Part shown: piece after piece, positions 1-64,000 of the stretch
How positions within the stretch are numbered: position 1 is the stretch's first letter
How the letters are laid out: each line of letters begins with the position of its first letter
NCBI GenBank assembly: GCA_965248195.1
Contig: CBDFIQ010000002.1
Location: 2,976,001-3,040,000 of the forward strand
DNA length: 64,000 nt
Origin: Longimicrobiales bacterium
GTDB lineage: Bacteria; Gemmatimonadota; Gemmatimonadetes; Longimicrobiales; Gaopeijiaceae
Reading direction: 5' to 3'
Notes under the pieces: generated by a model
Seen by the model: the letters and a program-made list of their open reading frames with translations, nothing else
Databases searched by the model: none
Told to the model about the DNA's origin: nothing
Position numbers and translations under genes: made by a program

Positions 1-1282
1 ACGCGGCTTCTTGTACCTGCTCGAGGGCGGCGACCGGCCTACCCTCTACCTGGACTTCGTAGCCGCCTTCCCGTTCGCGATCTACAGCCGGCTGGAGAGC
101 GGCTTCATCGGATTCGACTTCCACCCGGAATTCGCTCGCAACGGACTCCTCTACACCGTCCACGGCGAGTATGCGGCGGGCAACCCCGCCATTCCCGACT
201 TCATCCCGCCGGGCTTCACCCCGGCCGACGTCACCCACCACAACGTCATCACCGAGTGGCGCGCAACGAACCCGGGCGCAAGCCGGTTCGAGGGCACCCG
301 GCGTGAGCTGCTCCGTGTGGCCCACGTCGTCGCGAACCTGACCCACCCGTTCGGTTACGTAGGGTTCGACCCGACCGCGCGCTCCGGCGAGCCGGACTAC
401 GGCCTGTTGTACACGAGCGGCAGCGACCTGGGGTTCAGTAACGGCGGCGGGCCGAACGCGAACGATCCGAGCCAGGTCCAGCGTCTGGACACCGTCGTCG
501 GCGCGATCCTGCGCATCGATCCGCGCACTCCTGCGGAGTCGGGCGGCACGAAGGGGCTCGGCGACTACACGATTCCCGCAACCAACCCGTTCGCCTCCGA
601 CGGCGACCCGAGCACGCTCGGCGAGATCTACGCGTACGGGTTCCGTAACGCCCACAGGCTCTCTTGGGACCCGACGGACCGGACGATGTTCGCGTCGGAC
701 ATCGGCATGAACAACATCGAGGAAATCAACATCGTGCGCGCAGGCCAAAACTACGGCTGGATGCGCCGCGAAGGGTACTTCGAGAACGGCGTGACCCGCC
801 CCGGCGGTGCGCTGCGGGAGCTGTTCCCCCTGCCTGCTGATGTCCTGGACGGGCGGACGGAGGACGAGTTCACCTATCCGGTGGCGATGTACGACCACAA
901 CGACGGCCAGGTCGTGTCCGGAGGATTCGCCTATTACGGCCGGATCGAAGCGCTCCGGGACAAGTTCGTATTCGGCGACCTCGTGCGCGGCCGGATCTTC
1001 GCCGTCGATCTCACCGCCATGAAGGCGGCCGATGACGGTATTCCGCGCACGGTGGCGCCCATCGAGGAGATCCAGCTCTACGTGCGTAACTCGAGCGGCG
1101 ACCGCGTCTACGTGTCGTTCCGGGAGCTGGTCGAAGCGGCGAACGGCGCCACCACCTCACGCGCCGACATGCACATCACCATCAGCGGCGACGGCGAGCT
1201 TTTAATCCTGTCCCGGCAGGACGGTATGATCCGCATGCTCGTCCCGGACTCGGGTATGGAGGCGGCAAACAGGGGAAGGTGA
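1..1282 (+). CDS. PQQ-dependent glucose/sorbosone dehydrogenase-family beta-propeller (5' partial)
   Basis: Motifs FHPEFARNG, GAILRIDP, YTIPATNPF, EIYAYGFRNAHR, DIG..EEIN. Confidence 0.85.
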   Translation, partial: RGFLYLLEGGDRPTLYLDFVAAFPFAIYSRLESGFIGFDFHPEFARNGLLYTVHGEYAAGNPAIPDFIPPGFTPADVTHHNVITEWRATNPGASRFEGTRRELLRVAHVVANLTHPFGYVGFDPTARSGEPDYGLLYTSGSDLGFSNGGGPNANDPSQVQRLDTVVGAILRIDPRTPAESGGTKGLGDYTIPATNPFASDGDPSTLGEIYAYGFRNAHRLSWDPTDRTMFASDIGMNNIEEINIVRAGQNYGWMRREGYFENGVTRPGGALRELFPLPADVLDGRTEDEFTYPVAMYDHNDGQVVSGGFAYYGRIEALRDKFVFGDLVRGRIFAVDLTAMKAADDGIPRTVAPIEEIQLYVRNSSGDRVYVSFRELVEAANGATTSRADMHITISGDGELLILSRQDGMIRMLVPDSGMEAANRGR

Positions 1283-1596
1283 GGCGGGGTGGGCATGTCA
1301 ACCTGATATACGCACCACTCACGCTCCTCATTCCGCGTGAGATCCCTACGGACCCACCCGATGCGAAGGTGGCGACCGCAGTTACCTGGCCCGCCAAATG
1401 GCTTTTGTTTTGCCTATCCTTCACGTTCTCCTATCATCGCATCGTTCATCGGGGTTCTTCTCGCGAGGCATAGGTGCTAGCGACGGTCGGGTTTGCTCCC
1501 TCGCCTTCCGTCGACTAGCGTGAAACGGTCCACCAGAACGCCTTCAGTGCAAGCTGCTAGAGCACCGAGGGGGAATCTCCAGCCCGTTGAGGACTG

Positions 1597-3222
1597 ATGG
1601 TGCCCACAAGTTCCCGGCCCCCTGGGAAGGAGCGCCGACAAGAGAAGCAGCGAGCAGCTGAGGCAGCCCCAGCGCTGGCGGCACCTCCGAGTCGACACTT
1701 CTGGGTTCCGCTGTCCTTCACCCTCGCCCTCGTCCCTATCGCGTTCGTGGAGCGGGTTCGGGACCATCCCGTCCTGGTGTGGTCGGTCTTCGCCTCAGTG
1801 GGTACGCTCCTGGCTTGGCAGGCATGGCTCTTCCTCGGGATGAAGGAGGAGAGCACTACCCCAGCCTTTTCGATTGTCTTGCGAGCACAGCATTACCTTC
1901 AGGCATGCCTCCAGCTCTCCGTGTTCGGATACTGGGGGTGGTACTGGAGGCCGGTCTACGAGCACGCGTGGCTCCTGCTCGCACAGCTCCTCTTCGCCTA
2001 CGCCTTCGGGATTCTCCTCGCGTGGTCACGCCGTCAGCCGTACGCCCTGGGGTTCGGGGTCTTCCCGATCGTCCTCAGCACGAACCTCTTCCTCTGGTTC
2101 CATGACGACTGGTTTTACCTGCAGTTCCTGATGATCGCGGTAGGGTTCCTGGGCAAGGAGTTCGTGCGCTGGACGCGGGAGGGCCGGCGGGTGCACATCT
2201 TCAACCCCTCCGCCTTTTCGTTGGGGCTCTTCTCGGTGGTATTGATCGCCATGGACGCGACGGATCTCACCTGGGGCCAGGAGATCGCGTCCACGCTGAG
2301 CATGGCGCCGGGCATCTACACGTTTCTCTTCGTGATCGGCCTGATCGCGATGTACAACTTCTCGATCACTCTCGTCTCCGGACTCGCCGCCGTGGTGCTG
2401 TTCGGTTGGAGCGCAGGGTACTTCACGGTGACCGGAGTTCCTTACTTCATCGATTCGGAGATCCCCATCGCGGTCTTCCTCGGGCTCTATCTACTGGTGA
2501 CGGACCCCTCCACCTCGCCCCGCACCCCCCTCGGAAAGGCGGTCTTTGGGCTCCTGTACGGGGTCAGCGTCTTCGCTCTTTTCGCCGGGCTGGACGTGAT
2601 CGGTGCACCAAGGTTTTACGACAAGCTGCTGGCCGTCCCTCTCCTGAACCTGAGCGTCCAACAGATCGACCGCCTCGCACGCACGATCCAGGGCACGGCG
2701 TGGTGGGGCCGCATGCGTCCCGTGTGGCCTCCCGCCCGGCTGAACCTGGCCCATATGGCCCTCTGGATCCCGTTCTTCATCCTGATGACCGCGACCGGAC
2801 GAACGGACGGCCGACACACGGGACACAGCGTGCCCTTCTGGGAGCAGGCCTGCGAGGAGGGCCGGCGCAAGGCGTGCGACCGGTTGCTTGACGTCGAGTA
2901 CTCCTACTGCGTCGACAACTCCGGCTGGGCCTGCAACGAGGTGGGGCGGCATCTTGCGGAAGGGCGGATCACGGATCCTGATCCGGAGCTGTCGCGGGGG
3001 TATTTCATCCGCGCCTGCGAGGCTCGCTTCCAACCTGGTTGCCTGAACCTCCTGGAGCCGGAAGGCCTCGCCGTCGCCCCCCCTCGGACTCTGGACTTGA
3101 GGCTCCTGGTCCGTGAAGGCAGAGCCACCCTCCTGGACATGCCGGAGCCGGAGCTCTACGCGCGGGCCTGCGATCATCAGTGGGACTTCGCGTGCGAAGC
3201 CCTAGCGCTCCGGTCGCTCTGA
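1597..3222 (+). CDS. RnfD/NqrB-like (UnbU-like) multi-TM protein with Cys-rich Sel1-like C-terminus
   Basis: Many TM helices, HIFNPSAF and TDPSTSP motifs; C-terminal AC...AC repeats. Confidence 0.65.
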   Translation: MVPTSSRPPGKERRQEKQRAAEAAPALAAPPSRHFWVPLSFTLALVPIAFVERVRDHPVLVWSVFASVGTLLAWQAWLFLGMKEESTTPAFSIVLRAQHYLQACLQLSVFGYWGWYWRPVYEHAWLLLAQLLFAYAFGILLAWSRRQPYALGFGVFPIVLSTNLFLWFHDDWFYLQFLMIAVGFLGKEFVRWTREGRRVHIFNPSAFSLGLFSVVLIAMDATDLTWGQEIASTLSMAPGIYTFLFVIGLIAMYNFSITLVSGLAAVVLFGWSAGYFTVTGVPYFIDSEIPIAVFLGLYLLVTDPSTSPRTPLGKAVFGLLYGVSVFALFAGLDVIGAPRFYDKLLAVPLLNLSVQQIDRLARTIQGTAWWGRMRPVWPPARLNLAHMALWIPFFILMTATGRTDGRHTGHSVPFWEQACEEGRRKACDRLLDVEYSYCVDNSGWACNEVGRHLAEGRITDPDPELSRGYFIRACEARFQPGCLNLLEPEGLAVAPPRTLDLRLLVREGRATLLDMPEPELYARACDHQWDFACEALALRSL

Positions 3223-3236
3223 CCCATGACAGAGCG

Positions 3237-4187
3237 ATGATCGAGGCGCGCTCCTCCGCTCCCCCGGCCTGGCTGGGCGGAGGTGCGATCTTCCTGGCGG
3301 TGCTGACGCTGGTGGGCGCCGTCTGGACGTTCCGGCCCACCTCAGACGAGCCGCCCCTGCCTCCGATGCCGGGCACCAGTGATCTTTCGCGGTTCCGCGC
3401 CGACGCATGGTTCCTGCCGGCCGAGGAACTCCTGGGGTTCGTGGAGATCCCCGCCGGTCCGTTCCTCATGGGGAGCGACCCGGGTCTCGATCCCCTCGCT
3501 TTCGACAACGAGCATTGGCTGGACACCGGGGGCCGAGCGACGGTGGAGCTTCCCACCCTCTACGTCGGCCGGTACGAGGTCACCGTAGCGCAGTTCCGTG
3601 CGTTCGTGGAAGCGACTGGGTACCGAGCCGACCCCGCGGCCGTCGCCGGACTCGCGGACCATCCGGTGGTCGCCGTCTCGTGGACTGACGCCTTGAGCTA
3701 CGTGCGCTGGCTCGAGGGGCAGCTGCGGGAGTCTCGGGAAACGCCCGCCGAGTTGGCCCGTCTCCTCGGGGAAGGCTGGCGGGTCACCCTTCCCACGGAG
3801 GCCGAATGGGAGAAGGCGGCTCGGGGCACCGACGGACGGATCTACACCTGGGGAGATGAGCCGCGGCGGGACCGAGCCAACTTCATGAGCGGGGGCACCC
3901 AGCCGGTTGGAAGTCTTCCCTGTCCGGAATGCCCCCACGGCCTCGCCGACATGGCGGGGAATGTCTGGGAATGGACCCGCACTCCCTTCCGGGCTGCTCC
4001 CTACAACGGGGGCGCGAGTCCCACCGACCTGAGGGAGGACGCCCTCTGGGTCATGCGGGGCGGGTCGTTCGCCGATCCCGAGCGGAACGTGCGCGCGGCC
4101 ATCCGCGGAGGCGCCGATCCCGGCGCCCGGCGCTCATTCATCGGTTTCCGGCTGGCGATCAGCCGACCCTCGCCTGCGGGGCCATAA
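3237..4187 (+). CDS. FGE/SUMF1-domain protein with N-terminal membrane anchor
   Basis: IPAGPFLMGS, YEVTVAQF, LPTEAEWEKAARG, DMAGNVWEW, RGGSF, IGFRL. Confidence 0.9.
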   Translation: MIEARSSAPPAWLGGGAIFLAVLTLVGAVWTFRPTSDEPPLPPMPGTSDLSRFRADAWFLPAEELLGFVEIPAGPFLMGSDPGLDPLAFDNEHWLDTGGRATVELPTLYVGRYEVTVAQFRAFVEATGYRADPAAVAGLADHPVVAVSWTDALSYVRWLEGQLRESRETPAELARLLGEGWRVTLPTEAEWEKAARGTDGRIYTWGDEPRRDRANFMSGGTQPVGSLPCPECPHGLADMAGNVWEWTRTPFRAAPYNGGASPTDLREDALWVMRGGSFADPERNVRAAIRGGADPGARRSFIGFRLAISRPSPAGP

Positions 4188-4245
4188 AAAGCGCCGGGCC
4201 CCGGGTATGAATCCCGGAGCCCGGCGCGTCTCACATGTGAGACGC
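4186..4245. terminator. GC hairpin plus 20-bp palindrome between convergent genes
   Basis: gcgccgggc...gcccggcgc stem, then gcgtctcacatgtgagacgc (4226-4245). Confidence 0.5.
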
Positions 4246-4301
4246 TCAGGTACCCATGGCCTCCCCGGCGACCTCGCCGCCGGAGTTCGGACGATCGGAG
4301 C

Positions 4302-6398
4302 TCAGGGAAGCGTCAGAGCGACATAGCCGCCTGGCATGTCTGCGCTGCCCGCGTTCACTACGATGTACTGCTTGCCTTCGTGCATGAACGTCATCATCCC
4401 GTACTGGCCGGCCGCCGGGAGCTCGGTCGAGGCGACGACCTGACCCGTCCGCTTGTCGCGGGCGTTCAGGACCGAGCCAGGTCCGGCGCCGCCCCCCCGG
4501 GCGGTCTGGAGCAGGAGATCGCCCATGACCATCTGGATGCCGCCCCCTCCCGCTCCCGTATGGGGAACGTCCACTCCTGCCAGGAGGGGGTGGTTGAGGA
4601 TGTTGTCAGGTGTCTCGCCGACGGGGACGTCCCAGAGCTTTGTGCCCGTGTTCATGTCGATGGCGACGATTCCGCTGTAGGGCTTGTAGACCGGCAGACC
4701 GTCTATGTTCTCTAAGCCGGGGCCCCCGCCCCCGGGCAGCCAGGGAACCGGCCTAACGCCCGTAGTGGGCGTGGATCTCTCGCCGGGCAGCAATGCGGTG
4801 AAATCCCTGAGGTCCTCCTCCATCGTGGGCCTCAGGAAACCCGAGGTTCCGCACCTCCGGGAGTGCGAGGCGTACATGATTCCCGTCGTGGGATCCGCGA
4901 CTGCCGGGGTGGGAATGTTGAGGCCCCCCATGCCGCAGTTGATCATGGCTCGGTAATCGTTCGTGTGATCGAAGGGGAGCGGCGGCGCGTAGGTCCCACC
5001 TATGTGGTACTGACTCAGGATGATCTGCGCCTGCGCCTTCAGATCCGGGGTGTAGTCCATGATGTACTTGTCAGTCAGACCGTCGATGACAATCGAATCC
5101 AGCGGCGACGGAAGGGTCGGAAAGGGCTGCGTCGGCGACGTCCAGTCGCCCGGGACCTGCGTCTGAGGAACCGGTCGCTCCTCGATGGGCCAGATCGGCT
5201 CCCCGGTCTCCCGGTTGAACGCGAAGACGAGCCCCTGCTTGGTGTTCTGGATCAGCGCCGGGATCTCCTGCCCGTCCACAGTGAGGTCCAGCAGGATCGG
5301 CGCGGCCGGAAGGTCGTAATTCCAGCGGTCGCTGTGGTGGATCTGGAAGTGCCACCTACGCTCCCCTGTCTGGACGTCCAGCGCGATGACGCTCCCGCCA
5401 AAGAGGTTGTCCCCCGGGCGATGGCCCGTGTAGGACTGGATCGTCGAGGCGTTTGTGACGAAGTATACGAGTCCGAGCTCCGGATCGGCGGACGCGGGAG
5501 CCCACTGGCCCATGTTCCCCGACCACCGCCAGGCGTCGTTCTCCCAGGTGTCGTGGCCGAACTCACCGGGCCGCGGCACGACGTGGAACTTCCAAAGCTG
5601 CTGTCCGGTCCTGGCGTCGTAACCCGAGAGGTCGCCCGGGACGTTCTCGATCCGGCGTTGGCTGTAAGCGGGCTCGTGGGCGGTCTGCGCCACGATGACG
5701 TCGTTCACGACGATCGGGGGCGAGGAGCTCGTGACCATCCCCAGCTCCCTGGGAATCCCATAGTCCGGGTCGTAGGTCCCCCCCGCGGCCACGTAGTCCT
5801 GCCACGGCCCCCAATCCCCGATGAGGTCCGGGATCAGGTCGACGACCCCCGTTTGCGCGAAGTCATCGAGCGGTACGGGCGAGCCCCAGTTCTCCAGGGG
5901 CAGCCCCGTCTTGGCGTCCAGGGCCCACAGGAAGAACGCAGGCGTCGTGATGTAGATCACGCCTCGTCCGTCTATTTCCCCGTAAGCGACGCCCTTTCCG
6001 TGCGCCGCCCTGGGCGACCGCATGTACCTCATGGTGTTGGGCTCACGGAACATCCAGACCGTCTCTCCCGTCGCCGGATCGATCGCAACGACCTGGCGGC
6101 GGCTGCCCGACACGGTGTACAGCATCCCGTCTACGTAGATCGGGACCGCCCGCGACGTGTACGCGGGTTGCGGCCCAGCGTTGTCGCCCCGCCAGATCCA
6201 GGTCACCTCCAGGTCGTCGAAGTTGGAGGCATTGATCTGGGTCAGCTGTGGATTGGACCGGGTGGCGCCAGCGTCGCCGATTAGGTAACGCCACTCTCCG
6301 TTCTCGAGGCCCGTGAGCTGCGCGGATCCCGGCAACGCGACGCCGAGTGCGATCACGAGAGCAAGGACGCCTGAAGTGTTCCGATGTCGAGTTGTCAT
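4302..6398 (-). CDS. Secreted PQQ-dependent dehydrogenase (glucose/quinate DH-like)
   Basis: Signal peptide, QINASN, AIDPATGETVW, SSPPIV, DPELGLVY, YGMMTF..GKQYIVV. Confidence 0.85.
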   Translation of the reverse strand: MTTRHRNTSGVLALVIALGVALPGSAQLTGLENGEWRYLIGDAGATRSNPQLTQINASNFDDLEVTWIWRGDNAGPQPAYTSRAVPIYVDGMLYTVSGSRRQVVAIDPATGETVWMFREPNTMRYMRSPRAAHGKGVAYGEIDGRGVIYITTPAFFLWALDAKTGLPLENWGSPVPLDDFAQTGVVDLIPDLIGDWGPWQDYVAAGGTYDPDYGIPRELGMVTSSSPPIVVNDVIVAQTAHEPAYSQRRIENVPGDLSGYDARTGQQLWKFHVVPRPGEFGHDTWENDAWRWSGNMGQWAPASADPELGLVYFVTNASTIQSYTGHRPGDNLFGGSVIALDVQTGERRWHFQIHHSDRWNYDLPAAPILLDLTVDGQEIPALIQNTKQGLVFAFNRETGEPIWPIEERPVPQTQVPGDWTSPTQPFPTLPSPLDSIVIDGLTDKYIMDYTPDLKAQAQIILSQYHIGGTYAPPLPFDHTNDYRAMINCGMGGLNIPTPAVADPTTGIMYASHSRRCGTSGFLRPTMEEDLRDFTALLPGERSTPTTGVRPVPWLPGGGGPGLENIDGLPVYKPYSGIVAIDMNTGTKLWDVPVGETPDNILNHPLLAGVDVPHTGAGGGGIQMVMGDLLLQTARGGGAGPGSVLNARDKRTGQVVASTELPAAGQYGMMTFMHEGKQYIVVNAGSADMPGGYVALTLP

Positions 6399-6700
6399 TC
6401 TGCCTCCCTCATAAGACGACGTGGAAAACGCTCACCTGAACTGCGCCTGGGATCGTCACTCCCCAGAGCCGGGCTTCCAATGGCCAGGTCGCGATACCGG
6501 TCGTGAGTATCGATGACAAGTTACGCGGGACACTAATGTCCGGAAAGGGCGAGAGGGTATTGTCCGAGCGCATACCGCGGTGGTATCGCTCATGGGACCA
6601 AAGTCCAATGTCGACCTCGGCTGTCTTCTCGGGCGGGCGTCTGAGTTGCCGCGAGTTTGGGAACGACCCGGAATGACCCCTGCTGCTAGTGTCGCGAGGA

Positions 6701-9091
6701 TTACAGTGCTGAGCCGAGCCGCCTCCGCATGTCGTCGGCCCTCTGCCGCATCGCGTCACCTTCAGCACCGCGGCCCACCTCGCGGAGTAAGCTCGAGTAG
6801 TTGTCTAAAAGCTGCGCTATCGATGGGTGATCGGGGCCGAAGGATGCCTCGAAGGCCTTCAGGGCCGAGTTGTACTGAAGCTCGGCCTCACTGTAGCGTT
6901 GTGTGTTGCTGTAAATCGATCCCAAGTTGAACCTCGTACTCGCCACCGAAGGGTGGTCCGTGCCCAGGAGCCGCTCTTTCATTTGCAGGGAGCGACGTAG
7001 CATCGGTTCGGCCTGTGCGTAGTCCTCCTGTCGCGCGTATAGGATGGCGAGATTGCCCATCGAGTTGGCGAGGTCCGGGTGGTCTCCTCGATACACCTCC
7101 TCCTTGATGGCTAGGGAGCGCACGAATGTCTGTTCGGCCTCGGAAAATCGCCCCGAACGGCTGAACAGGTTCCCTAGCGCGTTGAGAGTCGTGGCGACTC
7201 TAGGATGAGCGGGTCCGTAAACGCGCTCTCTAATGTCCAGGGCGCGGGTTAAAAGCGCTTCGGACTCCTCATAGTCGCCTTCGATCCTGAGTATGACCCC
7301 CAAGTCGTGGAGGGTTCGGTGGAGGTTGGGATGATCGAGCCCATATTCTCCTTCACGGATGCGTAACGCGTCACGATACAGTTCGACCGCAGAAACATTG
7401 TCGCCTCGGTCACGAGCCAGCGTTCCTCGAGACTCGCGTACAGCGGCTACTCGAACGTCGTCTGGGCCGTAAGCGCTCAGGCGGATACTCTCAGCCGCTA
7501 CAAAGGTCGAGTCCGCTTCTTCATATCGTGCGAGATTGAGATAGACCTCACCAAGCCGGTATAGGACGGCTCCGACCTCCGGGTCCCTTGGACCGAGCGC
7601 CTCCGTACGTCCTGCTAGGACTTCCAAATAGAGGCGCTCCGCTTCCTCGAATCTTCCCTGGTCGAAGAAGGTGCGCCCGAGCATCTCGACAGAGGCCAAA
7701 GTCTCGAGCTCGTTTCCCGGAGCTTCCCGACCCCTAATCTCCGACGCCTCCGTCAGGAGTTCAGCTGCCGAGTCGAATCGCCCCAAACTTCGGTAAACGG
7801 TTCCCATCACATGCATTAGACGCGCCTGGAGGAGCGGTTGATCAGCGAGCTCAGTGCGAATCCGCTCCGCCCCCGAATCCAGTATGTCACGGGCCGTAAT
7901 CGTGTCGCCCAGAGCCTCGTCTGGATCACTCGCCTCGAACAATCCCACCAGGAAGTTCGATACCTGAGCGGCGGTTTCAGCCTCCCGTTGAGCAATCCGC
8001 TCCGACGCGCGCGCTTGTACCATCCCGACTGTGGTAGAGACCGCACCTAGGGCCAGAGCCACCGTAGCCACCGCAACCGCTACTGCCCCCACCCTGTTAC
8101 GACGTACGAGCTTTCCCAGCCTATACGTGACCGTCGGCGGCCTGGCATCGATGGGCTGATCCTCCAGATACCGGCGAAGGTCCACGGCCAGGGCGTCTGC
8201 GGCCGAATACCTCCGGTCGCGATCCTTGTCCATCGCTTTTAGTACGATCCACTGAAGGTCTCCTGACAGGACTCTCCTCATGGCTTGTGGAGTCGTGCTC
8301 CGGAGACGCGCCAAGGTCTCCTGTGTAGCCGCCAACTCGAAGAGGCGCTCCCCGAACGTCGGCGGTTCTTCGTTTAGCTGCGCCGCAAACGCCGCCCAGC
8401 CCGGGTTCGCCTTGGGCTCGAAAGGCAGCTCGCCAAGGAGCAGATGGTAGAGCAGCACACCGAGCGAGTAGACGTCGGAGCGCGTCTCTACGTCCGAGGA
8501 GCCAGCGATTTGTTCGGGACTCATGTACGCAGGTGTTCCCACCATCTGGTCGCTTTGGGTGAGATGTGCGCTTTGGAACTCACCAAATCCCGTCGCCTTG
8601 GCGATGCCGAAGTCGATAACACGCGGCCTCGGCTTCCCGTCCACGTCCGTCACGAGAACGTTGGCCGGCTTGAGGTCGCGATGGATGACGCCCTTTTGAT
8701 GCGCATGTTGGACCGCTTCGCACACATCGATGAAGAGCTCGATGCGCTGCCTAATGGTCAGGAGTTGACCGTCGAAGAACTCGTGGATCGGGCCACCGTC
8801 CACGAACTCCATCACGAAGTAGGAGCGACCGTCGCTGCTCACCCCTGCGTCGAAGACCTTTGCGATAGCTGGGTGAGACATTACGGCCAGGGCTTGTCTC
8901 TCGGCCTCGAACCGTCGTAATACCTGCTCTGGGTCCGCTCCGACCTTCATCACCTTCAAAGCAACGCGGCGACGGACGGGCTCCTCTTGCTGCGCCTCGT
9001 ACACGATGCCCATGCCGCCCTGACCGATCATGCGAACGATGTGATACGGACCGATGCGCTCAGGGTGCTCGAACGTGTTTGATTCGGACAT
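6701..9091 (-). CDS. Hanks-type Ser/Thr protein kinase with TM segment and TPR repeats
   Basis: GQGGMG, VALK, HRDLKPAN, DFG, GTPAYMSPE; repeated GxDHP TPRs. Confidence 0.95.
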   Translation of the reverse strand: MSESNTFEHPERIGPYHIVRMIGQGGMGIVYEAQQEEPVRRRVALKVMKVGADPEQVLRRFEAERQALAVMSHPAIAKVFDAGVSSDGRSYFVMEFVDGGPIHEFFDGQLLTIRQRIELFIDVCEAVQHAHQKGVIHRDLKPANVLVTDVDGKPRPRVIDFGIAKATGFGEFQSAHLTQSDQMVGTPAYMSPEQIAGSSDVETRSDVYSLGVLLYHLLLGELPFEPKANPGWAAFAAQLNEEPPTFGERLFELAATQETLARLRSTTPQAMRRVLSGDLQWIVLKAMDKDRDRRYSAADALAVDLRRYLEDQPIDARPPTVTYRLGKLVRRNRVGAVAVAVATVALALGAVSTTVGMVQARASERIAQREAETAAQVSNFLVGLFEASDPDEALGDTITARDILDSGAERIRTELADQPLLQARLMHVMGTVYRSLGRFDSAAELLTEASEIRGREAPGNELETLASVEMLGRTFFDQGRFEEAERLYLEVLAGRTEALGPRDPEVGAVLYRLGEVYLNLARYEEADSTFVAAESIRLSAYGPDDVRVAAVRESRGTLARDRGDNVSAVELYRDALRIREGEYGLDHPNLHRTLHDLGVILRIEGDYEESEALLTRALDIRERVYGPAHPRVATTLNALGNLFSRSGRFSEAEQTFVRSLAIKEEVYRGDHPDLANSMGNLAILYARQEDYAQAEPMLRRSLQMKERLLGTDHPSVASTRFNLGSIYSNTQRYSEAELQYNSALKAFEASFGPDHPSIAQLLDNYSSLLREVGRGAEGDAMRQRADDMRRRLGSAL

Positions 9092-9344
9092 CAGAGTGGG
9101 CTCCGTGGCACGGCCATGAGGCGAGCAAATAGATGCCCAGCGCCGGACAGAGAGTCCGCCAGTGGATTTCTCTGCTCCGGCGCTCGAGTGGACCGTTGAT
9201 CAAGTCCAGAACAGAAGAAACCTGCGGGCTCGGGGTTCGGCCTCAATCGGAAACTCTCCCGACCATCAGGTTACCGTTGAAGACCTTCCTCGCGCAATGA
9301 CAAAAGTGGAAGCCCCTGTACCCAAAGGACTTCCGCCAGTGCCC

Positions 9345-9563
9345 GCCGGAAGCCCGCCTACCTAGGGGCTCCCGGCGAGTGAGCCGGGTGGGTCTCGAAC
9401 CCACGACCTACGGATTAAAAGTCCGATCGCAGCATATACGCAGAGTGCCCGCCAGGTAGCCTAAGTCACGCCGAGTTAGGCTGTTAGGGGGTCGGTTGTT
9501 CTCTGGAGTGTTGCTGAGATCCGACCAGCTTAGGGGAGTTTGGAGTCCCGGTCGGGGTCCCAA
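9345..9563 (-). repeat. att-like repeat copy 1: tRNA-Lys(UUU) 3' half (9380-9425), hairpin and conserved arm
   Basis: Reverse complement cggacttttaatccgtaggtcgtgggttcgagacccacccggctca gives anticodon arm, T-arm and acceptor 3' strand; no 5' half. Confidence 0.9.
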
Positions 9564-9873
9564 CGTGCCATCCAAGCGTTCAGCCGAGTATCCAGCTGCT
9601 CAGGGTGGAGGTCTAGTCTACCCCCGAGTTCGGCGATCACCACGAAGGCCTCATAGTTCTCTCGGGTCCGCTCCTGCTGATAGCCGAAGCCTACCCGGTC
9701 CACTCCCAGCCGCGGTTTTCCGCCCCGCTTGGGAGCGGCGGGAGGCGACGAAACGTTTCCGAAACGATGCCGAGGGGGGCCTGGGGGTAAGCAGGCCTGC
9801 GTGAGGTTCTACTCCGGGACCCACTCCGGTCCCGGCTATCGCACAGTCTCCCGGGCCGGGATCGGGGGGGGCG

Positions 9874-10287
9874 CTACTGGGCTCCGACCGGCAGGATCTC
9901 GACGGTCGAGTCGTGCATCCAGCCATTGTCCTCGTCGCCGATGACGACGCGCTGGCCGCGACGGATGATCTCGTGCCTGCCCTCATACCAGCGAACGATC
10001 ATGCCGGTCTCGCGGAGCCCGGGCGACAGCTGCACCTGAACCCATTCGCCGCGCCGGCCGATGATCGGTAGCACGGTGCCCTCGGTTACCAGTAATAGCA
10101 GGTTCGAGCCGGTGCTCGGCGCGTCGTGCACGTTGGCGTAGCTCGTCGGTACGCGCGCTCGCTCGCCGGCTGCTTCCTCCTGGGCTGCCGTCGGCGTCGC
10201 CAGGGTTACGACAGCGGCAGCGACCGCCAGTGCCCGCGCTCCAGCGCCGAAGTGTGGTCGCCCGGGAGTAAGTGCATCGGCTTGCAT
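9874..10287 (-). CDS. Secreted SH3-domain protein
   Basis: Signal-like N-terminus; ANVHDAPST..GTVLPIIGRRGEWVQV..GWMH. Confidence 0.7.
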   Translation of the reverse strand: MQADALTPGRPHFGAGARALAVAAAVVTLATPTAAQEEAAGERARVPTSYANVHDAPSTGSNLLLLVTEGTVLPIIGRRGEWVQVQLSPGLRETGMIVRWYEGRHEIIRRGQRVVIGDEDNGWMHDSTVEILPVGAQ

Positions 10288-10442
10288 ACGAGATAGTAGT
10301 AGCGAATAATCATCGTGGTCAAGACAACTCGCAGGGCGCGAGCCGGTCGCTCCCGCCGACGCTGGTATACGCAAGATGGGGTCTGCGCCCGACGAGTGCA
10401 CCGGAGCGCAACCGCCAGCGCAGCGCCAAACGGAGTCTGACG

Positions 10443-11669
10443 ATGCACCAACGAGATTCGCAAGTCCTGTGCTGCGCGTCACTGGCCGCTGCGGCCATTC
10501 TTCTATTGAGCGGCTGTGGCTCCGGCTCCGCTCCGCCGCCGACGGTGCGGGCCGTCGAGATGGGTGACTACGAGGTCGTGCTCGACTGGCCCAAGCCACT
10601 ACCCGACGACGATCTCTCCCACGATGGCTGGACCTGGGGGTCCGGCGCGGGGGCGTTTCCCGAAAGTCCGGACAAGGTCTGGATCGCGCAGCGCGGCGAG
10701 ATCGAGCTGCCGCCGGGCGCCGAGCCCTGGGTCTGCGCCTGCCTGCTCGAGCCGCGCCGCACGAACACGGGCCGGCGCGCCTACTCGGACAACGAGTATT
10801 TCTACGATATGCGCCGGCATCACATCGTCTTCGCCGTCGACAGCGAAGGCTACGCGATCGAGGAATGGCTCCAACACGACGCGTATTTCACGCCGCCGTG
10901 CGGCTCAGGATTGGGTGAGATCGGCCGCGGGCCGCATAAGATCCTGCAGAGTCCCTACGATCCCGAGCGGCACATCTGGATCGTCGACGACGACCAGCAC
11001 GTCATTAGCATCTTCACGAACGACGGGGACCTCGTGAAGGTGATGGGCGAGCGCGGCGTGCCCGGACAAGGGCCGAACAACTTTAATCGACCGACGGACA
11101 TCGCCTGGCTGCCCGACGGGACCTTCTTCGTGGCCGACGGCTATGTCGGCACGCGCGTCGCGAAATTCGACCCGGACGGGAACTTCATCATGGATTGGGG
11201 CCGCTCACCGGTCGATCCGGCTGATCCGCAGCCCTACGAGTTCTGGTCCGTGCACAGCATCGGCATCAGCAACGACCGGCGCATCTTCGTCGTCGATCGC
11301 GAGCACAGCCGTATGCAGGTCTTCGACGAGAACGGCACCTTCCTGACGATGTGGCCGACCGGTCTGTACTCGCAGATCCTCGCGCATACCGTAACCCTCG
11401 ACGACTACATCTGGGTCGCGAACTGGACGACCGACCGGCTCGTCAAGTACGATCTCGAAGGCCGCTACATTCTCGACATCGGCGGCTCCGGCGCGCTGCC
11501 GGGCCAGTTCGACGGCGCGCATCAGATCGAGGTCGACGAGGAGGGCAACCTCTACGTTACCGAGGTCTCGAACGACCGCTCGCAGATGTTTCGCCCGAAC
11601 CCCGGTGCCGATCCGGCACGGCTAGTGCATCGCAGGGTCGGCCAGACTCCCGCGCGTTTCCCGCAGTAA
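10443..11669 (+). CDS. NHL-repeat beta-propeller lipoprotein (PAL, peptidyl-alpha-hydroxyglycine lyase-like)
   Basis: Lipobox LSGC; FNRPTDIAW, FFVADGY, VHSI, VVDRE. Confidence 0.85.
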   Translation: MHQRDSQVLCCASLAAAAILLLSGCGSGSAPPPTVRAVEMGDYEVVLDWPKPLPDDDLSHDGWTWGSGAGAFPESPDKVWIAQRGEIELPPGAEPWVCACLLEPRRTNTGRRAYSDNEYFYDMRRHHIVFAVDSEGYAIEEWLQHDAYFTPPCGSGLGEIGRGPHKILQSPYDPERHIWIVDDDQHVISIFTNDGDLVKVMGERGVPGQGPNNFNRPTDIAWLPDGTFFVADGYVGTRVAKFDPDGNFIMDWGRSPVDPADPQPYEFWSVHSIGISNDRRIFVVDREHSRMQVFDENGTFLTMWPTGLYSQILAHTVTLDDYIWVANWTTDRLVKYDLEGRYILDIGGSGALPGQFDGAHQIEVDEEGNLYVTEVSNDRSQMFRPNPGADPARLVHRRVGQTPARFPQ

Positions 11670-11892
11670 GCGACCGCCGAGGGAGGGGGCCACCCGCACC
11701 CCAGTTGAACAGGGAACCCCCTCGCGAGGCGCACCCGAGGACTTCGAGGTGGGAGGTTGGCTGCTTCAAGCCGCTGAGGGCCGCTGAGTTGCGTGCCGTG
11801 CGCCTCAGTTCTTCCGACGTGAAGGGAGTTCTTGGGGCGTGTCGTGGGGCGTCACGCCCCACTTTCGACTCCTAACTCAGCGCAACCAAAAA

Positions 11893-12113
11893 GCCGGAAG
11901 CCCAGATACTTCCTGGACTCCCGGCCTAATGAGCCGGGTGGGTCTCGAACCCACGACCTACGGATTAAAAGTTCGATAGCAGCATATACGCAGAGTGCCC
12001 TTCAGGTAGCCTAAGTAGCTGCGAGTTAGGGTGTTAGGAGGTCGGTTGTTCTCCCGAGTGTTCTCTAGATTCGACCAGTTTCGGGGAGTTTGGGGTCTCG
12101 GTTAGGGTACCAA
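11893..12113 (-). repeat. att-like repeat copy 2 (tRNA-Lys 3' half 11930-11972)
   Basis: 43-bp core identical to copies 1 and 3, with conserved flanks. Confidence 0.9.
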
Positions 12114-12244
12114 GACAGACAGAACCTGTGGTACAGCCAGACGCCGTAACTGATGATCTCCGGAGGGAAACAGTAGCCGCAGTAGCCATTCGTATGCGTT
12201 ATGATTCCGGAGTCTCGCCGGCACGAGCTCAAGTTGACAACGCC
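12113..12244 (-). mobile_element. IS6-family remnant: terminal IR plus transposase N-terminus
   Basis: IR tcaagttgacaacgcc (12229-12244); minus-strand peptide YCGYCFPPEIISYGVWLYHRFCLS. Confidence 0.8.
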
Positions 12245-12257
12245 TTTCGGCTGGATC

Positions 12258-13343
12258 CTACCTTCTGTCGTAGCGGACGAAGGCTCTCGGACCCACCTCG
12301 GCGCCGTAGACGACCGCCCCACCGTTGATCGCCGTGACGCCCTCGGCTGCGCTGCTGCCGCCCCGGGGGTCGGGATCCGGAATGAAAGAACTCACGACGC
12401 CGTCGCGAGCGCTGCCGATCCGGATTCCGCGCTCCCATCCGGCGTGAGCCAGGTCCATGCCATTGTCGTCGCCGTCCCTCGACTCGGAGTCCGCGACGAA
12501 CAGGTTGTCGTCGGCGTCGATGAAAATCCCGCTGGGGCGGCTGAACTGGTACCAGCAATCTAGATAGTTGCCGTCCTGGTCGTAGATCTGAATGCGGTTG
12601 TTATCGCGATCGCCAATGAACAGCCGGCCTTGTGAATCAATGTCTATCGCGTGGAGGCTCGAGAACTCACCCGCTCCGCATGGGCCGTTGCCCGGCTCGC
12701 CCCATTCTAAGATGAAGTTCCCGTCTCTGTCGAACTTCATGATGCGCTCGTTCGTGCCCTCGCCATGACCATCGGCCACGAAGATGTCGCCGTTGTTCCC
12801 TACGACGACGTCGGACGGGGAGCTGAACTGGTTGGGGCCGTTCCCGGACACTTTGAGCGTGCCGAGCTGCAGCAGGATCTCACCGCTCGGGCTGAGCTTC
12901 GTGACCTGCTGTCCAACGTCGCCCCCCGCACCGCGGCCGTCGGGCGGCAGCGGGTCGGTCACCCACACGTTGCCCTGCTGGTCCACGTGGATACCGTGCG
13001 GAAACGCAAACAAGTTGGCCCCCATACGGCCAATCAGATTCCCGTTTGCGTCGTAGTGCATGAGGGGATCGACGTCGGAGTCCACACAGCCATTGCTCCC
13101 GCATCGGTCGATAGCCCAGATGTCGACGCGGCCCTTGGCGGCGTCGGCTCCGGCCGTGGAACCCCAGGTGCGGCCGTCGGGCAGCGCCATGAGCTGCCTC
13201 TCCGAGAAGGGATTCGGCAGGTTGTTGGTCGGCGTCATGTTCGGGTTGCTGTAGTCGTTCTGCTCGGTCGCCGGCGCCGCGCAGACAGTCAATGCTACAA
13301 CCAGCAGCGGCAGCAGGGCCAAACTCATTCTTGAGTGCATCAT
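12258..13343 (-). CDS. Secreted NHL-repeat (PAL-like) protein
   Basis: FAFPHGIHVD, FSSPSDVVV, IFVADGHG, HAIDID, DRDNNRIQ. Confidence 0.9.
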   Translation of the reverse strand: MMHSRMSLALLPLLVVALTVCAAPATEQNDYSNPNMTPTNNLPNPFSERQLMALPDGRTWGSTAGADAAKGRVDIWAIDRCGSNGCVDSDVDPLMHYDANGNLIGRMGANLFAFPHGIHVDQQGNVWVTDPLPPDGRGAGGDVGQQVTKLSPSGEILLQLGTLKVSGNGPNQFSSPSDVVVGNNGDIFVADGHGEGTNERIMKFDRDGNFILEWGEPGNGPCGAGEFSSLHAIDIDSQGRLFIGDRDNNRIQIYDQDGNYLDCWYQFSRPSGIFIDADDNLFVADSESRDGDDNGMDLAHAGWERGIRIGSARDGVVSSFIPDPDPRGGSSAAEGVTAINGGAVVYGAEVGPRAFVRYDRR

Positions 13344-13354
13344 AGAAACCTCGC

Positions 13355-14887
13355 TTACCTGTTCATGTTATAGAGACCTACTTCGCCGCTGCCCGTGCCG
13401 CTGCAGCTCGTCGATCCATACCTCAGAAACTTTTGCACCCGCTGCCCAGTGTCCACTTCGCCGGTGTAGATATTGCCCTGCGAGTCTACGGACAGGGCAT
13501 GGAGCCAGTGGAACTCACCCGCCTGACGGCCGGCCCGTCCAATCCGGTCGAGCTCGGTCCGGTTCTCGCGGTTGATGACGTAGAGCGTGCCGTTAGCGAG
13601 GTCCCCGACGTAGATGCAGCTCTCACCAGGATCGGTGGAGAGCGCCGCAGTGCCAGCCGTCCCGCTGGCCGTGTGCGGGGCTATATGGATCTCATCTACG
13701 AAGCCGCACGCATCGGGCTGAGCGTTCGGATTCGCGCATGGCTTGCCTAACTCCGCCGCTCCCAAATCGAAAATTTGGACGCGGTTGTTACCGCGGTCAC
13801 AGGCGTACAAGAATCCGTCTTGACTCGCGATGGCACAGTGCAGCGGACTGCGGAAGAACAAGGGCGTCATGTTGCCGGCCTGGTAGTCGGCTATCCACGG
13901 GCCGACGTCGGTATCTGCCACTACCGAACTCGGATCGTCCACGACCGGGTTCTGCCCGTACGCACCGAAATGTCCGATGTACTGTCCCGTCTCGGCGTCC
14001 ACGATCAGGATGCGCCGATTCCCGTACCCGTCCGCGACGTAGAGGCGGTTCGTGCTGGCGTCGACGGACATGTCCGCTACCAGATACGGCTGCGGTGTCC
14101 CATTGGGCCCGCCGTCAATGTTCTCGCTGTCCGGTCCTTCCATTCCGGCGGTTCCGATTTGATAGATGAACTCTCCGTCCGCCGTGAACTTCACTATGTG
14201 CGAATCGTCCCCGAAGGGTGCCGCCCACGGATAGGTCGCCAAGCCCTGTTGCTGACGGGCTCCACCGTCCTGCCCGTTCCCCGACACATATACGAAATCA
14301 TTGTGGTCCACGAAGATTCCATGCTCACGTGCCGGCCAGGAACACCCGTCCGCCTCGCGACAGTTCTCCTCGAGGAAGCCCGGATCGGCGGGCCCGCCCC
14401 AGGCGTCGAGTAGGTTCCCTTCGATGTCGAACTTGAGCACCGACGGCGCCGGTACACAGCACCCCGTGTTCCGCTCGGCGTATGGCCTTGAATGTCCGAC
14501 AGCGCTGATCGGGACACCCCGCTCATTCGTCGCAACTCTCGGCATGGCCCCGGCAGAGCTCGCATTCAGCGTCCGCGGCCGATGATACACCCAGATATTG
14601 TCGTTCGAGTCCACGGAAATTCCGCCGACCTGGCCGATCCGCCAATCGTTGGGCAGCGGCTTTGGCCAGCTTGGGTCGACCACGAAGCTCGGCGCCGAAG
14701 CGCCGTCGGGAGCCCGGGACGCCCATCGACTCTCGCCGAGGTTTTCGACCACTCCGGCTTCGCGAAGCGCGGCCGCGGCTGCGCCTTCTTCCGCCGGCGG
14801 TCCGTCTTGCTCCGGACTCATGCAGGCGGCGCTGCCAAAAGCAGTCCCGAGCAGAACAACAAGGGCGACCAAATGAGTCTTCGACAT
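13355..14887 (-). CDS. NHL-repeat lipoprotein
   Basis: SAAC lipobox, FVVDPSWPKPLP, HGIFVD, LYVADGYGN, CDRGNNRVQ, HALSVDSQGNIY. Confidence 0.85.
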   Translation of the reverse strand: MSKTHLVALVVLLGTAFGSAACMSPEQDGPPAEEGAAAAALREAGVVENLGESRWASRAPDGASAPSFVVDPSWPKPLPNDWRIGQVGGISVDSNDNIWVYHRPRTLNASSAGAMPRVATNERGVPISAVGHSRPYAERNTGCCVPAPSVLKFDIEGNLLDAWGGPADPGFLEENCREADGCSWPAREHGIFVDHNDFVYVSGNGQDGGARQQQGLATYPWAAPFGDDSHIVKFTADGEFIYQIGTAGMEGPDSENIDGGPNGTPQPYLVADMSVDASTNRLYVADGYGNRRILIVDAETGQYIGHFGAYGQNPVVDDPSSVVADTDVGPWIADYQAGNMTPLFFRSPLHCAIASQDGFLYACDRGNNRVQIFDLGAAELGKPCANPNAQPDACGFVDEIHIAPHTASGTAGTAALSTDPGESCIYVGDLANGTLYVINRENRTELDRIGRAGRQAGEFHWLHALSVDSQGNIYTGEVDTGQRVQKFLRYGSTSCSGTGSGEVGLYNMNR

Positions 14888-14968
14888 GACACGCCTCTTC
14901 CTACCTACTAAGGTTGCGACAGGATCTCGCTATGTATGTAGCTCGCAACATCGTGCAACTCCTCGAGG

Positions 14969-14984
14969 GGCATTGTCAACTTGA
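14969..14984. mobile_element. Isolated IS6-family terminal IR
   Basis: ggcattgtcaacttga; 15/16 inverted match to 12229-12244. Confidence 0.65.
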
Positions 14985-15242
14985 TGTGGCCGGAGTGAAG
15001 CTCAAGTAGGGGATTGATTATCGAGTACGACGAAGGGGACGAGGTGGCGATCCTGTCGCCGTTAGGCATCGCAGAGGTTGAGGAACACATTCTTCCTTCC
15101 TTGATCGCGTGACGTGTGGGTGTCTGGGTTGTCGTCCAACGTCGCGCTCCCGCTCGCGCCCTTATAGAGCGAGCGCTCGACGCGTTCAGATACTCCGACT
15201 TCCCCTCCCATCCGCTGAGTCCCCACCACGCAACCTGAGTTT

Positions 15243-15523
15243 TTGGGGTACCACTTGGGGTCCCATAGGCCCATTTTCGGCCCTGACTCGCGGACACCAA
15301 AAAGCCGGAAGCCCGCCTACCTAAGGGCTTCCGGCCCAGTGAGCCGGGTGGGTCTCGAACCCACGACCTACGGATTAAAAGTCCGATAGCAGCATATACG
15401 CAGAGTGCCCACGAGGTAGCCTAAGTTGTGTCAAGTTAGGGTGTTAGGGGGTCAGTTGTTCTCTCTAGGGGTCCTGAGATACGACCAGTTTCGGGGAGTT
15501 TGGGGTCCCGGTTGGGGTCCCAA
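15243..15523 (-). repeat. att-like repeat copy 3 (tRNA-Lys 3' half 15340-15385) with arm-type repeats on both sides
   Basis: Same core; tggggtacc-act-tggggtccc on the left and tggggtccc-ggt-tggggtccc on the right. Confidence 0.9.
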
Positions 15524-15742
15524 AACTGTCTGAAACCATCAGTGTCGTTCTACTCGACGGTATCAGGCCTATACCGACTCACCCATCGCCGCCCATCCAC
15601 ACATCCAGTTGTCCCATTCGAGCATTTGCTAAATGCCTGGCCGCCCGCCTCACCCTCCAACCCTGGCGGCCGGCCGCAAATTGACGGGTTTGGACCTCGC
15701 ACTCACGTTGTCCCAACCCGCCAAAGGGCTTTTGCTTTTCCT

Positions 15743-16190
15743 TCTATGGGGAGTCGGGCCCTGGCCGCGGCGCTCACCGAAATCGGCCGAGACATCTCGG
15801 AGCCGCTCTTCGGCGAAGTGATCTTCGCCGCACCCGACATCGATGCGCGGGAGTTTCGCAGTATCGTCGCCCCGGCGATCGTCGGGACGGCCGAGCGCAT
15901 CACGCTGTACGCGTCCTCGAAGGACCGGGCGCTGCGTGTGTCACAGGCCCTCCACGACTATCCACGGGCCGGGGACTCCGGCGAGGGGCTCAACCGTCCT
16001 CGAAGGAATCGAGACGAGCGACGCGTCGGTCATCGACACGAGCTTGCTCGGGCACTCCTACTTCGCGGATGCGACCTAGCTGGTCAGAGATCTGTTGTCG
16101 GTCATCCTCGAAGCCCTTCCGCCCTCCGATCGTTCTCTGGAGGCCGATGTCAAAGCGGGTATGACGTACTGGCGATTCGGAGTGAGTGGG
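15743..16190 (+). pseudogene. Alpha/beta hydrolase (DUF900-like), 5'-truncated and frameshifted
   Basis: SMG..FAAPDID..TLYASSKDRAL..PRAG, then a shifted frame reading DASVIDTSLLGHSYF. Confidence 0.75.
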
Positions 16191-16390
16191 TAGAGTCCGC
16201 TCGAGGCACTGTCGGATCAGCTCGAGCACACGGTCGGCTGACGACCAATTTCTTGTTGCATCTGCGCTCCCCCTCTTCTATTATGGCCTGTCGTACCCTG
16301 GCGCGGCTGTGACCCCCCCCCACTGAGATTTCCGCGTTCCAGGACCTGCGCTCCATGCAAGACGGCCTCAGGACGACGGATCTACAGCCT

Positions 16391-17914
16391 ATGGCGTTCA
16401 TCGACGGTTTCGGACACGACGTCTTCATCAGCTACGCCCATGTCGACGCCCCCGACCCGTACCATCCCGAGAGCTGGATGGACCGGTTTGACGCGGCGTT
16501 GCAGATCCAGCTAGAACAAAGACTCAACAAGCTGGCGTTTTCGATGTGGCGGGACGACCGTCGGCTGATGCCGAACTTCGAATTCGACGAGGAAATCGCC
16601 CAGAGCATCGACAGCAGCGCCGTCTTGCTGGTACTGCTCTCGCCCGGGTACGTCGATTCGCCCTATTGCCGGATGGAACTCGAGCGCTTCGTGAAGACGG
16701 CGAAGGCGTCCTCCCTCGGGCTCAAGGTCGATAGCGGTTCGCGAATTTTCTTGGTCAAGCTCGATGAGTTGCGACCGGACCAAGCTCAACCGCCCGTGCT
16801 CCAGACCATGGACGGAGTCCAACTCTTCGAGAGGGACAAGAAGAATCTACCACGGAGGTTGCGTGACGGTGACCTCTACCAAGAAGCTGTCGATAGGCTC
16901 GCGGTCCAACTCGCGACCTTTCTGATGCAGATGAAGCAAGCGACGCCGACTCGGAAAGTTTCGACTCGGCCGGTAGCCGGCCTGACGCCGGGCTCCGGGG
17001 GTCCGACGACGGTCTTCCTCGGACATGCGACGTCCGATCTCGAGGAGCAGCGCGAACAACTTGCGGAGACGCTGACGCAGTATGGGGTCACTGTACTGCC
17101 GGATATCGACCCCGCTGGCTTGGATCTGGACTCGCTGACGGACGCGATCGCGAAGCACTGTTCGGCTGCGACGATCTCATTCCACCTTACGGGCAGGAGA
17201 CACGGCGAGCCCCTCTACGGAGACGAGCTCAACCCGACGCTGCCGGTCCTGGACTATGAGGTTGCTGTCGACACGGCCGACTCCCGCAGAAAGAGTCAGG
17301 CCGAGCTGGGGGAATTGGACTCCAACGCGCCTGCCTCCGTGATTGTGTGGACGCCGGGCGAAGTAATCGCCAGCCTGGGGGAAGTGGACGATGCACAGAA
17401 GCAGTTCCTCAGGGAGATCAAGAGACAGAAGAGCGCGAGCGTCGAGTGGTTGCAGCAAGGCATGGAAAACCTAATCGACATCTCGTTCAAGCGGCTCGGC
17501 GTCGAGCGCGAGCAGCCCACAACGGATGCGGTCTCCGACAGCGCCTATGTGCTGGTTTCGTGCAAGCCCGAGGCCAAGCACCATAACGACTTTCGGAAGA
17601 TCCTGGATTACCTGCTCGACCATGGGGTGGACTACGAGTTCGACATCAACAGCGACGTGTCCTTCCAGGAGCATGCTTCACTCTACGATGGCTTATTGAT
17701 CCTCTACCTCGAGTCCGGCGAAACCTGGGTGAAGGCCCGAGCGCGGGAGGCCTCCCAGTGTATCCGGCGACGCAAGGGCCTGGTCGCCGGCATTTACGAC
17801 GGTCCCCCACCCGAGAAACCCGAGTTCGGCTTTGAATCGAGCACGGTCCCGGTCTACGTCGGGCGCGACGGCTTCGATGGCCATGTGCTCGACAATTTCC
17901 TGGAAAGGTTCTAG
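16391..17914 (+). CDS. TIR-domain protein (N-terminal TIR plus two degenerate TIR-like segments)
   Basis: DVFISYAH, MWRD, LLSPGYVDSPYCRMEL; later VFLGHATSDL and YVLVSC segments. Confidence 0.8.
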   Translation: MAFIDGFGHDVFISYAHVDAPDPYHPESWMDRFDAALQIQLEQRLNKLAFSMWRDDRRLMPNFEFDEEIAQSIDSSAVLLVLLSPGYVDSPYCRMELERFVKTAKASSLGLKVDSGSRIFLVKLDELRPDQAQPPVLQTMDGVQLFERDKKNLPRRLRDGDLYQEAVDRLAVQLATFLMQMKQATPTRKVSTRPVAGLTPGSGGPTTVFLGHATSDLEEQREQLAETLTQYGVTVLPDIDPAGLDLDSLTDAIAKHCSAATISFHLTGRRHGEPLYGDELNPTLPVLDYEVAVDTADSRRKSQAELGELDSNAPASVIVWTPGEVIASLGEVDDAQKQFLREIKRQKSASVEWLQQGMENLIDISFKRLGVEREQPTTDAVSDSAYVLVSCKPEAKHHNDFRKILDYLLDHGVDYEFDINSDVSFQEHASLYDGLLILYLESGETWVKARAREASQCIRRRKGLVAGIYDGPPPEKPEFGFESSTVPVYVGRDGFDGHVLDNFLERF

Positions 17915-17925
17915 GGGACACCGTC

Positions 17926-18648
17926 GTGACGGATGGCGACGCACTCCAGGAAGCGGCAGATCGGCGCTTGAACCCCTTCCCGGGGATTCGGCCGTACCAG
18001 CCCGACGAGTCCCACCTCTTCTTCGGTCGCGACGAGCACGTACACGAACTCCTACGCACGATGCGGCGCAATCGTTTTGTCGCGGTGCTCGGGAATTCGG
18101 GTACGGGAAAATCGTCTATTGTCCGAGCCGGGGTGCTTCCACCGCTCGAGTCGGGCTTCATGGTGCCCGAGGCGGGGCTTTGGCGCATGGCGATCATGCA
18201 GCCGGGGAGGTCGGACCCGATCCGGGCGTTGGCGGATGCCATCAGCAGCGACAAGAAGCGCGGCTGGGGGCTCGGGAAGTCCCGCGACGAGGTGCTTCGA
18301 GAATTGAGGCGCGGGGGTCTCGGCCTCATCAATGTCGCTCAGCAAGCGCCTGTCAGACCGGGGAGCCGGTTTCTCATACTCGTCGATCAATTCGAAGAAC
18401 TCTTCGGGTTCATGGACGCACCCGGAGACTTCAGAGGAAGCGACGAAGCCCGTGCGTTTATCCGGCTGTTGATCGAGGCCACGACGAACTCGAGCCTGCC
18501 GATCTACGTCGTGATGACGATGCGCTCGGAGTTTCTGGGCCACTGTGCGGCCCTGCCGGGCCTTACGGAGATTATCAACCGTAGCCTCTATCTCGTTCCG
18601 GAGCTGACTCGGGACCAGCTTCGACAAGTCATCGAGGGCCCGGTACAC
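17926..18648 (+). pseudogene. nSTAND1-type NTPase, truncated by IS3
   Basis: NPFPGIRPY..LFFGRD, Walker A GNSGTGKSS, Walker B LVDQFEELF, TMRSEF. Confidence 0.85.
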
Positions 18649-18706
18649 TGGAGTGAACCCCTGAGGGTGGACAACGAGAGTTGGTTGGATTGACCAGTCA
18701 GTGGCT

Positions 18707-19501
18707 TCAAGCTGCATGAATGCTCTCGAATTCCTCAGGTGGCATGTAACCGAGCGAGGAGTGCAAGCGTCTTCGATTGTACACCTCCTCAAGGAAGTGG
18801 GGGAGTCGGTTGGCTACGTCATCAATTGTGCTGTAGTCGTTTGCCAAGATCTCCTCGTGCTTCAGGGTTTTGAAAAAGCTCTCAACATGGGCGTTGTCGT
18901 ACGGGTTGCCCCGCCGGGACATCGATCCTCGGACACCGTGTTCGGCGAGACGTGAACGGTACAATTGGGATGCATACTGGACGCCGCGATCGGAGTGGTG
19001 GATGAGGCCAGACCGCGGCTGCCGAAGTTCGAGTGCGGCATCGAGTGCGGCCAGGCAAAGACGCACGTCCAGGAGATGGCTGATGGCGTAGCCAATGACA
19101 CGCCGCGACCACACGTCGAGCACGACGGCTAGGAAAACAAAGCCGGTCGTGAGCCGGATGTACGTCAGATCGGCCACCCAGAGCTCGTCAGGCCCCTCGG
19201 GCGTGATCGACGACCTCAGGTTCGGGTAGATGCGCTGCTTGTGATTGCTGTTCGTCGTAGCAAGCCATGCGCGTACGCGGTGGGGCGTAAGCGCGTGTTC
19301 ACGCATAATCCTAGAGACTCGCTTGTGATTGACCACCAGGCCGCGTCTCCCGAGTTCGTGCGTGACCCGGCGATATCCGTAGGCGGGGAACTCGGCGAGA
19401 ATGTCTTCGATCCGCACGCGCAGGTCCCCGTCCGCTCTCTCCCGAGCGGTCTCGCAGGCCGCATCCGGTCGCTTGTAGAAGGTACTCCTCGGGATGTTCA
19501 T
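18707..19501 (-). CDS. IS3 OrfB DDE transposase (joined to OrfA by -1 frameshift)
   Basis: YGYRR, WVADLTYI, HHSDRGVQY, DNAHVESFFKTLK. Confidence 0.95.
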   Translation of the reverse strand: MNIPRSTFYKRPDAACETARERADGDLRVRIEDILAEFPAYGYRRVTHELGRRGLVVNHKRVSRIMREHALTPHRVRAWLATTNSNHKQRIYPNLRSSITPEGPDELWVADLTYIRLTTGFVFLAVVLDVWSRRVIGYAISHLLDVRLCLAALDAALELRQPRSGLIHHSDRGVQYASQLYRSRLAEHGVRGSMSRRGNPYDNAHVESFFKTLKHEEILANDYSTIDDVANRLPHFLEEVYNRRRLHSSLGYMPPEEFESIHAA

Positions 19502-19860
19502 GAGGCTGCATCCCCGTCGGACAGGGACACCCCTGGCCCGGAGATGATCGACGGCCGCGCGCTTTTCTGTGACGGCTGTATCAGAGCCCTTTTTTTCATG
19601 GCGTCGAGTTCCATCGTCAACTGACCAATCTTGCGCTCGAGTGCCGCGATCTTGGCCTGGTCCTCGACAACTTGCTCCTGCAGGTGGATCTCCTCCGTAA
19701 GTTCGCCTTCCCCGTACTTCTTGACCCAGATCATGAGTAGGGAGTGAGGTACACTGTGTCGAGTAGCGATCGCCCTCGCACTGCCTTCTCCATCCAAGTA
19801 CGCCTGGACCAGCTGGATCTTGAACTCCGTGCTGTACCTCGTGTGTCGTCGAACCGTCAT
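19498..19860 (-). CDS. IS3 OrfA HTH protein
   Basis: RYSTEFK HTH plus coiled coil. Confidence 0.9.
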   Translation of the reverse strand: MTVRRHTRYSTEFKIQLVQAYLDGEGSARAIATRHSVPHSLLMIWVKKYGEGELTEEIHLQEQVVEDQAKIAALERKIGQLTMELDAMKKRALIQPSQKSARPSIISGPGVSLSDGDAAS

Positions 19861-19998
19861 CGAACCTCCCGAGTGATTACGGAAGGTCAATCCATCGCCC
19901 CCTCTGTGTCCACTTTGTAGGGTTCACTCCAAGACCTGTGCAGCTTTCGATGGCCGTTGACACGGGGAACATAATGGGGGAGGGAGGCCGTGGGAAAC

Positions 19999-20026
19999 TT
20001 GACATTTCATGGGCCCTTTCTAGGTT
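19999..20026 (+). promoter_or_regulatory. Sigma70-like promoter, probably the original tRNA-Gly/Cys promoter
   Basis: TTGACA-16 bp-TAGGTT. Confidence 0.5.
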
Positions 20027-20189
20027 CCAGCGCACAATTGAAGGGTGTTTCGGAAACGTTTTGTGTAGGTTTGGGTAGGGATCCGAGACACCCTTTTTCT
20101 TGGGGGATTATATCCAATCGTAACCAAACCCCTTGACTTTGGCCAGTCATAATGTTACTATTAGTCTGTAAATTAGACTAGGAGAAACG

Positions 20190-20830
20190 ATGGCTAAGTC
20201 AGGACCCGGTAAGCACTTCCGAAAGGGGCTCTCACTCATTCAGGTTATGCGGATGTTCCCAGACGATGCGACGGCAGAGCGGTGGATCGCTCAGTGCCGG
20301 TGGGGCGGCGAGCCCGCTTGCCCGCATTGCGGGAGCGATAACGTCCAGGTAGGCGCGAAGCATCCGAGCCAGCCCTATCGTTGCCGCGAGAAGGGTTGCC
20401 GGAAGTTCTTCAGCGTGAAGACCGACACGGCAATGGCCGGGAGCAACCTGGGCTGTCAGACTTGGGCCGTTGCTACGTACTTGCTCGCTACGGGTCTCAA
20501 GGGCCAGGCGTCGATGAAGCTTCACCGCGACCTAGATATCGGACAGAAGGCCGCATGGTTCCTGGCGCACCGCCTACGCGAGACGTGGGAGGCGCAGCAA
20601 GCCCCTTTCACAGCAAGCCCCTTTCAAGGGGCCGGTGGAAGTAGATGAGACCTACATCGGCGGCTTGGAGAAGAACAAGCACGTAGGCAAGAAGGCGAAC
20701 CTGGGCCGGGGCGCGAGTGGCAAGGCCGCCGTGGCAGGCGCGAAGGATCGGGCGACGGGCAGGGTGGCCGCCCGCGTCGTCCACGCGACCGACAGGCAGA
20801 CGCTGCAAGGCTTTGTACGGGGCCAGATAG
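20190..20830 (+). pseudogene. IS1595 transposase, frameshifted and truncated
   Basis: CPHCGS..YRCREKGC zinc ribbon, VEVDETYIGG; 16-bp tandem duplication at 20595-20626. Confidence 0.9.
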
Positions 20831-21237
20831 GAATTGAAGTAAAGATACTAGCCAAGGCGATGATTAAGCAGATCGGTCGCGTTCAAAACGACTTGCGGGA
20901 TCAGGTTGCCCAGTTTCAGCGTGGTATTGGAACGCCCATCTGTGTCGGCATTGTTGGCGTTAATCACGCTGACTACTGCATAAGCTACGAGGGAGAACAG
21001 GCTTGGCCAACGGATGGAGTAAGGCACAAGCACCCAATCCAAGAGGCGGAAATTGCAGAGCAGCGACTGCGAGAAGAAGTGGGCACCAAGTTTGACGAGC
21101 TCTTGTTTCTCCGCTACAAGGCGACGAATGATGAGCCGTACCCGTTCGAGTGGGCTAGCTACGCCGACACTTTTCAGGACTACGGTGCCGCCTTAACTCG
21201 CATCTCTCGCGCTTATGACACAAGGTTTGGGCCGTGA
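20828..21237 (+). pseudogene. Passenger-gene remnant, PD-(D/E)XK nuclease-like, fused to the transposase
   Basis: Abrupt switch to IGIEVKILAK; lower GC. Confidence 0.45.
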
Positions 21238-21449
21238 AAGAACACCAACAGGACCTACCCCAGGCGGAGCCGCCCATGAAAGACGATGCAAAGGCACCAT
21301 CCAAGCGCGGCCGCCCGGTCGAGCACTCAATGCCGGACCCCATACCGGACACTCCCGAGAACATCATGAAGGCGTTCCTGAAGACGCCGCCGCGCAAGCG
21401 TGAGGAATGGAAGTTCGTGCAGGAACGGGACAAGAAACAGGCCCCATAG
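21234..21449 (+). CDS. Small IS1595-internal ORF
   Basis: RGRP..IPDTPENIMKAFL, adjacent to the right IR. Confidence 0.55.
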   Translation: MKEHQQDLPQAEPPMKDDAKAPSKRGRPVEHSMPDPIPDTPENIMKAFLKTPPRKREEWKFVQERDKKQAP

Positions 21450-21491
21450 CGCCGGGGCCGTGGTTACGATTGGATATAATCCCCTTTTCTT

Positions 21492-21564
<73 letters not shown>

Positions 21565-21614
21565 TTGGAAGAGGGGTGAGCCCGTCACTCAGGACGTGCA
21601 GCCCCTCTTTTTTA

Positions 21615-21686
21615 GGCGCCGTAGCCAAGCGGTAAGGCAGAGGCCTGCAAAGCCTTTATTCCCCGGTTCGAATCCGGGCGACGCCT
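21615..21686 (+). tRNA. tRNA-Cys(GCA)
   Basis: ggcgccg..gaggc-ctgcaaa-gcctt..ttcgaat..cgacgcc. Confidence 0.95.
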
Positions 21687-22000
21687 CTAGGGTTTCGGGA
21701 GTTATCGACATCGGCGCGAATTTGGCCACCGTAATCTACCCGTGTCACGGCGTTGTCGAATGCACGGCGCAGAGACCCTATACGCGTCCCAGCTTCGGCT
21801 CGTCGCCGTCGACAATCATGGTGGAATACCCAAGGCGACCGTTTCCCCGCGTAGGTCCGCAGTCGGTACGCGGCTGAGTTTCGGTTCGCCTGAGCCCCCG
21901 CTTGACCCCCCGAACGCTGGCGTGAGGCCGCAACTTGACCCGTTTGGCACTGCCCCTCACGTTATCCCGACCCGTCAAAGGGCTTTTGGTTTACCTATCC

Positions 22001-22305
22001 TCACGACGGACCTCGATATCGTCGCGGGAAAATGGAAGGACAGACGTTACGGGACGTACCGCGGAATCCGGAAGGGCAAAAGCCGGTCCGGAGGGGTCGC
22101 GTTCGGCGACAAGGGGATTCTGACCTCGTATCAGGTCGAGGGGAACAACAGCTATCACAATCTGCTCGTTGAGATCGTGAAGTTCTTCAAGACTGGGAAG
22201 TCGCCCCGTCTCCACTCAGGAGATGCTGGAGGTGGTGGCCTTCATGCAGGCGGCCGACGTGAGCAAGGAGCGGAAGGGCGCCGAAGTCAAATTGTTCGAG
22301 CTTGA
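22001..22305 (+). pseudogene. Gfo/Idh/MocA-like C-terminal fragment, frameshifted
   Basis: GKWKD.RYGTYRG..LLVEIVKFFKTGKSP, then a shifted frame reading EMLEVVAFMQAADVSK. Confidence 0.6.
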
Positions 22306-22418
22306 TTGAATGGACATTCACCGCGGAGGACACGGAGAAACGCTTTCCCGGGATGTGCCGAAGAGTGAGGTCTCTGTATCTCGGGGGTGGTTTTCTTTTT
22401 AAGGACACTGGAACGCAC

Positions 22419-23690
22419 ATGAGCACTCCGCAACTTCAGTCCAACCGTCTTCGTGCCGGCATGGTGGGCATGGGGATGATCTTCGACGAGACGTACCGTC
22501 CGATGTTCGAGGCCGCGCATGCGGAAGGGATCTTTCGCAAGGAGTTCGGCTACATCGAGCTGGAACTGGCCGGGGCCGCCACGCGCACGGGTTCCCGCGC
22601 GTCGAAATACAAGAAGGCGGCGGGGAAGAGGATTGCCGACTTCCAGAACTTCCATGGCGCCGACTCCGTGGACAAACTCATCGCCATCCATCCCCACTTC
22701 GTCTGCGTCGCCTCCCCGGACGATCGCCACTTCGAGGCGGCCAAGAAGGCGCTCTCCGCGGGGCGACACGTGCTGGTCGAGAAGCCTTCGGTGCTGAAGC
22801 GCCAGCAGCTCGACGAGCTGGTGGCCCTGGCGAAGCAGAAGAACGTCCTCGCCAAGGTGGTCTATCACAAGCTGGCCGACCCCGATCACAAGAAACTTCG
22901 CACGCTCGTGGAGGACGGCGAGCTCAAGCACGTGAACACGGGGTACTGCTCGCTCCTGGAGCCCAAGAGCATCTCGGGCGGGCAGTTTGCGGAGTGGATC
23001 AAAGGGCGAAATCCCGGGACGTACGTCGCGGTGCACTACATCAAGCTGATCGATTTCACGTTCGGAGGCCGCCTGAAGGCCGTCAGCTGCTCCGGTCAAC
23101 GGGGTCTCGTCGGTCCGAAGGACGGCAACACCTGGGACTCGACGCAGCTTCGGATGATCTATGAATACCAGGATGGCCGCGACGCCGCATTCGACATTCA
23201 CACGAGCTGGGTGACCCCGGACAATTTTCCCGGCTATGTCGAGCAGGAGGTCCAGTTTCGATTCGACAACGGCCTCTGGAGCGGCCATTCCCGCCGCCGC
23301 GGGGTCGAATGCACCATCGAGGGGAAGACCCCGCTTTCGGCGAAGATCTCGATGAACAACCATTACAACGCGCCCTTCGTTGAGCCGTGGGGTGCGCGAA
23401 GCCAACGCGGTTACGGACTTGAAATCCTCAGGCGGTTTGCCGAAGAAGTCGCGACCGTGGAGTTCGGCGGTCCTCCGGAGGGCCGGAAGGATCGACTGGA
23501 AGCGGCGCAGTCGCTCCGTTACAATGACCTTTCCGCGGACACGCAGGTGGTGGCCGCCGTCCACGCGATGGAGGCGATTCTCGACCACGCCTCCCGGGGC
23601 GAACCGGACGGCGTCGTCCGCATCGACGGCAAGGGACGGATGGCGCTCCATCTTCCGGGAAAGGCGGATCCCGTCGTCCTCTATCCCTGA
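22419..23690 (+). CDS. Gfo/Idh/MocA oxidoreductase
   Basis: GMVGMG, ASPDDRH, HVLVEKP. Confidence 0.9.
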   Translation: MSTPQLQSNRLRAGMVGMGMIFDETYRPMFEAAHAEGIFRKEFGYIELELAGAATRTGSRASKYKKAAGKRIADFQNFHGADSVDKLIAIHPHFVCVASPDDRHFEAAKKALSAGRHVLVEKPSVLKRQQLDELVALAKQKNVLAKVVYHKLADPDHKKLRTLVEDGELKHVNTGYCSLLEPKSISGGQFAEWIKGRNPGTYVAVHYIKLIDFTFGGRLKAVSCSGQRGLVGPKDGNTWDSTQLRMIYEYQDGRDAAFDIHTSWVTPDNFPGYVEQEVQFRFDNGLWSGHSRRRGVECTIEGKTPLSAKISMNNHYNAPFVEPWGARSQRGYGLEILRRFAEEVATVEFGGPPEGRKDRLEAAQSLRYNDLSADTQVVAAVHAMEAILDHASRGEPDGVVRIDGKGRMALHLPGKADPVVLYP

Positions 23691-23703
23691 TTCGAGGAAA
23701 CCC

Positions 23704-25098
23704 ATGCCGATCCGTCACGACCACGAACCGCGGTCCAACGAAGCGCGCGAGGCGATCGAACGTGGCGAGCCCAGATCGCTTCGTACCTTCACGCCGTCGC
23801 AGGCCGTCATCAGTCGGAGCGCGGGGGTGTACCACTGGACCGCCGACGGCCGGCGGCTGTACGACTTCACCTCCGGCGTGCTGGTCGCCAATCTGGGCCA
23901 CAATCCCGTTGCCTGGCAGAAGCGGTTTATGAACTACATGGGCTGGGAGGAACTCCCGGCCAAGAAGTTCTTTGAGGCGGTCCCGTTGACGGCGTACAAC
24001 GCCATCGCGGGGATCGAGGCCGAAGCGGTTCGGCGGCTGATCGCCAACCTCCAGGGGAAGCCCGGGGGAAGGCGGATGGAGCAGGTGCTCTGGGCGGCGT
24101 CCGGGTCCGAAGCGATCCAGAAGGCGCTGTGGACCTCCCTGGCGGTCGATCCGAAAAGGACGTTCATCATCGCCACCCGCGATGGGTTTCACGGCAAGAA
24201 GGGACTGGCCGAGGCGGTGACCGGGAGCGAAAAGGACAAGAATCGGGATTCACGCGTGCGGTTCATTTCCTTCCCCAAGAAGGAGCGCGAGGATCTCACG
24301 CAAAGGAAAGACGCGTTCGATCCCGCGCCCTATGCGAAGGAACTCGAAGCGCTGGAGAAGGAACTGGGCGGGGACCGCATCGCCTGCCTCATCACCGAAC
24401 CGTATCTCGGAGGCGGCGGGTCCTATCATCCCCCGAAGGAATATCTTCAGTTGCTTCAGCAGTTCTGCCGGAAGACCGGGGCGTTCTTCATCCTCGACGA
24501 GATTCAGTCGAACTTCGGCCGCACGGGAAAGATGTACGCGTTCGAGGCGTACGAGCTGGAGCCGGACATCGTCGTCCTGGGCAAGGGCCTGGGAAACGGC
24601 GTTCCCGCCGCCGCCGCCGTGGGTCGCGCGGACATTTTCGCTGCATTGGATTACGGAGAGGCATCGGACACGTTTAGCGCCAATCCGCTCTGCTGCGCGG
24701 CCGTCCTCGCCACGCTTGACGATTTCGAGGGCCGGGACATCCTCGGCCGTGCGAACAAGATGTCGGCGATCCTCGAGAAGGGCCTCCTGAAGATGAAGGA
24801 GATCCCGTTCGTCACGTCCGTGCGGGGTGAAGAGGGCGGCATGGTGTGGGGGGTCGAGATCGGCGCCTTCGGGGGCCGTTCAGACCATGAAATGGCGTGC
24901 GCGTGCGTCGAGGCGGCGTACTTTGGGGACGCGAAGGGACGCGCCGTTCACCTGATGGGGCCGCTGGCGAGGAAGGTGCTTCGCATCGCGCCGCCAATCG
25001 TGATCACCGAGGCGGAAGCCCGGGAAAGCATCGAGGTGTTCGACGCGTGTTTCCGCGCGCTTGAGAAGAAGCTGGGGGCCGTGAGCAGTACCGTGTAG
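23704..25098 (+). CDS. Class III PLP aminotransferase
   Basis: YDFTSG..NLGH, SGSEA, FHG, ILDEIQSNFGRTG, PDIVVLGKGLG. Confidence 0.93.
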   Translation: MPIRHDHEPRSNEAREAIERGEPRSLRTFTPSQAVISRSAGVYHWTADGRRLYDFTSGVLVANLGHNPVAWQKRFMNYMGWEELPAKKFFEAVPLTAYNAIAGIEAEAVRRLIANLQGKPGGRRMEQVLWAASGSEAIQKALWTSLAVDPKRTFIIATRDGFHGKKGLAEAVTGSEKDKNRDSRVRFISFPKKEREDLTQRKDAFDPAPYAKELEALEKELGGDRIACLITEPYLGGGGSYHPPKEYLQLLQQFCRKTGAFFILDEIQSNFGRTGKMYAFEAYELEPDIVVLGKGLGNGVPAAAAVGRADIFAALDYGEASDTFSANPLCCAAVLATLDDFEGRDILGRANKMSAILEKGLLKMKEIPFVTSVRGEEGGMVWGVEIGAFGGRSDHEMACACVEAAYFGDAKGRAVHLMGPLARKVLRIAPPIVITEAEARESIEVFDACFRALEKKLGAVSSTV

Positions 25099-25197
25099 AT
25101 CGTAATTCTTCGCCCCAACATGCGTTGCCGCCTCCGTGAAAGAATCGTATTGTGCCCTCGGAGAAAGATGTCAACTCAACGAACAAGGTTATCGCGA

Positions 25198-27339
25198 ATG
25201 GCAATGAAAATTCAGGTTCCGAGAATCTGGCTTGGCGTTGCCTTTTTTGGCGGCTTCGGCGCCTTGATCGCCACGGCTCAGCAGGCCGCCTCACAGGCGC
25301 CATACCCTGATGACCAGTCGTTATTGCAGGCGCCTGCGGAAGAATGGCTGACGTACGGACGTGACCACGCGGGCACGCATTTCAGTCCCGTTGATCAGAT
25401 CAACGTCGGCAATGTGGATCAGTTGGGGTTGGCGTGGTCTTACGATCTGGGGGCATATCCCGGGCAGTTGGAAGGGACTCCGCTCGTGGCGAATGGGACG
25501 CTCTACGGTACGCTCACTTGGAGCGTCGTCTACGCAGTCGATGCTCGGACTGGCGAAGAAAAGTGGCGGTGGGATCCGCTGATTCCGCAACAGCAGTACG
25601 TCACGGATTCCCGCGGGATCCGGCACCGCCGAGGACCCAGCCTCTGCTGCGGCCCGGTCAACCGCGGGGTCGCCCTTTATGAGGGCAAGGTCTACGTCGG
25701 CCTTCTGGATGGACGACTGGTCGCGCTAGACGCGGACACCGGCGAAGAGATCTGGACGGTCGCGGTCACGAGTCCCCAAGATGATTACAGCATCACCGGC
25801 GCGCCTCGCGTGATTAATGGAATGGTCATCACGGGGAACAGCGGTTCGGAGTTCGGAGTGCGCGGCTTCGTCTCGGCGTACGATGCCGACACGGGAGAGT
25901 CGATCTGGCGTACCTACACGGTGCCGGGCGATCCGTCTAAGCCCTTCGAGAGCGAAGCGCTGGCAAGGGCGGCCGAGACGTGGTACGGCTCCTGGTGGAG
26001 ATTTGGAGGCGGCGGGACGGTATGGGATGGGATGGCCTACGACCCCGAGCTAGATCTTCTCTACTTCGGTGTCGGAAACGGCGCGCCATGGCCACGCGAT
26101 ATCCGGAGTCCTGGGGGCGGCGACAACCTATACCTCGCCTCGATCATGGCCGTTCGCCCCAGCACGGGCGAATACGTGTGGCATTATCAGACCTCACCCG
26201 GCGACGACTGGGATTACGCCGCCACCCAGCCGCTGATTCTTGCGGATCTCGTCATCGACGGGCGCGAACGCAAGGTCATCATGCAGGCACCCAAGAACGG
26301 CTTTTTCTACGTGATCGACCGGGTCAGCGGGGAATTCATTTCCGGAAAGCCGTTTGCTGAGGTGACGTGGGCCACCGCGATCGACTCGGAGACGGGCCGC
26401 CCCATCGAAACCCCATCCGCGCGGTACGGTATTGAGGGTGCGCAGCTCTCCCCAGGGTCTGACGGGGCGCACAACTGGCACTCCACCTCTTGGAACCCGG
26501 AGACGGGTCTTGTCTACCTCCCCGGGCAGGAAACGTCTAGGTGGTACTCCGTGGATCCCGACTTCGCGTTGCAACTTGGCCAGCCCGCCTTCGGGATGGG
26601 GCGTCGTCGGCCGAACCAGGCGCAGCCGAGCTTTGCCCCTGCGGCTTCTGCCCAGCCGGCTGCAAGACCGCAGGTTGGGCCACGGAACCGGGAAGTCGAT
26701 CCACAGGTTGTGGGCCTCGGCGGGACGGGAGGCTTTCTGGTCGCGTGGGATCCGGTCGCCGAGGAAGAACGGTGGCGGCTCCGTTTCGAGGAACGAGGGA
26801 TCACCGGTGGGACTCTGTCGACAGCCGGGAATCTCGTGTTTCACGGGAACGGGAGCGGTACGTTCAATGCCTACCGTGCGGACACTGGTGAGATGCTCTG
26901 GGAGTTTCCGCTCGCAGCTGGCTTCGCGAATCCGGTCACCTACGTACTGGACGGTCGCCAGTATGTGTCCGTCGTCACTGGCCGAAGCGGGAGCTATGCG
27001 CCGGGCCGTGTCTACACTTTTGTGTTGACCGCAGATGCGCCGGCACCGTCCATGGCGAGCCGGCCGCCGCCAACGCTCCCACCAGTTGAACCGCCTCCCG
27101 ATGGGTTCCTGGGTGGACTCGCGGGAGCCGAGCTCCCCGATCTTCCGGGCAGTGAGTTCGCACAGCAGACCTGTACATTCTGCCATTCGGCCGACCGCAT
27201 CGTTGGTACCCGGCGGACCGAAACGGAGTGGAGACTGCTCGTGAAAAGCAAGAATGAGCGTGGCTTTCTGACCCAGACGACACCGGAGCAACGGGCGGCC
27301 ATCATCGATTATCTGAGCCGCGCACTCGGGAGAGGGTAG
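25198..27339 (+). CDS. Quinohemoprotein (PQQ) alcohol dehydrogenase with C-terminal cytochrome c
   Basis: CCGPVNRG, GGGTVW, DWDYA, QAPKNGFFY, GAHNW, CTFCH. Confidence 0.9.
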   Translation: MAMKIQVPRIWLGVAFFGGFGALIATAQQAASQAPYPDDQSLLQAPAEEWLTYGRDHAGTHFSPVDQINVGNVDQLGLAWSYDLGAYPGQLEGTPLVANGTLYGTLTWSVVYAVDARTGEEKWRWDPLIPQQQYVTDSRGIRHRRGPSLCCGPVNRGVALYEGKVYVGLLDGRLVALDADTGEEIWTVAVTSPQDDYSITGAPRVINGMVITGNSGSEFGVRGFVSAYDADTGESIWRTYTVPGDPSKPFESEALARAAETWYGSWWRFGGGGTVWDGMAYDPELDLLYFGVGNGAPWPRDIRSPGGGDNLYLASIMAVRPSTGEYVWHYQTSPGDDWDYAATQPLILADLVIDGRERKVIMQAPKNGFFYVIDRVSGEFISGKPFAEVTWATAIDSETGRPIETPSARYGIEGAQLSPGSDGAHNWHSTSWNPETGLVYLPGQETSRWYSVDPDFALQLGQPAFGMGRRRPNQAQPSFAPAASAQPAARPQVGPRNREVDPQVVGLGGTGGFLVAWDPVAEEERWRLRFEERGITGGTLSTAGNLVFHGNGSGTFNAYRADTGEMLWEFPLAAGFANPVTYVLDGRQYVSVVTGRSGSYAPGRVYTFVLTADAPAPSMASRPPPTLPPVEPPPDGFLGGLAGAELPDLPGSEFAQQTCTFCHSADRIVGTRRTETEWRLLVKSKNERGFLTQTTPEQRAAIIDYLSRALGRG

Positions 27340-27355
27340 CTGGGGGCTGGCTCGG

Positions 27356-28174
27356 GTGCCGTCGGTGAGTCCATTCGATTTGGCGGGCCGGGTCGCGGTC
27401 GTCACCGGCGGTTACGGCGTACTTGGCGGCGCCATCGCGGCCGACCTGGGACGGGCCGGGGTTCGGGTCGCGGTGCTTGGTCGGCGGCGGCAGGCCGCCG
27501 AGCGGCAGGCCGACCAGATCCGCCAGGCCGGGGGCGAAGCCATGGCTCTCGTTGCCGACGTACTTGACGAGTCTGCGCTCCGCAAAGCCCGCGACGAGCT
27601 GGTGGGCCGGTGGCAGGTCTTAGACATCCTGGTCAATGCTGCAGGTGGCAACGTAGCGCGTGCCCGGAGCGATGTCTCGAGCGTTTTCGACGTACCGATG
27701 GATGCCTTCGATGAAGCGCTCCGGCTGAATCTTCACGGCACGGTGTTTCCCTCGATGGTCTTCAGTGAGGGGATGGCTGAGCAGGGCGCCGGCTGCGTAG
27801 TGAACATCTCTTCAGTGGCGGCAAGTCGGGTCCTCAGCGGGGTCATGGCGTATTCTGCCGCGAAGGCGGCGATCGACAATGTCACGCGCTGGCTCGCGGT
27901 AGAGCTGGCCCGGAGACATGGCGAGGGTCTCCGGGTCAACGCGATCGCCCCAGGATTCTTCCTTTCGGAGCAAAATCGGGCCGTCCTTGTGAACCCGGAC
28001 GGCAGCTACACGGACCGGGCAACAAGTATCATCGCCCACACGCCCATGGGCCGTCTCGGCAACCCCGACGAGTTGACGGGTACGGTGCGCTGGCTGTGCA
28101 GCGATGCGGCATCCTTCGTGACCGGCGTGGTCGTGCACGTCGACGGCGGCTTTAGCGTGTTCAGTGGCATCTAA
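27356..28174 (+). CDS. SDR, probable D-mannonate oxidoreductase (fructuronate reductase)
   Basis: TGGYGVLG, NAAGGN, YSAAK; immediately upstream of uxuA. Confidence 0.8.
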   Translation: MPSVSPFDLAGRVAVVTGGYGVLGGAIAADLGRAGVRVAVLGRRRQAAERQADQIRQAGGEAMALVADVLDESALRKARDELVGRWQVLDILVNAAGGNVARARSDVSSVFDVPMDAFDEALRLNLHGTVFPSMVFSEGMAEQGAGCVVNISSVAASRVLSGVMAYSAAKAAIDNVTRWLAVELARRHGEGLRVNAIAPGFFLSEQNRAVLVNPDGSYTDRATSIIAHTPMGRLGNPDELTGTVRWLCSDAASFVTGVVVHVDGGFSVFSGI

Positions 28175-28222
28175 TCGACGCGTGCTTGAGTGTGCGAGGG
28201 CTTACGCACCTGGAGGCGCCTG

Positions 28223-29269
28223 GTGTTGATGAGTTTTCGCTGGTTCGGTCTCGAAGATGCGGTGCCCCTCGCCCACATCCGTCAGATCCCCGGCCTGAAG
28301 GGGGTCGTCGCGGCTCTTTACCATCTGGCTCCCGGGGAAGTTTGGCCTAAGGACGAGTTGAGCCGCCTCTCGGAGACGATCGAGGCCGCGGGGCTTCAAT
28401 TCGCCGTGGTCGAGAGCATTCCTGTGCACGACGACATCAAGCTGGGCCGCCCCTCGCGGGACCGGCTCTTGGAGAGTTACTGCCAGAGCGTCCGGAACAT
28501 GGGCGAAGTTGGCGTCCCTGTTCTCTGCTACAACTTCATGCCCGTTCTCGACTGGACCCGAACAAACCTGGCCATGCCGCTGGAAGACGGATCAACCACC
28601 CTCGCGTACGATTCGGTCGAGCTCGCACGCCTCGACCCGTCTCGGGGCCCGGCCGCGCTGCCAGCCTGGTCCGTGCCTGAGAGCGGAGACCTTCCCGGAC
28701 TGCTGGCTGCCTTTCGGGAGCTAGACGAGGAACGACTTTGGGAGAACCTCGCATACTTTCTCGAGGCCGTGGTGCCCGTCGCCGAGGAGTCGGGCGTGAA
28801 GATGGCGATCCATCCGGACGACCCGCCCTGGCCCGTCTTCGGTCTCCCGCGAATCATCACGGACGGGCCCTCGCTCGAGCGGCTGGTGCGCCTGGTGGAT
28901 ACGCCCGCGAACGGCATCACATTCTGCACCGGATCGTTGGGTTCCCGCCCGGACAACGACCTCCCCGAGATGATCCGCCGGCTGGGTCCGCGGATCAACT
29001 TCGCCCACTGCCGCAACGTCCTAATTACCGGCGACAGGCAGTTTTACGAGAGTCCTCATCCATCCCGTTGGGGGAGCGTCGACCTCTTGGAGGTACTCCG
29101 AGCCCTGCGAGAAGTCGGGTTCGCCGGCCCAATGCGTCCGGACCACGGCCGGATGATTTGGGGAGAGACCGGGTTGCCGGGGTACGGTCTTTTTGATCGA
29201 GCTCTGGGCGCGACGTACCTCCAGGGGTTGTGGGAGGCGGTCGACGGTGGAGCGGTCGCGAACACATGA
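28223..29269 (+). CDS. uxuA: Mannonate dehydratase
   Basis: FRWFG, VVES, CYNFMP, AIHPDDPP, MRPDHG, GYGLFDRALG. Confidence 0.95.
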   Translation: MLMSFRWFGLEDAVPLAHIRQIPGLKGVVAALYHLAPGEVWPKDELSRLSETIEAAGLQFAVVESIPVHDDIKLGRPSRDRLLESYCQSVRNMGEVGVPVLCYNFMPVLDWTRTNLAMPLEDGSTTLAYDSVELARLDPSRGPAALPAWSVPESGDLPGLLAAFRELDEERLWENLAYFLEAVVPVAEESGVKMAIHPDDPPWPVFGLPRIITDGPSLERLVRLVDTPANGITFCTGSLGSRPDNDLPEMIRRLGPRINFAHCRNVLITGDRQFYESPHPSRWGSVDLLEVLRALREVGFAGPMRPDHGRMIWGETGLPGYGLFDRALGATYLQGLWEAVDGGAVANT

Positions 29270-29306
29270 TGCAGCCCCGACCGATGGCCGAGTGTGGAGC
29301 GTCCGG

Positions 29307-29990
29307 GTGACGGGCCTCATCGAAGAGTTGAAGCGGCTTAGAATCGTGCCCGTGGTCGTCATTCGGGACCCGCTTCAGGCGACATCTCTGGCAGAGGCGC
29401 TCGTCGATGGGGGCCTGCCGTGCGCTGAGATCACCTTCCGCACAGCGGGCGCCGCGGAGGCGCTGCGACGGATCGCCCAGGAGTGTCCTGGCGTGCTCGT
29501 AGGGGCCGGTACCGTGCTCACTCCCGGACGGGCGGCTCTGGCAAAGGAAGCCGGAGCTCGTTTCGTGGTCTCGCCCGGGTTCAACCCTCGCGTCGTCGAT
29601 TACTGTCAGGCACACGAAATCCCCGTCTTTCCAGGAGTGTGTACGCCGACCGAGATCGAGGCCGCTCTCGAGAAAGGGCTCGAGGTCCTCAAGTTCTTCC
29701 CCGCCGAACCGATGGGCGGGCCACGCTTCCTCAGGGCCATTTCGGCACCCTTCCCCGGCCTGAAGTTCATCCCCACAGGCGGGATCAGGCTCGAGGAGCT
29801 CACAAGCTACCTAAAGCTGGACGAGGTCGTCGCGTGCGGAGGCTCCTGGATCGCACCCGCGAGCTGGATCGACGACGGTGCCTTCGACCGGATCCGGACC
29901 GAGGTCGCGCACGCCGTGGCGGTGATCCACGGGGCTCGATCGGAGGACGATCCGGTTCGAACAGCGGGAAAGTCCCGGGAGGCGAAATGA
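29307..29990 (+). CDS. eda: KDPG/KHG aldolase
   Basis: EITFRT, GAGTV, VSPG, KFFPA, PTGG. Confidence 0.95.
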
Positions 29991-31024
29991 CAGTACGAAA
30001 GCGGATCGTAAGTCTCGGAGAGATTATGCTTCGCCTCAAGTCGCCGGGCCACGAACGGCTCCTCCAGACGCCGCACCTCGAAGCGACCTTTGGGGGCGCC
30101 GAAAGTAATGTGGCCGTTTCGTTGGCTAACTACGGCCTCGATGCGGCTTTTGTCACCGTCCTCCCCTCGAACCCGATCGGCGACGCCGCCATCGGCGAGC
30201 TCCAGCGTTTCGGCGTCGACATCCGTCTCATCGCACGGGGCGGTGAGCGAGTGGGTACCTATTTTCTGGAGACCGGAGCGAATCAACGGTCGAGCCGAGT
30301 CGTTTACGACAGGGCCTACTCCTCGATCGCCACGGCACGCCTCGACGCCTTCGACTGGGATGCAATCTTCACCGGTGCCGACTGGTTCCACCTGAGCGGT
30401 ATCACCCCGGGAATCAGCACGTCAGCCGCGGAGCTTTCGCTCGAGGCAGTTCGGCAGGCGCGGGCCCTGGGGGTCACGGTCTCGTGCGATTACAACTACC
30501 GCAAGAAACTTTGGCAGTATGGGAAGTCGGCCCCCGAAGTGATACGAGACCTGGTAGCGCAGGTGCAGATTGGTATCGCCAACGAGGAAGATTGCCAGCG
30601 TGCGCTCGGGATCGAGCTGGATGTCGACGTGGCGGAGGGTGCCCTGGACCGGGACCGTTATCGTCACCTCGCTGAGCGCGTGCTCGAGGCGTTTCCGAAC
30701 CTCGAGAAACAGGTGATTACGCTGCGCGAAAGCAAGAGCGCCGACAACAACGGCTGGGGTGCCTGCCTACACGATGGGCGGAATTTCAGGCTCAGCCGAA
30801 GATACGAAATTACCGACATCGTCGATCGCGTCGGCAGTGGCGACGCGTTCGCGGCGGGACTGATCTACGGTCTTTTGGCCCGCGCCGACGATCAGTGGGC
30901 GCTGGAATTCGCGACTGCAGCCGGATGCCTGAAGCATTCAATCCCCGGCGACTTCCATCGAGTCGGCGTGGCTGAGGTTGAGACGCTGATGGAGGGTAGC
31001 GGAACCGGCCGGGTCCAGCGGTGA
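29987..31024 (+). CDS. kdgK: 2-keto-3-deoxygluconate kinase (PfkB family)
   Basis: [27 protein letters not shown]. Confidence 0.92.
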
Positions 31025-31152
31025 TGGTCAGGACGCCTTGCTAATTACACAAGCGCCATCCACTATTGGTGCAAAGGAAACTTCGGGAGGATTTCGCGAT
31101 GTTCGCCGAAGAGTAAGGTACGGGGCTCGCCTACCTCTGCGGGGAGGAAGAG

Positions 31153-31650
31153 ATGAACGCACCGAATAGGTTCCGACGCGCACGCGAAGCCGCGGTCGTT
31201 TTGCTGGCTTCTACCTTCACGGCTTGCGCCAGCCGGCCCGAAGGCGAACCCCTCCCCGCGGTCGATTCTCCGGACGAGGTGCAGGTCGGCTACGGCACGC
31301 AGGATTCGCGTGACCTGACCGGTGCGGTAGCATCCGTGACCCAAGACGACCTCGACGGGTGGGATGTCACGACGCTGGAGGACGTGATCAATGGCCGTTT
31401 CGCCGGCGTGCGCGCGACCCGTGGGCGGAATGGTCAGATCTCGATTCGCATTCGTGGCACCTCATCACTGATGGGGAGTGGCGAGCCACTCTACGTCATT
31501 GATGGCATGCCATTGTACGCCGGCGCGTCGGCCATTTCGGCCCTCAACCCGAAGGACATTTCGCGCATCGACATCCTCAAGGATGCAGGGGCAACCGCGA
31601 TCTACGGCAGCCGTGGCACCAATGGCGTCGTCGTCATCACGACCAGGTGA
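31153..31650 (+). CDS. Stand-alone TonB-dependent receptor plug-domain lipoprotein
   Basis: TAC lipobox, GYGT, IRIRG, PLYVIDG, LKDAGATAIYGSRGTNGV; no barrel. Confidence 0.85.
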   Translation: MNAPNRFRRAREAAVVLLASTFTACASRPEGEPLPAVDSPDEVQVGYGTQDSRDLTGAVASVTQDDLDGWDVTTLEDVINGRFAGVRATRGRNGQISIRIRGTSSLMGSGEPLYVIDGMPLYAGASAISALNPKDISRIDILKDAGATAIYGSRGTNGVVVITTR

Positions 31651-31751
31651 GGGCCTGAACGAGCTGGATCGGCACGAGTAAGATGAATCAGCCGAAGCAT
31701 GAGTACTTTGATCGCCGAAGGGCGAGCAATTTCTCAACCCATGGGGGACAC

Positions 31752-34700
31752 ATGCACAAGACCATACGTTTGATTGCGCTTAGCTTACTGACTTTGCTGG
31801 TTGGTGTAGCTGCGATGGCGGCTCCCGCACAGGGGCAGGTGGTCGGCACCGTTACGGTGGAAGGAACAGGAGAGCCACTCGTGTCCGCCGAGGTCTTCGT
31901 CGAAGGGACGGCGATCGGGCTCCTCACGAACCCAAATGGCCGGTTCACCCTGCTCAACGTCCCGGCGGGGCCACAGACCATCGTCGCCCGACGGCTCGGA
32001 TACCTGGACGCCCAGAGCGAAATCACGGTCACCGCGGGCACGACCACGACGGTGACCCTTGTCCTCCGGGAGACGGCGCTCAACCTGGATGGGTTCGTCG
32101 TGACGGGGTATGGCACACAGCAGCGGCGCGAGGTGACCGGTGCCGTCCAGTCAATTAGCGGCGCCACGATTACCGAGATCCCTGCGCCGAACTTGCAGAC
32201 GGCGCTTCAGGGGCGCCTGGCCGGAGTCAACGTGGCCGAATCGAGTGGTGAGCCGGGTGCGGCTCCACAGATCATCATTCGCGGGACGGGGTCGATTTCC
32301 GCCGGTACCGAGCCACTCTACGTGATCGACGGCGTGCCCTTCTCGTTGAACCTGACCAATCAGCTTTCGATCGACCAGCAGAACTCGAATTTCGGTGAGA
32401 CCAGGCTCAATCCCCTGGCCAACATCAATCCGAACGACATCGAGAGCATCGAGGTCCTGAAGGATGCGGCGGCGGCGGCGATCTATGGTTCCCGCGGGGC
32501 GAACGGGGTGATCCTGATCACGACCAAGCGGGGATCTTTCAACCAGGCTCCGCAGATGAGCCTCCGCGTGACTACGGGCGTACAGAACGCGTTCAATATT
32601 CCAGAATTCATGAACGCGGCGGAACAGGTCGAGTACGTCAAGATCTCCCGCAACGTCCCTTACCTAGCGCTTAGAGATCCTGAGAATCCTGCGAGTGCAT
32701 TTTACAATCCGCTCTATGATCCCGACACGAATGCCGGCCGCGAAGCAAACGGCGCGAGCGGCGGGCAGATGATTCCAGAGGCGTTTGTGAACTGGGACGG
32801 CGTTACGGATACGGATTGGATCGGCGAGGTTCTCGAACAGGCCTCCCTGCGGAACGTGGATCTGTCTGTCCGTGGCGGGTCCTCCAATTTCACTTACTTC
32901 GTCTCCTCGAATTATACGGATCAGGCCGGCATCATCGACAGATCCAACTTCCGGCGGCTCGGACTGCGGGCGAACCTGACCATGGAGGCGTCGGAGAGGC
33001 TTCAGCTGAGGCTCGACTTCAATTTCGCCTACACCGACCAGGACCGTGTGAGTGCGCAGGCACCGTATTTCGGTCGGCCCCCCGGCATCATCTACTCGGC
33101 GATGGTCGCGTCTCCCGTGGTGGAGATCTATGACGACGACGGAAACTACCTCCAGCGGGGTACGGGCAGCATCAATGGCCTCGGCAACGGCATGACCAGC
33201 TCCAATCACCCGCTTGCCGCAAGAGACTATATCACCGACGAGATCACGCAGGGCCGCGTCTTCGGAAGCTTCTCCGCGGGCTACGCGGTTCGGGACAATC
33301 TGAGATACAACCTGCTCTTCGGGTACGATTACGATACGAATCGCAGGAACTTCTATCAGGGAGTGCTTCTGCAGTACCGTGGCAGGACGACCCCCGAACC
33401 GTACTCGCAGACCTCGTCGGGGGAAAGCAACAACTGGCTGCTCGAGAATACCCTGACCTACAACGGGTCGAAGGGATCGCACACCTACAGCTTTCTTGCC
33501 GGCTACACGGCACAGAAGCAGTTCGACGAAACGAGCAGCATTATCGCGCGTAATTTCCCGGACGATCAGGTCACGACGATCAACGGGGGAGAAGTCACCG
33601 GTGGAAGCCAGAATCGGCAGGAATGGTCGCTGGTTTCAATGCTTGGGCGAGTCAACTACACCCTTCGGGACCGATATCTTGCGACGTTCACCTTCCGCTC
33701 GGACCGGTCTTCACGTTTCGGCAAGGGGAATCAGACGGGTTACTTCCCGTCGGTCTCGGTGGGATGGCAGATGACCGAGGAGCCGTTCATGCGGGGGGTC
33801 GATTTCTTCAGCCAGCTAAAGCCGAGGATCAGCTACGGCACGACCGGCAACTTTTCGATTCCGAATTACGGAGCGATCGGCTTGGTCGGCAGCGACCCGT
33901 ATGTCTTCGGCGACGCCGTGACGCCCGGTGCTACGCCACAGACACTCGGTAACAACGAGTTGACGTGGGAGACGAGCAGACAGGTGAATGTGGGCCTGGA
34001 CTTCGGCCTGCTAGGAGATCGCATTTATGGATCCGTCGACGGTTATGTCAGTAAGACCGAGGATCTGCTGCTGAACGTGAACGTTCCGTCCTCCACCGGT
34101 TTCGCGACGGCGCTCACGAACATCGGCGAGGTGGAGAACAAGGGATTTGAAGCTCAGATCACGTCCAGGAATGTCGTTGGCGGTTTTACTTGGACGACCG
34201 ATTTCAGCGTCGGCGCGAATCGGAATGAAGTGAAGGCGCTTGGGCCGGAAGGCGATCCAATCCTTTCGAGGGGTGCCGCCGGTGTTCGGCACAGAACTGC
34301 GGTCGGCGGTGAGGTCGGAGCCTATTTCGGCTACGTGCACGACGGGATCTACATGACACAGGCAGACCTCGACAACGCGCCGATCGACCAGGAGGGAACC
34401 GTCACCCTCGGCAATATCCGCTGGAAGGATATCAACGAGGACGGCTTCATCAATGCCGACGACCGCACCGAGATCGGAAGCTACAATCCCGATTTCACCT
34501 GGGGCCTGGGGAACCGGTTCAGCTGGCGCGATTTCGACCTGTACGTCTTCTTCAACGGCGTTCAGGGCCGCGAGATCCTGAACCTGACCAGACGCCATCT
34601 GACGGGTCAGGGGAACTTCAACCATTATAAGAATCTCCACGGGAACTACTATAAGTCTCCCGAGGAGCCCGGAAATGGATTTGATCACATTCCCGATCGC

Positions 34701-35003
34701 GGGGACACCGGAGGCGACGGCCGGGTGTCGAACTACCTGGTGGAAGATGGATCCTACATCAGCCTGAAGAACGTTTCGCTGGGTTGGGACGTACCGACTG
34801 ATCTGCTCCAAAGCTTGATGGGATCCTGGGCGCCTGATGGGATGCGCATCTATGCTTCCGTGAACAATGTGTTTATGTGGACGGATTATTGGGGCTGGAA
34901 CCCTGAGGCGAGCATTCAAGGAAATGGGCTGACCCCCGGTCAGGATTACGGAGTCTATCCCTTGATGAGAGCATTTCAGCTTGGCATGGATATCGATTTT
35001 TAA
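31752..35003 (+). CDS. SusC/RagA TonB-dependent transporter
   Basis: VVTGYG, LKDAAAAAIYGSRGANGVILITTK, LTWE, C-terminal F. Confidence 0.95.
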   Translation: MHKTIRLIALSLLTLLVGVAAMAAPAQGQVVGTVTVEGTGEPLVSAEVFVEGTAIGLLTNPNGRFTLLNVPAGPQTIVARRLGYLDAQSEITVTAGTTTTVTLVLRETALNLDGFVVTGYGTQQRREVTGAVQSISGATITEIPAPNLQTALQGRLAGVNVAESSGEPGAAPQIIIRGTGSISAGTEPLYVIDGVPFSLNLTNQLSIDQQNSNFGETRLNPLANINPNDIESIEVLKDAAAAAIYGSRGANGVILITTKRGSFNQAPQMSLRVTTGVQNAFNIPEFMNAAEQVEYVKISRNVPYLALRDPENPASAFYNPLYDPDTNAGREANGASGGQMIPEAFVNWDGVTDTDWIGEVLEQASLRNVDLSVRGGSSNFTYFVSSNYTDQAGIIDRSNFRRLGLRANLTMEASERLQLRLDFNFAYTDQDRVSAQAPYFGRPPGIIYSAMVASPVVEIYDDDGNYLQRGTGSINGLGNGMTSSNHPLAARDYITDEITQGRVFGSFSAGYAVRDNLRYNLLFGYDYDTNRRNFYQGVLLQYRGRTTPEPYSQTSSGESNNWLLENTLTYNGSKGSHTYSFLAGYTAQKQFDETSSIIARNFPDDQVTTINGGEVTGGSQNRQEWSLVSMLGRVNYTLRDRYLATFTFRSDRSSRFGKGNQTGYFPSVSVGWQMTEEPFMRGVDFFSQLKPRISYGTTGNFSIPNYGAIGLVGSDPYVFGDAVTPGATPQTLGNNELTWETSRQVNVGLDFGLLGDRIYGSVDGYVSKTEDLLLNVNVPSSTGFATALTNIGEVENKGFEAQITSRNVVGGFTWTTDFSVGANRNEVKALGPEGDPILSRGAAGVRHRTAVGGEVGAYFGYVHDGIYMTQADLDNAPIDQEGTVTLGNIRWKDINEDGFINADDRTEIGSYNPDFTWGLGNRFSWRDFDLYVFFNGVQGREILNLTRRHLTGQGNFNHYKNLHGNYYKSPEEPGNGFDHIPDRGDTGGDGRVSNYLVEDGSYISLKNVSLGWDVPTDLLQSLMGSWAPDGMRIYASVNNVFMWTDYWGWNPEASIQGNGLTPGQDYGVYPLMRAFQLGMDIDF

Positions 35004-35043
35004 CGACTTCAGGAATCCAAGTCCTTTGATGATAGGTGTCAAC

Positions 35044-36465
35044 ATGAAGCTGAAAATGAAAGCGTTTTTGATCGTACCGTTGGTTGTCCTCGTGACTTCA
35101 TGTAGTGAGGATTTCACGATTCTCAACCCGATTTCCGAACGGAATGTGGAAAATTTCTACCAGACCGAGACTGACTTCATCGTCGCAATCAACGGGGCGT
35201 ACGCCACGCTCGCGAGCAATGGCGCGTACAATAGAGCGTACCCTCTGCTCGAGGAGATGCGATCCGACAACACCCAGAACGGAGGCGGATCGACCGGACT
35301 CGCGGAGGTCTACTTCCGCCTCGCGTTCTTCGAGGAGGTGGCGACGGCGTCTGAGTTGTCTGATCCCTGGACCACGGCGTATCAGGGCATCGCCCGGGCC
35401 AACTTGATTTTGGATAGGTTGGATAATCTTTCCGACGCGGACCTCGCGGAACAGATTCGTGGCGAGGCGCTCTTTATCCGTTCTATCTTCTACTACCACT
35501 TAGCCATTCTTTGGGGGAATGTGCCGTTGCAGCTGGAGGCGGTGTCCTCTACGAGCGTAGAGGTGAACCAGGCATCTGCCAGCGTGATCTTCGATCAGAT
35601 CGCGAGCGACCTGGAGATCGCGCAGGGCTTGCTTCCGGCCTCCTATGCCGCCGAAGACTTAGGGCGCGCGACGGGGGGGGCCGCCAACGCGCTTCTCGGC
35701 CTCGCCTATTTGACGGATGGCGAGGACGCTCTGGCGGCGACGGCTCTCCAGCGTGTTGTGGATTCGGGGTTGTATTCGTTGGTCCCGAATTACGCCGACC
35801 TGTGGGGAGCGGCAAACGAGAATAATGTCGAGTCCGTCTTCGAGATTCAGTACAAGGAGGGCGGAACGGGCACAGGAAGCCAGTTCACGGACTACTATAC
35901 GCCCTTTGGTGGGTCTGGTGGAGTGGGCGCGGGTAATGCCCCGCAAAATCTTTCTCCTGGACTTGAGGATATCCACCTCATTCAGTATGGGATTGCGGAG
36001 ACTGACGAGCGCGGGATGGGCGGGACCTTTGACCTGAGCGGGACCGGCGGCGTCTACGTCAAGAAATGGGAAAGCATTCCCTTTGGGCCTGGGGACGCGG
36101 ACAACAACATGCCCGTCTTCCGTTACGCGGATGTTCTTCTCATGCTGGCGGAGGCCCTTGGAGACAGTCCCGCAGCGTATGCTCTGATCAATCAGGTACG
36201 TGCGCGCGCCGGTGTGACTCCGATCAGTGCGGCGACTACAGGAACGTTCGATGAAAAGCTGCTCTTCGAACGACGTTTGGAGTTCATCACGGAGCTGAAG
36301 CGTTGGGCCGATCTGACCCGGTTCGGCGTCGCCAAGCAGGTAATGGCGGCCTTCGCACCGCTTGCCACTGCTGGGAAAACGGAAGCAGACATCAGGCTAT
36401 TCTTCTTGATTCCGCAGCGTGAGATCGACGTGGCTCCCAACTCGATGACACAGAATCCCCTTTGA
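35044..36465 (+). CDS. SusD/RagB lipoprotein
   Basis: TSC lipobox, GEALFIRS, FRYADVLLMLAEA, ERRLEF..E..RW.DL. Confidence 0.95.
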   Translation: MKLKMKAFLIVPLVVLVTSCSEDFTILNPISERNVENFYQTETDFIVAINGAYATLASNGAYNRAYPLLEEMRSDNTQNGGGSTGLAEVYFRLAFFEEVATASELSDPWTTAYQGIARANLILDRLDNLSDADLAEQIRGEALFIRSIFYYHLAILWGNVPLQLEAVSSTSVEVNQASASVIFDQIASDLEIAQGLLPASYAAEDLGRATGGAANALLGLAYLTDGEDALAATALQRVVDSGLYSLVPNYADLWGAANENNVESVFEIQYKEGGTGTGSQFTDYYTPFGGSGGVGAGNAPQNLSPGLEDIHLIQYGIAETDERGMGGTFDLSGTGGVYVKKWESIPFGPGDADNNMPVFRYADVLLMLAEALGDSPAAYALINQVRARAGVTPISAATTGTFDEKLLFERRLEFITELKRWADLTRFGVAKQVMAAFAPLATAGKTEADIRLFFLIPQREIDVAPNSMTQNPL

Positions 36466-36536
36466 TTTAGACATCAAGGAACTTTGCGGCGGGCGAATAT
36501 GGGGCCTCGGTCGGCGATTCCCGTGCGTTCCTCGGA

Positions 36537-38429
36537 GTGAATTTTCCGGGCCTCCTCTCACCGATGGTTCGCGCGAGACTTCTCCTCCTGGCCGCGGTCG
36601 GCTCCCTGTGGTGCGATGTGGTCGCCGAGCAGGGGTTCACTGGCAGCTCCGCCGACGAGACGACCACAATCGTGGTCGACACTCCGATGTCCGTACCGGC
36701 CTGGGCACTTGCCGAGCGGGCGCTACTGGGGATCAACGCGGCCGGTGTGCAGCTGTATGACGACGCTCTTTTGAGCGATCGGGGTTATCTACCGACGACG
36801 CCGGGTTGGGGTGTTGGAAGTGGCCCCGACGACCTGATGGAGAATCTCCGGAAATGGCCGTTGGCTCACGCGCTCGGCGGGCATGATTCGATCATCGAGT
36901 CGTGGGAAAAAGCCTGGGAAGGGCACCTCCAACAGGTCGGTCAGACGCGGGTTCCGGAACTGGAGATGGCCCGAGAGGGCATCTACCACCAGGAATTCAT
37001 GACCTCCTACGACTGGGAGCACAACAGCGAAGGGCTCGGGCCGTTTTACTACTATGGGCTGAGTCGTCCGAACGATCCGCTTTACGAACAGCGACTACGT
37101 CGCTACGCCGGCTTCTATCTGAACGAGGATCCGGGTGCGCCAAATTACGATCCCGATCGGAAGATCATCCGGAGCCTCTTCAATGGAAGTCGCGGGCCGA
37201 AGATGACGCCCGCGACGGTCGACGATTGGGATGGCCCGGTCGGCGACAATGTGGATCCGAATTCGGGGAGGCGGACACGGTTTTTGGAGTCCAGCAATAT
37301 CGTTGGAGACCATCCCCTCAATTTGAACATCGCGATGTTGCATCTACACGCTTACATGGTCACTGGTGATGAGAAGTACCGGGACTGGGTGCTCGAGTAT
37401 GTCGATGCGTGGAGTGAACGGATCGACGCGAGCGGAGGAAATATCCCCTCGAACATTGGGTTGGATGGGACGATCGGGGGTGAATGGGACGGTAACTGGT
37501 TTAGCGGAATCTTTGGCTGGAGCTCTCCCGATGGGGGTGTGCGAAACTATACGCTGAGAGGCCCCCCCGAGGCTTTTGGCGCTGCGCTCCTGCTCACGGG
37601 TGATCAGGCGTATACCGGTGTTCTGAGACGTCAATTCGACAATCTCTTTGCCGCCAGTAGGGTCGAGGATGGTCGGATCATGTTACCGCGCTACTTCGGC
37701 GACGATGGCTGGTACGGGTACGCACCGATCGGTGGCGGTGCTTCCGGTGCACTCGGGAATCATGTGAATGTGCTGCTCGACATCTACATGTGGTCGCAGC
37801 GTCCGGAGGACCGTGAGCGCCTACCGGCACCGGAAGAGGCACAGATGAGTCATCACCCGGACCTGCGATGGATTGACTACTTGGAGGGTCGGAATCCTGA
37901 CTACCCACTCTCCGCACTTCAGGACGGAATTGAGGAAGTCCGAGCAACCGCGCAGCGACTTAGCGCGAGAGGCAACTTGACGGCGAATCCAGTCTCCACC
38001 TCTGCACTGATCAATTTAACCATGGGAGCGAGTGACCCCGGCGGATCGACGCACGGGCCACTCCCACTGCACGCGCAGGTTCGGCACTTCGATCCGGAAC
38101 TGCAAAGGGCCGGGCTTCCGGATGATGTGGCTGCGCTGGTGGAGCGTATCGAACCAGGCAGCGTGAGGTTGGTGCTCGTAAACATCAATCCACTACAGGC
38201 ACGGACGGTGACCGTTCAGATGGGGGCCTACGGTGAGCACCATGCGACGAGCGTCACGACCGGTGACCAAACGATTCCGATTGATGATTCCCACTTCAAT
38301 GTGCGGCTTGAGCCCGGTGCCGGGGCCTCGCTGACGATCGATGTTCAGAGATATGTTCATCAGCCGACGCTGAGATTTCCATGGGACGGCGCACCGCAAC
38401 CAAGGGGCAACCCAGGATTCCCTCGATGA
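36537..38429 (+). CDS. Hypothetical secreted protein, possibly alpha/alpha-toroid carbohydrate-active
   Basis: Long ORF in the operon; AYMVTGDEKYRDW helix repeat. Confidence 0.5.
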   Translation: MNFPGLLSPMVRARLLLLAAVGSLWCDVVAEQGFTGSSADETTTIVVDTPMSVPAWALAERALLGINAAGVQLYDDALLSDRGYLPTTPGWGVGSGPDDLMENLRKWPLAHALGGHDSIIESWEKAWEGHLQQVGQTRVPELEMAREGIYHQEFMTSYDWEHNSEGLGPFYYYGLSRPNDPLYEQRLRRYAGFYLNEDPGAPNYDPDRKIIRSLFNGSRGPKMTPATVDDWDGPVGDNVDPNSGRRTRFLESSNIVGDHPLNLNIAMLHLHAYMVTGDEKYRDWVLEYVDAWSERIDASGGNIPSNIGLDGTIGGEWDGNWFSGIFGWSSPDGGVRNYTLRGPPEAFGAALLLTGDQAYTGVLRRQFDNLFAASRVEDGRIMLPRYFGDDGWYGYAPIGGGASGALGNHVNVLLDIYMWSQRPEDRERLPAPEEAQMSHHPDLRWIDYLEGRNPDYPLSALQDGIEEVRATAQRLSARGNLTANPVSTSALINLTMGASDPGGSTHGPLPLHAQVRHFDPELQRAGLPDDVAALVERIEPGSVRLVLVNINPLQARTVTVQMGAYGEHHATSVTTGDQTIPIDDSHFNVRLEPGAGASLTIDVQRYVHQPTLRFPWDGAPQPRGNPGFPR

Positions 38430-39694
38430 GCGCACCTGATTCGAGCAAACGTCTCTCCCGCAGAGTACTCATCGCGCTGAGCGCAGTAGGTCCAGGCCTG
38501 TTCTTGATCGGGTACAATATCGGCACCGGCAGCATCACGACCATGGGAATGGCGGGTGCGCAGTATGGAATGAGCATGCTTTGGGCCGTCGTGCTCTCGG
38601 GAATCTTCACGTATGTCCTGATGGTCGCGTTCGGACATCTGACGCTCGTCACCGGCCAAACCGCCCTGCAAAGCTTCAAGACCAAGATCCCGAAAATCGG
38701 CAAGTACGTGGCCCTGTACCTCATGACCGCGCTGATTTTGGGCGAACTCGTCGCCCTGATCGGAGTCATGGGAATCGTTTCGGAGTTGATCCAGGAAGGG
38801 ATACGTCTCGCCTCGGCGGGCCAGACCCTCATGATTCCCACCGTGCGGATCATTCTGGTCGTTAGCACCGGGATCTTCCTGATGCTTTGGTTTGGCCAGT
38901 ACAAGCTCTTCGAAAAAGTCCTGACTGCGTTCGTGATCCTCATGGTGTTCTGTTTCGTTGCGGTCTTCTTCGTGGTGTCTCCTTCCTATTCGGCGATTAT
39001 GGCGGGACTGGTTCCCGCCATACCTAGCACGCCTGACGCCAGCCGGCTCATCGCGGCAATGGCCGGAACGACCGCTTCGGCGGCCGTTTTCATTGTTCGA
39101 AGTACGGTCATTGCCGAGAAGGGTTGGACGATTGATGATCTCCAACACGAGAAAAGGGATGCCTTCGTGTCCGCGTCCGTGATGGTCTTTCTGAGCACGG
39201 TCGTCATGGCTGTAGCGGCGGGAACCCTGCACGTCACGGGCACGACGATGGAATCGACTCTCGAGATGATCGGACTTCTCGAGCCGATCGGGGGCGACCT
39301 CGCCGCCTTCTTGTTGATCATCGGGGTTGCTGGGGCCGGTCTCTCCACGGTCTTTCCTATCGTCCTGATCGCCCCGTGGTTGGTGGCGGATTACATGGGC
39401 TGGAAGCGGGACCTGCGATCCCCGGCCTTCAGGCTGTTGATCGGGGTAGGGCTGATCTTTTCCTTTGGTTCGGTCCTCTTGGAGCAGACGCCGCCGGTGC
39501 TGATGGTCGTCGCCATGGCGCTTCAGGCCGCGATCTTACCCGCCGTGGCCATCCCCGTCTTTCATCTGCTGAACAAGAAGGAGGTGATGGGTGAAGAGTA
39601 CCTGCCTTCAGGGAAGTGGAATGCCGGCCTGATCGCGGTGATCCTGTTCTCCCTGGTGACGACCTGGTTCGCGGTTGAAGGTCTCCTCGGTTGA
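38426..39694 (+). CDS. NRAMP/MntH-like (APC superfamily) transporter
   Basis: VGPG..IGTGSITT..AGAQYG; about 11 TM helices. Confidence 0.75.
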   Translation: MSAPDSSKRLSRRVLIALSAVGPGLFLIGYNIGTGSITTMGMAGAQYGMSMLWAVVLSGIFTYVLMVAFGHLTLVTGQTALQSFKTKIPKIGKYVALYLMTALILGELVALIGVMGIVSELIQEGIRLASAGQTLMIPTVRIILVVSTGIFLMLWFGQYKLFEKVLTAFVILMVFCFVAVFFVVSPSYSAIMAGLVPAIPSTPDASRLIAAMAGTTASAAVFIVRSTVIAEKGWTIDDLQHEKRDAFVSASVMVFLSTVVMAVAAGTLHVTGTTMESTLEMIGLLEPIGGDLAAFLLIIGVAGAGLSTVFPIVLIAPWLVADYMGWKRDLRSPAFRLLIGVGLIFSFGSVLLEQTPPVLMVVAMALQAAILPAVAIPVFHLLNKKEVMGEEYLPSGKWNAGLIAVILFSLVTTWFAVEGLLG

Positions 39695-39888
39695 TCGACA
39701 ACGCCCCGATGACCCCGCGCTGTTCGAAACGTCCTCCTTCTGGACGGATTTTCGGCGGCAGAAGATTAGTTCAAGCACACCTGGGAAGATGGCCCGTCGT
39801 CTCCTCTGAGTATTCCTCTGGGGAGAAGCGGTGAACAGAGGCACTGATGCGTGAGACGTCCCACCACTTCGAGGCTACAAGGAATCGC

Positions 39889-42558
39889 ATGAAGAAGCTC
39901 CTGACGGCAGTATTCGCGACCGCAAACATGCTACTGCTCCTCCCGGCCATCCTCTTGGCTCAGATCCCGGTCACGGTCGACGGGGAGCAGGCGGGGGCGC
40001 CGGTGACCTTCGGAATCCCCTTCCCGCGAGGGGAGTTGAGCTCCGCGGCTAATGTGCGGGTTTTGAACAGGGCTGGAGAAGAGATCGCGTCGCAGATCAC
40101 CCCAGTTACGACCTGGCTCCCCGCTGATGAGAGCATCAAATGGATCTGGGTCGACTTCTTCACAGATGGATCCGGACGGTACACGATCGACTACGGTCCG
40201 GATGTCCGGCGGACCGTACAGACGACGTCGCCGATACAGTTTGTGAACAACCAACGGGCAAACGGGGGTGCGGCGATCGACACCGGTCCGCTCCGGTTTC
40301 GGGTGCAGAAGGGCGGTAACAGTAGCGGATTCATCGATCAGGTCGAGTTCAATCCGGACGGCGACGAATTTGGGGCAGAAGACCTGATCGCCCAGGGGAT
40401 CAGAGGGCGAGGGTCCTTCCTGGACCTGTTGGACGGAAACGGGATCGATCCCTCCTCGGCCGTCATCCTCCAGACCTTCATTGAGAAGGGTTCCGGCCCC
40501 ATGCACGCCATCGTTCGCGTTGAGGGCGAATACCGTTACGGGCAGCCCGATCACTTACCGTCGCCATTTGTGGCCTACATCCATGCATATGCCGGAATGT
40601 CGCACGTGAGGGTCCTTCACACGATCACCTACACCGGGACACCCGATCAGAGCGCCCCCCTCGACGGCGGACAGCACCGCGACATCGCGACGCAGGCAGA
40701 GTTGATCATCGATGAGGCGGCTCGAAGCAGAGACCCCGGCCTCACGGTGCCGAAGGACATGATCGCCGGAGCTGGGTTCGGTCTCACCTACAACATCGAG
40801 GGCGATCCGGTCTTCAGAACGGGCCTCAGGGAAGGAGCTTGGTGGGACGCAGGTGAGCCGGATCTCTTCGAGGTGCCGGCGGGCGTCGAGTCGCGCTTCT
40901 CCGTGTATCAGACTGGACCGGATCCGAACGGGATCCCGCCGGTCATCGAATCCGGCCTGGACGAGCGGATGGGCGGATTCTCCGCCCGGGTCGAGACCGA
41001 CCGAATCCTACGGGAAGCGGAGCGGGCCGAGGGCTGGATCGACTTTTCGGATAGCCAGCGAGGCGTCAGCATCGGGATCAGGAACATGCTGGAGGAATAC
41101 CCGAACCAATTGGAGGTGGACCTCGAACAGGACCAGATCCACGCCTACATTTGGCCGCCGAGTGAGGTGCCGAAGAGCTTCGAGCGCGCGAATTCTCGGG
41201 GTGACGGCGGGATGGTCGGGAATTTTGCACAGGGCATCACCAAGACGACCGAGCTCGTTTTGAATTTTCACGATGGAGCTCAGGACATCGCCGAGGTGCG
41301 GGCAACCATGAATTCCGTACTCGATCCGGCGGTCGCCCACGCCCGGGCCGAGTGGTATCGGGATTCTGGTGTGTACGGAACCTATGCGATCGCCGACAAC
41401 GACATCCCGGTCCTAGAGAGAGGTCTGCAATACAAGTTCGATTACATGCAGTTCAACCAGGCCTGGGCCCCCTGGTATGGGATGTTCGACTACGGGGACC
41501 TGAAGCTCTACTTCCGGGGTGGGCGGTGGGGCACTTGGGGGAACAACGAACCCGCCCAAGATCTTCAGTGGTGGATGAATTTCATGCGGACGGGGGACCG
41601 AGGTGACTACCTGACGGCGGAGGCGATGAGTCGCCACACGATGGATGTCGACAACTTGCATTGGCCCACCGGTCCCGTATATCGCGGCGACACCAATTCC
41701 GCACTGGATTACTGGCAGTCTCTCGAACAACCGGAGGGCAGCCCCTACCTGGGAATGGGCTCCCGGCATTCGAATCAGCAGGCGGTTTCAAAGCTCTCGG
41801 CCCACGTATGGGTGCCCGGTTGGATCGCGAGCTATTACCTGAGCGGATATCACCGGGGGCTCGAGGTCGCGCGCCTCACCGGTGACTACTACCTGCGAAG
41901 GATCTTCGGGGAGCACGGTCTGACCGGGCGCCGCCTGTACCTTTCGGTCTGGAACCTCTCCGAGCTGTATGGCGCGACGAATGACGACGAGTATCTGGCG
42001 GAACTTCAGTACAGGGTCGATCACGTGCTCGAGTTGCAGAAGAACCAGGGCGGCCGCATGGTCATCGACCGCTACGGTTACTCCCAGAATTACGCCTCCC
42101 ATGGGTTGAGCAAGTATCGACAGCTGTTCGACGACCGAGAGGTAGAGCTCTCGCAGATCACCCACGCGACAAGCTTGCTCCTGAATCCACCCTTCGACCA
42201 CGAGATGGAGTCGTATCTCTCGAGCATTCATGCGTTGGTCGTCGGCTACGATTTGACGGGAGACCGCGCGTTCCTGGCGGAGGCCTGCCAGCGGGCGGTG
42301 AATCTGCGAACTGCTGAAATGGCCCAACCGTTCGAGAGTTACACGACCCAGCGCGCCCTCGTCGCACAGATGGAGGCCGTGAGCAACCTGCCCGGGCGAC
42401 CGATAGGCGACGCCGTGTTTTCCGGTGAGAGGGGGCCGATCTGGAACTTCTCGGGCGGGCTACGAATCTTCGGATGGACTCACGTAAATGGCGTCCCCTA
42501 CCTCATCGACCGGCTACAGTCGGCCGATGAAGTTCTCGGAGATCTCCCGTGTGTCTAA
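39889..42558 (+). CDS. Secreted exo-rhamnogalacturonan lyase-like (YetA/PcRGLX) protein
   Basis: PVTFGIPFPRG, W.DESIKW, WYGMFDYGD, WGNNE, RHTMDVD. Confidence 0.7.
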   Translation: MKKLLTAVFATANMLLLLPAILLAQIPVTVDGEQAGAPVTFGIPFPRGELSSAANVRVLNRAGEEIASQITPVTTWLPADESIKWIWVDFFTDGSGRYTIDYGPDVRRTVQTTSPIQFVNNQRANGGAAIDTGPLRFRVQKGGNSSGFIDQVEFNPDGDEFGAEDLIAQGIRGRGSFLDLLDGNGIDPSSAVILQTFIEKGSGPMHAIVRVEGEYRYGQPDHLPSPFVAYIHAYAGMSHVRVLHTITYTGTPDQSAPLDGGQHRDIATQAELIIDEAARSRDPGLTVPKDMIAGAGFGLTYNIEGDPVFRTGLREGAWWDAGEPDLFEVPAGVESRFSVYQTGPDPNGIPPVIESGLDERMGGFSARVETDRILREAERAEGWIDFSDSQRGVSIGIRNMLEEYPNQLEVDLEQDQIHAYIWPPSEVPKSFERANSRGDGGMVGNFAQGITKTTELVLNFHDGAQDIAEVRATMNSVLDPAVAHARAEWYRDSGVYGTYAIADNDIPVLERGLQYKFDYMQFNQAWAPWYGMFDYGDLKLYFRGGRWGTWGNNEPAQDLQWWMNFMRTGDRGDYLTAEAMSRHTMDVDNLHWPTGPVYRGDTNSALDYWQSLEQPEGSPYLGMGSRHSNQQAVSKLSAHVWVPGWIASYYLSGYHRGLEVARLTGDYYLRRIFGEHGLTGRRLYLSVWNLSELYGATNDDEYLAELQYRVDHVLELQKNQGGRMVIDRYGYSQNYASHGLSKYRQLFDDREVELSQITHATSLLLNPPFDHEMESYLSSIHALVVGYDLTGDRAFLAEACQRAVNLRTAEMAQPFESYTTQRALVAQMEAVSNLPGRPIGDAVFSGERGPIWNFSGGLRIFGWTHVNGVPYLIDRLQSADEVLGDLPCV

Positions 42559-42661
42559 CCCGCGGAGCTCGTCCCAAGTAGGCTTCGACGAGTCGCGTCC
42601 TCGACGACGGGGAGCACCACGGCAGGAGCCCGTCGGCTCCGGCCGTGGTGCCTCACCCACC

Positions 42662-43972
42662 CTAACGTGCCGCGAGCTGTGCCTCGATCGACTCCCGCAT
42701 CGATGGCAAGTACTCCAGGACATTCTCGTAGTAGATTTTCCGCAGCACCTCATCCGGGAGGCCGAGCCCGGAGATGTTGTACCGGCCATGCCCGGGGGAC
42801 CCGCCTGGTGTGCGGACCTGCGCCGGATGGTAGAAATGTTCGTCGAAGGTCTCTAGGAAGCGCCAGTGCGGAGTCCAGAACTCATCGACTCCCCGCCGGG
42901 CGTTCCCATCGGATCCGAAGATGATCTGATCCTGGTATCTGATGAAAAACTCTCGCCACAACCTGGGAGCCCGGCCCAAGTCTTGGACCGCCGCCGAGAT
43001 CTCGACGGCAACGTTTGGAAACTCGTCCAAGAATGCCGAGAGCGCCTGGGGGTTATAGTACTGCATGGTCATGTGCGCCCAGATGAACCGCGTATTCGGA
43101 TGTCGCCGCATGAGGTTTTCTCGTGCCTGCTCGATCAGCTCACGCGGCGGCCCGTCGTCGTAGATATTGGTGTCGCCCGGGTACCGCCACAGACCGGCTT
43201 CATGCCGTTCGTTGAGGGGGCCTATCGGGTAGAACCGGCCGACAGAATCGCTCGTGTGGATGACTATCGGCAGGTTGTATCGTGCGGCCATCTCCCAAAT
43301 CGGATCGAGGCGCGGGTCGTCCGCCTGGATGAACGTCCCGTCCGGGTTCTGCCACCCCTGTCCGATCGACTTACTCACCTCTCCCATACATGCGGCACCC
43401 GCCTGGATCGACCGCTCCATCTCGGCGGCGAAGCGCTCTGCCCACCCGGGGGTGGATAGGCTGTCACCGTTCCCACTGATGTTGACGCAGTTCACGACCC
43501 GGTCCCGGTAGGGCTCCCCCGCCGCCAGAATCTCATCGAGGCGCTCCCCGCTTCCGCCACTCATGTTCCAAATCACGCCGATCCCCGCGGAATCCATCAC
43601 CGCGATCAGCTGTTCGTACGCCTCGGGGGTGGTGAGGCCCCCGGCGTGGACGTGGACGTCGACCGCCGGATATTTCGCGCGAAAGATGTTGGTCCTAGGA
43701 AGCTGGAGCAGGATATAGGGCATCGCCGGTTGCTCGATCTCGCTGGGTTCCCATCCCGGCGGCGGAATCGTGGCCTCCAAGGGAGGCATCTCCGGGATGT
43801 AGATCCCGCCCTCGGGCACGCCTGCCGGCGCGTGCGGAATGATCGGAACCAGGGTCCCGTCGCGCGCCCGGATATCGTCGTTCGACCATTCCTGAGCACT
43901 CGCGGAGGGAGCCGAGAAGCCGACGACGAGTGCCGCTGCGAGGAGAGCCCTTACTGCTGATGAAGCGCGCAT
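42662..43972 (-). CDS. Secreted amidohydrolase_2 family protein
   Basis: DVHVH, IHTSD, AH, IIFGSD. Confidence 0.85.
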   Translation of the reverse strand: MRASSAVRALLAAALVVGFSAPSASAQEWSNDDIRARDGTLVPIIPHAPAGVPEGGIYIPEMPPLEATIPPPGWEPSEIEQPAMPYILLQLPRTNIFRAKYPAVDVHVHAGGLTTPEAYEQLIAVMDSAGIGVIWNMSGGSGERLDEILAAGEPYRDRVVNCVNISGNGDSLSTPGWAERFAAEMERSIQAGAACMGEVSKSIGQGWQNPDGTFIQADDPRLDPIWEMAARYNLPIVIHTSDSVGRFYPIGPLNERHEAGLWRYPGDTNIYDDGPPRELIEQARENLMRRHPNTRFIWAHMTMQYYNPQALSAFLDEFPNVAVEISAAVQDLGRAPRLWREFFIRYQDQIIFGSDGNARRGVDEFWTPHWRFLETFDEHFYHPAQVRTPGGSPGHGRYNISGLGLPDEVLRKIYYENVLEYLPSMRESIEAQLAAR

Positions 43973-44267
43973 GGATGAAACTCCCGTTCCTTAGGATGGA
44001 CACGAACCATCGCCTCGACATCGACCGGGCGCGAGTGACGACCCGCAATGATGCGATTCTTCGTAGCTGATACCGGATGGGGCTTTCCCGACCGATCTTG
44101 GCGCAACCAAGAACGGGCTGATCATAGCATGCTATCCTTCATTCCGCACACAAGGGGCGGGTAGCCAAACCGCGAGGTCCGAATTCAGGCTCGCGGGCCC
44201 CGACGGGCACACTTCATGCGTCGATGTTTATCTGATATGTAGGTACCCCCTCAGACCCGCATAGGCC

Positions 44268-44683
44268 ATGGCCAACATACTGATTGTCGATGACGATGAG
44301 ATGATCTGGCTTGCGGAGGGTAGAATCATCGAGCAGGCCGGGCACACACCCATCTTTGCGGGCGACGGTGAAGCTGGCCTGCAGATGTACAGGAGAACGA
44401 GATCGCCCTCGTTATCACCGATCTTCGGATGCCCCAGGTGGATGGGCTGAGCCTCATCCGAGGCATTCTCGAGCACGATCCCGAGGCGGCCATAATCGCG
44501 GTGTCCAGTATGGCCCAACACCTCGATGCCGCCGAGGAGTCCGGAGCCGTCGTGGGAATGGTCAAGCCCGTCGGGTCGGAGGACCTCATCGAGAAGGTCG
44601 AAGAGATCCTGGGAAAAGTGCCACCACCGCCACCGCCAGCGGGCCCCCCCACCGCAGAGGACCCTTGGGGAATGGGAGTTTAG
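44268..44683 (+). pseudogene. CheY-like receiver protein, frameshift at ~44395
   Basis: ILIVDDDE in one frame; ITDLRMPQVDG and KP in another. Confidence 0.8.
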
Positions 44684-44838
44684 CTCCCCCCCCAAGACAG
44701 AAACCGCCCACAAACCGAGCGATTTCCCCCCATTCTGGGACCTTCCTTTCAGGGTAATCTTTACCCGGTGACGGGAAAACTTTACCCGAATCTCTGACAG
44801 CATCAAGGGAAAAGGCCCGTGGCTATTGGGACTCTTGC

Positions 44839-45327
44839 ATGGCACGGATCTCGCGGATTGTCCAGCGAGCCCTCCCATCGCTAACGTCAGGCTTTTCAAT
44901 CATCGAACTCGTCGTTGTGATGATGGTCGGATCCGTCCTCACCAGCATCGCCATGACGAGCTTCAACGGTGTCTCCGGTCGCTTCGCCACAACGGGGGCC
45001 CGGCAGACGTTCGTGGCTATGAACGCTCGTGCCCGGGCGCAAGCCGTGGAGTATGGGCGAACAGTGCGGCTGAACCTCGATCCGGACGCTGACAGCGTAT
45101 GGCTGAGTCGAGCTGGCGAAGTCCTCGAGGTCCTGGATTTTAGGGAGGAGTTCAACGTGGACATCCGCACGTCGACCAACGCTGAGCTGACCGTGTGCAT
45201 GAACGCTCGTGGCTTCGCCGACATGACATGCAACAACTTCGATTCTCCCGTGACCGTCTCCTTCTTGTTCGCGTCGGACACGGCTTCGGTCCGGGTTCTG
45301 ACGCTCGGACAGGTGGTGGTCGACTGA
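44839..45327 (+). CDS. FimT/GspH-like prepilin
   Basis: GFSIIEL N-methylation motif. Confidence 0.85.
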   Translation: MARISRIVQRALPSLTSGFSIIELVVVMMVGSVLTSIAMTSFNGVSGRFATTGARQTFVAMNARARAQAVEYGRTVRLNLDPDADSVWLSRAGEVLEVLDFREEFNVDIRTSTNAELTVCMNARGFADMTCNNFDSPVTVSFLFASDTASVRVLTLGQVVVD

Positions 45328-45776
45328 TGTCCCGACGCAAAGGTATTCGAGCTGACGCCGGCTTCTCGCTGGTCGAGCTGATCATGGCTCTCTTCGTACT
45401 CGCCTTCGGTGTGGTGGGGCTCGCTACGACGACGCTGTTCATCACCCGCCAACTCACGCTGGCGGAGGTCACCACGGCGCGAGTCGCTGCCAGCGCCGCG
45501 CGCGTGCTGCTCATGGCGGTCGTCGGCTACACCCTGCCCCTGATCCTGGGCGATGCGCTGGGCTGGATCGCGGTCGGGACTGACGCTTACACGCTGCTCG
45601 GCGGGCTCGTGACGATCCTAGGCGCATGGGCCGGTGGACCGCACGCTATACAGTACCTCGGCCCGCAGGTGGGCGCGGTGCTCTCCCGCGTCGGTGGCGG
45701 ACGTCGCGGCTACTCAGGGCCCGAGGTGTCCGTGCGCGTGGGAGACAACCCGGCGACGGACGATGAACGCGGCTGA
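45327..45776 (+). pseudogene. PilV-like prepilin N-terminus fused in frame to a phage holin-like C-terminus
   Basis: GFSLVEL; sequence character changes at ~45490; stop overlaps the amidase start. Confidence 0.55.
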
Positions 45777-46329
45777 ACTCGCGCTCTCGTTCACGCCCAG
45801 CATGATCGAGCTCCGTCCCAAGGCCCACGCTTGGAACGATCGGCTCAGGGAGACCCGAAAGGGCGTCATGCTCCACTACGACGCTTCGCGGTCGGACGCC
45901 GGAGCCGTCGCGTGGCTCGCTTCGCCCGACATCAAGGCGTCCTACAACCTGATCGTCTACGACGATGGATCGTGGGCCACGGTTGTGCCGCTGGAAGCCC
46001 GTGCGTGGCACGCCGGGAAGTGTCGGCCGTCTGACCGTGTGACCTCATACGAAGACGCCAACTCCGCGTTCTACGGGATCGCGATCCTGAACTCCGGGCG
46101 CGAGGACGTGACACCGCGTCAGATGCTCACGACCGCTTGGCTTACCCGGCGGCTCTTCCTGCGGCACGGCTGGCCCGTCAGCGAGGCATGGCGTCTGACC
46201 ACGCACTCCGCCGAGGCGTGGCCACGTGGCCGCAAGATCGACCCCGAAGGACCCGATCCAGCGAACCCGATACTCAGCCGGGCCGACATCCTCGATCTGC
46301 TGCCCATCGTGCACGGACCGCCCCTGTGA
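45763..46329 (+). CDS. N-acetylmuramoyl-L-alanine amidase (endolysin)
   Basis: MLHY, ASYN, RAWHAG, N..GI, THS, RKIDP. Confidence 0.85.
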   Translation: MNAAELALSFTPSMIELRPKAHAWNDRLRETRKGVMLHYDASRSDAGAVAWLASPDIKASYNLIVYDDGSWATVVPLEARAWHAGKCRPSDRVTSYEDANSAFYGIAILNSGREDVTPRQMLTTAWLTRRLFLRHGWPVSEAWRLTTHSAEAWPRGRKIDPEGPDPANPILSRADILDLLPIVHGPPL

Positions 46330-46970
46330 GCCTCCTGCTCCGCTACCCGCGTGAGATCGCCGTCCTCGCGCTCACCGCGCTGGCCTTCGCCGCGTTCTGG
46401 GGCTGGGTCGGTGAGCGTGAACGCGCGGCGGCCGCACAGGCACGAGCCGAGATCGTTCAACAGCGCCTCGACGCCTCCCTGGACTCCCTGGACATCGAAC
46501 GCGATCACAGGGCCAGGGCCGACTCCCAGGCTGCCCGCAACCTGCGCGAACTGGTTGACGTACGTGCCGAGAGCGAGAGAGCCGAGCGGGCAGCTGAGGA
46601 TGCGGTTCGATTGGCCGAACAAAACGTCAGCCTCACCCTGGACAGCATCCGTGACAATAATACGCCTGAAATCCGCGACGTCGCGAACATACTTGAGATG
46701 CATCTAGACCAGGAACGGGCAGCCAGCCGGACACTCGTCCGGTCGCTACGCTCACAACTCGCGGTCGCTGATTCCACTGCCCGGCTCTGGCAGACTCGCT
46801 ACGTCGCCGCCGAAAGGGTGAGCGCCACCCAAGACCAGGTGATCCAGGACTACGAGGCTCGCCTACGGGTCGAGCGGCAGCGGAACGACACGAGGTGGAC
46901 GGGCCCTTTCGTCCGTGTCCTCAAGTACGTCGGGGTGTTCGCGGCTGGGTATGCGCTGGCGAGCCGGTGA
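46326..46970 (+). CDS. Spanin-like TM/coiled-coil protein
   Basis: N-terminal TM, coiled coil, follows the endolysin. Confidence 0.55.
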   Translation: MSLLLRYPREIAVLALTALAFAAFWGWVGERERAAAAQARAEIVQQRLDASLDSLDIERDHRARADSQAARNLRELVDVRAESERAERAAEDAVRLAEQNVSLTLDSIRDNNTPEIRDVANILEMHLDQERAASRTLVRSLRSQLAVADSTARLWQTRYVAAERVSATQDQVIQDYEARLRVERQRNDTRWTGPFVRVLKYVGVFAAGYALASR

Positions 46971-47286
46971 ATGATGAGCTTCCGAGCCCGAGCCCCGCGC
47001 TGCTAGCAAATCCACTTCAATGAGCCGAAATTGGCCCCCCAGGCCCTATTCGCCGTTTCGTGGCGGCGCTCACCCTAAGATGGTTAGGGGGTTCGGTACC
47101 TGGTGGGGCCGCACCTGCAATATTGTACCTATATTATAACGCAACGCAACGGGCCAGCACCAAGGCAGCTGGTCCGACCCAGTGATCGGGGTCCTCCGGT
47201 ATGTCGGGGTGTTCGCGGCGGGTTATGCGATCGCGAGTCGGTAAGGCCGCCGTTCCCTAACGGCTACCTCAAAGCAGGCGGCTGGA

Positions 47287-47874
47287 TTACTCCATGCCCA
47301 GCTGCACCTTTAACCATGACAACAGAAAGTTGCCGAGCGTGGTCCCCACCCCAAGGAGCACGGTCCCCACGCCGAGCAGCAGGACCTTGAGCCGCTTCCC
47401 TAACAGACTTCCTTCCCAACTCGTGGTGGGAAAGCCAATCTCATCCAGAACAATGAACGGAATCCGGGCAAACCACATCAGCAGTCTGAAGAGCCACCAA
47501 AACGGATTGATCGTGCGAAAAAGCGCTGCCCGACGAGTAGACTGGTAAACGCCAATAGCCCTCTCTATCAGGTCGGTTACTTGGCTTTCTGGAATCTCGA
47601 ATTCGTCCAACTTGAACACATTATAAATCACGTCGACGTCGTGCGTATATCTGCCCACGTTAGATGGCGCCCTCCACTTAATGATAGGATTTACGTTCGC
47701 CCCGTAGATGATATGATGAGCCCAGTCAACTGTGTGGGTGATTCGTTCCCGTGCCTGTACGCTTTCAGTTTTCTTAGGACTGTTGAAATAGATTACGACA
47801 TCACTGTGAAATTTTTTCAAGATCTGCAGACGCCTAGTGTTTTCCCAAAAGTGGATGCGCCTGTATGAATTCAT
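47287..47874 (-). CDS. Low-GC hypothetical membrane protein (moron-like)
   Basis: AT-rich codons; hydrophobic C-terminus. Confidence 0.6.
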   Translation of the reverse strand: MNSYRRIHFWENTRRLQILKKFHSDVVIYFNSPKKTESVQARERITHTVDWAHHIIYGANVNPIIKWRAPSNVGRYTHDVDVIYNVFKLDEFEIPESQVTDLIERAIGVYQSTRRAALFRTINPFWWLFRLLMWFARIPFIVLDEIGFPTTSWEGSLLGKRLKVLLLGVGTVLLGVGTTLGNFLLSWLKVQLGME

Positions 47875-47877
47875 AGC

Positions 47878-48793
47878 GATTGTACCGGCAGTTGTATTCG
47901 TTGTCGCCGGGGATCATCTGGCCGTTCGAGTAGCTTTGGTCGCCGTGCGCCTCTTCGCCCTCCATGTCCTCGTGGCTTTGTCGGCGCCTGGAGTCATTGA
48001 CGCCAAGCCAGCGCCGGTAGAGAGCGGCCCTGGGGATGACACCGCGCTGTACGGCGTCCAGCCACGAGAGCCGTTGACCGCGTTTCTGGGCCTCGAGCGC
48101 GATGCTCTTCGCCTGCGTGTCGGCGTTGTACGCGATCATGCGCCGGCGGTAGGCGCCGCTCATCTGATCGACCTGCGCAGCCGAGAGGCCAGTACCACGC
48201 TGACCCAACGCCTTCCGCAGCGTGGGATCGAAGCGTCGGTCACGGAGCTCACGGGTGAGCGCCTGTCGATCGCCGCGACGGAGCATGTCTTCGAGGTTTC
48301 GGATATCCCGCTCCTGGTTCGGAGCGAGCCCGATCACTCCCCGGATCCGGCGTGCGGCGGTGCGGGGATGCTGGCGGCGAGTGCCTCAATCCCCAGCCCT
48401 ACGCACGGTCTCACGCACGCCGGCCTTGATTCGAGCGATGGCGATCGCGTTGCGATCCCGTGCGGCATCGAGGATAAGCGGGTTGAGTACGTCGAAGGCG
48501 GCAGGCCGGAATGCTCGCGGGAGTTCCGCGGTTGCCATGGCCGCGGAGCTCGCCAGCGTCTGGTTCATGGCGACCCGGAACGAAAGAAGCCCCGGCTCGA
48601 GCGCTTCGTCGGAGAGCAGCTCTGCGATCATCGGCTCGATGAACCCGAGCTCGATGGCGTCAACGAGCTCGCGCTCGGTGAGTAGTCGACGGATGAAGTC
48701 GTAGAGCGCCAACTCGCGGCGCGCTAATATCGGTGACTGTTCGAGAGCCCGACGCTGTAGCCGCCTCCGCAGTGCTCGTTCGCCCGGAGTCAC
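47878..48793 (-). pseudogene. Phage head morphogenesis protein (SPP1 gp7/Mu gpF-like)
   Basis: RRW..DSRRRQSH..PG..YNCR; in-frame TGA at 48386-48388; 3' truncated. Confidence 0.7.
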
Positions 48794-48839
48794 GCCGGGC
48801 ACGCCTGGGCGGGTACTGGCTTCACCATGCTGACGATGC

Positions 48840-50432
48840 TCACCCGTCCTCCTCATCGTCGGGATCGCCTCGTCCCGCCATCCGGGCCAAGGCATCGAAG
48901 TCACGGTCGTCCTCACCCTCACGCTCGGCCTCGATGCGCGGCTTTTCGACAGCCCAATCGATACCGTCGTCTCCAGCCCAGCCCTCACGCGAGAGGACCT
49001 TCGCGTCGTGCCGGATCTGGTTCGCCCGCGTGTGCTTCAACTCGTCGCGAGCGAGCAGCGGCGGATAGGCGATCGCGACGTCCATGGTGTCGATGTCCTC
49101 GGCACTGAGCCCTTCGATCTGGTTCGCCTCGGCCGCAGCCTTCATGACCCAACGGTAGATCTCGAGATAGACCGGCGCGAAAAAATCCTGCCAGGCTTCG
49201 AACTCCCGGATGGCCGGCCCTTCGGCCGTCATGGTCGAGGCGAAGTTCGAATTCGATGCGTCGCCCGTGAACATGTACTCGGGCAGACCCGTCGCCGCGG
49301 CCTCGGAGAGCAGGATGTTGCGGCCGTCGTGTTGAGCGTCTTGGGCCTGCAGGTTCGGGGTCAGGAACTCGTAGCTGATCCCCGGGGTGGCGTGCACCGT
49401 TGTGCCGGGCTTCAGCATCTTTTGCCTGCGTGTGTTCGCCGCCTCCTCGCGCTCGGGCGCGTGGTTGGAGCGCACACTGGAGAGCTGCGCGGCCGTGCCC
49501 TCGACCTTCTTGACCAGCACGACCGCCGCCCTGACGAGGTTGAGGATGACACGGTATTCGAGCCAGTCCTCGTATTGCTTGTTTCGTTTCAAGATCGGCT
49601 CCAGGAGCGAGCGGCCGCGCTTCACGTCCTGGGCGACGCGGATCTTGACGTGCATGACCTCCTTCGCCGCGAGGACCTCTTCGACCTTCGTCCCGTCCGG
49701 CGCCCACAGGTACGCGAGGACGGTGCACACGTCTTTCGCGGCGGTGAGTATCCCGTGCGAAATCTTGTTCTGTGGATCGGTGATCTGGTCCGCCGGGATC
49801 AGCCGGAGGATGACCATGCCCTCTGGGATGTCTTCGGGCTGGAGCTCGGTCTCGTCGACCCCGATGCCGAGGCCTCGGAGGTACGCTAGCTGCTTCGCGG
49901 CTGGCTCCCACTCCTGCGGCGGGCCCTCGTCGATCTGCTCGAAACGCCGAATGAAGGTCTCGCCGTCGCGCCACGTGCGCAGCGGAATCTCGTCCTCGAG
50001 CTGCTCGTCCCACTTGTTGATGACCTTGAACCGATCCCACCAGTTGGACATGGCCTCCGTGGTCTCGTCGGGCATATCAACGGGCGAGAACTCCGGGCCT
50101 TTGCCGATCACGAATCGAGCCATCGATCGTAGGTAGCCGACCATGTGGGCTGACTTGAGCGACACCTCGATCGCTTTCTTGCGGAGCGACTCGGCGGTAT
50201 CGGGCTCGAGTTCCCGCGCGCCGGGCTTGCCCAGCATGTTGTCCGTGAACCCGTCGTCCTCCGGGGTGACGCGTCTCACGACCTCCTCGAGGGTCTGTGA
50301 GGCAGCCTGCAACGACAGCCTTTCGAACCTCGCATGGTCCTCCCGCGCCATGCGCTCCTCGCACGGGGCGCGCAGGAGCGAACCCATCATCCGCAGGAAT
50401 CCGGGGCGCTGCTCTCCGCTGCTCTCGTTCAC
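48840..50432 (-). CDS. Phage portal protein (module 2)
   Basis: RDGETF, RGRSLL, GLPEYMFTGDASNSNFAS; between TerL and gp7. Confidence 0.75.
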   Translation of the reverse strand: MNESSGEQRPGFLRMMGSLLRAPCEERMAREDHARFERLSLQAASQTLEEVVRRVTPEDDGFTDNMLGKPGARELEPDTAESLRKKAIEVSLKSAHMVGYLRSMARFVIGKGPEFSPVDMPDETTEAMSNWWDRFKVINKWDEQLEDEIPLRTWRDGETFIRRFEQIDEGPPQEWEPAAKQLAYLRGLGIGVDETELQPEDIPEGMVILRLIPADQITDPQNKISHGILTAAKDVCTVLAYLWAPDGTKVEEVLAAKEVMHVKIRVAQDVKRGRSLLEPILKRNKQYEDWLEYRVILNLVRAAVVLVKKVEGTAAQLSSVRSNHAPEREEAANTRRQKMLKPGTTVHATPGISYEFLTPNLQAQDAQHDGRNILLSEAAATGLPEYMFTGDASNSNFASTMTAEGPAIREFEAWQDFFAPVYLEIYRWVMKAAAEANQIEGLSAEDIDTMDVAIAYPPLLARDELKHTRANQIRHDAKVLSREGWAGDDGIDWAVEKPRIEAEREGEDDRDFDALARMAGRGDPDDEEDG

Positions 50433-51719
50433 AGTACGAATCCTCCCTCTTCGGCGAAGTCGTACTCGACTTCGGTGGCTTCTGGCAGCTCTGGCTCGGA
50501 CAGCTTCGACAGGATGTAGCGCTCGGCGTCCATGAAGTGGAACGTGCTTTTGTCCTCGATCTTCGCGGTCGGCTGGTCCATGTCGTCCAACGCCCGCCGG
50601 TAGGTTTCCTTCTCCTCGAGGTAGCCCTCGCACGTGTCGAATACTTTGATTTCGCCCCTGGCGTGGAAGGCGTACACACGATCGATGCCTACCTCGACGT
50701 CACTGAAATCCGGGCCCTCTACGCCGAGACCTGCGGCTGCGAATTCCTCTCGCCATTGGTCCTCTGACTTCGAGCCTCCCGCGCAGAGGGTCGGATATTT
50801 CTCGCCGCTCGTCATGGCCTCGACGTGCTGCGCCGCCGTGCGGCCGCCTGCCTTGTATTCCCGGTACAGGTAGAGCGTCGGGCTCCCTGGCTCTTGGGCG
50901 TAGAACAGAGCGGTCGTATTCACGCCTCCGAAGTCGAGGCCCATGTAGCGATGCCAGCGGGCGGGCACCTTGAAGGCCGGGATCTTGTCGTGGTCCGGAT
51001 CGAATGCGTCGTAGATGACACCGGCCGGGCGTGTGAAGATGCCGCGGTAAAAGAGATCGAACTTCCACCGCGGAAGATCCCTTTTCGCACGCTCCCATTC
51101 GGCACGCGGAAACATCGGGTTGGCGATGGACTCGAAACGGATGAACTCGATGTCCTCGCCTCCAGCCTTCCAGGGATCGTAGAGCTTTTGTTTGAGCCAG
51201 CCGAGGTCGTAGGCACCGCCCCTCATGGATCGACAGGCGCCGCAGAATGGCCTCCCAACTGCCGAGCTTGAACTTCCGTTGCCCCGCTTCGTCCAACCAC
51301 GCTGCTTTCGCGGTTGCAGACTCGAGCGATTCCGGATCCTCCGCGTAGCCGAAGAAGATCTGCGTGGGCTCGTCTTGCTCAGCGCCGAAGAGCTTCACCT
51401 CGCCGCCCTTCGAGACCACGAGGACCTTGTCCGAGGAGCGGTAGTTCCCGAGACCAAGTAGGTCCTGGAAGAGCCGTTTGAATTCCGGGAGCGCCTTCTT
51501 GTCCAAGAGCTTGTAGGTGGGACTCACGACGAGGTAGTCGCCTGGGCCGCGGCGTGTGATCTCCCGATGAAGCCAAGCCGGCCCGACGACAGTTTTACCA
51601 GCTTGGGTGCCGGCCACAATCGCGATCAACCGCCGGACGCTCTTCATCGCCTTCGCCTGCCAACAATGGAAGTTGAACCTCAGGACACCCGCATCAGAGA
51701 TCTCCATGAACGGCTTCAT
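50429..51719 (-). pseudogene. Terminase large subunit (Terminase_6 type), frameshift/deletion at ~51213
   Basis: AGTQAGKT, WLDEAG, GLDFG, HFMDAERY. Confidence 0.85.
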
Positions 51720-52065
51720 TCGGATTCCTCGTCGTCGGCTTCCGTGACGTTGTGCTCGACGGATGTGATCTCGATCGCGCCGCCGCCCTTGCCGAAGAGC
51801 TCGTGCGCGATCCTCGGCGGAGCCAGTTCTGGGATACGTCTCTCCGTCACCCTGAAGGCGAGGTTGGCGTCGCCTCCGTCAATGGCCGCATAGAGCGTCC
51901 GTTGGGAAACTTCGACGAGTCCTTTCAGCCATCGGTCACTCGCCTCATGGCACGCATCCGGCCACCAAGGCGATACCTCCCAACGCTGTAATGTGCGAAA
52001 GCCGATCCCGGCGCTTTTGGCGGCTTCTTTTTGGGTGAGTCCGGTAAGGCGTCCCACATCCAGTA
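51716..52065 (-). CDS. Terminase small subunit-like HTH protein (5' truncated)
   Basis: TQKEAAKSAGIGFRTLQRW; HELFGKGGGAI tail. Confidence 0.6.
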
Positions 52066-52659
52066 TGCGACGGGCCGAGCCCACTTGTCCGTCTCGACGC
52101 CCATGCGGATCTCGTTCGTACCCTTGCCCGCGGGCCTATTGAACTCCTCGTCGAGTTGGTCGGCGTCGAGAAGCTGGACGGCGAAACTGAAGTCGTTCCG
52201 GAAGCCGGGCAACATGCGCAGGATCCCCTCGCCGTCCATCGCCTCGGTCTGCAGCACGACCTCCGAGATCCCCTGCCACGACAACCGCCCATCCGCCGAG
52301 GAGGATCTCGGATCACCCCAACGACGCCACGCCTCTTCGATCTTCTTAGCCGCGCCCTCATCGAGTTCGCCGTCGAAACCGAGCGGCTGAGACTGAAGCC
52401 GAATCCCGTGCGGGCCGATGATGTTGTCGGCGAGCAGATCGACGAAGCGGGAGCAATGCGCCGTATTCCGGGCCATCTCGCGAGCTCGCTTCCGGAGCGT
52501 GCGAAGGTCGCCACGCACCTCTGCGTCCGCGCTCCGGATCGAGGCGAGGATCCAGTCTTCGGTGAGACGATTCTGCACCGCGCCGCGGAAGGATGTCCCC
52601 TTCGGGTGAGCCCGTGCACCGCGCATCCGCCGAGATGCCTCGCGCAGCGGGTTACCCAT
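52065..52659 (-). pseudogene. Lambda-type portal protein N-terminal third
   Basis: LRKRAREMARN, NIIG.GI, DGE, QLLDAD, IRMGVE.D..RPVAYW, then breaks. Confidence 0.85.
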
Positions 52660-52915
52660 CGTCGGTCTTCGACTTGCTCAGGTCGTAAAGCCCCGCGCTC
52701 ATCACGTTAAACATCCAGCGCCAGCCGGTGAGCGAGAGGAGTAGAACGCCGCCCGAGAATATCCAGGCCTCGACGCTCGTAAGGCGCGCGATGCCCCATG
52801 TGACCAGCGCCCAGCCGCCGAGCAGCGTGACCGATACCGTGATCTCGGCCGCCACGGAACGGACCGCGCGTAAAGCCTCACGAAACCGCACCGAAGACCA
52901 CCTTCCGCCTTTCAT
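52652..52915 (-). CDS. Small TM phage protein
   Basis: Two hydrophobic helices upstream of the portal. Confidence 0.5.
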   Translation of the reverse strand: MKGGRWSSVRFREALRAVRSVAAEITVSVTLLGGWALVTWGIARLTSVEAWIFSGGVLLLSLTGWRWMFNVMSAGLYDLSKSKTDDG

Positions 52916-53426
52916 GGCCTTGTCTCCGTGTGGCCTGGATCCTAGCCCATATTATCCCCCGCTCCTGACGGTACTCCGGCAGACGCTCGGACTCGAAGCG
53001 CCGATCGCCGACCTCCGTCACCCTGAAGGGGTCCGACTGGATTGCTTGGATCGCCTTGGTGAGCTGGGCGGCTTCCATCTCGTCGAGCGTGAGGCCATCG
53101 ACAACGCTGGCGTCAGTCAGGTCGGGCAGCAGCCAGACCGTGTCGTAATAAATCTGATGGCCGTTCGCGCCCGAATCGACTCGGCCTATCAGGGAGTACG
53201 TGCCGGACTGGAATCCCTGGCTGGCGGCTTTGTTCTCGCGAACCTCGTAGTAGTCGCCAGCGGAGGAGGTCGCCGCGGTGATCGCCGCGACTTCCGACGT
53301 GCCCTTCAGCTCATACGTGAGCGTCCAGCCCTCGGAGGGTGGGTATTTGACGGAAGTGCGATCCCACTCCCAGTTTGCGCCGATGACCAGTATCGCTGGC
53401 TCTGATGTCGGTGGAGTTGCGGGCAA
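52878..53426 (-). CDS. Head-tail joining (gpW-like) protein
   Basis: YPPSEGWTLTY..; position between terminase and portal. Confidence 0.5.
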   Translation of the reverse strand: MPATPPTSEPAILVIGANWEWDRTSVKYPPSEGWTLTYELKGTSEVAAITAATSSAGDYYEVRENKAASQGFQSGTYSLIGRVDSGANGHQIYYDTVWLLPDLTDASVVDGLTLDEMEAAQLTKAIQAIQSDPFRVTEVGDRRFESERLPEYRQERGIIWARIQATRRQGHERRKVVFGAVS

Positions 53427-53562
53427 AATACCGTCCCTTGTGTGGTACTATGGATTCATCCACTAGGAACAGTACGGGAACGGAGATTTTCGCGTAATCC
53501 CCGAAATCGGTAGGTACCGGTATCGGTAGGTACCGGTATCGATAGGTTGCGGGAGGAGCGAG

Positions 53563-53829
53563 TCAGCCCGCTTGAGGAGTGGCGATTCCCGCGCTACGGA
53601 GAGCTTCTGCTAGGGGCCTGAACTCCGCTATCCTGGCCTCGTAAAGAGCCACGAGCGTGTCGCGTGGCGTTCTCTCACTCTCCACAAGCCTCCTGATTTC
53701 TTTCGCATATTGCCGGACCGTGTGAGGCGAGATCGAGAGCATCTCGCCTGTCTCTCGGTAGGGCATCCCGAAGCCGACGAGGGCGACGACCTCCCGGTAT
53801 CTCAGGGTCAGGCGCGCGTCCTTGTTCAC
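53563..53829 (-). CDS. LuxR-type HTH regulator
   Basis: LTLRYREVVALV..G..YRETGEMLSISPHTVRQY. Confidence 0.8.
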   Translation of the reverse strand: MNKDARLTLRYREVVALVGFGMPYRETGEMLSISPHTVRQYAKEIRRLVESERTPRDTLVALYEARIAEFRPLAEALRSAGIATPQAG

Positions 53830-53840
53830 GGTCCTCGCCT

Positions 53841-54116
53841 TCAGGCGCCACTTGCGTGCGCGGGGATCTGATGACCGAAACATTCGATGTCCTCCTTGTA
53901 GCGCTCTCCGATCTCGCGCTGGCGATGAAGGAACGCATAGATTGAGACCGTGCGGTCCCACGGGTCTCTCACGAACGTGAAAACCTGGAGAGCCGCTCCG
54001 CGTCGGCTCCGGAGCTCGGCCAGCGTGAGGTGGATCTCGTGCATCGAAAGCCCGAGCGCGGCCCGCACGGCCTGGCCGCCGGTACGGGGGACGTGAGCGA
54101 ACACGGCTGGTCTCAT
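53841..54116 (-). CDS. Sulfotransferase family 2-like protein (short, possibly truncated)
   Basis: FAHVPRTGG and FTFVRDPWDRTVSIY PAPS-binding motifs. Confidence 0.7.
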   Translation of the reverse strand: MRPAVFAHVPRTGGQAVRAALGLSMHEIHLTLAELRSRRGAALQVFTFVRDPWDRTVSIYAFLHRQREIGERYKEDIECFGHQIPAHASGA

Positions 54117-56008
54117 TTCTTCCATCCCGTAGCCCAGTTCTTTTTACGAGGGGGCGCTGGACGTGCGGGCTTCTCCTCGGCCTCCTCCTCGACGGGCTCC
54201 CGAAGTTTGTCCGCCATCGTGCCGAGCCGCTTCACCAGCGGGTCGCCGAGCGAGTAGAGCGCTGCGAGCGCGTAGACCTCGAGGTCGATGGCCTCGTTGC
54301 GGTCGCGGTTCTGCACGAAAGCGTATACGAACTTCCTACCCTGGCGGACTTTCTTGCGGGTCTCAGCACCGAATTGGGCGAAATACTCCGCGTCCGCGCC
54401 CGTCTTCGTCGGCCCACAAAAGTGCATGTAGCCGGGTCCGCCGGGCTCCTCGCGGGAAGCGGTCAGAGCGAGCCGGCGGAAGATGATCGTCTTGAAGCTG
54501 TGCGTGTTGATCGTCCACGGCTTCACGCGAGACCGATTCGGGCGCTTCAAGCGCTGGAGCGCCTCTCGCACCCGGGCGTCCGCACCCTTCGACGCGTAGA
54601 TCCCACGGCCTTCCTTGCCACGGATGAACCGGAACACGCGATCCTGCAAATAACCGGAGTCGATCATCGTCGCGCGAATCCGGAGATCCCGGCCGGACTC
54701 GTGACGGTACGTCTTCGTGAGCATGTACTCGAGTTCCTGCCAGACCTCGTCCTGCTCCGGATCGCCATGCAGACGTTCGTGCGTGATCAGCCACGACTCT
54801 TCGCGGTCGCCCCAGCCTTTGACAGCGACCTCGAGCCGGTCGTCCTGGACGTCGACGGACGCGGTGAGCACACCGACGCCGTTCGGTATCTCGGCCGGGT
54901 ATTTCTGTGCGGTACTGGCGAGGTCGCCAGGCTCGAACGTCTGGTCTCGTTCCTCCCACGGCTCGCCGAGCTGCAGGTTGATGAACGTCTTCAACTCCTC
55001 GGGGCTGCGCTTCTTCTCGAGCCATAGCGCCGCGAGCTCCGGCCACGTCACCCATGGGGAGTAGAGCGCCGAAATGTGGAAGCCGGGGAAGCGGCCCTCC
55101 GGATTCGTGGCACGCCACTCACCCCCCTCGAGCATCCGGCGCTTTTCGATTTCCTCGATGATCGAGCCGCACTCCCCGCAGACGTACACCGCCGTCTCGG
55201 GCCGATAGACCGTCTCGCCGTCTACCTCCGCACTCTCCCATTTCACGCTCTTCCACACGAGCACCTGGTGCTGATCGCAGTGCGGGCACGGCACGAAGTA
55301 CCTGCGCATATCCGACGCGAGCCATTCCGGCCAGATCCGGCTCGTCTCCAGATCGCCCGGTGAGGAGACCAGCAAGACCTTGCGGTTCCAGAAGTTGCGA
55401 GTGCGCTGGATGCCGAGGCTCAACGGGTCGCCCTCCGTGCCGGCCGAAGCCGGGTAGCGGTCGATCTCGTCGCCAAGGAAATCGCGGATCGGATCCGACG
55501 ACAGATCGGCCGCCGAGTTCGCGCCTACGATCGTCAGGAGGCCTCCCGGGTAAGTCTTCTGGAGCGTCGTGTTGCCCGAGTCACGGGTCCTCGCGTCCGC
55601 CACCTTACCGCGCAGTGCCTTCGAGTCGCGGAGCATCGGAGCCAGCCGCGTCTTGCTCCATCCCTGCGCCTTCTTGAGCGTCGGCTGTACCACCATCGCC
55701 GGGCATGGGTCCTTGTGGATCCGTGATCCCAAGTAGTTCATCACCACTTCGGTCTTCCCGACCTGAGACGCGGAAGCCCACACCACCTTACGCACCAAGG
55801 GATCGCCGAGCGTGTCCATGATTTCGCGGAGGTACGGCACACGACTCGTGCGCCATGGCCCCGGCTCAGGACACGACTCGGGCGAGAGGACGCGGTAGCG
55901 GTCCGCCCATTCGGAGACCGTCATGCGGACCGGCGGCTGGAGACGGGCACGTATCTCTTCCGCGCCGACCGCATGGGCCCGGGCGCGGGAGTCCGCGACC
56001 ACGCTCAC
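54113..56008 (-). CDS. Lambda GpA-type terminase large subunit
   Basis: SQVGKTE, DEIDRYP, VSSP, CPHC, DVQDDR, NEAID. Confidence 0.95.
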   Translation of the reverse strand: MSVVADSRARAHAVGAEEIRARLQPPVRMTVSEWADRYRVLSPESCPEPGPWRTSRVPYLREIMDTLGDPLVRKVVWASASQVGKTEVVMNYLGSRIHKDPCPAMVVQPTLKKAQGWSKTRLAPMLRDSKALRGKVADARTRDSGNTTLQKTYPGGLLTIVGANSAADLSSDPIRDFLGDEIDRYPASAGTEGDPLSLGIQRTRNFWNRKVLLVSSPGDLETSRIWPEWLASDMRRYFVPCPHCDQHQVLVWKSVKWESAEVDGETVYRPETAVYVCGECGSIIEEIEKRRMLEGGEWRATNPEGRFPGFHISALYSPWVTWPELAALWLEKKRSPEELKTFINLQLGEPWEERDQTFEPGDLASTAQKYPAEIPNGVGVLTASVDVQDDRLEVAVKGWGDREESWLITHERLHGDPEQDEVWQELEYMLTKTYRHESGRDLRIRATMIDSGYLQDRVFRFIRGKEGRGIYASKGADARVREALQRLKRPNRSRVKPWTINTHSFKTIIFRRLALTASREEPGGPGYMHFCGPTKTGADAEYFAQFGAETRKKVRQGRKFVYAFVQNRDRNEAIDLEVYALAALYSLGDPLVKRLGTMADKLREPVEEEAEEKPARPAPPRKKNWATGWKK

Positions 56009-56649
56009 GCGGCAGGCTCCATCTCGTCCACGATGCGCTTGGCCAGCTTCGGCCCGATGCCCTTGATCCGGGTCACATCCCCAAGCGCGCGGAGCTGGGC
56101 GAAGGTCTCCACCCCCGCAGCGACAAGCGCCCGATACCCTGGAAAGTCCTCCGGGAGGGGATCGGCCGCAGCTTCGCCTTCCAGTTCGAGCGAATCAGCG
56201 ACGCTCGCCATATCCCTGAGCAACCCCTCGCTGCACACCCGCATCGCTTCCGTCCCTTCCGCCGGCGTCGGGATGCCGACAACCTGCGGGCCCCACGATC
56301 CGGGCACAGACAACAGTGCCGCACGGAACGCGTCGGCTACCTTGCCCACGACGGTGCGATGGTCAGCGATGGCGATGAGTTCGCCCTCCGCCTTCGCCAC
56401 CTCGATTCGACGACGCCGCACTTCGAGCTCCGCCTGCTCGAGCTTGGCCCGGCCCAGCGCTGAATCGGACGGGCGAACACGCTCACGCTCGCGCTCTACG
56501 TACCAGGCGACCGCTTCGCGCAGATCGTAGAGGCGTGTGCCCCGCCGACCCGGCTTCGATGGCAAACCCAGGTCGTCGAAGTTTCGTATTTGGCGGCCCG
56601 TAAGGCTCAACACCTCGGCCAACTCCTTCTGTGTGACCTCAAGGGTCAT
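56005..56649 (-). CDS. Nu1-like terminase small subunit with C-terminal HhH
   Basis: TQKELAEVL wHTH, YDLREAVAWY, IKGIGPK. Confidence 0.85.
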   Translation of the reverse strand: MTLEVTQKELAEVLSLTGRQIRNFDDLGLPSKPGRRGTRLYDLREAVAWYVERERERVRPSDSALGRAKLEQAELEVRRRRIEVAKAEGELIAIADHRTVVGKVADAFRAALLSVPGSWGPQVVGIPTPAEGTEAMRVCSEGLLRDMASVADSLELEGEAAADPLPEDFPGYRALVAAGVETFAQLRALGDVTRIKGIGPKLAKRIVDEMEPAA

Positions 56650-56682
56650 AGGAAACGGAAATCAGTTTTTTCAACCCCCGTC

Positions 56683-56739
56683 GCTAGCGAAATTCGGCTC
56701 TCTTGCGTGACCCGTCGGGGGAAGTGACGAGAAGGACCC
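56683..56739 (-). other. Putative cos site (cosQ/cosN-like)
   Basis: GGGTCCT..GACGGGTCACG..TTTCGCTA immediately upstream of the Nu1-like gene. Confidence 0.6.
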
Positions 56740-56764
56740 GCGACGATCTAACCGGCAGTCCCGC

Positions 56765-57442
56765 TCACCGCGCTGTCCTCACCGCCCGATCGAAGCTCGC
56801 CTCGAAGTTGCTCTCGAAGCTCTGCTCGAACACGGTCTGGGCCGTGACCTCGAACTCGAGCGAGGGCTCGATTTCGGCTTTCGGCGTGAACGAGAAGAGC
56901 ATCCTGAGCTTTCCGACGCGACGCTGACCCCGTGGCTTACGCTTTCCCCCACGCCGTCCAAGCCGCTGCAATATCGCCCCGGTGCCGTCGGACTTGCGGA
57001 TCATGAACGTGCGCTTCTTGCCCCTGTGGACCTCGGCCCTCGGGCCGCTGCCCCAGCGTTCGAACTCCAGACGCCGGGGTCGCATGACCCTCGACACCAC
57101 ACCGGTCTTGCCCCTCCGCACTTCATCGGGCACGGCCAGGCGTGTGCCACGAGGCCGCACTGTCCCGCCCTCCTCGAACTTGAACAAGAACCCACGGCTT
57201 GGGTCGATTTCTACGATGGCCTCGAGGTCTCGCTTCGTGCTGAACTTGCTGACCTTCACGCCCTGCAGCACGTAGGGCCTGCGGATCGTGAAGCGCCGGC
57301 GCATCCCGTCGCGCTGCACAGCCTGGATTCCTTTGGCGGTGTGATTGATCGCCAGCGACGTGGCAAACGGCACCTGGTCGCGGAACAGGAAGCGGAGCGA
57401 CCGCACGACCTCGGCCGCATTGGTATCCACGTCGATTCTCAT
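56765..57442 (-). CDS. Basic phage tail-completion (gpZ-like) protein
   Basis: QVPFATSLAIN.TA; Arg/Lys-rich. Confidence 0.6.
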   Translation of the reverse strand: MRIDVDTNAAEVVRSLRFLFRDQVPFATSLAINHTAKGIQAVQRDGMRRRFTIRRPYVLQGVKVSKFSTKRDLEAIVEIDPSRGFLFKFEEGGTVRPRGTRLAVPDEVRRGKTGVVSRVMRPRRLEFERWGSGPRAEVHRGKKRTFMIRKSDGTGAILQRLGRRGGKRKPRGQRRVGKLRMLFSFTPKAEIEPSLEFEVTAQTVFEQSFESNFEASFDRAVRTAR

Positions 57443-57959
57443 GCCACCGCCCTCCGGTCATGCCCCTCGACCGTGATGTGCCCCAAGTTATCGGGCCCGA
57501 GCATGGAAGTATTCGGTGCTATTTGGCACCTCTGTGACGCCCTTCGCATGAATGAAAAAACCCGACACCTCGATCCCCTTGCGCTCTCTGGGGGTCGTGG
57601 TGCCGGGGTCCCGGTATGGGGTGCCCGACGTCGCTTTTACTGTCTACAAAGCTAGGGCTTCTGGTCCTGCCGGGTCAACAGGAGCAGCCTCGGTCTCGCT
57701 GCCGGGATCGGTCGTCTCGCGCATCACGTCCGTGCTGTCCAATGTCCGCCATTCCACCGTCCGGATGCGGCCCGCTTTGAAGTGCACGTACAGGTGGCCC
57801 GTGTGCTCGTTCTCCGGCAGTAGACCTAGCCGCGCATCCACGATCTCCTGGAGCACCCTGCGGACCTCGGTGTCGGAGCTCACCACCCCATGTCCACGAT
57901 CCAGCGCCAGGCCCAGACGTTCAGCGCGATCACCGATAGCTTCCGGGGATCTGCGTCAT

Positions 57960-58358
57960 TTATTCTGGCTCCTGCTCAGTGGCCCAACTGCGCTCCGCTA
58001 TCTTCTGGCGAGCAATCAGATCACCCAACACGGGATTGATGCCCGCTTTCATCCACGCCAGGTTCGATACCTGGGGGGTGTAGACCATGATCACCATGCC
58101 GTTTTTTTCGGTCGCGTCCTCCTCCATGAGCCGGAGGGTTTCCCTCGCACAGAGCGCAGCTATCTTCTTGGGTGCCAATGCCTCAAAGGCGCCGGCAAAC
58201 GACCTTTCTATGATTCCGCGAGTAAATGCGGTGACTCTGCGCTTCGCGATGAACACAGGTGGCTCTTTGTTTTTTTGGCCCGGCGCGATGTAGAGATCCC
58301 CGTCGGTATCGCCGTTCCCTTGGAGGTAGACAACCAAATTGTCGGGAAGCCGCCTCAT
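57960..58358 (-). CDS. Phage hypothetical protein
   Basis: ATG overlaps the MTase stop; GGAGG RBS. Confidence 0.5.
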   Translation of the reverse strand: MRRLPDNLVVYLQGNGDTDGDLYIAPGQKNKEPPVFIAKRRVTAFTRGIIERSFAGAFEALAPKKIAALCARETLRLMEEDATEKNGMVIMVYTPQVSNLAWMKAGINPVLGDLIARQKIAERSWATEQEPE

Positions 58359-59322
58359 GCCACCTCCTTCACGTCCCGGTAGGCCCGGATGAACGCCGCC
58401 GCGACTTGCGGGATGATCGCGTTGCCGTAGGCGCGCAGGCGTCCCACGCGGTTGGGTACCCCCATGAGCCAGCGGGAATGTGCCGGATTCAACGCGCCGC
58501 GCTTTCCCGTCCGCACAGTCCAAAAAACTTGATCCCTCAACCCAAAAGTGGCACATGGATCCTTCCTGTTCTCCGCCGCGCCATTGTGATCCGATGCCAC
58601 CGGGGTCTGCCAGCCCGCAAGCGCCGCCACGTCGTCCAGGTTCAGCATGTGCCCCTGCTCGCGCCGCTCCAATGCCTTCTCGGGATTCGTCTGCAACCCG
58701 CCCCGGCTCTCTGGTATCGCATTGGGCGTCGGCCAGCCCGCCAGCAGATCCGTCGTCTTCCGGCTGGAATCCGTGTTGCCCGCTGCGTTGTATCCCTTCT
58801 GCGCTGGCGTCCCGGCCATCGGCGTCGGCCACCCACCAAAGCCGCTGCCGGATGTGCGGTGCACCGACGCACGCAGCCGGCAGATCGGCAGCCCCGCAGG
58901 CATATCCCATGTGCTCCTAGATCAGCGCGTACTCCGGCGAGCCATTCACGTCCAAGGTTGCTCGCAACCTGCTCTCCAAAGACCGTTGCAGGTCGGCGCT
59001 CGGCGATGAGCCGGAAAAAAGCGGGCCACAGGTGTCTTCGATCGGCATGGCCACGTCGCTGTCCAGCGCTCGAAAGCGGCTGACAGGGAACGGAGCTGGT
59101 CCAGACGGGCCGCTCGTCGGGCCATCCGGCGAGGCGGAGCGCATGGCCCCAGCCGCCGATCCCGGCGAAGAAATGACACTGGGTGTAGCCTTCGAGTTCA
59201 TCCGGCGCGACCTCTTCGATGCTCCGCTCGTCCACGTCGCCGGGCGCGATCAGCCCCTCCGCGATCAGGTTCCGCAGCCACTCGGCGGCATACGGCTCGA
59301 TCTCGTTGTAGTAGGCTGTCAC
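58355..59322 (-). pseudogene. C5-cytosine DNA methyltransferase with overlapping alternate-frame ORF; two +1 indels
   Basis: FFAGIGG, PCQ, EQV, HIRQRL, YGNAI. Confidence 0.85.
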
Positions 59323-59413
59323 GTGCTTTCATGTCCACTCACGCCACGCTTCTCCGGTCGCTGCCCTGTACGGGTCACATGCCGGTAGTTCTGAGGCCCG
59401 GGCCGCGAAGTGC

Positions 59414-59818
59414 TCATTCGACTATCCCCACGCCCTCCCAACCAAGAGGGCGCTTACCGTCGGCCCAAGCATTCATCCGCTCATGCCATTCTGCGTGACA
59501 CGGTGGGCATAGATCGCCAGTCGGCCAATCGTCTGCTTCCGCGCCGAACACCATCCGCGGCGCCCAGTGATGAAGTTCGACACCAGGCACGCCACAATGC
59601 TCGCATATCCCGCCGATGAAGTCCTTCTCGATTGGTATTTCGTCAAGACAACTATGTCCGTGCTCGCCCATCCACCTCAGCAATTCCGGGTCCGTTCTAG
59701 CAATATTGAGCGCCCCAGACCTCTCAGGGTCGGCCCGAATATGAAACCTGCCCGACCTCATCCGAACCCGGAAAAACCGCGTCTCAAGTTCGTCGTCCCA
59801 CAGGCCCGGCTTGATCAT
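59414..59818 (-). CDS. HNH-like zinc-finger protein
   Basis: CEHCG..ELHH..LCPPCH..WH. Confidence 0.65.
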   Translation of the reverse strand: MIKPGLWDDELETRFFRVRMRSGRFHIRADPERSGALNIARTDPELLRWMGEHGHSCLDEIPIEKDFIGGICEHCGVPGVELHHWAPRMVFGAEADDWPTGDLCPPCHAEWHERMNAWADGKRPLGWEGVGIVE

Positions 59819-61476
59819 CCAATACCCCAGGACGGTTCTTCATCCGGCATGCTCTCCCGCATCTGGAGCGTGTTCGTATCTAGGATCATGCCCCACTCGA
59901 CGGGTGGCCCGAAACGGTTCTTGTCCAGCTTTACATCGGCCTTGTACAGCCCCTCGCTGTGACGCTCTTGCTTGCCGATGAGCATGACTTGGTCGGCATC
60001 GTTTTCGAGGCTAGAACCACCCAAAAGCCCTTCCTTCCGGAGCTCTCCGCCACCAAAACTCATCTGGCGGTTGACCTGAGAGAGACCGATCGACAGGAGG
60101 CGATGTTTCTGTGCGAGGCCTCGGATGGTGTGTGATACTTCGGTCACTTGGTGCACCATCGTCTCAGCGCTCTGGACCCAAGCCAATTGCAGGTAATCGA
60201 CGATAAACGTTCGGCACCCCTCGCCATGGTACCGCTCGAAGACGAGCGCAATTTGATCTAAGCGATATATGGGCTCCGGGTTCACGCGGATGGAGCCACC
60301 AGCCTCCTGGAGTATCTCTGTCGCCGCGTCCCACGCATCGGGCGAGAATCGGCGGCCGTGCTCCATCTTGCGAGCTTCCTCCCCGGAATAGATCGTGAGA
60401 AGCCGAGTCAAAACCTCCTGTTGACTCATCTCTAGAGAGATCAAGCACACGTGCTCACCTGCCCGGACGGCAGCTGCCGCGAAGTTGACGGCTGCCAGAC
60501 TTTTTCCAGCTCCGGAGCTCGCCCCGATCAGAACATGCCATCCGTGGGCCAGCCCCTCTCCACCGCCCGCCCCCCGGCAGACCCGGTTCCACGTGGGCCA
60601 CGGCGTCCTCACGACGGAAAGGGGTTGAAGTTTTTCGTCCCGGATGCGCTCCAGCACAGCCCTGTCAGCCAGTTCCATAACGGGTGCACCGGTTACACCG
60701 CCGCCTTCGGTCGCCGGTGGGTCACTCGGTGCTAGTGTGTAACGGGCAACGGAGTCGGCGATCTGCCTGAGTTCGTCGTCAGGTAACGCTGGAATGCAGC
60801 GGGCTTCGTTTTCGGCCTGAATCGCTGCGAGTATCGCGGCACGCGACGCGCCCCTCCGTCTGAGTGAACCGGCCAGGCTCGTCAGGGTCTCGTTGCGCCC
60901 TCCCTCCATGATCCGCTCCGGGATCGGATCCGCTGGCCCCTGGCGTCCGTTCGAGGGACCGCCGACCAATTGCAGCAGCCACGGAGGTGCAGCGGTGAAA
61001 CGGGCCTCATTCGGCCCTCGGCCACTCACCCAACTGTATGCATCGCCTGTCGGATGCGGGCTCGGTGGAAGCACGACATACCCTCCTGTCCCACGGACGT
61101 CGATTCCCTCCCCAACCTTCCCGGCCGAGTTTCGAACGTCGGTATTTGTCGGCATCCGAAAGAAAAGGTGGTAGCCGCGTGCGGTCTTGCTGGCGACGCC
61201 CTTCCCGACGGTTCCATGTTCGTTTTGAAGGTCCACGAACCGCTGGATGGCCTCTGGGCCATCTAGGTCAAGAACCCAAGCACCGGACGGCTCGCCAGTA
61301 GCCAGAGCTAGCCCCCTGTCGGGGTGTCGTTCGAACCAGATTGCCGCCAATCGTTCTTCGGTCGAAGCGTCCAACACTCCATTCGACGTTGCGGGGATTT
61401 TGCCTTTCACCGGGAAGACCGCCCAACCCCGCGCCATCGCGTCGAGCGCCGCAGCTTCGATCACTCCCCCGCCCAC
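59815..61476 (-). CDS. Prim-pol + PriCT + DnaB/RecA-type helicase fusion
   Basis: VLDLD, GYHLFF, IDVRG.GGYVV.PPS.H, EGGRN, GAGKS, IVDYLQ, SQVNR, KNRFG. Confidence 0.9.
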   Translation of the reverse strand: MGGGVIEAAALDAMARGWAVFPVKGKIPATSNGVLDASTEERLAAIWFERHPDRGLALATGEPSGAWVLDLDGPEAIQRFVDLQNEHGTVGKGVASKTARGYHLFFRMPTNTDVRNSAGKVGEGIDVRGTGGYVVLPPSPHPTGDAYSWVSGRGPNEARFTAAPPWLLQLVGGPSNGRQGPADPIPERIMEGGRNETLTSLAGSLRRRGASRAAILAAIQAENEARCIPALPDDELRQIADSVARYTLAPSDPPATEGGGVTGAPVMELADRAVLERIRDEKLQPLSVVRTPWPTWNRVCRGAGGGEGLAHGWHVLIGASSGAGKSLAAVNFAAAAVRAGEHVCLISLEMSQQEVLTRLLTIYSGEEARKMEHGRRFSPDAWDAATEILQEAGGSIRVNPEPIYRLDQIALVFERYHGEGCRTFIVDYLQLAWVQSAETMVHQVTEVSHTIRGLAQKHRLLSIGLSQVNRQMSFGGGELRKEGLLGGSSLENDADQVMLIGKQERHSEGLYKADVKLDKNRFGPPVEWGMILDTNTLQMRESMPDEEPSWGIG

Positions 61477-62201
61477 TCTTTCACCTCCTCCGCCGTCATG
61501 TGAAGCCTGGGTGACCGAACTCCCCCGGCCGTGCCATCGGCGGCCGGACGCCCGTATTCGCTACGCAGCCAATTGCGGAACGCCGCGTCCCAGTCGATCT
61601 GCACCCGGCCGTTCGACAGCGCATGGTCGCGGAACCTCACGGCCTCCAACGCCAGGTCTCGGCCCTCAGCGATCTCCGCATGGGCGGCGTTCGGTTCCCA
61701 ACCATCGGGTATCGGCCCTTTTCTTTTTGCCCCCCGATAGGGGGGTTTTTCTTTTTTGTCCCTGTCGGGGGTCACGTGACGGGTCACACCCATGTCACGC
61801 CCTGTCACGGGGGTGTCACGCGTGACATCCGTGACATCCGTGACATTACCGTGACCCTCCTTCTGCTGCCGTTCCCGCTCCCGCTGCCGAGCCTTGCGCT
61901 CAGAGGCGGTGGAATCCGGCTCCTGATACTCTTCCCAATTGACGACGATCAGGAGCTCACCGTCGATCCGCAGTGCCCCGTTTTGGAGAGCCGCGTCCAT
62001 CAACTCGACCACCGCCTGGCGTGTCACCCGCCATCGGCGTGCAAGTGTGCCCCGGTCGGGTATTTTGCATTGGCCCTTCTTTCCCCGGAGCTTTACCCAG
62101 CACAAGAGGCGGGGCCAACACCCCGCTGCCTGGCCGTCCAGTGCATCGATCCATCCGCTCTCGTCCCACTCAACATCGAGCCGTATCCATCGGCTCGTCA
62201 T
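61461..62201 (-). CDS. Phage replication initiator-like protein
   Basis: WIRLD, NWEEYQ, IPDGWEP, DWDAAFRNW. Confidence 0.7.
   Translation of the reverse strand: MTSRWIRLDVEWDESGWIDALDGQAAGCWPRLLCWVKLRGKKGQCKIPDRGTLARRWRVTRQAVVELMDAALQNGALRIDGELLIVVNWEEYQEPDSTASERKARQRERERQQKEGHGNVTDVTDVTRDTPVTGRDMGVTRHVTPDRDKKEKPPYRGAKRKGPIPDGWEPNAAHAEIAEGRDLALEAVRFRDHALSNGRVQIDWDAAFRNWLRSEYGRPAADGTAGGVRSPRLHMTAEEVKEWAGE
61770..61856. repeat. GTCAC/GTGAC iteron-like cluster
   Basis: About ten GTCAC or GTGAC units, including cgtgacat x3. Confidence 0.65.
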
Positions 62202-62590
62202 CGAACTCTCTCCCATCTCTTGGGCGCTCGCCCGCCCTCGCCTCGCTCCCCGCCGTTGAGCTTCGTGATCTCGACGTACAGACACCCGATGGCGAGCGCC
62301 AAAAGCAGTACGTCGCCACCGTCGCGGGCGTAGTGTGACGTTTTCATCTTGAACCCCGTACCCGCAGCTTCCGCGGCCGCAGGGGCCCCTCCGGCTCCTG
62401 CCACTCTCCACCCTCCAGCAGCTCCAGCGCCCGCCCCGCGATCGCCTCGAAATGCCCTGCACGGTGCCCTGAGATCCCGCATCGCTTCTAGCCGCTCCAT
62501 CAACTCGTCATGCGTCCCGTGCGGACAGCCCGTCAGCAGCCGCCGCGCTATACGCTCTAGCTCGCGTGGCACCAGAGGCTGATGGCTCAT

Positions 62591-63100
62591 TCACTCGCTC
62601 CCCTTCGGCAGCAACCATAGCGCACCGCTTCCGGGTTGCAGCGACATCCGACGCGCCACCAGCTCGGCCATCGTGACCACCTCGTCGGATCCATCGTCCC
62701 ACACTTCCACGTTCGCCATGAACGCGCCCGCGATGTCGAACAGGCCCGTCTCTACCGCGAGCAGTGCCTGCTCCACGAAGTCCCTCAGCTGACGCCACGC
62801 GATCCGGTAGGCTAGCTCCTCCTCGACGCACTTCTCGTATTCCAACCGATTGCGCCTCATCCGGTCGGAGTAGGGCTTCTTCTGTAGTATGATCTCGGCC
62901 ACTCTCTCCACTCGCGCCCCCAGGCGAACCGGCACCTCCCCGTGTTCGGTCTGGATCGCGAAGCGGACACCCCGCAGGCCGTGATTTCCCCATATCATCT
63001 CGAAGCGGGTCCCTCCATACGCTCTGACGAGCTGCATGATCTCCGCCGCGCTCTGCTCAGGCTCGACCGTGGTGGATTCGTACTTGATCGCCTGGCTCAT
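62591..63100 (-). CDS. Phage hypothetical protein
   Basis: YESTTV..S.AEI..YG; RIAWRQL. Confidence 0.55.
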   Translation of the reverse strand: MSQAIKYESTTVEPEQSAAEIMQLVRAYGGTRFEMIWGNHGLRGVRFAIQTEHGEVPVRLGARVERVAEIILQKKPYSDRMRRNRLEYEKCVEEELAYRIAWRQLRDFVEQALLAVETGLFDIAGAFMANVEVWDDGSDEVVTMAELVARRMSLQPGSGALWLLPKGSE

Positions 63101-64000
63101 GGAAAGCGCCTCCCGATCCACTCGATCACGTGCACCGTCACCGCATTCCCCATCATCCTGTAGCGTGGGCCGTCCGCGAGTCCTTCCGTCCAACCGTCAG
63201 GGAAGCCTTGTAGTCGTTCGCATTCGGTTGGGGTCAGCCGGCGGGGTACGGCAGCCAGGACGGCACCAGCACCTACGCCAGCCCTACCACCATTGGGAGT
63301 GAGTAGGGCGTTCGCCTTGCCATCATCACCGAGTTCGGCCTGGGGTGTGCCGTTACGACCACGCACGGCCAGACTTTGCGGCTCCAGCGGAACCACGCCC
63401 GCTGTGTCACCCTGCCCGTTGAGCGTGTTCGCGTAGTCGGCCTCCTCCCATCTGACGATCGGCGTGTTGTCCGGCCCGTCTCCCGCGCCTTGGTCCCTAC
63501 CGCCTACGTGGAGCGTGTCAGCGACTAGATTGCCACCATGGCAATCCGAAGTCGGCCCCTTCTGCTCCCGCGCCGTGATCGGGTGAGCCACCCCGTGCTG
63601 GTGCCCAGCCTGGAGCGAGTACATGGGGTCATCGGGGTCACCAATGCCGATTCCCGCCCGTGGGTCATCGGTGCTCTTGCCTGTCCGTGCACCCACTTCT
63701 TGGAGCGGGTAGGCCCCGTGATTGTCTAGGTCGTTTCGTTGTCCGCCCTCGCCGCCAGCGCGCCCGCCAATGCTTCCGGCAACCTCTTTCTCCGTCGTTC
63801 GGCTCGGCGCAAAATCCCCGAACACGCCTTCGGGCTCAAGAAGTATTTCGGGGGGACAGAGTCCTCCAGCACGTCCGACAATGAACACACGACGGCGGCG
63901 CTGGGCCACTCCGAAAAACTGTGAGTCACACACGCGCCACGAGACACCGCGACTGGGTCCGATGGCGAACCCAGCGTTGCGCCACCCGCCTTCTGGGACG
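63097..64000 (-). CDS. C5-cytosine DNA methyltransferase (5' partial)
   Basis: DSQFFGVAQRRRRVF, RRLTPTECERLQGFPD, MGNAV. Confidence 0.9.
   Translation of the reverse strand, partial: VPEGGWRNAGFAIGPSRGVSWRVCDSQFFGVAQRRRRVFIVGRAGGLCPPEILLEPEGVFGDFAPSRTTEKEVAGSIGGRAGGEGGQRNDLDNHGAYPLQEVGARTGKSTDDPRAGIGIGDPDDPMYSLQAGHQHGVAHPITAREQKGPTSDCHGGNLVADTLHVGGRDQGAGDGPDNTPIVRWEEADYANTLNGQGDTAGVVPLEPQSLAVRGRNGTPQAELGDDGKANALLTPNGGRAGVGAGAVLAAVPRRLTPTECERLQGFPDGWTEGLADGPRYRMMGNAVTVHVIEWIGRRFP

Follow-up and report, generated by a model that had tools for sequence, protein, structure and literature searches.

We found that a 64,000-nucleotide stretch of a Longimicrobiales genome (hereafter the window) carries three att-like junctions built on the 3' half of tRNA-Lys. 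In the reading that we favour, with somewhat better than even confidence, these junctions belong to a tRNA-Lys island that grew by tandem accretion of integrase-less, CIME-like units and was later reshaped by IS elements, deletion and recombination between arms. The growth of islands through the stacking of decayed mobile elements is a known route, and it is likely the better account here than the integron-like capture machine proposed in the initial annotation.

The window contains three direct repeats with spacings of 2550 and 3410 bp. Over 210 bp the copies share 80-86% identity, and outside the core 14-20% of positions differ. The run identical in all three copies is exactly 43 bp and starts at 9380, 11930 and 15340, reproducing the positions, spacings and core length of the initial annotation. 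This core corresponds to the 3' part, from the anticodon arm onward, of the intact tRNA-Lys(ttt) at C2:264881-264954 of the same genome (G000), confirming its assignment to tRNA-Lys(UUU). Rfam models returned nothing above threshold on the cores, with YrlA and tRNA hits below threshold only. Read on the minus strand, each copy consists of two 9-bp repeats with a 12-bp period, an arm of ~115 bp, the tRNA-Lys(UUU) 3' half and a hairpin; the hairpins, the cctaa..ttagg pair and the 12-bp-period repeats can all be read in the window sequence. The arm repeats lie at 9541/9553 (copy 1), 12091/12103 (copy 2) and 15501/15513 (copy 3). Copy 3 has a second arm with like repeats in unchanged direction at 15244/15256, as had been described; beyond that description, copy 2 also carries a second arm, with repeats in variant form at 11833/11845. 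Similarly, a terminator-like hairpin is present in every copy, but that of copy 1 has no T-run; behind it come a tail of tRNA-Lys(CUU) type and another hairpin. This segment is the beginning of the next unit, the right-hand side of which comes from a different element type. The layout of arm, tRNA-Lys 3' half and terminator, in some copies with a second arm, is that of a hybrid attachment site of tandemly inserted elements. A 90-bp repeat at 15653/21907 was considered as an att component and rejected as a dispersed intergenic repeat. The features of the region are as follows.

9300..9344, minus strand: tRNA-Lys(CUU)-type tail and second terminator hairpin (9308-9334), resembling CUU att fragments on C1
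9345..9563, minus strand: att junction copy 1, with arm, 43-bp tRNA-Lys(UUU) core (9380-9422) and hairpin
9533..9808, minus strand: open frame of 92 codons with no start codon, terminating within the copy-1 arm
9874..10290, minus strand: unit B cargo, small protein with a bacterial SH3 domain (PF08239)
10443..11669, plus strand: unit B cargo, NHL-repeat beta-propeller protein of 408 aa (PF01436)
11800..12113, minus strand: att junction copy 2, with arm, core (11930-11972), terminator (11891-11927) and variant second arm
12122..12246, minus strand: IS6-family left end with the initial ~120 bp of the transposase region, truncated at the arm (80.8% to the IS6 copy at C2:272110-272229)
12258..13343, minus strand: unit A cargo, NHL-repeat protein of 361 aa (Pfam; 96% in G006 and G011)
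13355..14887, minus strand: unit A cargo, NHL-repeat protein of 510 aa (Pfam; deleted in G011)
14969..15014, plus strand: IS6-family right-end remnant
15170..15570, minus strand: att junction copy 3, complete attP-like layout, with arm, core (15340-15382), terminator and second arm
16355..18648, plus strand: TIR-domain gene and truncated nSTAND1 gene (Pfam), carried by the adjacent unit on the tRNA side
18649..19931, minus strand: IS3-family element at the inversion breakpoint, without differences from the copy next to the tRNA-Lys array

Units A and B are each bounded by a second arm on one side and by an arm with core on the other. Together they carry three NHL-repeat proteins and one SH3 protein; besides these, only IS6 stumps lie inside them, and functional integrase or transfer genes are absent. 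The IS6 copy at C2:272110-272229 carries PF13610. The 92-codon frame is possibly a gene stump and found no relative among longer proteins, which is a weak negative.

As the initial annotation stated, there is no tRNA-Lys in the window, where tRNA-Gly and tRNA-Cys are the only tRNAs; the intact gene and further copies of the repeat are present elsewhere in the genome. The intact tRNA-Lys(ttt) lies 2.7 Mb away and has its own second arm, with two further copies at 269396 and 275735. Directly behind the copy at 275735 sits an IS3 element that matches the one in the window at 100% identity but in the opposite orientation. Since the target-site duplication of the IS3 copies was ambiguous, synteny was chosen as the test for an inversion. 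In all four relatives searched (G004, G005, G006 and G011), the window segment 19963-20110, which lies to the right of the IS3 element and is followed by the tRNA-Gly and tRNA-Cys genes, abuts the gene found at C2:282.3 kb in G000. In G005 and G009, the tRNA-Lys region continues into genes that in G000 lie at C2:2.89-2.96 Mb, left of the window. This synteny shows that an inversion of ~2.7 Mb at the IS3 copies, real or mis-assembled, split one array, and the inversion accounts for the lack of a tRNA-Lys in the window. The window repeats lie in the far half of the tRNA-Lys island. With the inversion undone, the array measures about 43 kb, with intervals of 4.5, 6.3, 4.7, 3.4, 2.55 and 21 kb, the last separating copy 1 from an arm stump to its left. 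These intervals are not minimal across the board, and the description of the cassettes as minimal is not supported as a general one. At the head of the array the tRNA gene is followed by SelO, and no PF00589 match occurs between the tRNA and the IS3 cluster.

A search for the repeat in this genome and its relatives, suggested in the initial annotation, yielded three more copies in G000 and arms in 23 of 314 family genomes. The arm pattern occurred at 77 places in these 23 genomes, against one place for a reversed control pattern, and is therefore not a product of chance. It was also found in 12 stretches of a species-genome collection, all titled Longimicrobiales or Gemmatimonadota/Gemmatimonadetes, and in 37 metagenome stretches, and in none of the viral contigs searched. 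A class-wide DNA search (351 genomes, two candidates scored per genome) revealed no arms outside the family among the matches listed. Arrays begin at an intact tRNA-Lys(UUU) or tRNA-Lys(CUU) in G004, G005, G006, G011, G124, G125, G130 and G131. The earlier proposal of att-type junctions joining units that are stacked at a tRNA-Lys gene is supported.

We distinguished 55 arms, comprising 19 with a UUU core, 14 with a CUU core, 20 without a full core and two running off a contig end. The distance from the first repeat to the loop was exactly 140 bp in 25 of the 29 arms with a callable loop. When the search motif was set aside, conservation reached at least 90% in 59 of 110 columns, with a variance 4.3 times the binomial expectation, a value inflated by relatedness because kin are not independent. 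The constant spacing and the overdispersed conservation suggest that selection has acted on the geometry of the att sites.

No intact integrase accompanied these arms. G000 has 21 PF00589 matches, none of them in the window, in line with the earlier statement that neither cassettes nor window encode an integrase; the units of relatives likewise lack an intact one. Flanks of up to 2.5 kb were queried by tblastn, for which about 50 integrases served, and with a local HMM. Neither the 66 arm flanks (at least 1.3 kb long in 58 cases) nor the 49 second-arm flanks (at least 1.3 kb long in 41) contained an intact integrase; both totals are maxima, since near-duplicates escape ungapped de-duplication and enter the count twice. 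Integrase fragments of 26-156 aligned residues occurred in 8 of the 115 flanks, all of them from other integrase families or far from the arm. Twelve fully bracketed units (1225-12737 bp) included three with stumps and none with an intact integrase. Pfam assignment of adjacent ORFs (65 of 83 and 56 of 72, those set aside being mostly overlapping or repeated) gave no integrase family, while a control integrase was detected. Judged by PF00589 position, no cognate integrase lay beside the arms among the matches listed for G000, G004-G007, G011, G123-G125, G130 and G131. No large serine recombinase was found in G000, and the viral contigs held no relative of the G124 integrase. Although the arms are well kept, no parent integrase appears over 115 flanks, which stands as an oddity.

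Related autonomous elements consist of a tRNA half, an arm of ~130-150 bp with 12-bp-period repeats and an Arm-DNA-bind_3 integrase starting tens of bases beyond. An integrase family with TGGACCCCA-type 12-bp repeats at tRNA anticodon loops, including that of tRNA-Lys(CUU), occurs in G124, G170 and G172; it is intact in G124 and in the same-genus G011 (87%) and absent from G000 (best 31%). This family is the nearest candidate helper, with a putative link to the arms. Other candidates did not fit. A 49-codon integrase C-terminal stump after the second arm (L046, L219) is not the parent, because its full-length relatives lack such arms and the stump also follows a tRNA-Ser-type site. A 445-aa tyrosine recombinase present in five copies near the array is without arms, and neither of the two Arm-DNA-bind_3 integrases of G000 has the arms in question.

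Comparison across genomes, also suggested in the initial annotation, revealed near-identical cargo in changed order. Cargo is 95-99% identical between species: the NHL pair reaches 95.7% in G006, and the 361-aa NHL gene with its arm 96.2% in G011, against only 80-88% for core flanks. A PQQ/FGE module precedes the NHL pair in G006 and lies two junctions after it in G000. Three cassette ends were found attached to both UUU and CUU halves, and one of these, a 2.2-kb end, is >99% identical on the two isoacceptor halves, which points to recent movement. IS6 ends bracket the NHL pair in the window (14969 and 12122-12246), and the right-end stump measures 277 bp in G011, 135 bp in G006 and about 54 bp in G000. 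The earlier note had named decayed islands with integrase remnants and fixed order in relatives as signs against its reading; IS6 remnants, deleted att cores and other-family integrase fragments in the arrays of relatives are indeed present.

On the basis of established tyrosine-integrase biology, we infer that arm-bearing elements most likely inserted in succession at the anticodon loop of tRNA-Lys, with a hybrid site left behind by every insertion. The enzyme that made the junctions was presumably an arm-binding, tRNA-targeting tyrosine integrase, and every newcomer would have entered at the tRNA and shifted older units outward. The surviving integrase-less units were then likely loaded or trimmed by IS elements, the NHL cargo probably arriving by IS6 transposition. 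As CIME-like units they would now move only in the company of a transient helper element, or when the conserved arms undergo homologous recombination, and present change would proceed through deletion, arm recombination and perhaps such a helper. The window units in G000 are probably inert or nearly so. Descent by decay from a parent element is conjectural: the 314 family genomes, the 12 genome and 37 metagenome stretches and the viral contigs yielded neither an ICE or IME nor a phage that carries these arms. Independent decay would be expected to leave integrase stumps at some arms, so that finding only eight fragment-bearing flanks in 115 counts against it. The apparent selection on arms and the end pointing to recent movement also weigh against tandem accretion.

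The same observations raise a second reading, which we rate as doubtful, namely that selection maintains a dedicated family of att-bracketed cassettes which are not autonomous, are excised and re-inserted in trans by the integrase of a rare helper (phage or island) and acquire cargo through IS6. It corresponds to the proposal of the initial annotation, stripped of the comparison with integrons. The complete lack of intact integrase in 115 flanks and 12 complete units, the fixed arm spacing with block conservation and the three ends shared between UUU and CUU halves would all be expected of such cassettes, and the TGGACCCCA-type family, intact in G011, targets tRNA anticodon loops. However, that family is missing from G000, its repeats are different and its att polarity is mirrored; the Arm-DNA-bind_3 integrases of G000 and the viral contigs offer no substitute with these arms. 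In addition, the NHL pair of G006 is bounded by an IS6 stump and a bare core fragment rather than by full sites, and the shared ends switch within the arm or 12 bp before the loop. The family-wide version, in which marine Longimicrobiales would harbour miniature, never-autonomous att cassettes with two arms and 1-13 kb of IS6-loaded cargo, using either tRNA-Lys, borrowing a helper integrase and trading arms, is in our judgement similarly unlikely.

In shared-end pairs, differences start 12 bp before the loop or within the arm, and not at the anticodon loop itself. L002 and L066 differ by 3 mismatches in the 400 bp upstream and by 19 in the 140-bp arm, and L248 and copy 2 differ by 10 in 400 bp and by 22 in the 140-bp arm. 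Arms far more divergent than the neighbouring cargo, with switch points off the loop, point to recombination between arms. A reading in which RecA-type homologous recombination through the arms and the 43-bp core accounts for all present reshuffling, with integrases acting only at a distant origin, draws on these pairs of like cargo end and unlike arm and on the mixture of UUU and CUU junctions on a single contig (L217). We nevertheless consider it improbable, as homologous exchange alone leaves the fixed spacing and the conserved blocks with variable spacers unexplained. As a later process, homologous recombination is compatible with tandem accretion.

The cargo of both unit A and unit B is covered, and differs little, in contigs from eight sequencing runs; two of these runs, X1 and X2, come from one sample, perhaps the source, and do not represent independent support. 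In 7 of the 8 runs, a 147-bp deletion (11938->12086) removes the copy-2 core and proximal arm, so the A-B junction is often destroyed. One 693-bp contig from an independent run (X14 record 18) spans copy 2 and links units B and A, confirming their adjacency. Contig joints between copies (side 30), considered as a signal of circles or empty sites, were repeat artefacts. That the repeats or their order are assembly joins is very improbable, and for the A-B junction largely refuted: the genome has many identical IS copies, no contig spans the whole stretch and the inversion could be a mis-join at IS3, but the copies differ by 14-20% outside the core, the bridging contig is independent and a like architecture recurs in many genomes.

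The island marks a site of gene gain and exchange in an uncultured marine Gemmatimonadota lineage, where the genes concerned include NHL and PQQ beta-propellers, kinases, transporters and defence genes such as a SMODS nucleotidyltransferase in G125. Islands of this class are discarded by finders that require an integrase. Should a helper integrase come to light, and should the small units still be capable of recombination, the copy-3 site of ~370 bp would be a ready attP substrate, and the long-assumed interspecies movement of integrase-less tRNA cassettes would become directly testable outside Firmicutes. Were the miniature-cassette reading true, the units would represent a MITE-like parasite of tRNA integrases serving as a platform for gene exchange.

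CIMEs are among the closest of the described systems. As outlined in PMC5704250, they have lost integration and transfer genes, keep attL and attR and grow by accretion; CIMEs and site-specific accretion were defined for ICESt1/ICESt3 relatives and Streptococcus tRNA-Lys islands (PMC5704250, PMC7563491). Classical CIMEs span 1.2-13 kb with cargo (PMC7563491), and the same source, citing another study, gives 215 at one S. agalactiae tRNA-Lys locus. The likeness to these descriptions extends to cargo units of 1.2-13 kb without recombination or transfer genes, att-bounded and in tandem, with chimeric internal sites at a tRNA-Lys 3' end. In our arrays, attL/attR-type bounds, the lack of functional integrase and transfer genes and the tandem arrangement at the target with chimeric att sites are all present, the last once the inversion is undone and directly in relatives. 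In contrast to CIMEs, no ICE or IME whose arms match was found in any array here, both tRNA-Lys isoacceptors are used by a single arm family and an array carries up to seven att marks.

The additive flexible genomic islands of Alteromonas, as presented in PMC4898812, likewise occupy a tRNA hotspot and consist of cassettes marked by partial tRNA repeats, near-identical across species and unrelated to phylogeny in number and order; the word 'integrase' is absent from the main text (PMC4898812). Here, too, the hotspot is a fixed tRNA, and its cassettes are near-identical across species but variable in their number and order; the difference from the Alteromonas description is that full arms with paired repeats are preserved and traceable across a family. 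Prochlorococcus tycheposon islands, in the account of 10.1101/2020.12.28.424599, arise by serial integration at one tRNA, which displaces older elements and scatters partial tRNAs and degenerate remnants, as here; tycheposons differ in carrying an integrase and often replication genes, none of which were found here. Islander describes the 3'-part core signature, a tRNA with a co-oriented 3' fragment, and a crossover class centred on the anticodon loop, both matching our sites, but as described in PMC4383910 it demands an integrase in each tandem member and would discard the present units. The integrase gene of their own that characterizes tycheposon and Islander elements is lacking in these units.

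Integrons, too, gather small exchangeable gene units into an array at a single site, and in this respect the island resembles them. The integron-like label is nevertheless not supported: the IntI/attI platform is absent, with the tRNA gene and SelO at the array head instead, and the structure agrees with published descriptions of CIMEs and additive islands. Judged by anatomy rather than by an attC model, the junctions are double-stranded att-type sites with arms and not attC hairpins, and the units hold one or two genes in either orientation, together with IS scars.

Fragments resembling the att sites of another tRNA type were found within the tRNA-Lys array, the series of integrase-less units between att-like junctions in the source genome (G000; contigs C1 and C2), and a second island lies at another tRNA-Lys gene:

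G000:C2:272010-272090 and 269549, tRNA-Ser-type att fragments within the array (tRNA identity assigned by eye)
G000:C1:1323435-1367860, island at tRNA-Lys(CUU)

The presence of tRNA-Ser-type fragments inside the array suggests that pieces of islands from other tRNAs have been carried along. Two att fragments mark the tRNA-Lys(CUU) island, where an Arm-DNA-bind_3 integrase is preserved intact; the repeats of this integrase are unlike those of the array's arms. Elsewhere on C1, 17 tRNA genes are packed within 2.2 kb (G000:C1:1071378-1073597), with an integrase fragment near.

Two further arrangements were seen in sequence stretches designated L, some of them from the related genomes G124 and G125:

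L121:9492-12386 (G125), 3.3-kb SMODS nucleotidyltransferase unit bracketed by arms of the array type
L117:7674-9100 (G124) and L154-L159, integrase family with a 5'-half att

The nucleotidyltransferase genes of the G125 unit are probably CBASS-like, and the unit is inserted beside an integrase of another family, itself broken by an IS. The G124-type integrases have an att that contains the tRNA 5' half (Lys, Pro, Val) rather than the 3' half; its repeats are of the TGGACCCCA type.

The IS load of G000 is very high, two elements each having dozens of near-identical copies among the matches listed. An apparent inversion of ~2.7 Mb, real or mis-assembled, distinguishes the assembly from four relatives; identical IS3 copies occur at both ends, and at the tRNA end an IS21-like element lies between two inverted IS3 copies. 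These ends and other repeated features are:

window 18649-19931 and G000:C2:276042-282220, ends of the apparent inversion
window 21485-21688 and G000:C2:1468447-1468651, tRNA-Gly(GCC)/tRNA-Cys pair, two genome copies (95.6%)
window 15645-15742 and 21888-22005, dispersed intergenic repeat of ~90 bp

Upstream of the window copy of the tRNA pair an IS1595-type element is inserted, and the empty form (20095 joined to 21485) is present in reads. The ~90-bp repeat, without a match in an Rfam search, has ~20 weaker copies across G000, frequently upstream of genes.

Two further blocks were delineated in the window:

~45600-64000, prophage-like block extending slightly past the window end
15760-18648, disrupted DUF900 hydrolase, TIR-domain gene and nSTAND1 gene cut short by an IS

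The former carries a weak portal match, a primase-helicase, DNA methylase-like ORFs and terminase-like ORFs (the terminase recognized by eye); searches for tyrosine integrases and for large serine integrases gave no match near it. The latter is the remnant of a defence-like module, and its coverage comes chiefly from X1, one of the sequencing runs compared.
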